Assembly: GCA_016188895.1 (NCBI GenBank)
Contig: JACPGZ010000041.1
Coordinates: forward strand, 1 to 42,400
DNA: 42,400 nucleotides
From: Candidatus Pacearchaeota archaeon
Lineage (GTDB): Archaea; Nanobdellota; Nanobdellia; Pacearchaeales; GW2011-AR1
Reading direction: 5' to 3'
In this document: positions 1-42,400 of the stretch, one piece after another
Numbering within the stretch: position 1 is the first letter of the stretch
Layout of the letters: every line of letters starts with the position of its first letter
Program-made: the position numbers and the translations under genes
Notes under the pieces: generated by a model
Seen by the model: only the letters and a program-made list of their open reading frames with translations
Databases searched by the model: none
What the model was told of the DNA's origin: nothing

Positions 1-249
1 CCTTACCTCCCAGAATCCAAGTATGACAAAGAAAAAGATACAACTGGCGGAAAAAAGGGATGCGAAACAATACTGCGTTTTTTAAAGCAGGCGAAAGCCC
101 ATTTAAACAAAGATGGAAGAATTTTCATTGTTTTCAGCTCACTGACAAATTTAAAAAGCTCAATGATTAAAAACTACAAAATAAAAGAGATAGCAAGGAA
201 GAAGATATTTTTTGAGGAGCTTATTGTGTGGAAGCTTGAAAAAAACTAG
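1..249 (+). CDS. HemK2/MTQ2-family protein methyltransferase, 3' part (runs off the window start)
   Basis: Frame 1 reads PYLPESKYDKEKDTTGGKKGCETILRFLKQAKAHLNKDGRIFIVFSSLT..., i.e. the (NP)PYLP...GG..G pattern of HemK2; stop TAG at 247-249. Confidence 0.8.
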   Translation, partial: PYLPESKYDKEKDTTGGKKGCETILRFLKQAKAHLNKDGRIFIVFSSLTNLKSSMIKNYKIKEIARKKIFFEELIVWKLEKN

Positions 250-854
250 CCCATATATCTTTTCTCCCAGTCTATCACATACTCCTCTGGGATATTAATC
301 TTTTCTTTATTTGTCTTGATTTTCGGCATTTTGGCTCTAAGATAAAACCCAATTAAAATCCCGACAAATAATCCAGATAAATGTCCTAAATTTGCAATGC
401 CTGTTGGAAAAAATACGCCAAATATATCAGCAAGAGCCCATAAAAGAGAGGCTAGGAATAAAGGCATTGGCACTGAATATGCCCACACAGTCATGCTCGG
501 ACGCAAAATAACCAGAGTGCCAATAATTCCAAATATTGCTCCAGACGCCCCCAATACCTTGCTATAAAAAAATACAGAAATAATTGACGAGAAAATTCCT
601 GCTGTTAAAAACACCAACAAGAATTTTTTTGGTTTTATTTCATGCTCAAGTATAAACCCAAAAAATACCAGTCCAAACAAATTCAAAACCAAGTGGAGCA
701 GACCGCCATGAAGGAAAATCGCTGTAAAATATCTCCAGATTTCAAATGGCATGGAATTATCTATGACAAGAAAGTCTGTAAAAGCTGGAATCAACAACTG
801 CAGTAAAAATACAATGATTAAAATTGCAGCAATTTTGAATGAATAATATTTCAT
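246..854 (-). CDS. Rhomboid-family intramembrane serine protease
   Basis: WR motif, FLHGGLLHLVLN, GASG catalytic Ser motif and GHLSG His motif; multiple transmembrane segments. Confidence 0.93.
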   Translation of the reverse strand: MKYYSFKIAAILIIVFLLQLLIPAFTDFLVIDNSMPFEIWRYFTAIFLHGGLLHLVLNLFGLVFFGFILEHEIKPKKFLLVFLTAGIFSSIISVFFYSKVLGASGAIFGIIGTLVILRPSMTVWAYSVPMPLFLASLLWALADIFGVFFPTGIANLGHLSGLFVGILIGFYLRAKMPKIKTNKEKINIPEEYVIDWEKRYMG

Positions 855-964
855 GATTAGAAAGAAATATCATTACTTATATATTTTTCATATGCTTATC
901 AGAAACTGCCATTAAAATCAACTCAATGTTAATAATTTATAAAGTTAGTTATCATAAATTATTT

Positions 965-1351
965 ATGGATAAAAGAGGGATTAATAGAAAGTTAAGAGTT
1001 TTTTTAACCTTAATAGCGTGCATTGTATTTATCTTGTCTGTGTATTCGCTTACATTGGTAATAAGCAATCTTACAGGATATTCTCTTCTTCAGAATTCAA
1101 TTCAGGAATTTGCTGCATGCTTATCTGATAAAGGGGTTGTGTTTTATATTGATGATAACTGCCAGCAATGTGAAGAGCAGAAAAAACTTTTTGATAATTT
1201 TGATATGAACATTAATTACATAAATTGCAATGCAAATAAATATGCGTGTCATGTAGATAGTGTGGATTTTGTGCCAAGCTTCAAATTCAAAGAAAAATTA
1301 TACAAGGGTGTTTTTTCATTAAACCAGATTGCAGAGATAACAGGATGCTAA
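965..1351 (+). CDS. Membrane-anchored thioredoxin/glutaredoxin-like protein
   Basis: N-terminal TM helix, FAACL, CQQC (CxxC) followed by QK..F, VPSF cis-Pro-like motif, terminal TGC; probable start ATG 965 rather than 926. Confidence 0.7.
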   Translation: MDKRGINRKLRVFLTLIACIVFILSVYSLTLVISNLTGYSLLQNSIQEFAACLSDKGVVFYIDDNCQQCEEQKKLFDNFDMNINYINCNANKYACHVDSVDFVPSFKFKEKLYKGVFSLNQIAEITGC

Positions 1352-1381
1352 ACTTTTTATACTAATTATGCAGTATTATAA

Positions 1382-1437
1382 TATTATCTCAATGGCTGAG
1401 ATGATAGTGGTCGATATCTTCGCGGCATATCGACCAC
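1382..1437 (+). other. Two abutting hairpins (candidate small RNA or regulatory structure)
   Basis: TATTATCTCA/TGAGATGATA (10 bp, one G-U) directly followed by the perfect 11-bp stem GTGGTCGATAT/ATATCGACCAC. Confidence 0.55.
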
Positions 1438-1450
1438 GAACACATCACAA

Positions 1451-1492
1451 AAATTTATAAATATGTTTTATCATATAATTATAATGGAGGTG
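1451..1492 (+). promoter_or_regulatory. Archaeal TATA box and Shine-Dalgarno for the 1497 ORF
   Basis: AAATTTATAAAT at 1451-1462; GGAGGTG just before TTG 1497. Confidence 0.6.
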
Positions 1493-1496
1493 GAAA

Positions 1497-1844
1497 TTGG
1501 CAACTGAAAAAAAATTGGATGAGACAGCTTTCGGGGCTATTGTTAAAGAAATAACAGCATTCGGCGAGATGATAAGGACACATCAGGATGAGAAGCAAGC
1601 TGCAATGGATGAATTCGACAAAGAAAGAGAAAGATATCATGTTGGTAAAATATCTAAGAAAGCACTGGTGTCTTCTGTCAGAAAGGTTAATAGGGAACTT
1701 AAGAGATTAGATAATCTAATAAGAAAAGACATATCAAATCTTGTTAAGACTAATAATCAAGCTAAAGGATTTGCTCTTAAACAAGCTCCAAGGTCATTCA
1801 AAGTAGCAATGTCAGGCATAAGTTCATCATCAAGAAAGAAATAA
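1497..1844 (+). CDS. Hypothetical coiled-coil protein
   Basis: 115-aa ORF with a strong SD before a TTG start; helical, charged composition. Confidence 0.7.
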   Translation: MATEKKLDETAFGAIVKEITAFGEMIRTHQDEKQAAMDEFDKERERYHVGKISKKALVSSVRKVNRELKRLDNLIRKDISNLVKTNNQAKGFALKQAPRSFKVAMSGISSSSRKK

Positions 1845-2037
1845 TTTATTTTTATTTTTTATAATTTTTGTATACTTTCGTTTGTGTTGTTGAGATATTT
1901 AGACAAAAGAGATTGGGCATAGAGGTTCTAAGATTCTATTAAGAGCTATAACTAGGCATAAACCAAAGGGAGAAAAGAAAGAAGCAAAGATTGAAGCGTA
2001 GATATTATTTATAAACTAATTATTCCAAATTCATTAG

Positions 2038-2364
2038 ATGTACACAATCCAAAAAATAACCTACATAATTGAAGATTCCTTAAAAGAAATAATGTTTCCT
2101 TTCAAGGAAAAGATTGTTGGCGCAGACGTTGAAGCAGAAAATCCAATTGAATTAACCATAAAACTAATTTCAAGGACAGAAAAAGAAATAATAGCGGAGT
2201 TGACTCCAAACCAGAACATTTTAAGATTCTATCTAATAAGCGATGATAACTCAAAAGTAAAATTATTTATTGAAAGAAGCAAAGACAAAAAAATAAAGCG
2301 CCAGTATTTGCAGTACCTTTCAAATGAAATTTTAATAACTTTAATTCTAACCTTTCATCCCTAA
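2038..2364 (+). CDS. Hypothetical protein
   Basis: 108-aa ORF preceded by TTTATAAA at ~2008-2015. Confidence 0.55.
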   Translation: MYTIQKITYIIEDSLKEIMFPFKEKIVGADVEAENPIELTIKLISRTEKEIIAELTPNQNILRFYLISDDNSKVKLFIERSKDKKIKRQYLQYLSNEILITLILTFHP

Positions 2365-2369
2365 CTTGA

Positions 2370-2455
2370 AAAATCACTTCACAATTATCTGATTTAACAG
2401 ATTCTCTCCAATTTTCCCATCTTTCTTTGTGTTTGTACGGATCTCTTTTTTCCAT
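2370..2455 (-). pseudogene. Probable N-terminal remnant of a second tyrosine integrase
   Basis: MEKRDPYKHKERWENWRESVKS resembles the N-terminus I recall from DPANN integrases (unverified). It starts 79 bp beyond the att repeat, in the same geometry as the intact integrase relative to tRNA-Asp. The 3' limit is approximate. Confidence 0.45.
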
Positions 2456-2533
2456 GAGGCTACAAAACAAGTTATTGTTATAAACAACTTGTATATTTCT
2501 TGTAGTCCCATCAAATTAGACATTAAGTCAATA

Positions 2534-2547
2534 CGCCCGCACCGGGA
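2534..2547. repeat. Attachment-site direct repeat (distal copy of the tRNA-Asp 3' end)
   Basis: CGCCCGCACCGGGA, identical to 18695-18708. Confidence 0.88.
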
Positions 2548-2587
2548 CAAGTCCGGTTTTGTTCGCAACGAGGGGCGCCGGGGAGAG

Positions 2588-3019
2588 CTACAAAGATTTT
2601 CCTCCAATAATAACCGCCTTCGATACTTCAGCTGTCTCTATTATTACATCGCAATGCCTTGGCCTGCATTCCCAATACACACTATCGAGAAAGACAATGA
2701 TCTTGCTTGCCTCAGTATCCCGATAAGTCTCCTCTGGAATCCTATTGATTAATGCCTCTCCAATAACGACGGAGCCACCTTCATTCAATGCATTGCAATC
2801 TACAAGTCTTTCCAGATTTTCAAACAAACTGAAAAAACGAGGAGTTGGATCCCAGTATTCAAGGCATATGAAAGAACTATCCCTCTTGTTCAGAGTATCC
2901 GCCAGTTTCATGCGGTTTGTGATCTGTTGAATCTGGGGCTTGTATAAATTCACAAGAGCATAATCGCAATCTCCATTGTATTCAGAATTGCTTGAGTAGG
3001 TTCTGAGTATAAGATTCAT
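2588..3019 (-). CDS. Hypothetical mobile-element protein
   Basis: ORF with probable start MNLILRTYSSN at 3019, divergent from ardC. Confidence 0.6.
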   Translation of the reverse strand: MNLILRTYSSNSEYNGDCDYALVNLYKPQIQQITNRMKLADTLNKRDSSFICLEYWDPTPRFFSLFENLERLVDCNALNEGGSVVIGEALINRIPEETYRDTEASKIIVFLDSVYWECRPRHCDVIIETAEVSKAVIIGGKSL

Positions 3020-3129
3020 AAATAGGAAAAAACTTACGCAATTTAAATAATTTCTACCGAAATGCACAAGATAATGAATAAATACCAAATCGGTTCAATC
3101 TTTAATAATTCCTCGCCCTTTTTCCATTC

Positions 3130-3689
3130 ATGCGCAATGTTTATCAAATTATCACAGACAGAATTATTTCAAAACTTGAAGAAGGAACAGTTCCATGGCA
3201 TAGACCTTGGGGAGTGCGAGGCATTCCGAGAAGTCTGGTTTCTGGCAAAGAATATCGTGGAATTAACTCTTTTGTTTTGAGTTCAGCAGGATATGAAGCT
3301 CTTTATTGGCTTAGTTACAAGCAAGCAAAAGAAAGAAGAGGCTTTGTTAAGAAAGGCCAGCAAGGATATCCATGCGTTTACTGGAATTGGTTGGAAATGA
3401 AAGATGAAGAGACAAATGAAATTAAAAAAGTACCTTTTCTCAGATACTACACAGTCTTTAATGTTGAGCAGTGTGAAAATATAGAATATCCAAAGGGCGA
3501 TGGACTTGAATTTTTGTTTGATCCAATTGAGCACTGCGAAAGGATAGTTGGGGAAATGCCAAATCCACCATCAATCAGGCAAGGTGGAAGCAGGGCTCGT
3601 TACATTCCGATCAAAGACACAATAGAGATGCCAAGGCCTGAGAGCTTTGAAACCTCAGAGTCTTACTACAGCGTTCTATTTCACGAGCT
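3130..3689 (+). pseudogene. ardC: ArdC-family antirestriction/ssDNA-binding protein, N-terminal part (split by inversion)
   Basis: VYQIITDRII..LEEG..PW.RPW, Y.GIN, W.SYKQA, LRYYTVFNVEQ, YYSVLFHEL; homology stops in the middle of the HExxH motif. Confidence 0.9.
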
Positions 3690-4327
3690 GGCCGGAGATC
3701 TTGTGCGCTCACTGAAACATTGTCCAGGATGAGCCGCGAGCGAGGAGCTGCATCGTAGTAGAATATCAAGTCGGTCTTCCAAATCCCATTAGGACTGACG
3801 TTCGACACAGCAATTCTGTATGGAAGTAGGGGATCTGGGAAGTAAAAGCAGGAGGGAATGTCGCATGCCATTGCAGACCGAACGTAGATTGGGAACTCTC
3901 CTGTTCTCTTCGGTCTTACGCGCAGTTTCAATGTGTTTGTCTTATTGGGCGACCAAGAGCTATCAGCAAGTTCAGATAGTAAGTAAATAGCGCTCATCCT
4001 GACGCATTTGTTATTGTGTATAGTTGAGTATTTTGGATAAATCGTAAGTTTGGCAGATCCCGACGAACTTCCGTTATTAGCAACAAGACCCCCATCACTC
4101 GAATCGGTGAATGAAGGAAATGAAATTGAAATCCCGCCGTCTGGAGACGTGAGGGTGCCACTATTTAGGCAATTTACTTCGACATCTGCCCAATCTCCGA
4201 GCGTGATTTGATTTGGATGAGAAATGCTGAGTAGCTTAGGAAGTGGACACCCCTGGGCATTCAAGCGAGGGGAAAAGAACAGCCCAACAATCGCGGACAG
4301 TAGAACCGATTCTATGATACTCTTCAT
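3690..4327 (-). pseudogene. Secreted beta-rich protein, N-terminal part (its dockerin C-terminus lies at 5161-5440)
   Basis: Signal-peptide-like N-terminus and an Ig-like beta pattern; joins the dockerin domain in frame when the inversion is reversed. Confidence 0.75.
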
Positions 4328-4653
4328 GGGAATACCTCAACCTTGAAAGAAATGTTTCTTTCGCTTTCTCGTTGGCCCCAGCGTAATCTGTCATATCGAA
4401 ATCCTCCAAAGGGATTCTGAAATTCCCCTTTGTCTTCTCGTGCGGCCTTCAAGGCATTGACAACTATCTCAAGGCATTTCTCTGATTCGTTTGTCTGAAG
4501 TCTCTTGGCAGCCAGAATCACTTGGTCCTCGTATTCAGGTGGTAGAACGAATGAAATAATAATTGGGCTTTGCATTATCAACTCCATATCAACATCTTCT
4601 TTCATTTTCGGCCTGTTGAAGCGGAAGCTTGAGGAACCTTTGTCCATTGACAT
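4324..4653 (-). CDS. Hypothetical protein
   Basis: ORF whose stop overlaps the ATG at 4327; true start uncertain. Confidence 0.5.
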   Translation of the reverse strand: MSMDKGSSSFRFNRPKMKEDVDMELIMQSPIIISFVLPPEYEDQVILAAKRLQTNESEKCLEIVVNALKAAREDKGEFQNPFGGFRYDRLRWGQRESERNISFKVEVFP

Positions 4654-4674
4654 TCCGAGAATAAATTGAATTCA

Positions 4675-4869
4675 TCACGGCACCCTCCTCCCAACCTTCC
4701 ACTTGTCATACCCATTTGAAGCTGTGAAATACTCCTTCATGCACTCTTCATTGCAGAAATGCATTGCGCTGTCTAATGGAACAAACCCGCTTGTCCCTAC
4801 AATCCCCTCTTCCACTTCCAAAATATTCAAGCCTTCATCAAGCCTCTTCTGACACATTGAGCATTTCAT
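4675..4869 (-). CDS. Small Cys-rich zinc-binding protein
   Basis: CSMC ... HFCNEEC; ATG overlaps the ardC stop. Confidence 0.65.
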   Translation of the reverse strand: MKCSMCQKRLDEGLNILEVEEGIVGTSGFVPLDSAMHFCNEECMKEYFTASNGYDKWKVGRRVP

Positions 4870-5160
4870 TCTTCCAAAATCTCCTCAAGCTTCTTTCCAA
4901 GAATGTAATCTGATGCTTTTTGAGCCTGGGCCGCAGACTGAATTACAAAGCGATTGTCATTCTTTAATCGAAAAAGCCAGCCCGCAATATAAGAAGCTGA
5001 ATTGTCAATCACCCTGTTCTCTATACCAGTGTGACCACATAGATAAGCAGATCCCATCTCTGCAATCAATTCCTCTTTGCTGTAGGTATTTGATCCAAAG
5101 ACAATTGGCTCTGTAATTCCAGAGCGAGCGAGCCTTTTCTCATGCCCTGTGCTATGGGTT
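4866..5160 (-). pseudogene. ardC: ArdC C-terminal zincin-like part (inverted)
   Basis: THSTGHEKRLAR...FGS..YSKEELIAEMGSAYLC...SASYIAGWL..LKND...SAAQAQKASDYI. Confidence 0.9.
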
Positions 5161-5440
5161 AGTCTTCCGGCGGGCAGATTCTAATGGAGATGGCTCCGTC
5201 GATATCTCTGATGCAGTCAACACTCTGACCTTCCTATTCTCTGGAGAAGGCTCCAATTCCTGCCCCGATGCCTCCGAAACGAACGATGATGGTCAAATTG
5301 ATATTTCAGATCCAATAACAACTTTAGAATTTCTCTTCTTGGGAGGACAAGAACCACCCGCTCCAGGTCCGATGAATTGTGGAGTTGACTTGACGGAGGA
5401 TGGGTTGGGGGAGTGTATATATGATAAGGGGGAGTGTTAA
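5161..5440 (+). pseudogene. Dockerin-like (double EF-hand-type) C-terminal domain without its own start codon
   Basis: Reads FRRADSNGDGSVDISDAVNTLTFLF...CPDASETNDDGQIDISDPITTLEFLFLGGQEPPAPGPMNCGVD...EC*; absent from the ORF track. Confidence 0.85.
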
Positions 5441-5502
5441 CGCACTCTACTGCATTACTCTTCATTTATATTCACAGCTTTACTGTAGCTCCTGAGCTCT
5501 AA

Positions 5503-6135
5503 TTATTTTACAGAAGGCGATATTGCAAGTTGGGAATAGCATAGGCTCCTCTCCTCCTGGTCCCAGGTGATTCTATCGCAAATGGAGATGTTGCTTTGGG
5601 TTTCTGCTATACTTGTATAGCAGTCAGCAGCCTCACCGCCCCAATCTTTAATCGAGATTTCATCGCAGAGGCTCACATTCCCCGTGACTTTAGCATAAAT
5701 TGCTAGGCACCGAACTCGACGCTCTCTGTCTCTAGGGAGGGAATAGCATCCTTGGAAGCCGAGTTGAGTTACGTATTCACAAAAGAATTGCCAGGAGACT
5801 GTCTCGCCAGCCTGCTCATCGCCCTGTTCAGGACCTTTGGATTCTGAGATCGCTGAGCCCGTAATTCGAGTACATATATCGGGGCGTTCCAACAATGCCG
5901 CCATGTACACATAGCAACGAAACTGGACAGGGGTAGTTTGGATCCTTGTGCAAATTGTTACATCTCGCTGATCAATAGCTAGGTTCAAGAGGCACACTTC
6001 TTTAGCTTTGGTATTCTTTTTGTCCAGGCAATGGTCATAGGGTTCTGGCCTGCTCTGGAAAAACAGGTAGAATACCATGCCAACTAGTGCGAAGACTATG
6101 AGCATACTCAAAATTCCTATTATCCTCTTTTTCAT
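5503..6135 (-). CDS. Membrane-anchored Cys-rich repeat protein
   Basis: Probable start MKKRIIG at 6135, N-terminal TM helix, repeated C...A....[DN]...C..I units. Confidence 0.75.
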   Translation of the reverse strand: MKKRIIGILSMLIVFALVGMVFYLFFQSRPEPYDHCLDKKNTKAKEVCLLNLAIDQRDVTICTRIQTTPVQFRCYVYMAALLERPDICTRITGSAISESKGPEQGDEQAGETVSWQFFCEYVTQLGFQGCYSLPRDRERRVRCLAIYAKVTGNVSLCDEISIKDWGGEAADCYTSIAETQSNISICDRITWDQEERSLCYSQLAISPSVK

Positions 6136-6577
6136 TAACCATAGAAAAGCACTTGCGCTATATAAATCTTTTCCAAATTCCCGCCCAGACCAAATCAGTC
6201 CAAAGTATATATACTTGCTCTGCGTATTTTCTTTACCAATTGGTAACAAAACTAAGGGAGGAAAATATCTGGCTATGAATAACGAATGGAGCTTAACCCT
6301 TGAAAAGACTACCAAAAAGATAAGAAAAAGTAAAAAGATGAATTGGAGAACTTGAAAGAGAAGATAGTAAAGTTATAAAGGGTTCCAAAAAAGGCAACAA
6401 AGGAGAAAGGATTTCTGGCAAAAAGGGAAGAAAAGAAGTTGAAGAAGCAAGAAAGAGAGCACAAAAGATAGAAATGGCAATAAAAGGTTGATTTCCTACT
6501 ATATTAACAAATAATACTTATATCAAAAAGCCTTAGAAAACGAAGGATTTAAATACTATTAATAGCTATGAATATAT

Positions 6578-6823
6578 ATGAATACTACAAGTATCACTTT
6601 GGATAGAAATGTAAAGAAAGGTCTAGACAGATTGAAAGCTCATAAGCGAGAGTCATATAACGAGGTCATTGCTCGAATTCTCGCCGGAAAAGTGTCACGA
6701 ATTGATAGCGAGAGCTTGCTGGAGACCATCGAGATACTCTCTGATCCAGAGGCAATGAGAAGTCTTGCTACCAGCATAGAGCAATTGAAAGGCGGGAAGC
6801 TCTATTCTATAGATGAGGTCTGA
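6578..6823 (+). CDS. Type II antitoxin (RHH-like N-terminus, RelB/YefM-like C-terminus)
   Basis: TSITLD....LD.LK...RESYNEVI.R; LETIEILSDPE; coupled to the RelE-like gene. Confidence 0.8.
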   Translation: MNTTSITLDRNVKKGLDRLKAHKRESYNEVIARILAGKVSRIDSESLLETIEILSDPEAMRSLATSIEQLKGGKLYSIDEV

Positions 6824-7080
6824 TGGAGAGGGTAATCATGTTCACAGAGGAAGGGAAGAAGACACTCCAGAGTATGCATATTGATAATAAGCGAAAGATC
6901 AAGAGGGCATTGAAGGAGTTGGCCAAAGACTCGAGAATCGGGAAGGCTTTGACAGGAAGATTGCAGGGCTTCTATAGCTTCCGCGTTGGAAAGTATAGAG
7001 CGATATACTCAACTGAAGGAGAGGCTATTATCGTTCACGTGGTGGGACATCGGCGCGAGGTTTATGGGGTTGCGGCTTGA
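6823..7080 (+). CDS. RelE/ParE-family toxin
   Basis: GKALTGRLQGFYSFRVGKYRAIY...VGHRREVY. Confidence 0.9.
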   Translation: MERVIMFTEEGKKTLQSMHIDNKRKIKRALKELAKDSRIGKALTGRLQGFYSFRVGKYRAIYSTEGEAIIVHVVGHRREVYGVAA

Positions 7081-7192
7081 AGGGGGTTGGGGTGATGCGG
7101 GGCGGCTCGGCAGAGGGATGGATCCCGCCCCGGTTCCCCCTTGACCAGAGTTATGAAAAAGAAGAAAATCTCTGAAGCTGAGAAAAATATCC

Positions 7193-7453
7193 ATGAAGGT
7201 GCGGCTTGAGCAGGGAGACCATGGTACATGGCTCCTCATAGCAGAGGACGGCCGCGATCTCCTGATTCAAACTGACTGGGACTACCCAGGACTCGCTTCC
7301 CATCTCGGCTGGGTTCCTTGCACTCAATGCGATCAAACAGATGGAACGATTGACTGCGCTCACCGCACGGTTTCTGAAATGATCTCAGAGGCGAGACGTT
7401 TCCTGGATGAAAAGGAGGGCGAAAGTTTCGAAGATCCTGGCTACTTTGATTGA
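7193..7453 (+). CDS. Hypothetical protein
   Basis: 86-aa ORF with CTQC and TDGTIDCAH; no family recognised. Confidence 0.55.
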   Translation: MKVRLEQGDHGTWLLIAEDGRDLLIQTDWDYPGLASHLGWVPCTQCDQTDGTIDCAHRTVSEMISEARRFLDEKEGESFEDPGYFD

Positions 7454-7517
7454 GGAAACATTGGATTGGGGTTGAGTGGAGGTTGCGAGGGTGATAGTTG
7501 TGGCGGAAAAACATTAA

Positions 7518-7919
7518 ATGGCCTCAAGTTACCATATCGGTGATACTAAGAGACTCCATTTGTTATTTGACGATAGATATAAAGGGTTTAAAGCGACTTG
7601 GAAAGATTGTAATTCTTTCCTTATCCAGGAAGGGCCAAGCGATGGTGTAGTTCTGTTATACAATGAAGCATCATATTCACCAAAAGCGGTTGTTAAGTTC
7701 CTAAGTTCTCAAGGTCGAACAATTAGTATTGGTTGTGGAAGTGTAGATTGGGATGGGAAATACTGGACATTCGCTGAGCCCTCCGAAAAGGTTCTATGTG
7801 AAAAGCTTATCACTCGGCTTGTAAACGACGACCAGAAAATGCTTCGGTATTATGGGGATTTCACGCTGAGAACAAAGGCGGAAGTTTTCCTACTCATTTC
7901 AAGCTACTTGTTAAGATAA
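7518..7919 (+). CDS. Hypothetical protein, first gene of a four-gene operon
   Basis: 133-aa ORF ending 2 bp before the peptidase gene. Confidence 0.6.
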   Translation: MASSYHIGDTKRLHLLFDDRYKGFKATWKDCNSFLIQEGPSDGVVLLYNEASYSPKAVVKFLSSQGRTISIGCGSVDWDGKYWTFAEPSEKVLCEKLITRLVNDDQKMLRYYGDFTLRTKAEVFLLISSYLLR

Positions 7920-7921
7920 TT

Positions 7922-8734
7922 ATGAGCCGGCGCTGGAAATCTCATATCGTTAGAGCCTTTTGGAAAAATGTCGGCGGGAGGAGCCCAACCCACGCTGTCA
8001 ACATTGTGTGCTGTGCCTTACGACACCGTCTATGTGTCAAAGAACCTCCATTTCAGATTCCACCAAAGTATTCCTATGCTGAGTTGCTAGGAATTCCAGT
8101 TATTGAAAATGATATTCGTTGCGATGGTATATTGACAAGTTTTGGAGATCAATTCATAATTCAAGTAAAAAGGTCTTCGCCTGATAGACAGAACTTTACG
8201 GTGTGTCATGAGCTTGGGCATGCTGAAATCTTCAGAAGGGCACTTGTACTACACAAGGCTTCTCGTGAAGTCAGAGAGGAGGAAGTATTAGCGAACGAGT
8301 TTGCCAAAGAGTTACTAATGCCAAAAGATATTTTCTGTGCAATAGCTCTCTCATGTCAGCCTAGTTTACAATCCCTGTTTTTTCTATCTCATACCTTTGG
8401 CACTTCGTTAGAAGCCTCCGCGAGACGTCTTATTGAACTTAATATTTGGAATTTCGCTTTTGTTTTGTGGAATATTAATACTGCATTTGACGGTGGTATC
8501 CTATTAGAAATTGAGCGGGCAGTAAAGCCTCAAAACTTTAAACCTGCACTAAAGACCAAACAGACTTTGAAGGTGAATAAAGAAGGTGGGTTGGGTAAAC
8601 ACTTGCTGGAAACATTGAATATTCCCAGCATTGTCCGCTATTCAGACGAGAGTCGAGTAAGAGAATCGATAAGGCGTTCTTCTGTCCAGCGCCAGGGTCT
8701 TACTCTTCTTTTTCCTCAGTCAGCAACTTTATAA
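7922..8734 (+). CDS. ImmA/IrrE-family zinc metallopeptidase
   Basis: RQNFTVCHELGH (HExxH), EEVLANEFAKELLMP, FGTSLEASARR. Confidence 0.9.
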   Translation: MSRRWKSHIVRAFWKNVGGRSPTHAVNIVCCALRHRLCVKEPPFQIPPKYSYAELLGIPVIENDIRCDGILTSFGDQFIIQVKRSSPDRQNFTVCHELGHAEIFRRALVLHKASREVREEEVLANEFAKELLMPKDIFCAIALSCQPSLQSLFFLSHTFGTSLEASARRLIELNIWNFAFVLWNINTAFDGGILLEIERAVKPQNFKPALKTKQTLKVNKEGGLGKHLLETLNIPSIVRYSDESRVRESIRRSSVQRQGLTLLFPQSATL

Positions 8735-8757
8735 ATTTGGTTGGTTGTCGTTTGACT

Positions 8758-10557
8758 ATGAGCCAAATATTAATAGTAAATGTCGGTGGTCAGTACTGCC
8801 ACCTAATAGCTCGCCGAATTCGTGAGCTGGGTGTACAGAGTCGAATCTGTACCTCAGAAACGCTCGAAAATGAACTTGCGGAGGTAAAGGGAATAATCAT
8901 CTCTGGTGGTCCCAGTAGTGTGTATGACCCAGATTCTCCAGTAGTGCCGCCCTCTGTTTTTAGCGCCAAAATCCCCATACTAGGCATTTGTTATGGACAT
9001 CAGTTATTAGCTCACAATTTGGGTGGAACGGTGCGACCAGGAAAGCTTCGAGAGTATGGGGAAACCTCACTCACGGTCATAGACAATGATTCCATACTTT
9101 GTGGAATTCGTAAAAATGAAATTGTGTGGATGAGTCATGGTGATGAGGTGGTGAAAGTGCCACCAGGTTTCCAGGTAATAGCTCGCACTGAAAATTGCCC
9201 CATCGCGGCTATGTCAAACACGGATCAAAAGTATTTTGGCCTGCAGTTTCATCCTGAAGTTTCCCACACTCTCTGTGGATCAATTGTGATTAAGAACTTT
9301 GTATTTAACATTTGTAAGTGCTCTAAAGACTGGGACATGGGGGGTGAGATCTTAAGATTAAAGGCAGATATTCAGAAACAGGTTGGTCAGCGAAAAGTGT
9401 TGTTTTTCGTTAGTGGAGGTGTGGACTCAACTGTAGCATTCTCATTGTGCGCTGAAGCTCTTGGACCGGAGCGGGTACTCGGAGTGTTCGTAGACACCGG
9501 CTTCATGAGAAAGGATGAGCGAGAGGAAATTGAGGCAACTTTTTTGGCCAAAGGATGGCACAATATTCATTATATTGATGCGTCGAAAACATTTTTAGAA
9601 GCTGTCAGTGGAATTGCCGACCCTGAAAAAAAACGGAAGCGCATTGGCAACAGCTTTCTCGACGTTCAGCGGAGTGTTATGAAACAACTAGGCTTGGGAT
9701 CAAGTGACTGGATGTTGGGACAAGGAACCATCTACCCAGATACAATTGAATCCGGAAAGGCAAAATTTGCATCCTTGATTAAAACCCACCACAACCGTGT
9801 TGAGCTTATTGATAATTTGATTCGCCAAGGTTTAGTTTTAGAACCACTTAAATCTCTCTATAAAGATGAAGTGCGAGACATTGGAAGAGCTCTTGGCTTA
9901 CCTGGGGACATGGTGAATAAACATCCATTTCCCGGGCCAGGGTTGTCTGTGCGCTGCTTGTGTTCTGAAGAAGAGACTCGTCCAAAGTCTGATCATGCTC
10001 TCTCGAGCATAGTAAGCCGTTATGGTCTAAAGGCTTGGCGATTACCACTATTTACTGTAGGTGTTCAGGGAGATTATCGAAGTTATCGGGAACTTGTACT
10101 CTTGTCTGAAGGTGTAGAACTACCAGTCTATAGTATGTTGGCCTCCCAGATAATTAATAAGGTCGCTCAAACTAATCGTGTTGTATTCATCCTTGCAAGA
10201 AAAAGCCCTCATTTAAATATTGAGAATGCAATTATTCGTCCCAATCGGTTCTTGACTATGGATAGACTTGACCTACTGCGTGAGGCAGATGATTTATGCA
10301 GGAAGTTTCTTGAAGCTGCTGATCTCTCAGGAGAAGTGTGGCAGTTTCCAGTAATTCTTCTGCCCCTTTCTTTGGAATCAGGCGAGACGATAGCCTTACG
10401 TCCCATATTATCCTCCGATGCCATGACAGCCAAGCATGCCGAACTACCCATGGATTTCCTTGCAGAACTTTCAAGGCGATTGTGCGAGATTAAAGGTATA
10501 GATCTTGTTCTTTACGATGTTACTAATAAACCGCCAGCAACGATAGAATGGGAATAA
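8758..10557 (+). CDS. guaA: Glutamine-hydrolysing GMP synthase (long form)
   Basis: GATase GICYGHQ and QFHPE, PP-loop SGGVDS, QGTIYPD.IES, IKTHHN, HPFPGPGL, KPPATIEWE; probable ATG at 8758. Confidence 0.95.
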   Translation: MSQILIVNVGGQYCHLIARRIRELGVQSRICTSETLENELAEVKGIIISGGPSSVYDPDSPVVPPSVFSAKIPILGICYGHQLLAHNLGGTVRPGKLREYGETSLTVIDNDSILCGIRKNEIVWMSHGDEVVKVPPGFQVIARTENCPIAAMSNTDQKYFGLQFHPEVSHTLCGSIVIKNFVFNICKCSKDWDMGGEILRLKADIQKQVGQRKVLFFVSGGVDSTVAFSLCAEALGPERVLGVFVDTGFMRKDEREEIEATFLAKGWHNIHYIDASKTFLEAVSGIADPEKKRKRIGNSFLDVQRSVMKQLGLGSSDWMLGQGTIYPDTIESGKAKFASLIKTHHNRVELIDNLIRQGLVLEPLKSLYKDEVRDIGRALGLPGDMVNKHPFPGPGLSVRCLCSEEETRPKSDHALSSIVSRYGLKAWRLPLFTVGVQGDYRSYRELVLLSEGVELPVYSMLASQIINKVAQTNRVVFILARKSPHLNIENAIIRPNRFLTMDRLDLLREADDLCRKFLEAADLSGEVWQFPVILLPLSLESGETIALRPILSSDAMTAKHAELPMDFLAELSRRLCEIKGIDLVLYDVTNKPPATIEWE

Positions 10558-10563
10558 TGGTTA

Positions 10564-10830
10564 ATGGACGAAACGAAATTGTCAGAGCTCAAATTGACAG
10601 TTGACAAGATTTGTAAAAGCTATAACGATACTATCAGTTATGAGTTATTGGAATCTTCAGCTTCAGTAGAATTGCATGGCGGCGTTCCTCATTTTTCATT
10701 GGAGGAAGATATAATTATAAATCTTCTTTTTCCATCAGGAGTTTCTATCGAAGAGTCTCAGTTAAGAGAGTTATCTCAAAAGCTATCTTCTCTTGAGAAT
10801 GTTACTCGTGTTACGCTTCAATTCGTATAA
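10564..10830 (+). CDS. Small acidic protein, possibly related to the GMP synthase C-terminal domain
   Basis: LRELSQKLSSLENVTRVTLQF resembles LAELSRRLCEIKGIDLVLYDV in the upstream GuaA. Confidence 0.55.
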   Translation: MDETKLSELKLTVDKICKSYNDTISYELLESSASVELHGGVPHFSLEEDIIINLLFPSGVSIEESQLRELSQKLSSLENVTRVTLQFV

Positions 10831-10935
10831 TTATAATTCAGCAAAATTAATTATTTTTTTGATATTTAATCCAGTTCAACCTTTTAAAACTGCACAGCAT
10901 GTGTCATGACCAAAAACGGGAGATATATCAGCTGT

Positions 10936-11220
10936 TCAGAAGGATGGCCCTGCCGGCGAGACTCCGTGCTTGTCAGCAATTTCCTTGATAGTCATGCTCT
11001 TATACATCTCACGGAGCTCTTCAGCAGCGATGTTGAACTTGCCTCTCTTTCCCCTTCTTCGCTTCCTAACAGCGCGGGCTCTTGCCGGAGGAGATACACG
11101 AGCACCTGTGAATTGCTGCAAAGCTCTGACCATATCTGAAAGCCTTCTGCAGGCCTCCATGTTGATCAGCCCGAAGTCAACCAAGGTCTGAAGAGCTTCT
11201 ACATCATTCTGCTCTGCCAT
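10936..11220 (-). pseudogene. HTH protein, apparently truncated in the recognition helix
   Basis: EELREMYKSMTIKEIADKHGVSPA followed by an abrupt GPSF*. Confidence 0.5.
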
Positions 11221-11457
11221 GACAGAGTCCCCTGGTAACATTTACCAAACACTTCTCTTCTAAAAACTCAGATACTATAATCCTGACTTCTATTTTCGCA
11301 ATAGAAAAACTGAAAATATTTTAATAGTTAATCGGCTGGGAAGGGTTTCAGGAAGAGAGGAGTAGATATTGATCAGATAGAAAGATGGTAAATCCGCAAA
11401 ATACAATAAATAACAGAAGCCCCTGGATAATATTCAAAGGACATATTCTTGACTTTA

Positions 11458-11760
11458 TCAAGCACTGACCTGCTGTTGAGGAGGCGTAGTTCTGGGAGCT
11501 GGCATCAGTTCTGTAAAGAGAAAGCTACCTTCAGAGCTGTCACTGAATCTGACATCTGCTACCTGATTCTTCCGGAGGACTTTGATAATAGTTCCAGTCT
11601 TCTCTTCGCCCTTGACATTCACCCGAACCCAATCTCCCATTCTCCACTTGATGGTCTTTTCTTTTCTCCCCCGCCGGGGCTTTTCTTGGGGCGCTTCTTC
11701 TGTAGGAGTTTCCTTGGCTTCATGGGGCTCAGCTTCTTTGGTTTTCCTTCGCCAATTATA
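11458..11760 (-). pseudogene. Fragment with a low-complexity linker and a KOW/SH3-like domain
   Basis: Open frame YNWRRKTKEAEP...MGDWVRVNVKGEEKTGTIIKV...DVRF with no good upstream start. Confidence 0.4.
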
Positions 11761-12024
11761 TCTTTTGCAATATCATAATATTCTATATTTTTTGTCAATT
11801 TATAACGAACATTGCATGTCACCTGAGTTCGCCGCATCGTGTTGTTCGCCCAGCTGAACCAGTTAAATACGATTGCTAGAGAAGAGTCAATACTCTCAAA
11901 ATTGCTGGTTTAGATATTGAAAGTAATTTAGCATCATTAATAAAATCACAAAATATTTAAGGATGTCCAACTTGGTTTTAGTTATGAGAAGAAAATAATA
12001 TGTCCCCGTGTAACCGGAGCGGAA

Positions 12025-12693
12025 TTGTGCCAGATACTTAATTCTCGTAGCTATTGCTACCTTTTACGAAGCGCCGCGAATTTTGTTTCAGCTACTGGGT
12101 ACGAAGTAGCGTTTGAAGTAGCAAGAGATTTCAAAGGGAAATATTATTTAAGTGATCTAGCAACTGGTACTTCTGATCACGTATATATTTATAAAACGCA
12201 GCAAATCGCAGAGGATACATTCCGTGAAGGTAACATACCAGACGCTATTGTATTGATTAATCTTCACTTCCATCCCGGTGCTCACCCTTATCCAAAGCCA
12301 TCAGCGCAAGATTTACTCCACATCGAACATAGAACTCTTCTTGAATATCACCTCGATGATGTTAGACCGATTTGCGGCATATCTACTGTAGACAAATGTG
12401 ATATGGTTACAACACTATTCTTTCAGAAACGTCATGCGAAATTACGTCACCATTTTCCTGGAAGAAGTAAAGAACAATATCCATTACAAAGAGAGATCTA
12501 TGAATTATCGCAAATACCTCTTAGCTCCATGCAAGACACAGTCTCTGCTCTACGGGACTCTGGATTACTAGAAGCGCTCTGTGTAGAATTCAGGACCAAA
12601 GGTAGGACAAAATACTTCACAAACGTCCAGGAGAGCGATTTAGAGCGTTTCTCCTACGTGCCACGCCTCTCGATAAGAAGACATAACACATAA
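12025..12693 (+). CDS. JAB/MPN(JAMM)-like domain protein
   Basis: N-terminal Glu (GYEVAF) and LHFHPGAHPYPKPSAQD, matching HxH-x-S-x2-D; start uncertain. Confidence 0.65.
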   Translation: MCQILNSRSYCYLLRSAANFVSATGYEVAFEVARDFKGKYYLSDLATGTSDHVYIYKTQQIAEDTFREGNIPDAIVLINLHFHPGAHPYPKPSAQDLLHIEHRTLLEYHLDDVRPICGISTVDKCDMVTTLFFQKRHAKLRHHFPGRSKEQYPLQREIYELSQIPLSSMQDTVSALRDSGLLEALCVEFRTKGRTKYFTNVQESDLERFSYVPRLSIRRHNT

Positions 12694-12799
12694 ATATTTC
12701 AGCAGTTACAAAAATCATTAAAATTTCTATGAAAATTTTTCCCCAAATCCGGTCCTAGAATGATGAAGCTCTTAAAAGAGCTATTTTTGGATTATCGTA

Positions 12800-13279
12800 A
12801 TGAAACTATCGCTACTAAGTGATTCAGAATTGATTAAAAGGTATAGGCGAACTGGCGATTGCAATTGTATCGAAGAATTGTACAAGAGATACAAGAAGCA
12901 GCATTATAATTATTTGCTCTTTACTCTAAAGGACGAGACAGCTGCCGAGGATATTCTTTCAGACGCATGGGGAAAAATATTAAGGTACCTTGCGAGGGAG
13001 GATTATCCTATTAAAAACTTTATGTCATGGTCTTTTTCTGTAATCAGGACCAAAGCTATAGATTTCTTTTCACGCCCACAATACGAAAGCTTAGACAATC
13101 CGAAATTTCAGTTTCTTCCCTCTAAGCAGCACTCGCCCGCCAAAGAGGTTGAAAACTGTGAGAGGAACACATCTATCAATGAAGCCGTCTCACAGTTACT
13201 CGAGCGTCTGCATCTTCCATACTCTTCTCCATCCTTTCAAAGAATTCATCCAAATCATCAAAAGATTCTACTCCCATGA
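12800..13279 (+). pseudogene. Bacterial ECF sigma-70 factor, truncated before region 4
   Basis: SDSELI...EELYKRY...AEDILSDAWGK...FMSWSFSVIRTKAIDFF; similarity ends at AVSQL (~13200). Confidence 0.8.
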
Positions 13280-13348
13280 AGTCAAGAGTGAAAACTCCTT
13301 TTTATACTTTTAACTGATTTGCAGGATAATTAGAATTGCGAGTCTTTC

Positions 13349-13717
13349 TTATTCTACAAATTCGACAATTGGGAGCTCTTCAAACTCTTTGTCACCTGTT
13401 AGAAATTTCATTCCATGACGCTTCGCATAAATATAGCCAATGCAATCAGCATATGAAAAATCTTGCTTTTTATTTTCCTTCCTGAATTTAATTGCCTCCT
13501 TAAGTGTGTCGTCATCAATCTCAGCCACCGCGTCCTTATATTCTTTAAAAACCTCGTCTGCTTGCTTCTCTCCAAGTTTATTCAGAACCACCCAATATAT
13601 CTCCGCTAAATTAAAGATTGTTATTGTTGCAGATTCGTCCTCATATTTTGCGTATCTTTGATTACCTTCAATGAGCTCAATTATTGAATATGTGTCGAAG
13701 AAGTAGCTTACTGCCAT
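13349..13717 (-). CDS. vapC: VapC/PIN-domain toxin
   Basis: FFDTYSIIE, NLAE, SYADCIGY, LTGDKEF. Confidence 0.92.
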   Translation of the reverse strand: MAVSYFFDTYSIIELIEGNQRYAKYEDESATITIFNLAEIYWVVLNKLGEKQADEVFKEYKDAVAEIDDDTLKEAIKFRKENKKQDFSYADCIGYIYAKRHGMKFLTGDKEFEELPIVEFVE

Positions 13718-13953
13718 TTTTCCCTATCACGATCACTTTCCCAACCTTTGCGTGCTTCATCCTTCAGCCTTTGCGTTGAAAACTTCTTTAGTTCAGGAAA
13801 TTTTCCAAATAGCACTCCTGCCTTTGGCTTTGATTTCATGATGATGATCAGTATTTCTTCATCTTCATGAATATTTTGATGTTCGGCAATCTCTTTTGGA
13901 ATTACAACTGCTATTGAGTTTCCCCACTTTCTTGTTATTGTTTTGACTTCCAT
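13708..13953 (-). CDS. AbrB/MazE-family antitoxin
   Basis: RKWGNSIAVVIPKEI; overlaps vapC. Confidence 0.9.
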   Translation of the reverse strand: MEVKTITRKWGNSIAVVIPKEIAEHQNIHEDEEILIIIMKSKPKAGVLFGKFPELKKFSTQRLKDEARKGWESDRDREKWQ

Positions 13954-14002
13954 GTATATAATGAGACGAAGTGATATTTAAACCTTTAGGTGATCATTTA
14001 AA

Positions 14003-14311
14003 TCACAATCCTAGTTCCTTCCTGATATTCTCCAGATACTTCTCCAAATCTTTGTAACCCTTTTTTCTATCCAAAAGACAGACCATGACTAACTTCCTCC
14101 CGAGAATAGCATATATCATTCTTGTTGCACTTCTTCCGATAGAAAGCCTCACACTAAAAACTCTTGAATATTTCCTTGAATGGACTTTTTTGTAACGAAA
14201 GGGATTTTGTTTAATCAACCGGATTTTATCGCTGATAATTCTTTTTGTTTTTTCATCAAGCCCTGATACTTGCTCACTGAAAAACTTCAAAGCAATAATT
14301 TTAAACTCCAT
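14003..14311 (-). CDS. RelE-like toxin
   Basis: IRLIKQNPFRYK...FSVRL...RMIY...LLDRKKGY; overlaps the upstream RHH gene. Confidence 0.75.
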   Translation of the reverse strand: MEFKIIALKFFSEQVSGLDEKTKRIISDKIRLIKQNPFRYKKVHSRKYSRVFSVRLSIGRSATRMIYAILGRKLVMVCLLDRKKGYKDLEKYLENIRKELGL

Positions 14312-14561
14312 TCAAAATCCCGTTGAGCTCTTCTTCAGAAACAACTTCTCCTCTTTTAATTGACAGCTCAACCAATTCGTCTATTAGCTCAATTTCTTTT
14401 TGGTTAAAACTTTCGTCATATTCCCCTTCTTCAAAAACCTTTTCCCTGATGCTCTCTGAAGCAAGTTCTTGGACATTTTTATAGCCATGGCTTTTGACAT
14501 AACGCTCTGCTGCTTCAATAAGATTCTTTGGCAATTTCAAATTAATCTGCTTTGTTTCCAT
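14301..14561 (-). CDS. RHH/CopG-type antitoxin
   Basis: METKQINLKLPKNL...GYKNVQELASESIREK; probable start 14561. Confidence 0.75.
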   Translation of the reverse strand: METKQINLKLPKNLIEAAERYVKSHGYKNVQELASESIREKVFEEGEYDESFNQKEIELIDELVELSIKRGEVVSEEELNGILNGV

Positions 14562-14816
14562 GATATCTATAGATAGCTTTAGATATTTAAATCTTTCGGT
14601 GAACAACTCATTTGCATTTCCATATCTGAGGTTCCATTTGGGGAAGTTTCACGTCTCAGAGTTGGCTTTAAAAATCACCCTATTGAATTATTCTTGAAGT
14701 CAGGTAAAATGATGGGTTTAGAAGATACCTTGTGAACAAGAGATTGGTTATAATGTAATGGTAAAGTCATAAGCAGTAAGAAGGACAAAGGACAACCATT
14801 AATTAGGAGCGATGAA

Positions 14817-15175
14817 ATGAAAAAAAGGATGATTGTCAAAATAACTATCATTTATGCTCTTGTAATTTGCACAACAGGCTGCCTCGGTGGCAAGTACACT
14901 TACAAGCCTCCTGACAGCTTACCTAAGATTAACAATTTCATTGAAATTGAGGAGCCAAAAGATTTAGTGTGGCAGAGACTTGTTGCTGGTTTAGGAAGAG
15001 AATATTTCGTAATTAATAATCTCGATAAAGAGTCTGGCTTTATCAATGTAAGTTATGGTGAAGATCCTGAACTTTTTATTGACTGCGGTGAGATATCGTC
15101 ATGGGTCAGTAACCTTAGAGGAAGGAGAGATTATGTGTTCCCTGCGTCTAGAGCAGCACAACAATTCGAGCAGAA
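14817..15175 (+). pseudogene. Bacterial-type lipoprotein, C-terminally truncated
   Basis: Signal peptide with TTGC lipobox-like site and INNLDKESGFINVSY; the sequence switches to subtilase coding near 15170-15176 (approximate). Confidence 0.55.
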
Positions 15176-16060
15176 GGCAAGGGTTGTGTCATATTATTTG
15201 CAATGACAAACGAAAAAATTGATAATTTCGGAGGTCCAGGAGGAGTAATTGATATTTCCTCTCATAAAGATGTAATAGCCATTGGAAGATCTACAAACCT
15301 TGATGTTTGGGGTCATAGTGGTTTTGGGAAAGGAATGGCTTTTTTATCGCCGACAAATGCAGCCAAAGGAACTCCACTTGATGGATGTAATCCAGGAGAT
15401 CTGGCAGGTACTTTAGATATTACAACGACTGATCTCATGGGTGGTTCAGGATATAATAGCGGGCTTGGTGACCCTTGCTTCTGTAATGCACAGATTAATG
15501 AAAACAACAATGCTAATTATACAAATTGTTTTGGAGGAACATCTTCTGCTACACCGCTTTCTGCAGGAGTTGCAGCCCTAGTTCTTTCAATAAGCCCGAA
15601 TTTATCGGCAAAAGAAGTAAGAAAAATACTGATAGAGACAGCTGATAAAATTGATCGTGATCAGGCTAACTATCAACAAGATGATGTAGGACTTGAATAT
15701 AGTGCAACTCACGGATATGGAAGAATTAATGCTAAAAAGGCTGTTGAAAAAGCAATTGGGATTGCACCGGCATTGGTAGTGGCAAGAAAAGACGATGTAA
15801 AAAAGCAAGCTTTTAAGGAATCTGATATAGGGAGAAAAGGAGAATCAAAGGTTGCTGAAGTATTATTTGGAGTTCCAGTTGAGCAGCAGAAAATAACAAC
15901 AAAAAGACGTCAATATGACGTATTCGTCGCCTCAAATTTAAGGGCAGTAATTATAGATGAAAAAATTGGCAAAAATAAAATCCTTGAAAGATTAGGAAGC
16001 GAGTTAAAAAGTATTTCAGATAAGCCATGGCTTTCTGGTTTGGAGGTTAACCCCAGTTGA
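15176..16060 (+). pseudogene. S8 subtilisin-like peptidase, C-terminal part only
   Basis: GKGCVILFAM upstream of the ATG, FGGTSSATPLSAGVAAL catalytic Ser motif and GYGRINA; the Asp and His catalytic motifs are absent. Confidence 0.85.
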
Positions 16061-16118
16061 GAAAAGGTAAAAGATAATCATAGAATAAAAAGGTGAAAGG
16101 TTCAAAATGGAGTAAAAA

Positions 16119-16637
16119 ATGAATATTATTGCAACAATATTGGCTGCAGCGATAATTTTAACCATTCTATTTATTACAATCAACAAAAAAGCAATCGATA
16201 GCAATTCAGCCTTTTTAGTTTGGGCTGCAGTGGCATTGTATGCAATACCTTTTTTTTCCGAAATTACACTAGGCCCTGGAGGTGTTGAGTTAAAGAAAAA
16301 TATCGAAGATTTCAGAAAATCTATTAAAAACTTGGATGCAGTAGTGGAAGTTCAAGATAAGTTTACATTTTCTAGAATCAGAGGATTTCCTGATTTATTG
16401 GCCGGTGGACCTCAAGATAAAATTGATTTAAAAGAAAATGCACAAAAGATTATAGCTTGGCTTGGGAATGATTCAACAAAAAGGATGCTTTTACAGCAAT
16501 GGATGAAAGCAAATGATTTGGATATATCAATAACAGCCTTTATTTATGCAGATTCGTTCGAAAATGATAGAGAGAAAGCAATCAAGGAACTTGGCATACA
16601 AAATATGTTGAATGAAAAAAACAAGATTGAGAACTGA
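16119..16637 (+). CDS. Hypothetical membrane protein
   Basis: Two N-terminal TM helices followed by EITLGPGGVELK. Confidence 0.65.
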   Translation: MNIIATILAAAIILTILFITINKKAIDSNSAFLVWAAVALYAIPFFSEITLGPGGVELKKNIEDFRKSIKNLDAVVEVQDKFTFSRIRGFPDLLAGGPQDKIDLKENAQKIIAWLGNDSTKRMLLQQWMKANDLDISITAFIYADSFENDREKAIKELGIQNMLNEKNKIEN

Positions 16638-16750
16638 GAGAGAAAGAAACCATTACAGATATGAAAGTAACCTATCTCTAAGAATTAGTATTGTGTTTAT
16701 AATTAAACGATTAATTATAATTGTAATCTTTTCAGATAAGGAAGTATGTA

Positions 16751-17140
16751 ATGATTAAAATATACCTCATTGTGATCGGAGCTTTACTAGTTTCTGGTTG
16801 TGCACACACTCACTATTATGCAGATAAGGAGGGCAATAAAGAGCTTGCTGGACTTCCAATTATTTGGATAGACAAAGAAGGCAATCGTCAAGAGGCATAC
16901 GTAAGCACTTGCAGCGGATTTGGAACAGCAAGTTTTGAACTTGAAAGAACTTCAGATGGGGGTTTCACAAAGTTTTCGAACAATCTGGATAGTACAGCTG
17001 CAGCGCAGATAGCAGGAAGTATTTTAGATAAGGCTTTTGAGGCCGGGAAGACTGCTGCAAGAGCAGAAATGAGAGAAAAGGCTTTACGCAATCCAGATCC
17101 AGAACGAAGAAGGGCAATTTTAGAAAGCCTGGATTTATGA
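16751..17140 (+). CDS. Putative lipoprotein
   Basis: LLVSGC lipobox-like signal. Confidence 0.65.
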   Translation: MIKIYLIVIGALLVSGCAHTHYYADKEGNKELAGLPIIWIDKEGNRQEAYVSTCSGFGTASFELERTSDGGFTKFSNNLDSTAAAQIAGSILDKAFEAGKTAARAEMREKALRNPDPERRRAILESLDL

Positions 17141-17467
17141 TAGATTCTCTATAATGAAATTTATATCTTGGCTTTCATCCAAAAAAAAGCAATAGTTGAT
17201 AAATTCTTTTTCCATTTCCAAGATCTCCACTACCACAGCCCTCACGCTCGCTGCGTCCGTTTCGTTCTGTGGGACATGCGTTGAAAAGCATAAAAATCAC
17301 TTGTTAATTCCAACAACTTTCCCTTCTTTAACCAGCACCGCCTCAATCCTCCTCTCGATCTCCTCTATTCTCTCAATTATCTCCTGAAGAGCTTTCTTAA
17401 CCTCTCGGCGTTTCATGATGCTTCTGCGGAATGAAATAATAAATAGTTTGAACTGAATTACTTTGCT

Positions 17468-18631
17468 TTATACTTGCTGCATAACCTGCTCTATTCTCTT
17501 TTTAAGTTCACCAAGGTCTTTTCTTGTTTGGTCGAGATCAAAGCGCAGAGACTGATTATCCTCTCCTTGTCGTCGTAGTCTATCAACTAATAGGCGCTCG
17601 CGTTGCTTTGCCTGTTGGAGCTCCCCTTCTATCCTCTGCAGATTACTATCAAAGAGTTTTTTCTTTGGTTTTCTACGATCAATCGCTAGGTAGGATACGT
17701 ACGCGTCAATCTCCTTGGAGCTGGGTTTGTGTCCGAGTCGGAAGTTCACTTCGTCTGTTGTCCAGCCAGACCTGAGGAGATGGCAGGCCATGCCAGATCT
17801 GAGATCCTTCCAGCTCACTCGAGTGTTTGTGGGGACGCAGCTTGCTCCTGTCTTCCTCGCCACGCTGTGCATTAGCTTCAAGGCTTGTCTGTAGCCGAAG
17901 CGGAAAACACAATCGTTTTCATTCAGTCCTGGTAAAACGATGTCAGCGTACTTCGCTGTCTCTGGATAGAGGGTTGGTTCGCTTCGCGACTGCCTGCTGC
18001 GTTTCAGCTTCTCCCGAGGAAGGTTTACCAAGTATTCAACTTCCCTAGTGTCTTCATTGACTTGACGGGTGAAGTCCTTCTTGGTGAGCTGCAGAAGGGT
18101 GTTGATGTTCTCTCCGACATCCCAGGCAAGCCAGAAAAGGAGCAAATGGGATGGCTTTGAAAGAACAGATACCATCTTTAGGAAAGTTTCCTCGCTAACG
18201 AAACTCACTTCCTTCCGAGGATTACTGCTGAACTCAATCACTTCCCTAGCGAGCTCATCCTTACCAGCAAGTTTGAAGGGCTTGCTCTTGAAGACTTTGT
18301 TGTAATAACTGCTTCTATCAGCGAATCTTTCGCCCTTTTTATTTCTGATTCGTCCTTCCTCGAGGTCGTCATACACTTTCTTTATATCTTCTTTTGTCAA
18401 ATCTTTCCATGGCTTATTCTTGAACCAAGAATTTACATTGCGGAACCGTTGGACGTAGTAAATCAAAGTCTTGTAGCAAGGTTCATCCAAAGCCGGAAGT
18501 CCATTCTGCCTCTTGAGCTTGTGCTCTTCGAATTGGAAAAATTGCCGGAAGACATCTCGATTCTCTCTACAAATCATCTTATCACACAAAAGCTCGTTCT
18601 TGGCCTTTTCATATCGTTCTTTAAATCCCAT
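17468..18631 (-). CDS. Tyrosine recombinase/integrase
   Basis: KDLRSG, RLGH and the downstream Tyr (DAYVSY), plus a C-terminal coiled coil; next to tRNA-Asp; probable start MGFKERY at 18631. Confidence 0.88.
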   Translation of the reverse strand: MGFKERYEKAKNELLCDKMICRENRDVFRQFFQFEEHKLKRQNGLPALDEPCYKTLIYYVQRFRNVNSWFKNKPWKDLTKEDIKKVYDDLEEGRIRNKKGERFADRSSYYNKVFKSKPFKLAGKDELAREVIEFSSNPRKEVSFVSEETFLKMVSVLSKPSHLLLFWLAWDVGENINTLLQLTKKDFTRQVNEDTREVEYLVNLPREKLKRSRQSRSEPTLYPETAKYADIVLPGLNENDCVFRFGYRQALKLMHSVARKTGASCVPTNTRVSWKDLRSGMACHLLRSGWTTDEVNFRLGHKPSSKEIDAYVSYLAIDRRKPKKKLFDSNLQRIEGELQQAKQRERLLVDRLRRQGEDNQSLRFDLDQTRKDLGELKKRIEQVMQQV

Positions 18632-18694
18632 GCAATTATTAAGGTGCCCAACTATATAAATCTTGCGCCCTTTTATGTGAACAAAAGTGGTCAG

Positions 18695-18838
18695 CGCCCG
18701 CACCGGGATTCGAACCCGGGTTGCATCCGATCTATGCTATTTCTAGCTATCATAGTTTTTCTGATTCCTAGAACTCTTTTTTCTAAAAAGAGTTGTAGCA
18801 TGACAGGGATGAGTGCTAGGCCACTACACTATGCGAGC
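18695..18838 (-). tRNA. tRNA-Asp(GTC) with a 71-nt intron (18730-18800) at canonical 37/38
   Basis: Acceptor GCTCGCA/TGCGGGC, anticodon stem CATCC/GGATG, GGTTCGAATCC T-arm, complete bulge-helix-bulge (CTGT/ATAG helix, CA|T and AT|C bulges). Confidence 0.95.
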
Positions 18839-18854
18839 ACATTATTATTCTTAT

Positions 18855-18870
18855 GAAAGGTTTTATAAAG
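18855..18870. promoter_or_regulatory. Probably bidirectional TATA box (tRNA-Asp and oxidoreductase)
   Basis: GAAAGGTTTTATAAAG lies ~25 nt from the tRNA 5' end and ~30 nt from ATG 18897. Confidence 0.55.
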
Positions 18871-18896
18871 CTTTTTGGTCAGAGAGATTTTGTAAA

Positions 18897-19574
18897 ATGC
18901 AGCCAAAATCCGAGATTTTCAGTGTGAAAGAAGTCATTTATAGAACCATTAATGTAAAAAGTCTTATTCTTGAAAATAACAGAAAAACAGAATTTACTCC
19001 AGGGCAATATTGCTTTGTAATGATGGATAAAAAATTGAAAAGGCCATTGAGCTATTGCGGTGTAAGCGGAGAAAATAAAATTGAATTAACATTCAAGAAG
19101 ACAGGATATTTTACAGGAAGATTATTTGAGCTGAAGAAAAATGATAAATTAGAAATCCAAGGCCCTTATGGAGGACCGCTTACCTTTGACGAATCTTACA
19201 AGAATATTATATTAATTGCAGGAGGTGTAGGAATCGCCCCCCTTATGTCCATATTAAGAACAGTTAAAAAGAAAAATATAAAAATAAAAGTCAGCTTGTT
19301 TTACAGCAATAAAACTAAAGAAGATATTTTGTATAAAGACGAATTGGATTCTTACAATAAATTTAATATTATATATACAATTACTAAAGAAACTCCAAAT
19401 GACTGGAAAGGAGAGTTAGGAAGAGTTACACTTGAAATGATAAAAAAACACTCAGATATTAAAGATGCTGTATTTTACATCTGCGGTCCGAGAGAAATGA
19501 ACGAAAATCTTGTGAATCAGCTCATGTCAGATGGAATTGAAAGAAAAAATATAAGAACAGAGAACTGGGTATGA
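18897..19574 (+). CDS. FNR-like FAD/NAD(P)-binding oxidoreductase
   Basis: FTPGQY, RPLS, GPYG, IAGGVGIAP, FYICGP; probable start 18897. Confidence 0.9.
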   Translation: MQPKSEIFSVKEVIYRTINVKSLILENNRKTEFTPGQYCFVMMDKKLKRPLSYCGVSGENKIELTFKKTGYFTGRLFELKKNDKLEIQGPYGGPLTFDESYKNIILIAGGVGIAPLMSILRTVKKKNIKIKVSLFYSNKTKEDILYKDELDSYNKFNIIYTITKETPNDWKGELGRVTLEMIKKHSDIKDAVFYICGPREMNENLVNQLMSDGIERKNIRTENWV

Positions 19575-19780
19575 AAAACAGAAATTATAATGCCAACTAT
19601 GAACTCATGAACGATGTTTGCAAGATGCTTTACGAAGGTAACCTTAGGGAACTTAAATCTGATTTAAAATATCACTTGGAGACCAATGGAAAAAGAATAA
19701 ATCCAAAATCAAAGCCGGCAATTTTAAGGGATTTATCAATAATAGAAGAAATGATAGACTTGCAATCAGAAATCCAATAA
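19571..19780 (+). CDS. Hypothetical protein
   Basis: ATGA overlap with the upstream gene. Confidence 0.55.
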   Translation: MKNRNYNANYELMNDVCKMLYEGNLRELKSDLKYHLETNGKRINPKSKPAILRDLSIIEEMIDLQSEIQ

Positions 19781-20461
19781 TCTTCTCTGCTCTGTCTTTG
19801 CATGATGATTCTTCCATGTAGCCCAGCTTTCTCTGAATATGCCTTCTCCTTTTAAAACATTAAAATATTTTTTCAAGAACGCTTCTGTTAAAGGATCAGA
19901 AGGATAGCCAGAGCCAAAGTCATCATGAATATTAAATTCTTTTTTTAATACAACTTTCAATCTTCTTACTTCTTTTTCCCTTGTTGATTTTGCCAGTATT
20001 GATGCTGCTGAAACAGCTACATAATCCCTGTCTGCTTTGTGCGCGCAAATCAGCGAGAGATTTTCTTTATTTTTTATATGAGTAAGAAGATAATTTCTCC
20101 AGCTTGTGATGTTGTTGCTGGGGCAGTCAACAATAACATGCATATGCTCTATGCTTTTATTTAATCTATTCACAATCTCTGCAGCATATAATGCCTCTAT
20201 CTTATTTAGATTAACTCGCTTTTTAGTTAATTTATCATCAATTTCATCTGGAGGAATAGTAAATATCTCATAATTAAGCGCTTTTTTTCTTATAATGCTT
20301 GCAAGCTCTTCTCTTCTTTTTGGAGGCACAAGCTTTGAGTCCCTTACTCTCAATTTCTTAAACTCATCCTCAATGCGCTCATTAATCAAGCATCCTGCCA
20401 TTACCATTGGCCCAATCACAGGACCTCTGCCCGCGTCATCTATTCCAAGCATAAGCTTCAT
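19766..20461 (-). CDS. rnhB: Ribonuclease HII
   Basis: GIDDAGRGPVIGPM, DSK, HKAD, AASILAK, GSGYPSDP. Confidence 0.96.
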   Translation of the reverse strand: MKLMLGIDDAGRGPVIGPMVMAGCLINERIEDEFKKLRVRDSKLVPPKRREELASIIRKKALNYEIFTIPPDEIDDKLTKKRVNLNKIEALYAAEIVNRLNKSIEHMHVIVDCPSNNITSWRNYLLTHIKNKENLSLICAHKADRDYVAVSAASILAKSTREKEVRRLKVVLKKEFNIHDDFGSGYPSDPLTEAFLKKYFNVLKGEGIFRESWATWKNHHAKTEQRRLLDF

Positions 20462-20555
20462 GTTTAAAAATCGCTGAAAGGGTTATTAAATCTTGCATTT
20501 TTCACGCAACACGAAAGGCAAGATTTATAAGCGGTTTTTCTTAGAGTTTACTCAT

Positions 20556-20656
20556 AGCGGGATGGAGCAGAATTTGCTGAATAAGTAAATGCTCAACCTG
20601 GAGTGCTCGCAGGGCCCATAACCCTGAGGTCAGAGGTTCAAATCCTCTTCCCGCTA
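20556..20656 (+). tRNA. Initiator tRNA-Met(CAT) with a 26-nt D-loop intron (20571-20596, position 15/16)
   Basis: A1-U72 acceptor AGCGGGA/TCCCGCT, GGG/CCC anticodon stem, GGTTCAAATCC; TTTATAA box at 20524-20530. Confidence 0.92.
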
Positions 20657-20692
20657 TATAAATATTAATCTGCTAGCTTAAACAAGAAATAA

Positions 20693-21676
20693 TTATTTAC
20701 CAATATGCTCTTTGATGATGTCAATTCTTTTCTGTATAAGTGACAGGCTTTCTGATTTTTTCTTGAAATAGACAAATAGTACAATTATGGCAACTGCGAT
20801 AATCACAATAACAACAGGCAAGATAAATCTTATATTGCTCTTTGTTGACGAAAATATCCTGTTTAGAAGAAAGCTCTGCCCTTCTGTTGAGATTATGTTC
20901 TCCTCGCCATACACCCACTCGCCAGTTTCGCTACATTGCTTTAATGTATCTGCTAATTCCCTTATCTCTCCGACTTTAAAACAAAAATCTCCATCAATGC
21001 ATTTTCCAGTTTCCTCGTGCCTGCATTCAATATCGCAGTAATCCCTTGTGCAGGGATTTTTGTCATCGCATTCAATTGTTTCATTATCTTTTGAGCATTT
21101 AGGCGGAGGTGAACAATCATTATCGTTTTTGTTGTCGCACCCAGGAGCGCAGCATCCATCTCCATTCTTGCATCCGACAGATTCATGAAAGCAGATTCTG
21201 GGAACACCCTGACATGTATCTAAAGTGCATGTGCTATTATCATTGCAGTCTCTAGTCTGGTTTTCAATAGAGCACTCATTCCTTGATTCATGGACGCACT
21301 GGTTTTCAATGCACACAAAGCTGCTTGATACACACCCACAATCCTTGCAGCAATACCCCTCTGATTCATTGCTCTCACATACATTATTTCCGCAGTTAAA
21401 TGGGACTGATATATTCATCCATGCCTTATTTATCTTATATGCAATGGATTTAACGCGTATAGTAACCCCCTCCATTACAGTAAGCTGGTTTTCCTTAAAC
21501 CATCCCTCTGACTTGTCTATCTTGATAAAAACCTCTCCCTCGCCTATAAATTTCATAGTAATTGTCTTTCCACTAAAAGTTTTTGGTTTTCCAATCTCTA
21601 AAAGCTCTTCAAATTCAGTGGCATAAACAGAGAAAATAAATATTAAAGCCGCCAATAATATAATCACCTTTTTCAT
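20693..21676 (-). CDS. Cys-rich surface protein with a signal peptide and C-terminal TM anchor
   Basis: Repeats CNDNSTCTLDTC / CDDKNPCTRDYC; hydrophobic N- and C-terminal helices. Confidence 0.8.
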   Translation of the reverse strand: MKKVIILLAALIFIFSVYATEFEELLEIGKPKTFSGKTITMKFIGEGEVFIKIDKSEGWFKENQLTVMEGVTIRVKSIAYKINKAWMNISVPFNCGNNVCESNESEGYCCKDCGCVSSSFVCIENQCVHESRNECSIENQTRDCNDNSTCTLDTCQGVPRICFHESVGCKNGDGCCAPGCDNKNDNDCSPPPKCSKDNETIECDDKNPCTRDYCDIECRHEETGKCIDGDFCFKVGEIRELADTLKQCSETGEWVYGEENIISTEGQSFLLNRIFSSTKSNIRFILPVVIVIIAVAIIVLFVYFKKKSESLSLIQKRIDIIKEHIGK

Positions 21677-21772
21677 TATCTTAAGAATAAACTTGTCTTT
21701 ATAAGTTTTTAGAATCTTATATACAGGAAAATTTAAAAAGGCAGATGTATTTTTTGTATGAATGAGGTGAAG

Positions 21773-21871
21773 ATGGTGAAAAAAGCAAAAAAAACTGAAT
21801 CAAAGAAAAAAAGCGAGATGCAAAAAGAAAAAAGCAAGGCAAAAGACAAGAATGTGTGTGAATTCTGCTAG
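21773..21871 (+). CDS. 32-aa basic peptide ending in NVCEFC
   Basis: MVKKAKKTESKKKSEMQKEKSKAKDKNVCEFC*; SD GAGGTGA and TTTAAAA box upstream; below the ORF-track cutoff. Confidence 0.65.
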   Translation: MVKKAKKTESKKKSEMQKEKSKAKDKNVCEFC

Positions 21872-22173
21872 ATTTTTATTCTAACTTTTGTTATTCTTCT
21901 TAATATGCATGCAATAATATAAGCATAAAAGAATTGCAAAACCCAGGTTAAAATATCAAAAATAAGGACACCCTCAATTCCAAATAAATCCTCAAATATA
22001 AAATTCACTGGGAAAATTATAGCATTTACAAATTTTGCACCTATACTTGAGCTTTCAAATACAGGAATGAGTTGCAGAATCACAATTATATTCAATGCAT
22101 AAATAACAACAGACAAAAGCAGAATCTTCCATGTCAGTGCGAAAAATCCTCTTTTTCTTTTAACTTTAGCCAT
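21868..22173 (-). CDS. Small membrane protein
   Basis: Two or three TM helices. Confidence 0.65.
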   Translation of the reverse strand: MAKVKRKRGFFALTWKILLLSVVIYALNIIVILQLIPVFESSSIGAKFVNAIIFPVNFIFEDLFGIEGVLIFDILTWVLQFFYAYIIACILRRITKVRIKI

Positions 22174-22221
22174 ATTTTATTGAAACATAATGTATTTATA
22201 AGCCTTTTTTTTGTCTTTATA

Positions 22222-22353
22222 ATGAAGCTTAAGAAATGCAAAAAGTGCAATATTTATACTCTAAAAGATGAATGTCCGCAATGTAAAGAAAAAAGCACTC
22301 TTGCAGGATACAAGTTTATAAAAAAGAGCACTAATTATTCTTTTTTGACATGA
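22222..22353 (+). CDS. Nop10-like zinc-ribbon protein (short)
   Basis: MKLKKCKKCNIYTLKDECPQC matches the Nop10 N-terminal pattern; the C-terminal PxxFSP part is absent. Confidence 0.65.
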   Translation: MKLKKCKKCNIYTLKDECPQCKEKSTLAGYKFIKKSTNYSFLT

Positions 22354-22873
22354 TGTGGCGTTCAATATAATGGCGTCTTGCATTAACAATAAAAAAAACC
22401 ATTATAAAAATTGTCGAAATCATTGCAAATATGTATTTATAATTTTTATAAAAGCTTGCTCCCAAAAAATATCCCAATGATAAAAATATTAGAACATAAA
22501 CTATATTTGATATAATGTCAATCTTCAGAAAATCCCTGAAATTCACTTTTAAAAATCCAATAGATAGGTATGAAAAAACTCTTATTCCGTTAATGAACTT
22601 AATAAAAAAGATAGTTTTTTTCGTAAAAAATTTATTATCGCTTTTTTTAAACCTGCTTTTGATTCTGGATGCTATCATTTTAGGCATCTTGCTGTGATAT
22701 CCTATCTTGTACAGGATTATGTCCATTATTGTCAGCCCAATTACTCCGAAAACCCACGCAATAGGAAAAGACATCTCTCCAATACTTGCAAAATAGCCAC
22801 CAGCAACAACTGCAAATGAGCTAAAGAATATTGTGCTGAACAGGAATACAATATATTTTATCACCTCTATCAT
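22331..22873 (-). CDS. DedA/VTT-family membrane protein
   Basis: AGGYFAS, D...Y.IGY, FIKFINGIR. Confidence 0.75.
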   Translation of the reverse strand: MIEVIKYIVFLFSTIFFSSFAVVAGGYFASIGEMSFPIAWVFGVIGLTIMDIILYKIGYHSKMPKMIASRIKSRFKKSDNKFFTKKTIFFIKFINGIRVFSYLSIGFLKVNFRDFLKIDIISNIVYVLIFLSLGYFLGASFYKNYKYIFAMISTIFIMVFFIVNARRHYIERHIMSKKNN

Positions 22874-22908
22874 TAATTGATATGGAAAAACTTGTTTTTA
22901 AAATTACC

Positions 22909-25356
22909 CTAAAATAATCTTTTCTGCTGCACTGATTCTTGAATCTCGCCATAAACCCCGTCGTAACCTGGCTTTACTTTTAGATTGCCAATTCTATTGT
23001 TGATTATAAGCTCTGCAAGTTCTTGCTTAAATCCTGCATTGATGATATCAATTTTTTCTATCTTTATAAGAACATTAAACTCGTTTCCAAATTTTTCTAT
23101 GAGCTGATTGTAAATCAGCCATGTTTTCTTGCTGCTTAATGAAGATTTTATATGGAACGCAATAAGCTCATGCAGTGGCAGGAGCTTGTAGAATTTCTTT
23201 CTTTTTGCAGGGAAATAGCCAGCAGGCATCTTTGCCAATTGCTCTATTCTGTTATCAACACCTATTGTAAGCTCTTTCCCGCAAACAGGGCATATTCCAT
23301 TAAGCTCTTTTGATTTTGCAGGCGAGCATGAGAAATTGCATGTGCGATGCCCGTCATAATGGTATTTTCCATATGCAGGGTCTGTTTCAATTGTTGCATG
23401 AAAGCTATTTTCTCTTATTTGCTTGATAATTGACTTATATGACAGCGCATCTATGTTTATATCAAAGATAGTTGCTTCTCTTCCAATGCGCCATGGCCAA
23501 AAAGAATGAAGGTCAGAGAAGCTTACAATGCTTGTATTTTCTTTTAATCTCCATATCATGGACGGGTCAGCACTCATTCCAGACTCAACAGCATAAATAT
23601 GCTTTCGCTGCTCTTGAAAGCACTCTGCCAATGAATCAAATCCGCTTTTTGAGCCAAACAAACCGAACCAAGGCGTCATACAGTTATGAACTGTTGCAGA
23701 AGGGGTTACAAAGGAATTATCTTCTTCAACTTCTAAATTATAAACTTCTCCTTCATAATCTAAAGTTTCTATACTTTTAATAGGAATATACACATAATTA
23801 TCATCTAGCCAACCATGTTTTCTATTTAATTTAGTATTGAATTTAATAAATTCCGCCTCTTTTAGTAAATTAAATTTATCTTCATAAAAAGACAACCTCT
23901 GCAAAAAATAAGCATCATAATTAACATTAATCTTTCTTCCATGTATAAATCTCTTATACTTAGTGCCATCTTCTTTAGGTAATTTATAAATAGATGGAAT
24001 AATACCTAACCTTAAACAAATTAATTTCATTTGCTGTGCCAGTATTTCAGAAACAGTAACTCCACTATCTCCTCTCCACCATCCTCTAAATATTTCAATT
24101 TGCTTCTCAAGAGGCAAGTAAATAAAATGATCTGAAAGTTTTTTAGAATGAGCTCGGAGCTGTGTATTGGGTTCATAAAAGAGTTTTTCAAATAAGTTTA
24201 CCAATATTTTAGAATAAAAATAAAGCTCGTAACCATTTCTTTCTCGCTTTTTTCCAAGTTCAACATTGAAACATGTTTTCATCAAATTAATTACTTCTGC
24301 AATATAGATATCCTCATGTTTTCCAAAAGAAAATTGAATGCAATTGGTTTTTTTAGTAATATAACCCTCAGCCAAATAATAACCAACAAGCCTACATAAA
24401 TTATTATCTACTTTTATTATATCAAATATGCCTTTATCCTGTCTTCCAGCCTTTGAATAAATTTTATCCGATTTAACAACAAAATCTTCCTTATTTAAGA
24501 TAGAGGAAATTTTAATTTCTTGAAGATCAGTTGTTTCTTTTTGTCTTGGATATAATAAAACATCATTCACCTCTAATTTCTCAGCAGGTATCCATTCTGA
24601 TTTATAGTCATTATAATGTTTTTTAGTGCATTTATGTTTCCCCTTTGATATACTATTTGGCTTGCATAAACCTCCAACAAATGAGCAATCTTTAACTGTC
24701 TTAATAGCAAAAAAGGGATGTTCTGAAGTTGTATTTATGCCCTCCCTAAAATAATAGGGTTGTATACTATAAATCTTACCTTTATATGGTCTAACAAAGG
24801 TCGCAGTAACCTTTTTATAATTACCCGTATGAGTTAAAACTTTCTCACCAATTTCAATATCTGAAATCTTCTTAGGAGAGGGGTTACACATAATTTTCTC
24901 ATTAGGCAATAAACAATGTGCTGGAATTATCTCAATTTCATCGCTGAGCTTTTTCAAATCCTCAACAAGCTGCGGAGATGTCATTCCGAAAATCGGCCTG
25001 CCGTCATAATCCAGTCTTCCCTTGCTTCCAAGGTACTTAGTAATTTCATTTGAAACATTTGTATTTGGAGAGAATATAAGATGATGCACAGCGCGTCTCT
25101 TTCCGTCTTGTGAATACATCAATGATACTTCTGTCTGCCACAAAAACGGAAATCCAGAGCTTGTTCTTAAAATGCCGTTATCATCCTCTTTCAGTTTTTC
25201 ATCAATCTCCTTTCTCCACAAAGGATGCTGAAAATCGCCTGTTCCAATAATATGAAGCCCTTTTATTCTGGAATATTTTTCAAGAGCATCTATAGTAATA
25301 GCAGGACTGCATGCTCTTGCATATCTTGAATGAATCTGTAAATCAGCAATAATCAT
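22909..25356 (-). CDS. Endonuclease Q-family PHP-domain protein containing an intein
   Basis: DLQIHSRYARACS, GTGDF.HP, DGRP, IPAH..TPWFG.FGS.SG, SFSD.HS, GKYHYDGHR.C, CPVCG, PGYDGVYG. Confidence 0.9.
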   Translation of the reverse strand: MIIADLQIHSRYARACSPAITIDALEKYSRIKGLHIIGTGDFQHPLWRKEIDEKLKEDDNGILRTSSGFPFLWQTEVSLMYSQDGKRRAVHHLIFSPNTNVSNEITKYLGSKGRLDYDGRPIFGMTSPQLVEDLKKLSDEIEIIPAHCLLPNEKIMCNPSPKKISDIEIGEKVLTHTGNYKKVTATFVRPYKGKIYSIQPYYFREGINTTSEHPFFAIKTVKDCSFVGGLCKPNSISKGKHKCTKKHYNDYKSEWIPAEKLEVNDVLLYPRQKETTDLQEIKISSILNKEDFVVKSDKIYSKAGRQDKGIFDIIKVDNNLCRLVGYYLAEGYITKKTNCIQFSFGKHEDIYIAEVINLMKTCFNVELGKKRERNGYELYFYSKILVNLFEKLFYEPNTQLRAHSKKLSDHFIYLPLEKQIEIFRGWWRGDSGVTVSEILAQQMKLICLRLGIIPSIYKLPKEDGTKYKRFIHGRKINVNYDAYFLQRLSFYEDKFNLLKEAEFIKFNTKLNRKHGWLDDNYVYIPIKSIETLDYEGEVYNLEVEEDNSFVTPSATVHNCMTPWFGLFGSKSGFDSLAECFQEQRKHIYAVESGMSADPSMIWRLKENTSIVSFSDLHSFWPWRIGREATIFDINIDALSYKSIIKQIRENSFHATIETDPAYGKYHYDGHRTCNFSCSPAKSKELNGICPVCGKELTIGVDNRIEQLAKMPAGYFPAKRKKFYKLLPLHELIAFHIKSSLSSKKTWLIYNQLIEKFGNEFNVLIKIEKIDIINAGFKQELAELIINNRIGNLKVKPGYDGVYGEIQESVQQKRLF
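23683..24915 (-). mobile_element. Intein (411 aa) with LAGLIDADG homing endonuclease
   Basis: Begins CLLPNEKI; block B TSEHPF; LVGYYLAEG and FRGWWRGDS; VYNLEV...VHN followed by Cys+1; more AT-rich than the exteins. Confidence 0.93.
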
Positions 25357-25368
25357 TTTGTTTGGGGT

Positions 25369-25427
25369 TTATAAGGGGATAACTCTGTATCAGGGTTGGT
25401 AAGGGTTTACCCTTACTCTCCTTATAA
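25369..25427 (+). other. Three-way-junction-like inverted repeat structure
   Basis: Outer TTATAAGGGG/CTCCTTATAA; inner AACTCTG/CAGGGTT and GTAAGGG/CCCTTAC. Confidence 0.5.
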
Positions 25428-25463
25428 TCATTTATTATTCAGCAAAGAATGCTTTTTAAGTTT

Positions 25464-26123
25464 TTATTTAATTTTAAGATTGTAATCAACTAAAACTTCC
25501 ATTAATTCTTTTATAAATCCATCTCTAGATGTGTGTAGGCGGGCAACTAATCCTCCCTTTTCAACAAAATAATCATAATTGCTTAATGTACCTTCTGCAC
25601 TAGTAATATGCTCTTCTGGAACAACAATAATATACCCTGCATCTTTCTTTATCTCTTCTTGAATTATTTTTATCTTGCTCTCAAGGTTTTGATTGTTATT
25701 TCTTTGAAGTCTTGGAAACCTGTTAAGAGAGGATTCAATAATTGCAGGAGTCTTATTTTGGCCTATGAATATAAGTGTCTCGTATTGTGCTAAGGGACCG
25801 GGAGGATTCTTCCAAGATTTTTGTCTCCTTTCCTTATACACAAAATACCTATTAAGCTTGTCTCTAACCCAGTAATAATTTTTATTAGATGGAAAAAAGA
25901 AATTTTTTATGCCAAATTCTTTATTTTCTTGAGATGCTTTTTCTATAGCATACTTTACAAAAATAGTTAGAAATGTTCTCTCATAATGATCTAAAGGAAG
26001 CCCTGATTCTTGATGTCTTGAAAAAGAAGTATGCATCATATACCTGTCTGCTAATATCTCCCAATATGGCTCTACACTTTCTAAATAATCTCTAAGCTGT
26101 TTTAATGATGGTGGTTGTTGCAT
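25464..26123 (-). CDS. Hypothetical protein
   Basis: 219-aa ORF; no motif recognised. Confidence 0.65.
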   Translation of the reverse strand: MQQPPSLKQLRDYLESVEPYWEILADRYMMHTSFSRHQESGLPLDHYERTFLTIFVKYAIEKASQENKEFGIKNFFFPSNKNYYWVRDKLNRYFVYKERRQKSWKNPPGPLAQYETLIFIGQNKTPAIIESSLNRFPRLQRNNNQNLESKIKIIQEEIKKDAGYIIVVPEEHITSAEGTLSNYDYFVEKGGLVARLHTSRDGFIKELMEVLVDYNLKIK

Positions 26124-26208
26124 ATAAATACTAATTTTTATTATCTTTTAAATTATTATTTAATACGATAGATATATTCAATTACATATAAAGGAAGGGG
26201 TCTAAGGA

Positions 26209-26233
26209 TCCGATGCCCTATGGAATGGGCTAT
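26209..26233 (+). repeat. Dispersed hairpin repeat, single copy
   Basis: TCCGATGCCCTATGGAATGGGCTAT, identical to 37893-37917. Confidence 0.85.
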
Positions 26234-27114
26234 TAACACAAAATAACTTCATCTTTGCTGATATAAAGAGTTCTCTCTGCCTGGCTTACAATTCCTCCTC
26301 CATCTTCAACAAGCTGCGGATAATGCTTTATTATTCCATTCTGCTCAAGGATACGCAAGGAAAATAAAGCTCTTGAAGAAAATTCCTTAACAATCCATCG
26401 CGAGCAGAAAGGAAGTGTCTTGTAATTATGCTCAATAAATTGAATAATCTTTCTTGCAAGTTCGTCTCTAACAGGCTTTTTTTTAATCAAAGCATATATC
26501 CCGCTTTCTCCGCCTTCATGAACACTCCCATTTCCATTTGTTGCAAACGGTTCAATTGCATAATACCCTTCCCCCAAAACATTATCATTTTTGTTGTCAT
26601 AATTTGGAACAGTTTTTCCAGCATGAATGATGTAGGGGGCAATTCCATGACCCGACAGATTTCTTATAGGAGCAAATCCATGCTTCATAATGCTTTTTTG
26701 GATTATTTCGCCAGCTTGTGAAAAACTCATCTTGCTGTTAATCTCGTTCAAGACATTTTTCAAAGCCTCTTCAGCCGCATGAATAAGTCTATTGTTATTT
26801 TCATTATGCTCAAGATTCAAGGAAAACGCATTGTCAGAGATATAACCATCAATGTGAACTCCGAAATCAATCTTCAACAATCCTTTTGCAGTTGATTTAT
26901 CATCAATGCTTGGAGTGTAGTGTGCAGCTACATGATTTATAGATGTATTTACTGGAAACGCAGGCTTTCCTCCAAGCTCTTCTATCTTTTTTTCAATCTT
27001 CTCAGCAATCTCAAGCAAGAGCATATCTTTTTTGATAAAACCTTTTGCATATGGAATAATCATTTGAGCTATCTCGCCGGCTTTCTTCAGCTTTTCAATT
27101 TCCTCACTATTCAT
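26233..27114 (-). CDS. map: Methionine aminopeptidase type II
   Basis: AFPVN, AAHYTP, DFGVHIDGYISD, NLSGH, AIEPF, SQAE. Confidence 0.96.
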   Translation of the reverse strand: MNSEEIEKLKKAGEIAQMIIPYAKGFIKKDMLLLEIAEKIEKKIEELGGKPAFPVNTSINHVAAHYTPSIDDKSTAKGLLKIDFGVHIDGYISDNAFSLNLEHNENNNRLIHAAEEALKNVLNEINSKMSFSQAGEIIQKSIMKHGFAPIRNLSGHGIAPYIIHAGKTVPNYDNKNDNVLGEGYYAIEPFATNGNGSVHEGGESGIYALIKKKPVRDELARKIIQFIEHNYKTLPFCSRWIVKEFSSRALFSLRILEQNGIIKHYPQLVEDGGGIVSQAERTLYISKDEVILC

Positions 27115-27168
27115 AAAAATTGGTTTATCTTATGATTTATATAACTTATGTCAGAAATCGGAGATTTC

Positions 27169-27375
27169 TTAATTCTTAAATCCTGTTCTGGCGCCGCATT
27201 CAGGGCAGAATTTTTCATCGCCTGTAAGGTTGATTCTGCACTGGGGGCAAATTGTCGGGTCTTTTCTTTTTTCAATCACAGCCTTGTAGCCAGCTCTTCC
27301 ACTGACAATCTTGCCAAATGCAGATGCGACTGCTTCAGAATCCATGTATTTCCTTAAGTCACGATTGCTTGTCAT
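27169..27375 (-). CDS. Small zinc-ribbon protein
   Basis: CPQC...EKFCPECG; probable start 27375. Confidence 0.7.
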   Translation of the reverse strand: MTSNRDLRKYMDSEAVASAFGKIVSGRAGYKAVIEKRKDPTICPQCRINLTGDEKFCPECGARTGFKN

Positions 27376-27392
27376 TTTTATTCCAATGCCCA

Positions 27393-27476
27393 TTCTCTAT
27401 GCCCCGCGATGCCCTACGCAGTGGGCTAGTTCTATGCAACTGCGATGCCCTATGCAATGGGCTGGAATGGGCTTTT
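27393..27476 (+). repeat. Dispersed hairpin repeat, composite cluster
   Basis: GCGATGCCCTACGCAGTGGGCT (27406), GCGATGCCCTATGCAATGGGCT (27442) and partial GGAATGGGCT (27464). Confidence 0.85.
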
Positions 27477-27515
27477 TATCCTCTAATAAAAATATATTTT
27501 TAAAGGTTTTGATTT

Positions 27516-27842
27516 TTAATCCTGATAAATCAATCTTCTATATGCCCATGCCACTAGAATAAAAACCAATCCAACAATAACATAAATCAGTCCACTTGTT
27601 AGATTAGGGAGCAATGAATCAAGAAATACAGCAATGCCAAATGCAATCAGAATATAGCCAGCAACCATAATATTTACAGAGTTCATGTAGCGCTTCCATT
27701 TCTCTCTGAATCTTATAAAGTTCTTTGAATCCTTTAGCGAGTCTTCTATGCCCTCTTCAACAGAAAAGATAAGAGAAGAGAAAAAATCATGAAGATATTT
27801 ACTAAAAATATTCTTTTCTCTAAAATTCTTTTTCTTAGCCAT
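27516..27842 (-). CDS. Small membrane protein
   Basis: Two C-terminal TM helices. Confidence 0.65.
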   Translation of the reverse strand: MAKKKNFREKNIFSKYLHDFFSSLIFSVEEGIEDSLKDSKNFIRFREKWKRYMNSVNIMVAGYILIAFGIAVFLDSLLPNLTSGLIYVIVGLVFILVAWAYRRLIYQD

Positions 27843-27853
27843 AATCAAACAGT

Positions 27854-28021
27854 TTACTTGAGCTTTTTTCTCGCGCGCTTAATAGCTTTTTTTAAAGTAG
27901 ATTCAGCCAGTCTTTTTTGCTTTGCCACATATTCCTTAACTAAAGGATCTCTCATTGCCATCTTAACCAGCTTCTTGCTATTTTTTAGCAATCTCTTTGC
28001 TCTTTTTCTCTTTTTTGCCAT
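27854..28021 (-). CDS. 55-aa highly basic protein
   Basis: MAKKRKRAKRLLKNSKKLVKMAMRDPLVKEYVAKQKRLAESTLKKAIKRARKKLK*; TTTAAATA box upstream; not in the ORF track. Confidence 0.6.
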   Translation of the reverse strand: MAKKRKRAKRLLKNSKKLVKMAMRDPLVKEYVAKQKRLAESTLKKAIKRARKKLK

Positions 28022-28104
28022 AGCAGATTAAATAAAATTTGATATTTAAATCTTTGTTTTAGATTGATAAAATCTTTAAGTATAAGAAATTGTATTGAAA
28101 TAAG

Positions 28105-28606
28105 ATGGAAGCGAAAAAGAGTTATTTTGATGGAAGAACAATGCATATTGATGTTAGTAGAAGATTTTATCAAAGAGGAGATAGTGGAATAGCATTTAAA
28201 ATCATTCCAACTAATGAACATAAAGGAATAGTTCTTTCAAATAAGTTAAAGAGGGGATTAAAAAGAGGCCTTAATATCGAGAAAGATTACGCACTACTCT
28301 CTGCTATTTGATAATTTAGTAATTTGTAATGATGAGCTTTACAGAGATACTAAAAAATATTTGGATTTACTTTTTGAAGGAAATAAAAAATATTCTTCTA
28401 AATTTATTACCTCCTTAAGTAAATTAAGAGAAGTTTCAGGAGATTCTAAAATTCGTTCGTATGCAGATAATATTGCAAATATTTACAGAAGAAAAGCATT
28501 AAAGCCATTAAGAAGAAAGCAGAAGGGAATAGTATTAAACCCAGTTGATATAAATTACCAAAAAATAAAGGAAAAATTAGAAGAAATTAAAAGGAAGGTA
28601 AAGTAA
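28105..28606 (+). pseudogene. Frameshifted gene with an RNase H-like acidic pattern (ORFs 28105-28311 and 28361-28606 are probably one gene)
   Basis: MHIDVS...SGIAF in the first frame; the second frame is open from 28262 and reads FDNLVICNDE...SYADNIANIY. Confidence 0.55.
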
Positions 28607-28694
28607 GTGGGTGGTGAATTTTCCTAACCAATTACACGCATTAGCGCTGGACACCTTACATATATAAGGCTTTTACAGGGTTCAGTCCACTTAC
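28602..28694 (-). ncRNA. Candidate structured small RNA convergent on the RNase H-like gene
   Basis: Closing stem GTAAGTGG/CCACTTAC; inner helices TGAA/TTCA, CCTG/TAGG, GCCTTAT/GTAAGGT, CCAG/TTGG and CGC/GCG; BRE-TATA CGAAAGTTTTATATA on the minus strand at 28716-28730. Confidence 0.55.
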
Positions 28695-28799
28695 AAAATA
28701 CATAAAACATAGAAGTATATAAAACTTTCGCAATTTGGAATTTTTGGACATTTTCAGATTTGATAAAATCTTTAAATATGTGTTTCTTGATTGAATGGG

Positions 28800-31478
28800 A
28801 TGATAACGAAAGAAGAAGCGAAAGATAAGTTAAAAAGACTAATATCAGATTTCCCTAAACATACATATCATAATGAAGAAAATTTGAAGTTTAACTATAT
28901 AGAACCCTTGCTTATGGAAATTTTAGGCTGGGATAGAGAAAATATAATTAAAGAACAGAGAGTTTTGAAGGGGAGAGCAGATTATATATTGAAGATTGGC
29001 AACGAAGAAGTTTTGGTTATTGAAACTAAACGCCCAAATGTCTCGCTAAATGAAGAAGAAGGTAGGCAGGCTGTTTCCTATGCTTATCACAGAAAGATTA
29101 AGTTTGCTGTTCTAACTAATTTTAAAGAAATTAAAGTTTATCATGCCTTAAGCAATATTAAAAATATCGATAAGAATTTATTAAAATTTGAAACAGGCGG
29201 ATTATTTAGAATTCCGATTGACCAATTCTTAACAAATTTTGATAAACTTTTTCTTTTATCTAGAGAAAGTTTTGAGAAAGGAGAAATAAATAAACTTTTA
29301 TCAAAGAAAGATGAAAAATTAGCTAAGCCAATTGATAAAAGTATCTTAGACGATTTACTTGAGATTAGAGAATGGCTATCGAAAGATCTTAAGAAATTAA
29401 GATTGCATCTTACGAAAGAACAGATTGATGAAATTGTACAGATTCTTATTGACCGATTCATATTTATGCGTTCGGTAGAAGATCGAGGCTTAGAGGAAAG
29501 AGATTTCTTATTAAAAATGGTTAAAGACTTTCAAGAAGGCAGAACTAATAAAAGGTTATGGGAATCTCTCAAAATAAAATTCAAGATTTTTGATAAGGAA
29601 TATAACTCTAATCTCTTTAGTGAAGGATTACTCGAAAAAGAAGGCTTTTTTGATGAGCAAATCTTGAGTAAGGTGATCAAAGAACTTTATTTTGGGAATG
29701 AAGGGCAACAAGAACGTTATATGTTTGATGAAATTCCAGGAGATTTGTTGGGAAGTATTTATGAACAATATTTAGGAACTGTTTTACAAGGAACAGAAAA
29801 GCGAGTAAAACTTGAATCAGAAAGTGGAAAAAGAAAGAAGATGGGAATTTATTACACACCATCTTATATTGTTGATTATATTGTAAAAAATACAGTAGGA
29901 GAATACATCAAAGATAAAACAATTGATGAAATTTTAGAAGTTAGAATTCTTGATCCTGCTTGCGGTTCTGGAAGTTTCTTAACAAAAGCATTTCAAGAAG
30001 TTGCCAAAGCAATAGAGGAAAGATTAAAGAAAGGGGAAAAGGCAAAAAATTATCAAGCATTTCAAAGTTATAATGGAAGATTAACATTAGGACAAAAAGC
30101 AACTATTTTATTGAATTGTATTCATGGTGTTGATTTAGATGAAAAGGCTGTTGAACTTGCACAATTAATTCTTTTATTAAAGCTTTTGGAAGATGAAACC
30201 CCAGAAACAAAAAGACGGCTTTTGCCAAATATGAAAGACAACATAAAAAATGGAAATTCTTTAATTGATGACCCAAAAATTGCAGGAAATAAGGCTTTCA
30301 ACTGGCATGCCCAATTCCCAGATGTTTTTAGACAAGGCGGATTTGATGTTGTTATTGGAAATCCGCCGTATGGTGCCAAATTAACAAATGAAGAAAAGAA
30401 ATATCTTGATAAAAATATAATAAAAGACAAATCTCAAGACACTGCTAATTATTTCATAACTAAAAATATTAAATTATTAAAAATAAATGGCAAGTTAGGA
30501 TTTATAGTACCAAAGGGGCTAAGTTATGTTCCCTCTTCACAGAATGTAAGGGAGGAAGTGATAAAGAATAAAATAAATTTCTTAATTGATGTTTCTGAAG
30601 CATTTGGAAAAGATGTACAATATGAGCAATTGATTATTATTATTTCAAAGGAGGATAGAGATTATAATAATTTTATAAATGGATTTTTTGCGAATGGTAA
30701 ATTTAATGAAAACCAATCTCCCAAAGAGATATTATCAAAAGAAAGACTCTTGATGTGGATAAATAATCACAATTTTAATATAATTAAGAAAATAATAAAT
30801 AATTCTATAAAATTAGATGAGATAGCTAAATCAAGAAGAGGGTTAGGTTGCAACAAATATGTCTCTACTGAAAAAAATGATTTTATCTGTCTTAAAGGGC
30901 AAAATGTTCAGAGATATCGTTTAGATAGAAGAAATTATATTTCTAAAAATAAGATAAATCAAGAATATAAATGGCTTCTAACTGATAAAATAATTGCCCA
31001 AGAAATAGTTGGAAGGTACGGTAAACCTTTGTTTGGAAATTTCAGAAATGTACAGCTTAAAGCAACTTTAGATTTAGATAATTCACTAACTTTAGACACC
31101 GTGGTAAATATCTTTAATATAGAAGGATATGATATAAAATTTGTGTTAGCTTTACTTAATTCAAGATTAATGTCTTGGTTTTTTCATATTTATTTTTACA
31201 ATAAAGCACAAATAACAGTGCATTTCGGCAACGAATATGTAAGAAACTTCCCAATTCCTAAAAAAATAGACAAAAAACAAGAACAAAAAGTAACTTCTTT
31301 GGTAGATGAAATGCTAAAATTGCAGAAACAACTTCACGAAGGAAATCCAACAGGAAATGAAAAAGAAAGGTTAGAACAGCAAATCAAAAATATTGATTAT
31401 GAAATTGACCAAGAAGTTTATAAGCTGTATGGGTTGACCAAAGAGGAGATTAAAATTGTTGAGGAGAGTTTGAAATGA
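28800..31478 (+). CDS. Type IIG (Eco57I-like) fused restriction endonuclease/N6-adenine methyltransferase
   Basis: N-terminal RADY...VIETK PD-(D/E)XK nuclease, GIYYTP, DPACGSGSF, GNPPY, TaqI-C-like TRD, terminal VYKLYGLTKEEIKIVE; probable ATG 28800. Confidence 0.93.
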   Translation: MITKEEAKDKLKRLISDFPKHTYHNEENLKFNYIEPLLMEILGWDRENIIKEQRVLKGRADYILKIGNEEVLVIETKRPNVSLNEEEGRQAVSYAYHRKIKFAVLTNFKEIKVYHALSNIKNIDKNLLKFETGGLFRIPIDQFLTNFDKLFLLSRESFEKGEINKLLSKKDEKLAKPIDKSILDDLLEIREWLSKDLKKLRLHLTKEQIDEIVQILIDRFIFMRSVEDRGLEERDFLLKMVKDFQEGRTNKRLWESLKIKFKIFDKEYNSNLFSEGLLEKEGFFDEQILSKVIKELYFGNEGQQERYMFDEIPGDLLGSIYEQYLGTVLQGTEKRVKLESESGKRKKMGIYYTPSYIVDYIVKNTVGEYIKDKTIDEILEVRILDPACGSGSFLTKAFQEVAKAIEERLKKGEKAKNYQAFQSYNGRLTLGQKATILLNCIHGVDLDEKAVELAQLILLLKLLEDETPETKRRLLPNMKDNIKNGNSLIDDPKIAGNKAFNWHAQFPDVFRQGGFDVVIGNPPYGAKLTNEEKKYLDKNIIKDKSQDTANYFITKNIKLLKINGKLGFIVPKGLSYVPSSQNVREEVIKNKINFLIDVSEAFGKDVQYEQLIIIISKEDRDYNNFINGFFANGKFNENQSPKEILSKERLLMWINNHNFNIIKKIINNSIKLDEIAKSRRGLGCNKYVSTEKNDFICLKGQNVQRYRLDRRNYISKNKINQEYKWLLTDKIIAQEIVGRYGKPLFGNFRNVQLKATLDLDNSLTLDTVVNIFNIEGYDIKFVLALLNSRLMSWFFHIYFYNKAQITVHFGNEYVRNFPIPKKIDKKQEQKVTSLVDEMLKLQKQLHEGNPTGNEKERLEQQIKNIDYEIDQEVYKLYGLTKEEIKIVEESLK

Positions 31479-32095
31479 ATAATCTATTTTCTGGAACACA
31501 AGAAAAAACATTTTATTTATGGATAGACCTTAATAACCCTATAGTTAAACACAATTTCAAAATTGGTTCTTTTGTTTCATCTAATTTTCTCCCTGCAAAG
31601 GGGGAAGACCATTTAATGTTTTTGCCAAATCCTAATTTCAGTAATTTTATAAGTCCTTTTCAAATGAATCTTCTTAATAGCTATCTTGCGGAATATAATT
31701 TAGAATTGAGTAGAAGAGCTTTCTATAAAAATTATCCAAATAGATTAGTCGCGACATTCTTATTTGATTATAAAGAGGAGGCGGACAAATATAAAGAAAG
31801 AAATCAAGAACTTGTAAAAAATAGAAAGTTGGTAAAAGGAAAATCTTTTGGAAATTGTATTTATTCGAAACATGATTTATCATGGATAGACTTTCTTAGA
31901 CTGAATGGTTCAAAAGATCAAGAAACCATTAATAATATTTGTAAATCTTATTGGGAAGGAAAAGTTGTCAAAGAATGCAAATTAATGCATTTTGGTAGCG
32001 AGTGGTCTGAAGACTCAATTTTTGAGATTCTTTTCTATGGAAAGATAAATTTTGACAAAGAAGAGCAGAAAATTATTGAGGAGAGCTTGAAATGA
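31475..32095 (+). CDS. DUF2441-like protein (cassette 1)
   Basis: EYNLELSRR.FY..YPNRL...FLF....A, D.SW.D, YWEG, FEILFYG; ends IIEESLK. Confidence 0.65.
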   Translation: MNNLFSGTQEKTFYLWIDLNNPIVKHNFKIGSFVSSNFLPAKGEDHLMFLPNPNFSNFISPFQMNLLNSYLAEYNLELSRRAFYKNYPNRLVATFLFDYKEEADKYKERNQELVKNRKLVKGKSFGNCIYSKHDLSWIDFLRLNGSKDQETINNICKSYWEGKVVKECKLMHFGSEWSEDSIFEILFYGKINFDKEEQKIIEESLK

Positions 32096-32505
32096 CAGAA
32101 GAAGAAACTGAAAATGAAGAAGAGAAAATAGTAAAGGCTTCTTGCAGCTTTTGTGGAAAAGAAATAGAATGTCCAGAAAAAATGCTAAAGGTTGATAAAC
32201 ACATGTGCTATGAATGTTATAAAAATCCTCCAGTAGAAATATCAGAAAAAGAATTGTCTAAAATCCATATAGATATTCCAATAAATAAACTAAATGAAAT
32301 GTTTTATGATGCAGTAGCTACTCAAATGAAAGAAATAGCCTTTCCTAAGATATGGCAAGAACGCAAATCAGAACTTAAAGAAATATCAAAAAAAGAATTA
32401 GCTGAGTTAATGTTCTTAGAGGGTGCGATGGCAGGGGCTGGGTTTTTATTCGAAACCATGAAAGATAAGGAAGAAAATGATATTGTCGAGGAGAGTTTAA
32501 AGTGA
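32092..32505 (+). CDS. Zinc-finger hypothetical protein (cassette 2)
   Basis: CSFC...HMCYEC; ends IVEESLK. Confidence 0.75.
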   Translation: MTEEETENEEEKIVKASCSFCGKEIECPEKMLKVDKHMCYECYKNPPVEISEKELSKIHIDIPINKLNEMFYDAVATQMKEIAFPKIWQERKSELKEISKKELAELMFLEGAMAGAGFLFETMKDKEENDIVEESLK

Positions 32506-32906
32506 ATGATTTAGAATTAATGGACGAAATGCAGAAAAATCACAGTTTCCAAGGGCAGATGAATGGTATGGCTAAGTCTATTGAAATAGTAATAGATAAA
32601 ATTTTAGAGCAAAACGACGTAAAACCACGAGGGTCATTTGGGAATAGAATTAAACAATTTAAGGAAGTCTGTCCAGAATTTCCTGAATTGCTTGGAGATT
32701 TAATGAACTTTAATGAGTTCTGGAACATTACGAAACATGGGGTAATAATTATGGGTGCGGACATATCGGAGTCTTTTTTTAAGGATGAGGAAACACACAA
32801 GTTTAATCAACAAAGGAAAGAAGAGATATCTAAGAACTTTACAGAAGTTATGAAAAAACTAATAGTGATTTCTAAAAAAAAAGTTATTGAAGAGAGTTTG
32901 AAATGA
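32502..32906 (+). CDS. HEPN-like helical protein (cassette 3)
   Basis: SFGNRIKQF...FNEFWNITKHG, a degenerate R-N-x3-H motif with Trp in place of Arg; GTG start; ends VIEESLK. Confidence 0.55.
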   Translation: MNDLELMDEMQKNHSFQGQMNGMAKSIEIVIDKILEQNDVKPRGSFGNRIKQFKEVCPEFPELLGDLMNFNEFWNITKHGVIIMGADISESFFKDEETHKFNQQRKEEISKNFTEVMKKLIVISKKKVIEESLK

Positions 32907-33473
32907 GTGAAACAATATTAGATTATGATAAAATAATATGGGAAGTTTTTGCCATCGGAGTTACTGCTTCTATTATAATCTTGTATAATGTCGTAAATTT
33001 AGAAAGTAAAATACCTAAGAACTTTGATGTTTTGGTACTGATTCTTGGTTTTTCTATACTAATCTATTCTTCCATTTTGTTTTTAGGTTATAATTTTAAA
33101 AAAAGTATTTTTATTAACTCAGATTCTAAAAATAAAATTAAGGAAAAGCTAGAAAAGAGTTGGTATCCTAGAGCAAGATGGATGGCAGAAATAATATTAC
33201 TTTTTATAATAATATTATATTTTAAAGCATTCACGGAAAAATGGATCCCAATAGTTATTCTATTGATTACCATAGTAATTTGTAGTATTGCTAATTGTTG
33301 TGCTAAGAAAAAAGTTCAAAAAAACAATTGGGTAGGTTATTGTAATTATTTTAAATCTTATTTTCGCTGTCAATAACTCTTTCTTCAAACACCCTCACCA
33401 TCTGAGGACTTGGCAAATCTATGTCGTGCTGGACAAAAATTGGGTAGATGTTATCGAGGAGAGTCTTAATTAA
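32903..33473 (+). pseudogene. Multi-pass membrane protein (cassette 4), probably frameshifted near 33335
   Basis: The ORF stops at 33376, but the +1 frame from 33336 reads VIVIILNLIFAVNN...NWVDVIEESLN*. Confidence 0.6.
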
Positions 33474-33521
33474 ATAATAGGCCATAGTTACATTATTAAA
33501 TATCAAAATATTAGGTAAAAT

Positions 33522-33719
33522 ATGGAAGGCAAAGAACAGGGGCTAAGAGAAAGGTTTCTAAAAATTTATGCAGATATTCCCTTAAATTTAAGAAAAGAGA
33601 TAATCCTTGTTTTAGAAAATGAACCGATTAGTTGGAATGTCGCTTTTGTTGAAGTGACAAATAAAACTCATAAATCAACAATAATATTAAAAAAATTAAA
33701 TGAATTAAGAATAATTTAA
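33522..33719 (+). CDS. Small hypothetical protein (module gene 1)
   Basis: 65 aa; 1 bp from the next gene. Confidence 0.75.
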   Translation: MEGKEQGLRERFLKIYADIPLNLRKEIILVLENEPISWNVAFVEVTNKTHKSTIILKKLNELRII

Positions 33720-33720
33720 A

Positions 33721-33939
33721 ATGGAAGAAAAAGAAAAAATTACAGAAGAAATAAAAAAACTTGTTATAGCGAGATTAGAAGTCCTTCCAGAAAATAAAAA
33801 AGTATCTATCGGAAATTTTGGTGAATTTAGTAAAAGTGAATTAATAGATAATGTAAATAAAAATACCGAAATTGGAAATAAAATTATAGAAATAGAACTA
33901 GAATTTTTAAGAGCTATGAAAAAAGGAATAATACAATGA
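33721..33939 (+). CDS. Small hypothetical protein (module gene 2)
   Basis: 72 aa; ATGA overlap with the protease-like gene. Confidence 0.75.
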   Translation: MEEKEKITEEIKKLVIARLEVLPENKKVSIGNFGEFSKSELIDNVNKNTEIGNKIIEIELEFLRAMKKGIIQ

Positions 33940-34577
33940 ATTTTAATTTTTTGCTCACGAGACCAGAACATGATGATACAACTTTTTATTTGTCCAACTG
34001 GTGTAAAGATGGTCTTGATTTAGCAGGAAAAAAGGGAGCAAAAATTAGCGACTTACATCGTGATAAGGCAAATAAAAAGGAGTTTGAAGGAAGAGTTTAT
34101 AAATCTTGTCCGGAATTTATTGTTTTCAATGGACATGGAGACGAAAATTCTGTTACAGGGCATAAGAATGAAGAGCTAATCTCGGTAGAAAGTGATGAAA
34201 AATTTTTAAAGTTAAATATAGTTTATGCAATTTCTTGTCGTTCTGCTAAAAATTTAGGTAAAAAATGTATTGAAAAAGGAACAAATTGTTATGTGGGCTA
34301 TACAGATGATTTTATTTTTGTTTACGAAAAAGAAAAAATAAGCAGACCATTAACTGACGAAACTGCTAAACTTTTTTTGGAACCATCAAAATTATTCATA
34401 GAAGCGGTAATCAAAAATAATTCCGTGAAAGATGCTCTAGAGCGCTCAAAGAAAAAAATTCAAGAAAACTTCATTAAAACTTTGTCTGGAGACGAACAAG
34501 AAACTACTCTGGCAAGGTATCTTTGGTGGAACTCAAGAAATTTTATATCTCTAGGAAATCAAAATGCTACAATATGA
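33936..34577 (+). CDS. Caspase/CHAT/gingipain-like (clan CD) cysteine peptidase domain protein
   Basis: FIVFNGHG ... IVYAISC His-Cys dyad, each residue following a hydrophobic beta-strand. Confidence 0.7.
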   Translation: MNFNFLLTRPEHDDTTFYLSNWCKDGLDLAGKKGAKISDLHRDKANKKEFEGRVYKSCPEFIVFNGHGDENSVTGHKNEELISVESDEKFLKLNIVYAISCRSAKNLGKKCIEKGTNCYVGYTDDFIFVYEKEKISRPLTDETAKLFLEPSKLFIEAVIKNNSVKDALERSKKKIQENFIKTLSGDEQETTLARYLWWNSRNFISLGNQNATI

Positions 34578-35212
34578 AAATGACCTACATTCTCTCCCCA
34601 TCTTCATTGAATCTTCTTGAGGAATGCCCGAGATGTTTTTATTTGCAAGTTGTCAGAAAAATAAGAAGGCCAAGAGGACCAATGTCTTCTATTCCGATAA
34701 AGATGGATTCTATTATTAAGAAGTACTTTGATATTTATAGGGAGAAAGGAATTTTACCGCCATTAATTGAAAAGAAGGTTAAAGGTGTTCTTCCTCTTGA
34801 TATGCCAAAAACATTATACTATGAAGATGAAAATAATGGAATAAAACTAAAAGGACTCCCAGACGAGTATTTACAAACTGAAGATGAAGCTATTGTCCCT
34901 TTTGACCATAAAACTAAAAGCAAAGCTCCAAAAGAAACGCATCCACGCTATCAGCTACAATTAGAATGCTATACTTTTCTTTTAGAAGCTAATGGATATA
35001 AAACTAAGAATTTTGGATATTTAGCTTATTATCATCCAGAGCAATGCGAGATACATAATGGAATGGATATTCAGGTGAATATTATCAAAGTCAAAACTGA
35101 CCCAGAAAGAGTTAAGAAAGCTCTCAAAAAGGCTTCTGAAATCTTAAATGGAAAACTGCCTAAAATTAACAGAACATGCGAATATTGCAAGTGGAAAGGA
35201 ATAAAATTATAA
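34574..35212 (+). CDS. PD-(D/E)XK nuclease, Cas4/AddB-like
   Basis: LSPSSL...CPRCF, GLPD...PFDHKT, QLECY, CEYC; ATG 34574 overlaps the upstream stop. Confidence 0.85.
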   Translation: MKMTYILSPSSLNLLEECPRCFYLQVVRKIRRPRGPMSSIPIKMDSIIKKYFDIYREKGILPPLIEKKVKGVLPLDMPKTLYYEDENNGIKLKGLPDEYLQTEDEAIVPFDHKTKSKAPKETHPRYQLQLECYTFLLEANGYKTKNFGYLAYYHPEQCEIHNGMDIQVNIIKVKTDPERVKKALKKASEILNGKLPKINRTCEYCKWKGIKL

Positions 35213-35254
35213 TTAATCCTCAGATAATTCTATAAACTCTTTTTTCTTTTAATA

Positions 35255-35572
35255 ATGATGCTCAAAGAAAAGAAATGCGTTCCATGCGAGGGTGGCATTC
35301 CTCCGCTTAGCACCAAAGAAGTCATCAACTTCATGCAAGAGCTCAAAGATTGGACACTTGATAATGGGCATCTCGTTAAGCATTTCAATTTCAAAGATTT
35401 TAAAGAAAATATGGATTTTGTGAACAAGATAGCTAAAATTTCAGAGGAAGAAGGGCATCATCCAGTATTATTCATTAATTACAATAAACTTAAAGTTGAA
35501 TTGTGGACGCACGCCATAAACGGGCTTAGCGAGAATGATTTTATTCTTGCTGCAAAGATAGATTCCCTTTAG
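35255..35572 (+). CDS. phhB: Pterin-4-alpha-carbinolamine dehydratase
   Basis: CVPCEGG, EEEGHHP, WTHAINGLSENDFILAAKID. Confidence 0.93.
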   Translation: MMLKEKKCVPCEGGIPPLSTKEVINFMQELKDWTLDNGHLVKHFNFKDFKENMDFVNKIAKISEEEGHHPVLFINYNKLKVELWTHAINGLSENDFILAAKIDSL

Positions 35573-36215
35573 CATCTCTCCTATCTTTAATTTTCAATTT
35601 CTGCCTTAAATATTCAAAAAGCGGAGGAACAAATGATGCAAGTATAATAACAAGAATAACTAATGCCAGATTATCCTGGACAAATGGAATATTACCAAAA
35701 AAATATCCGCCAAAAAGGAAGATGCCCACCCATGCAATTCCTCCAACAACATTAAAACTTACAAACCTGCTATAACTCATTTTTCCAATTCCTGCAACAA
35801 AAGGCGCAAATGTCCTTATAATTGGAATAAATCTAGCAAGAATAATTGTCTTGCCGCCATGTTTTTCATAAAACCTGTTTGTTCTATCAAGATACTTTTT
35901 TTTCACCCATTTGCTATTTGATATTTTGTCGCCAAAATAATTGCCTATCCAATAATTTAGAGTATCCCCAAGGATGGCAGCAATACTAATCAAAATAAAC
36001 AGAACATACACATTTAGCAGATTTTTTGCTGCAATAGTGCCTGCAACAAAAATAAGCGAATCGCCAGGAAGAAAAGGCGTTACAACAACCCCTGTTTCCA
36101 GAAATATAATTAAAAATAAGATAAAATATGTAGCAATCCCATAATCCTGAACAATAATATTCAGATATTTATCAACATGCAGTACAATATCAATAACTTT
36201 TCCAGTTATGCTCAT
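35541..36215 (-). CDS. dedA: DedA-family membrane protein
   Basis: ETGVVVTPFLPGDSL, GDTLNYWIG, ARFIPIIRTFAPFVAG; probable start 36215. Confidence 0.93.
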   Translation of the reverse strand: MSITGKVIDIVLHVDKYLNIIVQDYGIATYFILFLIIFLETGVVVTPFLPGDSLIFVAGTIAAKNLLNVYVLFILISIAAILGDTLNYWIGNYFGDKISNSKWVKKKYLDRTNRFYEKHGGKTIILARFIPIIRTFAPFVAGIGKMSYSRFVSFNVVGGIAWVGIFLFGGYFFGNIPFVQDNLALVILVIILASFVPPLFEYLRQKLKIKDRRDAKGNLSLQQE

Positions 36216-36285
36216 TTTTTTAGATGAAAAACTAAGTTTATAAATAATAAGATAAATTTTTATATTGCCGTTGTATCCATTTTCT

Positions 36286-37302
36286 ATGGATTCGGAAAAG
36301 AGACTTGAGTTTATTAAAAGAAACACAATTGAGATAATAAGCGAAAAAGAATTAAATGAATTGCTGAAAAGCAAAAAGAAACCTGTTGCTTACCTTGGAA
36401 CAGCAATAACAGGCAGACCCCATATTGGTTATTTTATATGGGCATCAAAGCTCGCTGATTTTATAAAAGCAGGATTAAAGGTCAAACTCTTGTTAGCTGA
36501 CATTCATGGGGCTTTAGACAATACACCATGGAATGTTCTAGAAAAGCGCTATAAATATTACGAAAAAGTAATTCCACTGATGTTTAAGTCACTGAGTGCA
36601 AACACAAAAGAATTGCAAATTGTCAAAGGTTCTTCTTTTCAATTGAAAAAAGAATATATTTTGGATTTGCTTAAGATGGCGACCTTTATTTCAGTACATG
36701 ATGCGACAAAATCTGCATCAGAGATAGTGAAACTTGGTGATAATCCAAAATTAGGCGGATTAATTTATCCATTAATGCAGGCACTTGATGAGCAGTATCT
36801 TTCAGCTGATATTCAGTATGGAGGAATTGACCAAAGAAAGATATTTGTTTTTGCTCGTGAGTCTTTACCAAAAATAGGATACAAACCAAGGATAGAGATT
36901 ATGACTCCATTGCTTCCTGGAATAACAGGAAAGAAGATGAGTGCTTCTGATCCTTCATCTGTTATTGATTTGCTTGATGACGAATCAGCAGTGAATCATA
37001 AGATAAGTAATGCATATTGCATGGCAGGAGATACTGAAAATGGATTAATTGCATTCTTAGAGTATGTTTTATTTACATTGAAAAAAGACAAAGGCGATAA
37101 ACTTGTGATTGAAAGAGATAAGCAATATGGAGGCAATATAAACTTCAATGATATAGAATCATTAAAGCAAGCATTTAAAGAAAAGAAGCTTCATCCTCTT
37201 GACCTCAAAAAAGCAGTTGCGCGCGAAATAAATATATTGCTAAAACCAATGAGAGAGAAAGGCAATGAGCTGAAAAAGCTGACAAGCCAAGCTTACTCCT
37301 GA
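36286..37302 (+). CDS. tyrS: Tyrosine--tRNA ligase (archaeal type)
   Basis: HIGY, YPLMQALD, GGIDQRK, KMSAS, LHPLDLK; probable start 36286. Confidence 0.96.
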   Translation: MDSEKRLEFIKRNTIEIISEKELNELLKSKKKPVAYLGTAITGRPHIGYFIWASKLADFIKAGLKVKLLLADIHGALDNTPWNVLEKRYKYYEKVIPLMFKSLSANTKELQIVKGSSFQLKKEYILDLLKMATFISVHDATKSASEIVKLGDNPKLGGLIYPLMQALDEQYLSADIQYGGIDQRKIFVFARESLPKIGYKPRIEIMTPLLPGITGKKMSASDPSSVIDLLDDESAVNHKISNAYCMAGDTENGLIAFLEYVLFTLKKDKGDKLVIERDKQYGGNINFNDIESLKQAFKEKKLHPLDLKKAVAREINILLKPMREKGNELKKLTSQAYS

Positions 37303-37589
37303 TTTATCTGTATCTCATCTGCCACAATAATATCTTCATGAACTCTTCCAATAACTGTTATATTTTTATTAGAAAAATTCTGCAAAAATTCTGATAAAAT
37401 TGTAGAATTTCCAATTTTAAGCATAGAGTATTCCTTAAGGTTTTTCTGGCTTTTTACAATTCCATTAAGTTCAACATACTTTCCTTCATAATTCTTAAAT
37501 GATAATGATGGATTTTTTATATTTGCAAGATACAGAAGAAGCATTATGCCAAGCATTGAGATTGCTAAAAGCAAGGTTTTCATCCTCAC
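37293..37589 (-). CDS. Small membrane-anchored OB-fold-like protein
   Basis: N-terminal TM helix; GKYVELNGIV...ITVIGRV. Confidence 0.6.
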   Translation of the reverse strand: MRMKTLLLAISMLGIMLLLYLANIKNPSLSFKNYEGKYVELNGIVKSQKNLKEYSMLKIGNSTILSEFLQNFSNKNITVIGRVHEDIIVADEIQINQE

Positions 37590-39364
37590 ATCTCTTCCAG
37601 GGTTTTAATTCCAAGCAAGGCAAGAGCATTCTTAATTGTATGGCAAAACGCATTTATTAAGGCAAGTCTGAAAGATTCCTCTACACTTTCAATTACAGGA
37701 ACTAAGTGATAGAATTCATTAAAAATCTGCGCAAGCTCATATGCGTAATTGGCAAGCAAAGAAGGATAAAAACCCTTTAAAGCATCATCAACAATTGAAG
37801 GAAATAGAGCAATCTTTTTTGCAAGTTTTATTTCTGATTCATTCAAATCATGTATCGTTCTATCCAACTGCAATGCCTTCGTGCTATCCAATTCCGATGC
37901 CCTATGGAATGGGCTATGGAATGGACCTGTTCTCTGTGTCTCGCGATGCCCTATGCGTAATGGGCTTTTCTTTGACTTTCTTATTATAGAAGAAGCCCTT
38001 GCATAGCTGTATTGCAAATAAGGCCCTGTATTTCCTTCAAAACTGATAAATCTGTCAAGCTCAAATACAGCATCCCTTGTTCTCTCATTTTTCAAATCAC
38101 CGTAAATGATAGCTCCAATCCCGACAATTTCCGCAACTTTATCTTTATTCCTTAATCCAGGATTTTTCTCTTGTATTATATTAAATGCCTTTAATGTCGC
38201 TTCTTTCAATAAATTTTCCATTGCAAATATTTTTCCTTCTCTTGTTGCAAGCTTCTTTCCATTTTTGTCAAGGTACAATCCATGAGCAACATGCACGCAT
38301 TGTTTGCTCCATTTATATCCAGCAATTTCTAAAATCTTAAAAAGCTGCTTAAAATGCAGTGTCTGTTCCTTTCCTACTTCATAAATCATCTTATTGAATT
38401 TATATTTATTGTATCTGTCAATTGCAGCTGCAATATCTCTTGTTAAATAAAGCTTTGCGCCATCTTTTTTTCTTATTAAAGCTGCACCTAATCCATAGCT
38501 GTCTAAACCAACAATCAAAGCTCCTTCGCTTTCTTTAATAAGTCTTTTCTTCCTTAATTTATCAATAATCTTATTCGCAGATACTTCATAAAACGATTCG
38601 CCAGAATAATCATCAAAATCAATATCAAGAATTCCATATGTCTTCTTAAACTCCTTTATGCTAAGCTCTCTGAATCTCTTCCATAAGTTCAATGCTTCTT
38701 TGTTCCCGTCTTCAAGCTCCTTAAACCATGAGCGTGCTTCATCCTCCAAAGATTTATTAGTTTTTGCTTTTTCATGAAATTCAACATACAACTTCAGCAG
38801 ATAATCTATAGGATATTTTTTCAGCTCAGTTTCTTTTCCCCATCTTTTATAAGCAGCAATAAGCTTCCCAAACTGTGTTCCCCAGTCTCCAAGATAATTT
38901 ATCTTCACAACTTTGTATCCTTTGAAGCTAAATATCTTGCTCAATGAGTTGCCAATAATTGTTGAGCGAAGATGTCCTACAGAGAAAGTTTTTGCAATAT
39001 TCGGAGATGACATTTCTACCACAATAGTCTTGCCCTTTCCCTCATTTGATGAACCATATTTATCTTTCTCTTTAAGCACTTGCTTGATTGTATTTTCTGC
39101 TAATAATTTATTATTAAGAAAGAAATTTACATAAGGGCCATTTGCCTCAGCTCTTTCAAATTCTTTTGGCAATTTGTTCTGAATTTTTTTGACAATATCT
39201 CCAGCTATCTCACCCGGATTTTTTTTCTGGAGCTTTGCAAGAAAAAAGCAAGGGAATGCGTAATCACCTAAGTCATGGCTTGGCGGAATCTCAATAATGT
39301 TTTCAACATCTCCCTTTTCAAGGTGCATATATTTAGCTAAAAAAAGAGCTAATTTTTCCCTCAT
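37586..39364 (-). CDS. argS: Arginine--tRNA ligase with a repeat-derived in-frame insertion
   Basis: GDYAFPCF, SSPN....VGHLRS, GDWGTQFG, GNTGPYLQYSYAR, terminal EEM. Confidence 0.96.
   Translation of the reverse strand: MREKLALFLAKYMHLEKGDVENIIEIPPSHDLGDYAFPCFFLAKLQKKNPGEIAGDIVKKIQNKLPKEFERAEANGPYVNFFLNNKLLAENTIKQVLKEKDKYGSSNEGKGKTIVVEMSSPNIAKTFSVGHLRSTIIGNSLSKIFSFKGYKVVKINYLGDWGTQFGKLIAAYKRWGKETELKKYPIDYLLKLYVEFHEKAKTNKSLEDEARSWFKELEDGNKEALNLWKRFRELSIKEFKKTYGILDIDFDDYSGESFYEVSANKIIDKLRKKRLIKESEGALIVGLDSYGLGAALIRKKDGAKLYLTRDIAAAIDRYNKYKFNKMIYEVGKEQTLHFKQLFKILEIAGYKWSKQCVHVAHGLYLDKNGKKLATREGKIFAMENLLKEATLKAFNIIQEKNPGLRNKDKVAEIVGIGAIIYGDLKNERTRDAVFELDRFISFEGNTGPYLQYSYARASSIIRKSKKSPLRIGHRETQRTGPFHSPFHRASELDSTKALQLDRTIHDLNESEIKLAKKIALFPSIVDDALKGFYPSLLANYAYELAQIFNEFYHLVPVIESVEESFRLALINAFCHTIKNALALLGIKTLEEM
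37858..37969 (+). repeat. Dispersed hairpin repeat, composite cluster inside argS
   Basis: Units at 37893-37917 and 37942-37969, plus linker segments shared with 27393-27476. Confidence 0.85.
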
Positions 39365-39440
39365 ATTTTTATATTCAAGATTGCACTTAATAAAAGTATT
39401 GTTTCTAAAGATTTATAAATCATCATATTTCCAATCTATT

Positions 39441-39932
39441 ATGTTCAAGGTAAACATCTCTGGCAAAGGAAAGACATACCATTTTGAATATGATGGAGAG
39501 GCTGTTATAGGAAGAAAAATCGGCGAGATAGTAGATGGAACTGATTTTAGAGATGATTTTTCTGGATATGTATTTAAAATAACAGGCGCAAGTGACAAAG
39601 CTGGATTTCCATACTATACAGCACTTGAAGGGCAAGGATTACATCATGTTCTAGTCAGCTACAAAAAAGGAAAAAAAGTAAAGCAAAACAAAAGACTAAA
39701 ACCAAGAGGCGTAAGATTGAGAAAAACAATGAGAGGCAACACAATCAGCCCAGATACAATGCAGATTAATCTTATTGTAGAAAAAGAAGGAACAAAAAAG
39801 CTCGCAGAAATCTTCCCAGAACAGAACAAGCCGAAGGAGAAGAAAGCGCCTCAAGAAGTAAAAGCTGAAGAGAAGAAAGAGGATAAAACAGAGTTAAAAG
39901 AGGCAAAATCAGAAGAAGTATCAGCTCAATAA
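39441..39932 (+). CDS. rps6e: 30S ribosomal protein S6e
   Basis: IGRKIGE, ITGASDKAGFP, G.R.RKT.RGNTI...QIN; probable start 39441. Confidence 0.93.
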   Translation: MFKVNISGKGKTYHFEYDGEAVIGRKIGEIVDGTDFRDDFSGYVFKITGASDKAGFPYYTALEGQGLHHVLVSYKKGKKVKQNKRLKPRGVRLRKTMRGNTISPDTMQINLIVEKEGTKKLAEIFPEQNKPKEKKAPQEVKAEEKKEDKTELKEAKSEEVSAQ

Positions 39933-40478
39933 AAACCCCTTCTCAACAGCATCTTTTGCCATTTTTGTATCCATTCCCAAAACAAGGCAGAGGCTTTTCA
40001 TGTCATAGCTGTTTCTTAACTCGCTTTCGCTGTTTGCGAGTGTTGTCATAATCATCCTGACCTTATACTTCTTGCATAACATTATATTCTGCATCACCTT
40101 TGCAATATATTCTGCTCTTTCCTTACTTTCTCTTTTTATTATCTCGCTAAGATCTATTCCTATGGCTATATCATTCTCTTTTGCAATCCTGCACAAAACA
40201 TGATTCATTCCAGAGTTTCTTTGAAACAAACTTGAACCTTTATTAGTATTTTCAGGATTCAATAAAATATTAACTTTTTTATTTTCAAGAACCTTTCTGT
40301 TAAATTCTTCATCCCTTCCCTGAACAATAATTAATTTTTGGAGTTTAGATATTTTATCTATTTTTTTTCTTGCCTCTTCATAATTCTGCTCAACAATTAA
40401 ATTATTCCTAATAACAAGGCATTTATCAAAACCGAATTTTTTAGCATCAAGTTCTTTTCTTACTAGCTCAAGCACCAT
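39921..40478 (-). CDS. RNase P protein subunit Rpp30-like
   Basis: NRKVLE, SGMNHVLCRIAKENDIAIG, LCKKYKV, ELRNSYD. Confidence 0.85.
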   Translation of the reverse strand: MVLELVRKELDAKKFGFDKCLVIRNNLIVEQNYEEARKKIDKISKLQKLIIVQGRDEEFNRKVLENKKVNILLNPENTNKGSSLFQRNSGMNHVLCRIAKENDIAIGIDLSEIIKRESKERAEYIAKVMQNIMLCKKYKVRMIMTTLANSESELRNSYDMKSLCLVLGMDTKMAKDAVEKGFLLS

Positions 40479-40549
40479 ATATAAGTCTATACTATAAACT
40501 ATTAAACCTTTCTATAAGAATCAGAAAAATAAAAATTAAAAATCAGTTT

Positions 40550-40807
40550 TTATCCAAAGCCATGAACAGGGCATTTTCCGCATCCCCTCCATAACACCAT
40601 CTTTGCAACCAGCATTACTACAACACTAACTAAATACCATCCTAAAGCTCCCCATACAATTCCAGCTCCGTTAAGTTGCGCATTCAAACCAGCTCCAAAT
40701 AGATATAGTGCAATAACTGCAACAATTGCGCCCACAATTGTCAATCCCCAATTGCATGAACACTTGCCTCCAGATGATGACTCCATCATATCTTTTCCTT
40801 TCGCCAT
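40550..40807 (-). CDS. Small membrane protein with terminal Cys/His motifs
   Basis: Two TM helices, CSC and CGKCPVHG; SD GGAGGT. Confidence 0.7.
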   Translation of the reverse strand: MAKGKDMMESSSGGKCSCNWGLTIVGAIVAVIALYLFGAGLNAQLNGAGIVWGALGWYLVSVVVMLVAKMVLWRGCGKCPVHGFG

Positions 40808-40855
40808 CTTCTACCTCCTTTAATATTTATACATTGAAAATATAGTATTTAAAGG

Positions 40856-42037
40856 TTACCTCGTTACAATCTCAATTGCATCTAAATTCTGCAGAATATA
40901 ATCCTTTCCTACAGGTTTCTTTGTCTTTATATTGATGGCCTTAACAAAATTCTTGCCTAAATCAGTGTGAAGCTTGAATGCAAAATCTAAAGCAGTTGTG
41001 TTTGGAGGTATAAGATAGCAGTCAGGAAGTATATTTCCTTTGCTGTCAGCAAGCTTGTTTGTTCCAGCTGGAAAAACAGCAACATAATGCAGAAAATCAA
41101 ATACAGCTGAATTAAGCACTTGCTGAATTCCAGTTGAGCTGTATGTTTTTAGCACATTTTCTTTTATAAAATTCAAAGCCCTTTTTTGCTTTTCATTCGG
41201 CTTGCCTGTCACATGAAAATTATTGTTTCCTGGAAGGTAATCAATCAAGCTATGATTAACAGCTTCTCTTAATGCAAGCTCTGAATCTCCAGAGCACGGA
41301 ATAATTGCCAATTCAGGAAACTGCTCTTTCATATGCTCTATGTTCTCGTAAGACTCTGGCAAATCTGCTTTATTTGCAGCAATGATTATAGGCTTTGAGA
41401 TTTTTCTTATCTCTTTTACAAACTCAAGAATATGATTGTCATTCCAATGGGATACTTTCTCGCTGAGTTCAAGCCTTTTCATAACATCTTTTACATTATC
41501 ATCATTTATTTTCAATCCGCTTAATTGCTGTGCTATTTCATATGACAATGGCTTGCCAGCTGTTTGGGATTTTCTGGAAATTGAGTTCCAGTTCTTCTCA
41601 AGAATTCCAAAGAGCCACATCACAATTTCTTGCTCTAAAAATTCTATATCCTGGCAAGGATCATGCCCCTTTGCAGGATTCCCGTTGAAATCAGTTGTTC
41701 CAGATGCATCAACAACATGAATCAAGATATCAGCCTCTCTTAAATCATCTAAAAACTGATTGCCTTTACCCTTTCCTTTATGAGCCTCTGGAACCAAACC
41801 AGCAACATCTATAAGTTTGACAGGAACAAATCTCTCATGATTTCTGCAAAACCCTTCTCTTGGAGCGCATTGCACTTTGAAATAAGAATCAATGCAAGGA
41901 ATTCTAACATACCCAATTCCCTGGTTTGGCTCAATTGTTGTAAAAGGATAACTTGCAATTGCAACATCTGCAAGAGTGCATGCCTTAAAAAATGTTGATT
42001 TGCCACTCGAAGGCTTGCCAATAATCCCTATTAACAT
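40856..42037 (-). CDS. ychF: YchF/OBG-family ATPase (archaeal type)
   Basis: GKPSSGKST, YPFTTIEPN, DVAGL, NKAD, C-terminal TGS domain. Confidence 0.95.
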   Translation of the reverse strand: MLIGIIGKPSSGKSTFFKACTLADVAIASYPFTTIEPNQGIGYVRIPCIDSYFKVQCAPREGFCRNHERFVPVKLIDVAGLVPEAHKGKGKGNQFLDDLREADILIHVVDASGTTDFNGNPAKGHDPCQDIEFLEQEIVMWLFGILEKNWNSISRKSQTAGKPLSYEIAQQLSGLKINDDNVKDVMKRLELSEKVSHWNDNHILEFVKEIRKISKPIIIAANKADLPESYENIEHMKEQFPELAIIPCSGDSELALREAVNHSLIDYLPGNNNFHVTGKPNEKQKRALNFIKENVLKTYSSTGIQQVLNSAVFDFLHYVAVFPAGTNKLADSKGNILPDCYLIPPNTTALDFAFKLHTDLGKNFVKAINIKTKKPVGKDYILQNLDAIEIVTR

Positions 42038-42122
42038 AAAACTCTGACATTGTGAGAGATTATAAAATTATCTTTAGTAAAAAAGTAAGAAAAAATAAAA
42101 AAGAAAAAGTTAATTAATTTTA

Positions 42123-42218
42123 TTATTCTTCATCACCTGTATCTTCTTCAGCGTCTTCATCTATATCGCTGTCATCATCCATTTCTTCTTCCTCAGCTTT
42201 TTTTGCTTTGTGTTTCAT
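42123..42218 (-). CDS. 31-aa acidic peptide
   Basis: MKHKAKKAEEEEMDDDSDIDEDAEEDTGDEE*; TTTTAAAT box upstream. Confidence 0.4.
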   Translation of the reverse strand: MKHKAKKAEEEEMDDDSDIDEDAEEDTGDEE

Positions 42219-42276
42219 TCAAGCACTATTTTATTATGATTTAAAAACTTTTGGTTTTCAATGCTGTGTTGCATGA

Positions 42277-42399
42277 TTAATGCAACATAGACTGTTTAAT
42301 GTCTATATCAAATGATTTTAAGCGTGCTTTATACTTCCGTAGTAAGCGTTTTACCTTTTTTCCATTAGTATCTCTCACAATAATAACTCCTTTAGAAGG
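42277..42399 (-). CDS. 3' end of a hypothetical protein running off the window
   Basis: PSKGVIIVRDTNGKKVKRLLRKYKARLKSFDIDIKQSMLH*. Confidence 0.5.
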   Translation of the reverse strand, partial: PSKGVIIVRDTNGKKVKRLLRKYKARLKSFDIDIKQSMLH

Positions 42400-42400
42400 T

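Follow-up and report, generated by a model that had tools for sequence, protein, structure and literature searches.

An inversion of 1471 bp has been confirmed as real, and not an artefact, in an island of the genome of a Candidatus Pacearchaeota archaeon. The inversion was probably a one-off, unprogrammed illegitimate event in dispensable cargo that was followed by drift to near fixation. The inverted block is very probably a fixed one-off lesion, stray site-specific enzymes being counted among its possible makers. The event is of an ordinary, already known kind.

The window (the whole stretch of 42,400 nucleotides that was analysed) is contig C2 of a 970-kb draft genome of 62 contigs that is 86.6% complete (about 13% is unassembled). 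The genes of S6e and RNase P p30 and the intron-containing tRNAs are its archaeal markers. The groundwater evidence consists of the separately made contigs of four public runs (X1-X4) of one study. A search of the open literature returned nothing specific to this type of island or to this lesion.

Geometry and register of the inversion

The features of the inverted region are listed below.

3130..3689, + strand: 5' part of ardC (PF08401, E 3e-31; PF18818 positions 13-53)
3688..3689, + strand: 2-bp overlap at the left junction, reading CT, from the sequence
3690..5160, no strand: inverted segment, most likely 1471 bp long (other registers allow 1463-1477 bp)
3690..4327, - strand: 5' part of the predicted secreted protein, with a signal-like N terminus and a domain of large surface proteins
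4324..4653, - strand: 109-aa ORF (orf109), whole within the inversion, with no homolog beyond itself
4675..4869, - strand: 64-aa Cys-rich ORF (orf64), whole within the inversion, its start overlapping the stop of ardC, with a weak zf-FCS match
4866..5160, - strand: 3' part of ardC (PF18818 positions 52-126, E 9e-20)
5161..5162, + strand: 2-bp overlap at the right junction, reading AG, from the sequence
5161..5440, + strand: 3' part of the secreted gene, left without its 5' part, with a dockerin-like EF-hand pair

Reversal of positions 3690-5160 (1471 bp) gives open reading frames of 284 and 305 aa, which bears out the flip that an earlier note on this DNA had claimed. Lossless flips may start at any of eight positions from 3687 to 3694, and these yield six distinct products that all keep HExxH and FRRAD (the start of the C-terminal domain). 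Three of the eight starts give one and the same product, which is that of the earlier note. Its register is the likeliest because the HELTH that it restores is the commonest motif among ArdC homologs (46/119, against 9/119 for HELAH); the exact cut is not proven by this, and the five other products fit as well.

The two junction sites have only CT in common. No dyad arms were found when the present and rebuilt sites were compared with their own complements, and repeat searches over 1-12000 and 1800-19500 returned none that joins the junctions, so the statement that long inverted repeats are lacking holds. The earlier note had also described 2-bp crossover cores as typical of serine recombinases. 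The core is weak evidence here: an overlap of at least 2 bp arose in 17% of 200,000 random blunt flips simulated within the island, and the core therefore cannot point to a serine recombinase. A 2-bp overlap should not be mistaken for a recombinase signature.

Presence of the inverted form in groundwater runs

In all four runs, contigs pass through each junction in the inverted orientation, at depths of 14, 297, 7, and 16 for the left junction and 14, 276, 7, and 16 for the right junction (X1 to X4, respectively). The contigs are unbranched and inverted in 4/4 runs, where rare variants would escape contigs. No joint to the parental form is listed in the contigs of the four runs, and neither parental join is present elsewhere in the assembly. 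In three runs, a related sequence (3075-3201) that makes up 29-37% of the local depth was assembled as its own contig; a parental form of like abundance should thus have appeared.

These data bear on the proposal that the inversion was made by assembly or amplification, which is extremely improbable. In its favour, the genome is a draft in 62 contigs whose source may be among the four runs. However, both junctions recur letter for letter in the four separately assembled runs, and the genome assembly has neither parental join elsewhere. A chimera would not fall on the same two bases in each of four libraries, and the proposal is largely refuted.

A second related element occurs in the same runs and is about 92% identical at the start of ardC. 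It apparently has 3172-3530 and 4399-4687 in common with the window and differs beyond 4399 and 4871. This co-occurring element may retain the uninverted order.

The two broken genes

ArdC consists of ArdcN and an MPTase domain (MPTase-PolyVal, PF18818) with HExxH, and these domains are split between strands. The 5' part holds the whole ArdcN ssDNA-binding domain and the metalloprotease domain as far as H-E-L, and its present ORF continues to 3732 (200 aa). The 3' part holds the second His of HExxH and the glutamate helix. Five full-length homologs follow the + strand to residue 188-189 and the - strand from residue 187-188 without a gap, which indicates that no codon is missing in ardC. Neither piece holds a stop or a frameshift. 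The claim that no base was lost therefore stands on the ardC side, where the homologs abut; in the secreted gene the frame alone is kept.

The N-terminal domain of the secreted protein has 341 homologs at E<=0.001 and a weak match to NF047707. It lacks the DQQG motif that is present in 114/148 homologs, and the C-terminal module is absent in all homologs of this domain (0/149). The rebuilt 305-aa protein may for these two reasons be divergent or already damaged.

The C-terminal module is dockerin-like. For the dockerin ending that had been described, Pfam gave only EF-hand matches below the threshold. Five further copies of the dockerin-like module are present in the genome (contigs C11, C35, C46, C49, and C51), and matches were found in 10/300 family genomes (loci L098, L019, and L234-L257). 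The right cut lies one codon ahead of this module, which ends or starts many surface proteins. No DNA site is common to the module starts among the 17 other listed copies (paralogs and relatives), and a shufflon site at the module was ruled out on this ground.

Gene order in related loci

The ardC gene is contiguous in 157/160 related loci, and the other three stop at most 53 bp from the edge of the locus. These comparisons are distant, the loci being at most about 60% identical; the best full-length ArdC homologs are about 63% identical. A homolog of orf64 occurs in seven loci. In L019 and L022 it follows immediately downstream of ardC and shares its strand, and in the other five it lies upstream of ardC on the opposite strand. 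The present layout of the window was seen in none of the seven. The inverted form is thus derived, given that related loci are contiguous and none has the present layout. The ancestral order was presumably ardC, orf64, orf109, and the secreted gene on one strand, although ardC and orf64 share a strand in only 2/7 loci.

No close uninverted copy was found when single proteins were scanned against contigs of metagenomes and genomes, and a DNA search of 60 relatives gave short matches only. The N-terminal part of the secreted protein and orf109, used as queries for a close copy, each matched only themselves. ArdC is paired with dockerin-like proteins in L098 (a Nanoarchaeota genome) and L019, and with the integrase family of this island in L099.

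The split of ardC and the secreted gene was the only opposite-strand gene split in the about 324 kb of the genome (about one third) that lies under homologs. This screen used 2265 proteins from relatives and fetched loci as queries, of which 589 matched.

A programmed, reversible on/off switch for ArdC and the surface protein had been offered as one option in the earlier note and is very unlikely. A single flip rebuilds both genes in frame from undamaged ardC pieces, and the position of the right cut, just before a widespread surface-protein module, would suit a switch. Against this, one orientation was seen in every run at up to 297x, although a variant at 29-37% was kept, and no parental joint and no recombinase-like sites were found. 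There are no inverted repeats, no invertase was found in the genome, and the module starts have no conserved DNA site. None of the 157 testable ardC loci is split, and the rebuilt surface protein is the one without DQQG.

The antirestriction side of the switch also appears doubtful by analogy with ArdC of plasmid R388, whose protease activity is described as unneeded for the host-range effect (PMC7213743); the cut in the window spares ArdcN. It is uncertain that the inverted allele is an "off" state, as ArdcN is whole and R388 ArdC works without its protease. ArdcN was matched in only 5/300 family genomes, and ardC is therefore dispensable for the lineage.

The island and its integrase

The inversion lies inside a 16.2-kb island (2534-18708) that is integrated at an intron-containing tRNA-Asp. 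The features of its boundaries are listed below.

2534..2547, + strand: distal att, a 14-bp direct repeat that copies the tRNA-Asp 3' end
17468..18631, - strand: tyrosine integrase (phrog_1, E 7e-7), adjoining the tRNA, with XerA/Cre/lambda-Int fold by modelling
18694..18838, - strand: tRNA-Asp(GTC) with a 71-nt intron (aragorn, introns allowed)

The proximal att repeat is the tRNA-Asp 3' end at 18695-18708. The 14-bp repeat has two copies in the whole genome, at 2534 and 18695, and contigs of the runs cover the distal att site. GC content is 41% in the island and 32% in the flanks. The earlier statement that the window encodes no serine recombinase is true, but the tyrosine integrase, the tRNA-Asp, and the att repeats had been overlooked.

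The island carries toxin-antitoxin pairs, an IrrE-like protease, a GMP synthase, and truncated genes, in a patchwork of bacterial-looking and archaeal-looking genes. No conjugation genes were recognised in it by Pfam, PHROG, and NCBIfam scans. The gene of an ECF sigma-70 factor (12800-13279) is truncated near 13200, before region 4: its matches stop near residue 135, far from the ends of the models, which have 160-230 positions, and at the break it adjoins a short acidic ORF encoded on the opposite strand. A second reciprocal inversion near 13200 was considered and rejected, the missing half being unseen in six-frame translations and Pfam scans, and homology of the opposite-strand ORF to a gene of L098 was not supported. 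A subtilase retains only positions 140-279 of 288, its N-terminal half being gone. At 14817-16060 a lipoprotein-like ORF runs into this half subtilase in what looks like a deletion join. A run of four genes at 7518-10830 includes a complete GMP synthase of bacterial type along with the IrrE-like M78 protease and is possibly a defence or nucleotide-modification module.

Outside the distal att, 2417-2517 is 74% identical to C7:40854-40951, which lies between another integrase and a tRNA-like end, and may be a remnant of an older island boundary. Beyond the island, an intein that carries a LAGLIDADG-like domain interrupts a gene at 22909-25356 (- strand). An ESM Atlas search gave no usable match, and a promoter scan gave no excess.

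Relatives of the integrase were found in 16/300 family genomes, and aragorn detected a tRNA in 11/19 fetched loci (L214-L232). The modelled XerA/Cre/lambda-Int fold of the integrase is confirmed. All 16 aligned integrases have G-E-N where XerA reads G-L-R and K-x-x-R in place of H-x-x-R, and the family keeps G-H and the Tyr. The canonical tetrad is R...HxxR...Y (PMC8371274). The invariant K211, R214, and R217 might, judging from the alignment, compensate for the missing first catalytic Arg.

It is decidedly unlikely that this atypical integrase joined two secondary sites of low homology and made the other mid-gene joins as well. The island contains no other recombinase; the integrase has an open reading frame, its fold is full, and its catalytic motifs are unusual. 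However, the att likeness of the junctions is at chance, and tyrosine recombinases normally require an overlap of 6-8 bp. PMC5495485 describes an archaeal integrase that inverts DNA other than att, but that integrase, IntpTN3, requires about 100 bp of homology, against 2 bp in the window. Nothing links the integrase with its atypical motifs to the inversion.

A broader joint reading is also improbable, namely that a DPANN integrase family has lost the first catalytic Arg, recombines sites that are nearly free of homology, flipped the block, and shuffles the cargo of the island, with surface-domain swaps onto dockerin-like anchors and other mid-gene joins. If the integrase reading were true, it would bring to light a tyrosine recombinase that chooses its sites loosely and has a rewired active site, and small-genome archaea would have a means to vary their surface proteins.

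Candidate enzymes and the proposed mechanism

A serine recombinase was searched for elsewhere in the genome (86.6% complete). The best match to PF00239 had E 0.04, and PF07508 had none; the former is presumably a TrmB-like regulator. A tblastn search of the genome with the serine recombinases of seven relatives gave a best E of 0.098 and no motif match. A serine recombinase exceeds the Pfam cut-off in 41/101 family genomes, so the absence of one here is weak evidence. Small serine recombinases of 170-290 aa (L258-L265) are common in the DPANN family, some of them beside ribosomal protein genes.

A stray, one-off small serine recombinase acting in trans, from the unassembled part of the genome or in an earlier host, is an unlikely source that would also leave a fixed lesion. 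Such an enzyme would cut both sites at CT with a stagger of 2 bp, rotate, and religate. Its chemistry fits a lossless reciprocal product with a matching 2-bp overlap, and the family is rich in such enzymes. Yet neither Pfam model nor tblastn revealed one in the genome, and the sites are dissimilar, without dyad arms, and overlap within chance.

IS110 (PF01548) was not found in this genome and occurs in 4/101 family genomes. The bridge recombinase IS621 has a conserved CT core, needs no target-donor similarity, and gave rare inversions between insertion sites (PMC11208160). An off-target inversion by an IS110 enzyme with a CT core is nevertheless highly improbable, although the overlap here is CT: the genome search found no IS110, and CT/AG is expected about once in eight by chance given a 2-bp overlap.

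The genome has a GyrA/ParC gene, five matches to tyrosine recombinases, and a Y1 transposase of the IS200 type. Several other candidates were rejected. Top6A of topoisomerase VI was not found in the genome, nor was Ku. For pseudo-att sites, the best att-core match near a junction was 8/14, a score that is reached at 150 places in the island. The integron-type G/TT crossover needs its motif at both sites and, by eye, has it at one. Topoisomerase VI leaves 2-nt overhangs, as worded in a title in the reference list of PMC3159449.

Illegitimate recombination by the host is the favoured source of the inversion and the least certain part of the preferred account. A single reciprocal break-and-rejoin with an overlap of 0-2 bp would have inverted the 1471-bp block and split ardC and the predicted secreted-protein gene. 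Subunit exchange by a type IIA topoisomerase, end joining, or template switching may have carried this out, possibly in an earlier host of the island. The inverted form would then have risen by drift or founder effect under slight selection on the cargo; its near fixation would follow from the dispensability of cargo that we presume to be neutral.

The chance-level overlap (17%), the lack of dyad arms, and the lack of att likeness argue for this source, as do the contiguity of 157/160 related ardC loci, the uniqueness of the opposite-strand split in the screen, the other truncated genes in the island (ECF sigma and subtilase), and the presence of a GyrA/ParC gene. Several points weigh against it. 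A site-specific recombinase also yields a clean, lossless, and reciprocal product; serine recombinases are common in the family and 13% of the genome is unassembled; and X1-X4 all come from one study, are possibly what the assembly was built from, and have contigs that drop rare variants. Type IIA topoisomerases make cuts staggered by 4 nt, and a 2-bp overlap does not follow from this by itself. Illegitimate recombination at <10 bp of homology or none is mediated by type II topoisomerases (PMC3159449). The one-off recombination that the earlier note had listed among its options is supported.

Illegitimate recombination as the best reading is of limited import and adds a further case of dispensable island DNA in which an inversion broke genes. 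A gene-breaking lesion has reached high frequency in a wild archaeal population.

Comparison with known systems

Invertons and shufflons (Hin/Gin/Cin, Rci, and intragenic ones; bioRxiv 10.1101/2023.03.11.532203) are similar to the inversion in having endpoints in coding sequence and in changing protein products. The inversion differs from them in that it has no inverted repeats, one orientation, and no invertase found in the genome. The inversions by IntpTN3 in Thermococcus (PMC5495485) also involve an archaeal host, a tRNA-targeting tyrosine integrase nearby, and non-att sites; they differ in the homology needed (about 100 bp against 2 bp), and the integrase gene in the window is intact after integration.

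ArdC of plasmid R388 (PMC7213743) has the same ArdcN and gluzincin domain with HExxH and glutamate helix, whereas the gene in the window is split inside HExxH and lies on an archaeal chromosomal island without recognised conjugation genes. The tRNA-integrated archaeal islands (PMC8371274) resemble this island in the integrase beside a tRNA, the repeat of the tRNA 3' end, and the raised GC content, whereas the integrase here has Asn at the first catalytic Arg and K-x-x-R for H-x-x-R.

The closest likeness is to the inversions by illegitimate recombination covered in PMC3159449, with which the inversion shares <10 bp of homology and the lack of dedicated sites or a cognate recombinase. It also shares with them the single orientation, dispensable genes as the ones struck, and the absence of the event from related loci. 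The differences from these inversions are nothing essential: the one in the window is lossless on the testable side, and it broke two genes at once.

Follow-up and report, generated by a model that had tools for sequence, protein, structure and literature searches.

Tandem leftovers of a Type IIG restriction-modification gene end between unrelated small genes of an archaeon: a possible stack of recombination scars

The window, that is, the whole 42,400-nt stretch of DNA analysed here, comes from a small groundwater archaeon. It includes a Type IIG restriction-modification (R-M) gene followed by four unrelated small genes, hereafter cargo, that are separated by leftovers of the last 24-40 bases of the R-M gene, and its flanks are occupied by housekeeping genes. 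The features of the locus are as follows.

28791..31478, plus strand: Type IIG R-M gene, 895 aa (Pfam and PADLOC)
31311..31478, plus strand: the R-M gene's conserved C-terminal block (roughly the last 55 codons), behind the hypervariable recognition domain
31455..31478, plus strand: tail copy 1, IVEESLK, with a TGA overlapping the ATG of cargo 1
31475..32095, plus strand: cargo 1, 206 aa, with a non-native tail of 10-13 aa
32056..32095, plus strand: tail copy 2, 40 nt, KEEQKIIEESLK, in-frame end of cargo 1, giving the ATG of cargo 2
32092..32505, plus strand: cargo 2, 137 aa, CxxC...CxxC zinc-ribbon-like protein
32467..32507, plus strand: tail copy 3, 41 nt, IVEESLK, with the GTG start of cargo 3 (78% identity over 41 nt)
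32502..32906, plus strand: cargo 3, 134 aa, whose family shares a conserved FN..W.ITKHG motif
32880..32906, plus strand: tail copy 4, 27 nt, VIEESLK, with the ATG of cargo 4 (89% identity over 27 nt)
32903..33376, plus strand: cargo 4, 157 aa, predicted membrane protein, tailless and closed by its own stop codon (ORF, hydrophobic sequence)
33393..33448, minus strand: probable 3' fragment of a DUF2283-type gene (match to a protein of locus L022)
33450..33473, plus strand: tail copy 5, VIEESLN, TAA (aligns with a remnant in locus L065)
33522..34577, plus strand: conserved module of three downstream genes (65, 72 and 213 aa), found directly behind the R-M gene in relatives
34523..35212, plus strand: Cas4-like PD-(D/E)XK nuclease at the island edge (Pfam PDDEXK_1 1.1e-14, Cas_Cas4 5.5e-07)

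The R-M gene combines an N-terminal PD-(D/E)XK-type nuclease, an N6-adenine methyltransferase and a TaqI_C-type recognition domain, with matches to Eco57I (4.3e-33), N6_Mtase (4.9e-22), TaqI_C (7.4e-13) and HSDR_N_2 (8.9e-07) in Pfam and to REase_MTase_IIG (2.3e-111) in PADLOC. Mean identity to 16 homologues, calculated in 40-residue windows, reaches 0.36-0.87 per window over residues 1-520 (0.57-0.87 from residue 41), 0.17-0.36 over residues 521-840, 0.62 over residues 841-880 and 0.75 over the last 40 residues. The gene is a mosaic: between a conserved body and conserved last ~55 residues lies a hypervariable target-recognition domain, a layout by which the recognition domain could be exchanged through recombination in the conserved parts.

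The end of this gene is present in five direct copies (31455-31478, 32072-32095, 32482-32505, 32883-32906 and 33450-33473), spaced by 617, 410, 401 and 567 nt. The first four close ORFs ending in IVEESLK (28791-31478), IIEESLK (31475-32095), IVEESLK (32092-32505) and VIEESLK (32502-32906), each stop overlapping the ATG or GTG of the next ORF, and the copies carry an RBS-like GAGGAG or GAAGAG along with this overlapping start. The fifth, VIEESLN followed by TAA, falls in a frame of just 45 aa and closes no sizeable ORF. With up to 3 mismatches, the 24-mer gave 4 matches versus 0 in 100 shuffles, and a degenerate tail core gave 5 versus a shuffle mean of 0.02; the same five matches are the only ones in the whole assembly (969,809 bases, ~970 kb, in 62 contigs). 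The scan for further EESLK termini proposed in the preliminary description of this DNA returned only 4 of 5,482 stop-to-stop frames of at least 50 aa, namely the four array ORFs.

Similarity to the R-M tail covers 40 nt at copy 2 (85% identity), 41 nt at copy 3 and 27 nt at copy 4. Over the 10 pairs of copies, pN is 0.115 and pS 0.655 (ratio 0.18), differences being mostly synonymous or I/V; the longest exact string common to any two copies is 15 nt, other pairs sharing 6-11 nt. The tails are unstructured (folding z from -0.33 to +1.94) and form no hairpin, no recombinase lies near them, and no integrase match exceeded the cut-off in the window. On all these points, from the five-copy layout with its spacings and overlaps to the upstream extension of similarity at copies 2 and 3, the predominance of synonymous or I/V differences, the lack of an adjacent recombinase and the dissimilarity to a palindromic attC, the preliminary description was accurate.

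The copies differ in origin. Copy 2 has 3 mismatches over 42 nt to the R-M tail of L026 versus 8 to the resident one, which shows its foreign origin, and the R-M tail nearest to copy 4 is that of L059 (2 mismatches over 27 nt). Copy 5, its spacer and the start of the 65-aa gene align to the 78-nt remnant of L065 and the region downstream of it; this tail is a remnant of the ancestral R-M tail, still attached to its native intergenic region.

Comparison of the cargo with its homologues shows that the tail is not native to these proteins, families 1-3 occurring elsewhere without it. For cargo 1, 30 homologues were found and 16 aligned, of which 13 have no tail and end at ...IDF(xK) or a few residues past; among the 16 aligned proteins, the tail is found only in that of the window, in P0002 and in P0003, the last with two extra residues. 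The junction of cargo 1 with its tail, FDK followed by EE, is identical in the window, in P0002 and in a contig of run X5, from another study. The DUF2441 label of cargo 1 comes from a precomputed annotation column only. All 15 aligned proteins among the 44 distant homologues of cargo 3 stop before the VIEESLK tail. For cargo 2, the tail is absent from the two most distant of 7 homologues (P0036 and P0037) and present in the four closest. Atlas leads for cargo 3 (HEPN/Abi_C, score 0.87-0.89, TM 0.56-0.60) are a weak lead towards a HEPN-like fold. Homologues of cargo 2 with 50% and 42% identity stand directly 3' of intact R-M genes (G635:C18 and G242:C3), and a homologue of cargo 4 (30% identity) is the immediate R-M neighbour in L049.

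The minus-strand fragment shares 10 of 19 residues with the C-terminus of a 138-aa protein of L022 (E 2e-4 in a single comparison), and the L058 homologue matches DUF2283 at 8e-07. Unrelated contigs also align to 33393..33448, and the DUF2283-type family is found as cargo in related arrays. Proteins of the downstream module have 80-83% amino acid identity with counterparts placed behind the L065 remnant, and 34-47% with those of L040/L057, L060 and L066. The Cas4-like nuclease also adjoins the module in G407:C5 and recurs beside such islands.

All loci compared here are metagenome assemblies. Five further loci in related DPANN archaea possess an intact R-M gene with one to three tail copies (24 to ~200 nt) behind it; the genes that separate these copies are completely different, and tblastn gave no cross-hits between the cargo of the window, L058, L065 and L046. 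Of 26 non-redundant R-M loci whose downstream sequence runs to 800 nt or more, 4 have extra tail copies; G178:C5, where both remnants are of another tail type than the resident R-M gene, and G635:C18 also carry them. Remnants measure 24-41 nt in the window, 37, 90 and 137 nt in L058, and 30 and 78 nt in L065; others span 23-66 aa and one ~185 aa. In three relatives, nothing is inserted between the R-M gene and the conserved downstream genes; in L040/L057 and L060, 49-59 nt separate the R-M stop from the start of the first module gene. Downstream content varies among relatives, and a gene that stands alone after the R-M gene mostly lacks a tail at its own end.

An unrelated gene starts exactly at an ATGA/GTGA overlap in 14 of the 26 R-M loci versus 56 of 482 (11.6%) genome-wide. 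Tail type and neighbour are not paired, as L026 combines a tail of the copy 2 type with a cargo-4-like neighbour. Among the short internal tails, 5 of 7 are in frame with the preceding gene; L046 has one copy past a stop codon and one that is read in a different frame. Copy 5 and many remnants lie in gene-less frames of 24-68 aa, but retain the same codons. Coupled (15/27) and uncoupled tails (15/23) are alike in SD-like content. The X5 contig joins DFDKEEIKIV straight to tail 5 and the 65-aa gene (95.6% identity), so the number of units varies among close relatives, and two X5 contigs join the R-M stop to cargo 2.

The array is probably, though far from certainly, a stack of recombination scars formed at the 3' end of the R-M gene by serial displacement of its 3' part. 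Among the models first put forward, replacement by successive R-M alleles fits best: divergence of the tails at synonymous sites, remnants varying from 24 to ~200 nt, a tail 2 of foreign type and an ancestral tail 5 all agree with it. The occurrence elsewhere of cargo 2 and cargo 4 families as native R-M neighbours also argues for displacement.

We infer the recombination mechanism and the order of events as follows. Incoming DNA would repeatedly bring a new R-M 3' part with the donor gene behind it. The left end would recombine within conserved R-M sequence, and the right end would join illegitimately, over a few bases of microhomology (Lys/Glu codons), inside the conserved end of the resident gene. 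Each event would shift the earlier tail and its neighbour gene downstream, the whole amounting to sequential displacement by homology-facilitated illegitimate recombination. Old tails may have a translational role and would persist because each provides the next gene with a GAGGAG-type RBS and an ATGA/GTGA stop-start overlap; where the preceding cargo is fused in frame to a tail, termination-reinitiation coupling would be preserved. Later recombination or deletion between tails would remove or reshuffle units. The outcome would be a single R-M-led operon with gathered accessory genes, probably related to defence, in which the EESLK peptide would be a by-product and no tag.

Several observations count against displacement. 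The ATGA/GTGA precision of the neighbour starts is unexplained by random illegitimate joins, and the in-frame position of most short tails would need selection or codon-phase microhomology. The lack of pairing in L026 and the equal SD-like content of coupled and uncoupled tails also weigh against it, as do the 5' R-M fragments found in G407, G130 and G132 by a control search that scored only two candidates per genome; because such fragments exist, plain decay of R-M genes contributes too. Nor was any recombination event observed in these metagenome-derived loci. Finally, the shared cargo 1 junction and the tailed cargo 2 homologues make it look as if a gene and its downstream tail also move as a unit, in a cassette-like manner.

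An unlikely alternative is a gene-capture platform in which cassettes of a gene plus a tail insert and excise by recombination between tails. The R-M tail would be a docking site with automatic translational coupling, and the agent either host homologous recombination on short homology or a trans-acting recombinase or nuclease, for example the Cas4-like neighbour, whose recurrence beside islands speaks for the idea. The frequent overlaps with unrelated neighbours, the junction and tails just mentioned and the varying unit number are also in its favour. Against it stand the mostly tail-free single neighbours, a repeat of 24 to ~200 nt with no hairpin, the window's lack of an integrase match over the cut-off and an exact identity of at most 15 nt, a poor substrate for homologous recombination. 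What survives of the integron-like model of the preliminary description is a hot-spot position whose genes vary and are translationally coupled; recombinase, fixed length and hairpin do not.

In situ duplication or gene conversion, by which the resident R-M junction would have been copied into a pre-existing operon for better translational coupling, is quite improbable. Every copy does have its RBS-like motif and overlapping start, and GAG accounts for 58% of the Glu codons of R-M tails versus 33% genome-wide. However, synonymous divergence is near saturation (pS 0.66), tail 2 fits a foreign allele better than the resident one, the inter-tail genes are absent from syntenic relatives with empty sites, and remnants elsewhere reach at least 137 nt outside genes. 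It is highly improbable that the C-terminal peptide common to these proteins serves as a tag for R-M docking or degradation, selected on the cargo, as also considered earlier. The in-frame tails and the purifying pattern (pN/pS 0.18) would suit a tag, but descent from R-M genes explains the latter; the cargo families function elsewhere without the tail, cargo 4 has none, the L046 copies stand out of frame or past a stop, and gene-less remnants keep the same codons. An assembly artefact, with strain variants collapsed or chained at the repeat, can hardly be believed even though all data are metagenomic and a contig of run X4 ends at 32926, near copy 4, because the copies share at most 15 exact bases, below assembler word sizes, and similar arrays occur in assemblies of other studies (L058, L065, L046, G178 and G635); four runs of one study contain all sampled 31-mers of 30800-34000 but, as perhaps the source of the assembly, are not independent support.

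The statement that no described system has such a layout was too strong, since arrays built by sequential displacement, and insertions that duplicate a long target, come close to it. Other likenesses exist. In staphylococci, SCC-type elements sit in tandem at the 3' end of the methyltransferase gene rlmH, between direct repeats of that gene's last bases; Ccr serine recombinases move these kilobase-long elements at a fixed core site, and some cassettes have no recombinase of their own. The window likewise presents a cassette array bounded by direct repeats of a methyltransferase gene end, but no Ccr-type enzyme or fixed core was seen in it. As in integron arrays, tandem single promoterless genes, each with a repeat, follow a fixed platform and are expressed from upstream. 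Unlike integrons, including archaeal ones, no IntI-type integrase lies near the array, and the repeat, which is no imperfect palindrome, is unfolded, of unfixed length and made of the platform gene's coding sequence.

[quoted passage not shown] Clean domain substitution leaves no scar, whereas the right junction in the window was apparently not resolved by homology, the tail being duplicated and the donor gene carried along. Insertion with long target duplication is reportedly covered by Nobusato et al. (2000). Passages of the same source describe R-M gene insertions flanked by direct repeats of more than 30 bp and variable length, in which the target is duplicated without a transposase or integrase and a relative retains the empty site (PMC2853133). 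There, R-M genes are the insert and the target is arbitrary; in the window, it is the 3' end of the R-M gene that is duplicated as target, genes other than R-M are inserted, and the events are stacked serially. Rhs and CDI orphan modules form similar displacement arrays. A close counterpart comes from polymorphic toxin loci, such as T6SS effector-immunity loci of Vibrio cholerae, for which the relevant passages of another source describe heterogeneous orphan arrays formed by sequential displacement: incoming modules replace the variable 3' part, the old partner and sometimes the old 3' end shift downstream, and homology-facilitated illegitimate recombination is the proposed route (PMC5361080). 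In the main gene of the window, too, a conserved part is joined to a variable 3' part. It differs in being an R-M enzyme instead of a toxin; the retained piece is its extreme 3' end (8-66 codons) and no toxin tip, and its downstream genes are unrelated accessory genes instead of cognate immunity genes. Unlike in toxin arrays, the scars of the window form in-frame fusions with the preceding gene and give the next one its start site.

The 3' end of a Type IIG restriction-modification (R-M) gene recurs in the window as a 24-nt direct repeat in five copies, here called tails 1 to 5, with four small genes (cargo 1 to 4) between them and housekeeping genes on both flanks.

Tails of the array
31455, forward strand: tail 1, 3' end of the 895-aa R-M ORF (28791-31478)
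32072, forward strand: tail 2, 3' end of an ORF of 206 aa
32482, forward strand: tail 3, 3' end of an ORF of 137 aa
32883, forward strand: tail 4, 3' end of an ORF of 134 aa
33450, forward strand: tail 5, encoding VIEESLN followed by TAA, part of no real gene

Successive tails are spaced by 617, 410, 401 and 567 nt. The TGA stop of tails 1 to 4 overlaps the ATG or GTG of the following ORF, and each of these start-supplying tails carries GAGGAG or GAAGAG 8 nt ahead of the overlapping start codon. The positions, spacings, stop/start overlaps and shared EESLK-like ends reported in the preliminary description were all confirmed in the sequence. Allowing up to 3 mismatches, the 24-mer matches four times in the window versus none in 100 shuffles, and a degenerate tail core matches five times versus a shuffle mean of 0.02. 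Across the assembly (969,809 bases in 62 contigs, 86.6% complete), this core is confined to the five window copies. A genome-wide scan for EESLK termini, a check suggested at the outset, returned only four of 5,482 frames of at least 50 aa, all in the array. The array is genuine: misassembly at the repeat is implausible, as the longest exact string common to any two tail copies is 15 bases and comparable tail arrays occur in assemblies of other projects. All sampled 31-mers of 30800-34000 are also present in four runs of one study, possibly the source samples.

Two further features of the window were noticed. Between cargo 4 and tail 5, a stretch on the reverse strand (33393-33448) resembles the C-terminus of DUF2283-type proteins (10 of 19 residues), which are cargo in three other loci (L058, L107 and L022). 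Contigs from other organisms also align there, and the stretch is probably what is left of an antitoxin-like cassette after its deletion. Farther away, an intein interrupts a host gene, as judged from an 815-aa ORF (22909-25356, reverse strand) with a splicing domain of the intein type (4.1e-11) and a weak match to LAGLIDADG.

The R-M ORF displays the Pfam domains Eco57I, N6_Mtase, TaqI_C and HSDR_N_2, matches the PADLOC model REase_MTase_IIG at 2.3e-111 and has GNPPYG visible in its translation. Uniting a predicted nuclease, a gamma-class N6-adenine methyltransferase and a C-terminal recognition domain in one polypeptide, it is assigned to the Eco57I-like Type IIG enzymes. A PDB sequence search retrieved only remote BREX PglX/BrxX matches over the methyltransferase motifs and gave no information on the structural role of the tail. 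Sliding windows against 16 homologues give identities of 0.57-0.87 for residues 41-520 and 0.75 for the last 40 residues, with a drop to 0.17-0.36 across residues 521-840. Judged from this alignment, the enzyme is a mosaic combining a conserved anchor and a variable 3' part, as orphan-module arrays require. Such a layout is expected if the recognition domain is exchanged through recombination in conserved flanks, and recognition-domain substitution is indeed described for Type IIG genes in passages of PMC2853133.

With moderate confidence, we read the array as the scars that sequential displacement left behind a Type IIG R-M gene in DPANN archaea, the scars being reused as translation starts. 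Serial replacement by incoming R-M alleles was one of three models originally put forward, and it is the best supported of them, owing to the foreign origin of tail 2, the mosaic R-M gene and the occurrence of cargo families as R-M neighbours. The tail copies (pS 0.66, pN 0.115) are, on sequence grounds, old and shaped within R-M genes; tail 5 and many leftover R-M 3' fragments (remnants) keep R-M codons yet belong to no translated gene. Compared over 42 positions, tail 2 departs from the R-M end of another locus (L026) at 3 and from the resident end at 8. Tail 4 is nearest to the R-M tail of L059, closer than to the resident by one mismatch in 27 nt; this affinity for foreign alleles is seen for two of the four downstream tails, 2 and 4. 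On contig G178:C5, two remnants lie behind an intact R-M gene, both of another tail type than the resident. These comparisons indicate that downstream 3' fragments stem from other R-M alleles, as expected of a displacement array. Less in line with displacement, tail type and neighbour family are unpaired across R-M loci. The 24-mer ATTATTGAGGAGAGTTTGAAATGA is identical in three genomes (G440, G587 and G629) from two families of the class, and 50 unique R-M tails favour GAG for Glu (58% of codons versus 33% genome-wide); both features may reflect a nucleotide-level constraint or recent transfer.

In public records, the relatives that bear names belong to Pacearchaeota, Woesearchaeota and Nanoarchaeota. 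Relatives of the R-M protein are encoded by 52 loci, 40 of which include the R-M 3' end and 34 of which extend at least 800 nt downstream, corresponding to 26 non-redundant loci with the window counted. Extra downstream tails are found in four of these 26, namely the window and the three loci below.

Tail copies at the other three loci
L058: copies of 37, 90 and 137 nt
L065: copies of 30 and 78 nt
L046: two copies

As anticipated, the downstream genes differ from array to array: the inter-tail genes of these four loci give no cross-matches. The 78-nt remnant of L065, with its spacer and the genes that follow (65, 72 and 215 aa), matches tail 5 and window 33473-34577, the three encoded module proteins being 80-83% identical. 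The same three-gene module stands 49-59 nt past the R-M stop in L040/L057 and L060, which are thus empty sites. Together, this synteny and the empty sites imply that tail 5 is the ancestral R-M end and that everything from 31478 to 33450 is inserted material.

This module (genes of about 62-65, 72-85 and 213-215 aa) lies behind the R-M family in several genomes.

Occurrences of the three-gene module
Window: 33522-35212
L065: 13754-14815
L040/L057: 12957-14009
L060: 2165-3250
L066: 13752-14795
L148 (G407:C5): 2919-4654

A Cas4-like nuclease adjoins it in the window and in G407, where the module persists though the R-M gene is reduced to 162 codons of its 5' end. The 213-aa protein yields only weak CHAT-like leads (score 0.88), and the module may be a multi-gene defence island.

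Remnants are not restricted to these arrays. The last 63 R-M residues, searched in 401 genomes of the order, gave 75 matches in 62 genomes, 17 of them in frames shorter than 100 aa in 15 genomes, including one (G116) at the very edge of its contig, possibly a truncated gene. With a profile built from 31 R-M ends, many of the loci examined proved to contain remnants of 23-66 aa, and a longer 3' fragment of about 185 aa is found in G178:C33. In a 350-genome sample of the phylum, the tail-plus-TGA pattern matched 35 times in 27 genomes versus 2 control matches, with clusters in two genomes only, that of the window (4) and G635:C18 (3). In G635, from another family, a cargo 2 homologue stands behind the R-M gene, and after it come two remnants of 32-38 aa, both of which overlap the start of the gene behind them. 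Contigs from a sequencing run of another study (X5) join the R-M stop to cargo 2, and in one X5 contig a cargo-like end (DFDKEEIKIV) runs straight into tail 5, followed by the 65-aa gene, with 95.6% identity; these joins, read where the contigs, of patchy coverage, span the region, imply that the number of units varies among close relatives. Plain R-M decay is also part of the picture, as seen from R-M 5' fragments in G407, G130 and G132, although the 832-aa query of this control (2 candidates per genome) is less sensitive than the 63-aa tail query, and from an internally deleted ORF in G167. In that 201-aa ORF (L120, G167:C17, 3845-4450), the N-terminal nuclease domain is fused in frame to the last ~36 tail residues, the methyltransferase and recognition domains being deleted. 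An apparent clustering of remnant left ends near IKNVDYEID coincides with the onset of detectable conservation and was discarded as evidence.

Homologues of the cargo proteins bear on where the tails come from. For cargo 1, 30 homologues were found and 16 sequences aligned, of which 13 lack the tail and end in IDF(xK) or a few residues past it; the extra E(E)[IQ]K[IV][IV]EESLK belongs only to the window protein and its two closest homologues (76% and 68% identity). Of the seven members of the cargo 2 family, the four closest terminate in EESL[KR], a fifth has a different end and the most distant pair is tail-less. Cargo 3 has 44 distant homologues, and all 15 that were aligned stop ahead of VIEESLK, whereas cargo 4 ends tail-less at a stop codon of its own. 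By these alignments, the tail is foreign to the cargo. The expectation that cargo homologues elsewhere would lack it therefore held for most of cargo 1, for the two most distant of cargo 2 and for cargo 3 (15 of 15), and failed for the closest homologues of cargo 1 and cargo 2. These retained tails sit less easily with displacement and suggest that a gene can also travel together with the tail behind it.

Two CxxC pairs are present in cargo 2, the leads for cargo 3 (HEPN or Abi_C) are weak and cargo 4 is a predicted membrane protein. Among viral contigs, neither cargo 1 nor cargo 2 has a relative. The label DUF2441 for cargo 1 comes only from a precomputed column and was dropped, as direct scans did not confirm it: a PF10386 search of 401 genomes did not recover cargo 1 even in its own genome, and a Pfam scan of the protein at E <=0.1 did not list PF10386. 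Cargo of related arrays includes a PADLOC match to the defence candidate PDC-S32 at 1.7e-45, DUF2283, radical SAM, NYN and YhcG/DUF1016 nuclease proteins, as well as a gene pair that encodes DUF5678 and an aspartyl-protease-like protein. The predicted functions are typical of a defence-island-like mix.

Direct neighbourhood with an intact R-M gene is observed for the families of two of the four cargo. The zinc-ribbon-like cargo 2 family comes first behind it in two other genomes, one from another family (G242:C3, 42% identity; G635:C18, 50% identity), as on the X5 contigs, and the cargo 4 family is its first neighbour in L049. Cargo 2 may be a functional partner of the R-M enzyme rather than random cargo. 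Two other gene types recur. The DUF5678 gene (about 80 aa) and the aspartyl-protease-like gene (about 144 aa) stand beside R-M tails or remnants at four loci, and an Rx4H motif (RNKYIH, RNKFAH, RHTIVH), recognized by eye, is frequent in genes that come directly after tails or remnants and suggests HEPN-type RNases.

Recurrent genes near R-M genes, tails or remnants
Cargo 2 family, window: 32092-32505
Cargo 2 family, L151 (G635:C18): 7050-7469, reverse strand
Cargo 2 family, L130 (G242:C3): 1441-1860, reverse strand
DUF5678/aspartyl-protease-like pair, L106: 7835-8516
DUF5678/aspartyl-protease-like pair, L108: 3994-4678, reverse strand
DUF5678/aspartyl-protease-like pair, L112: 5112-5360 (only the DUF5678-like gene seen)
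DUF5678/aspartyl-protease-like pair, L130: 745-1418, reverse strand
Rx4H gene, L112: 4492-5055
Rx4H gene, L111: 5388-5939, reverse strand
Rx4H gene, L058: 12897-13466

Translational coupling fits sequential displacement less readily. The next ORF starts at an ATGA/GTGA overlap in 14 of the 26 R-M loci, versus 56 of 482 long ORFs genome-wide, and the first neighbours are nearly all unrelated (3 homologous pairs only). Such precise ATGA coupling to unrelated genes is not explained by random joins. In this genome, GGAGG precedes 4.6% of long ORFs versus a background of 0.84%, and SD-like content is no higher in coupled than in uncoupled tails; no 16S 3' end could be located among the contigs. A promoter scan with the bacterial consensus did not exceed shuffles (43 vs 35.6 +/- 6.4), and 0 terminators were predicted. 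Five of seven short internal tails are in frame with the preceding gene, and the cargo 1 junction falls in Lys/Glu codons common to the R-M tail, which fits a microhomology join. Loss of a tail by deletion would take away the start region of the following gene, and in-frame fusion of the preceding gene would preserve termination-reinitiation coupling; tails may thus persist through their role as translation starts.

A bolder reading of the coupling is that the conserved last ~25-165 nt of the R-M family are an evolved, recombinase-free gene-capture socket, uniting a portable homology arm, a ribosome-binding site and the ATGA stop-start overlap. DPANN archaea with small genomes would place foreign defence genes behind an expressed R-M gene, where they would be translated at once, and units would be gained, lost and reshuffled via recombination at the tails. 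Such a device, which we consider unlikely, would be integron-like in function but made of the coding end of a defence gene. Nor is the EESLK peptide to be taken for a functional tag on the cargo, as once suggested from the shared C-termini: this is highly improbable given that in L046 one tail lies 12 codons past a stop codon and the gene ahead of the other reads it in another frame, that remnants outside genes retain the same codons and that cargo families exist tail-less.

Nothing points to a dedicated site-specific system. The sole PF00589 match in the window (17714-17893) is below cut-off, in an ORF without an integrase domain in Pfam, and matches over cut-off sit on contigs C37, C22, C7 and C12. 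No integrase was seen among the cargo ORFs read in the window, L058, L065, L046, L106 and L151, a subset of which was scanned against family libraries. At the five tails, the minimum free energy of 71-nt windows lies between 0 and -3 kcal/mol, with z values of -0.33 to +1.94 and without any hairpin, no inverted repeat occurs at the tail copies and no Rfam family matched in 27000-36500. Remnant length is variable, with no fixed repeat unit. The early statement that no recombinase is adjacent and that the repeat is unlike attC therefore stands, and the integron-like platform proposed with it survives as a description of a hot spot, having lost integrase, hairpin and fixed repeat length.

On the displacement reading, a process known at polymorphic toxin loci would extend to R-M systems and DPANN archaea, and even very small archaeal genomes could enlarge a defence island with neither transposase nor integrase. 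The conserved end of the Type IIG gene would have two roles, attracting recombination and offering a translation start to any gene that lands behind it. An orphan R-M tail may serve as a practical marker of recently acquired, possibly defence-related accessory genes; one tail-flagged gene, in L065, already matches the PADLOC candidate PDC-S32. For annotators, a common C-terminal peptide on such small proteins is to be read as a scar, not a domain.

Several known systems resemble the array in part. Integrons carry an adjacent IntI-type tyrosine recombinase and attC sites that are imperfect palindromes forming single-stranded hairpins, whereas no such recombinase scores over cut-off in the window and the tails are unfolded. 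A site-specific element at a gene 3' end brings its own integrase and a fixed core att; among the cargo ORFs read, no integrase was seen, and remnant length varies. Long target duplications leave direct repeats of more than 30 bp of a target that stands once in an empty-site relative. Repeats of this length occur in L065 (78 nt) and in L058 (90 and 137 nt), those of the window measuring 24-41 nt, and the empty sites are L040/L057 and L060; the criterion of Furuta et al. asks for an insert holding R and M genes, whereas these inserts are small non-R-M genes. The layout had been presented as undescribed. No R-M tail array of this kind was found in searches of an open-access library, which does not prove absence, and its logic is already known. 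Indeed, in T6SS effector-immunity arrays, as described in passages of PMC5361080, new modules displace the old effector while the old partner gene is kept, and the old 3' end is sometimes moved downstream by homology-facilitated illegitimate recombination; the R-M array follows the same displacement logic.
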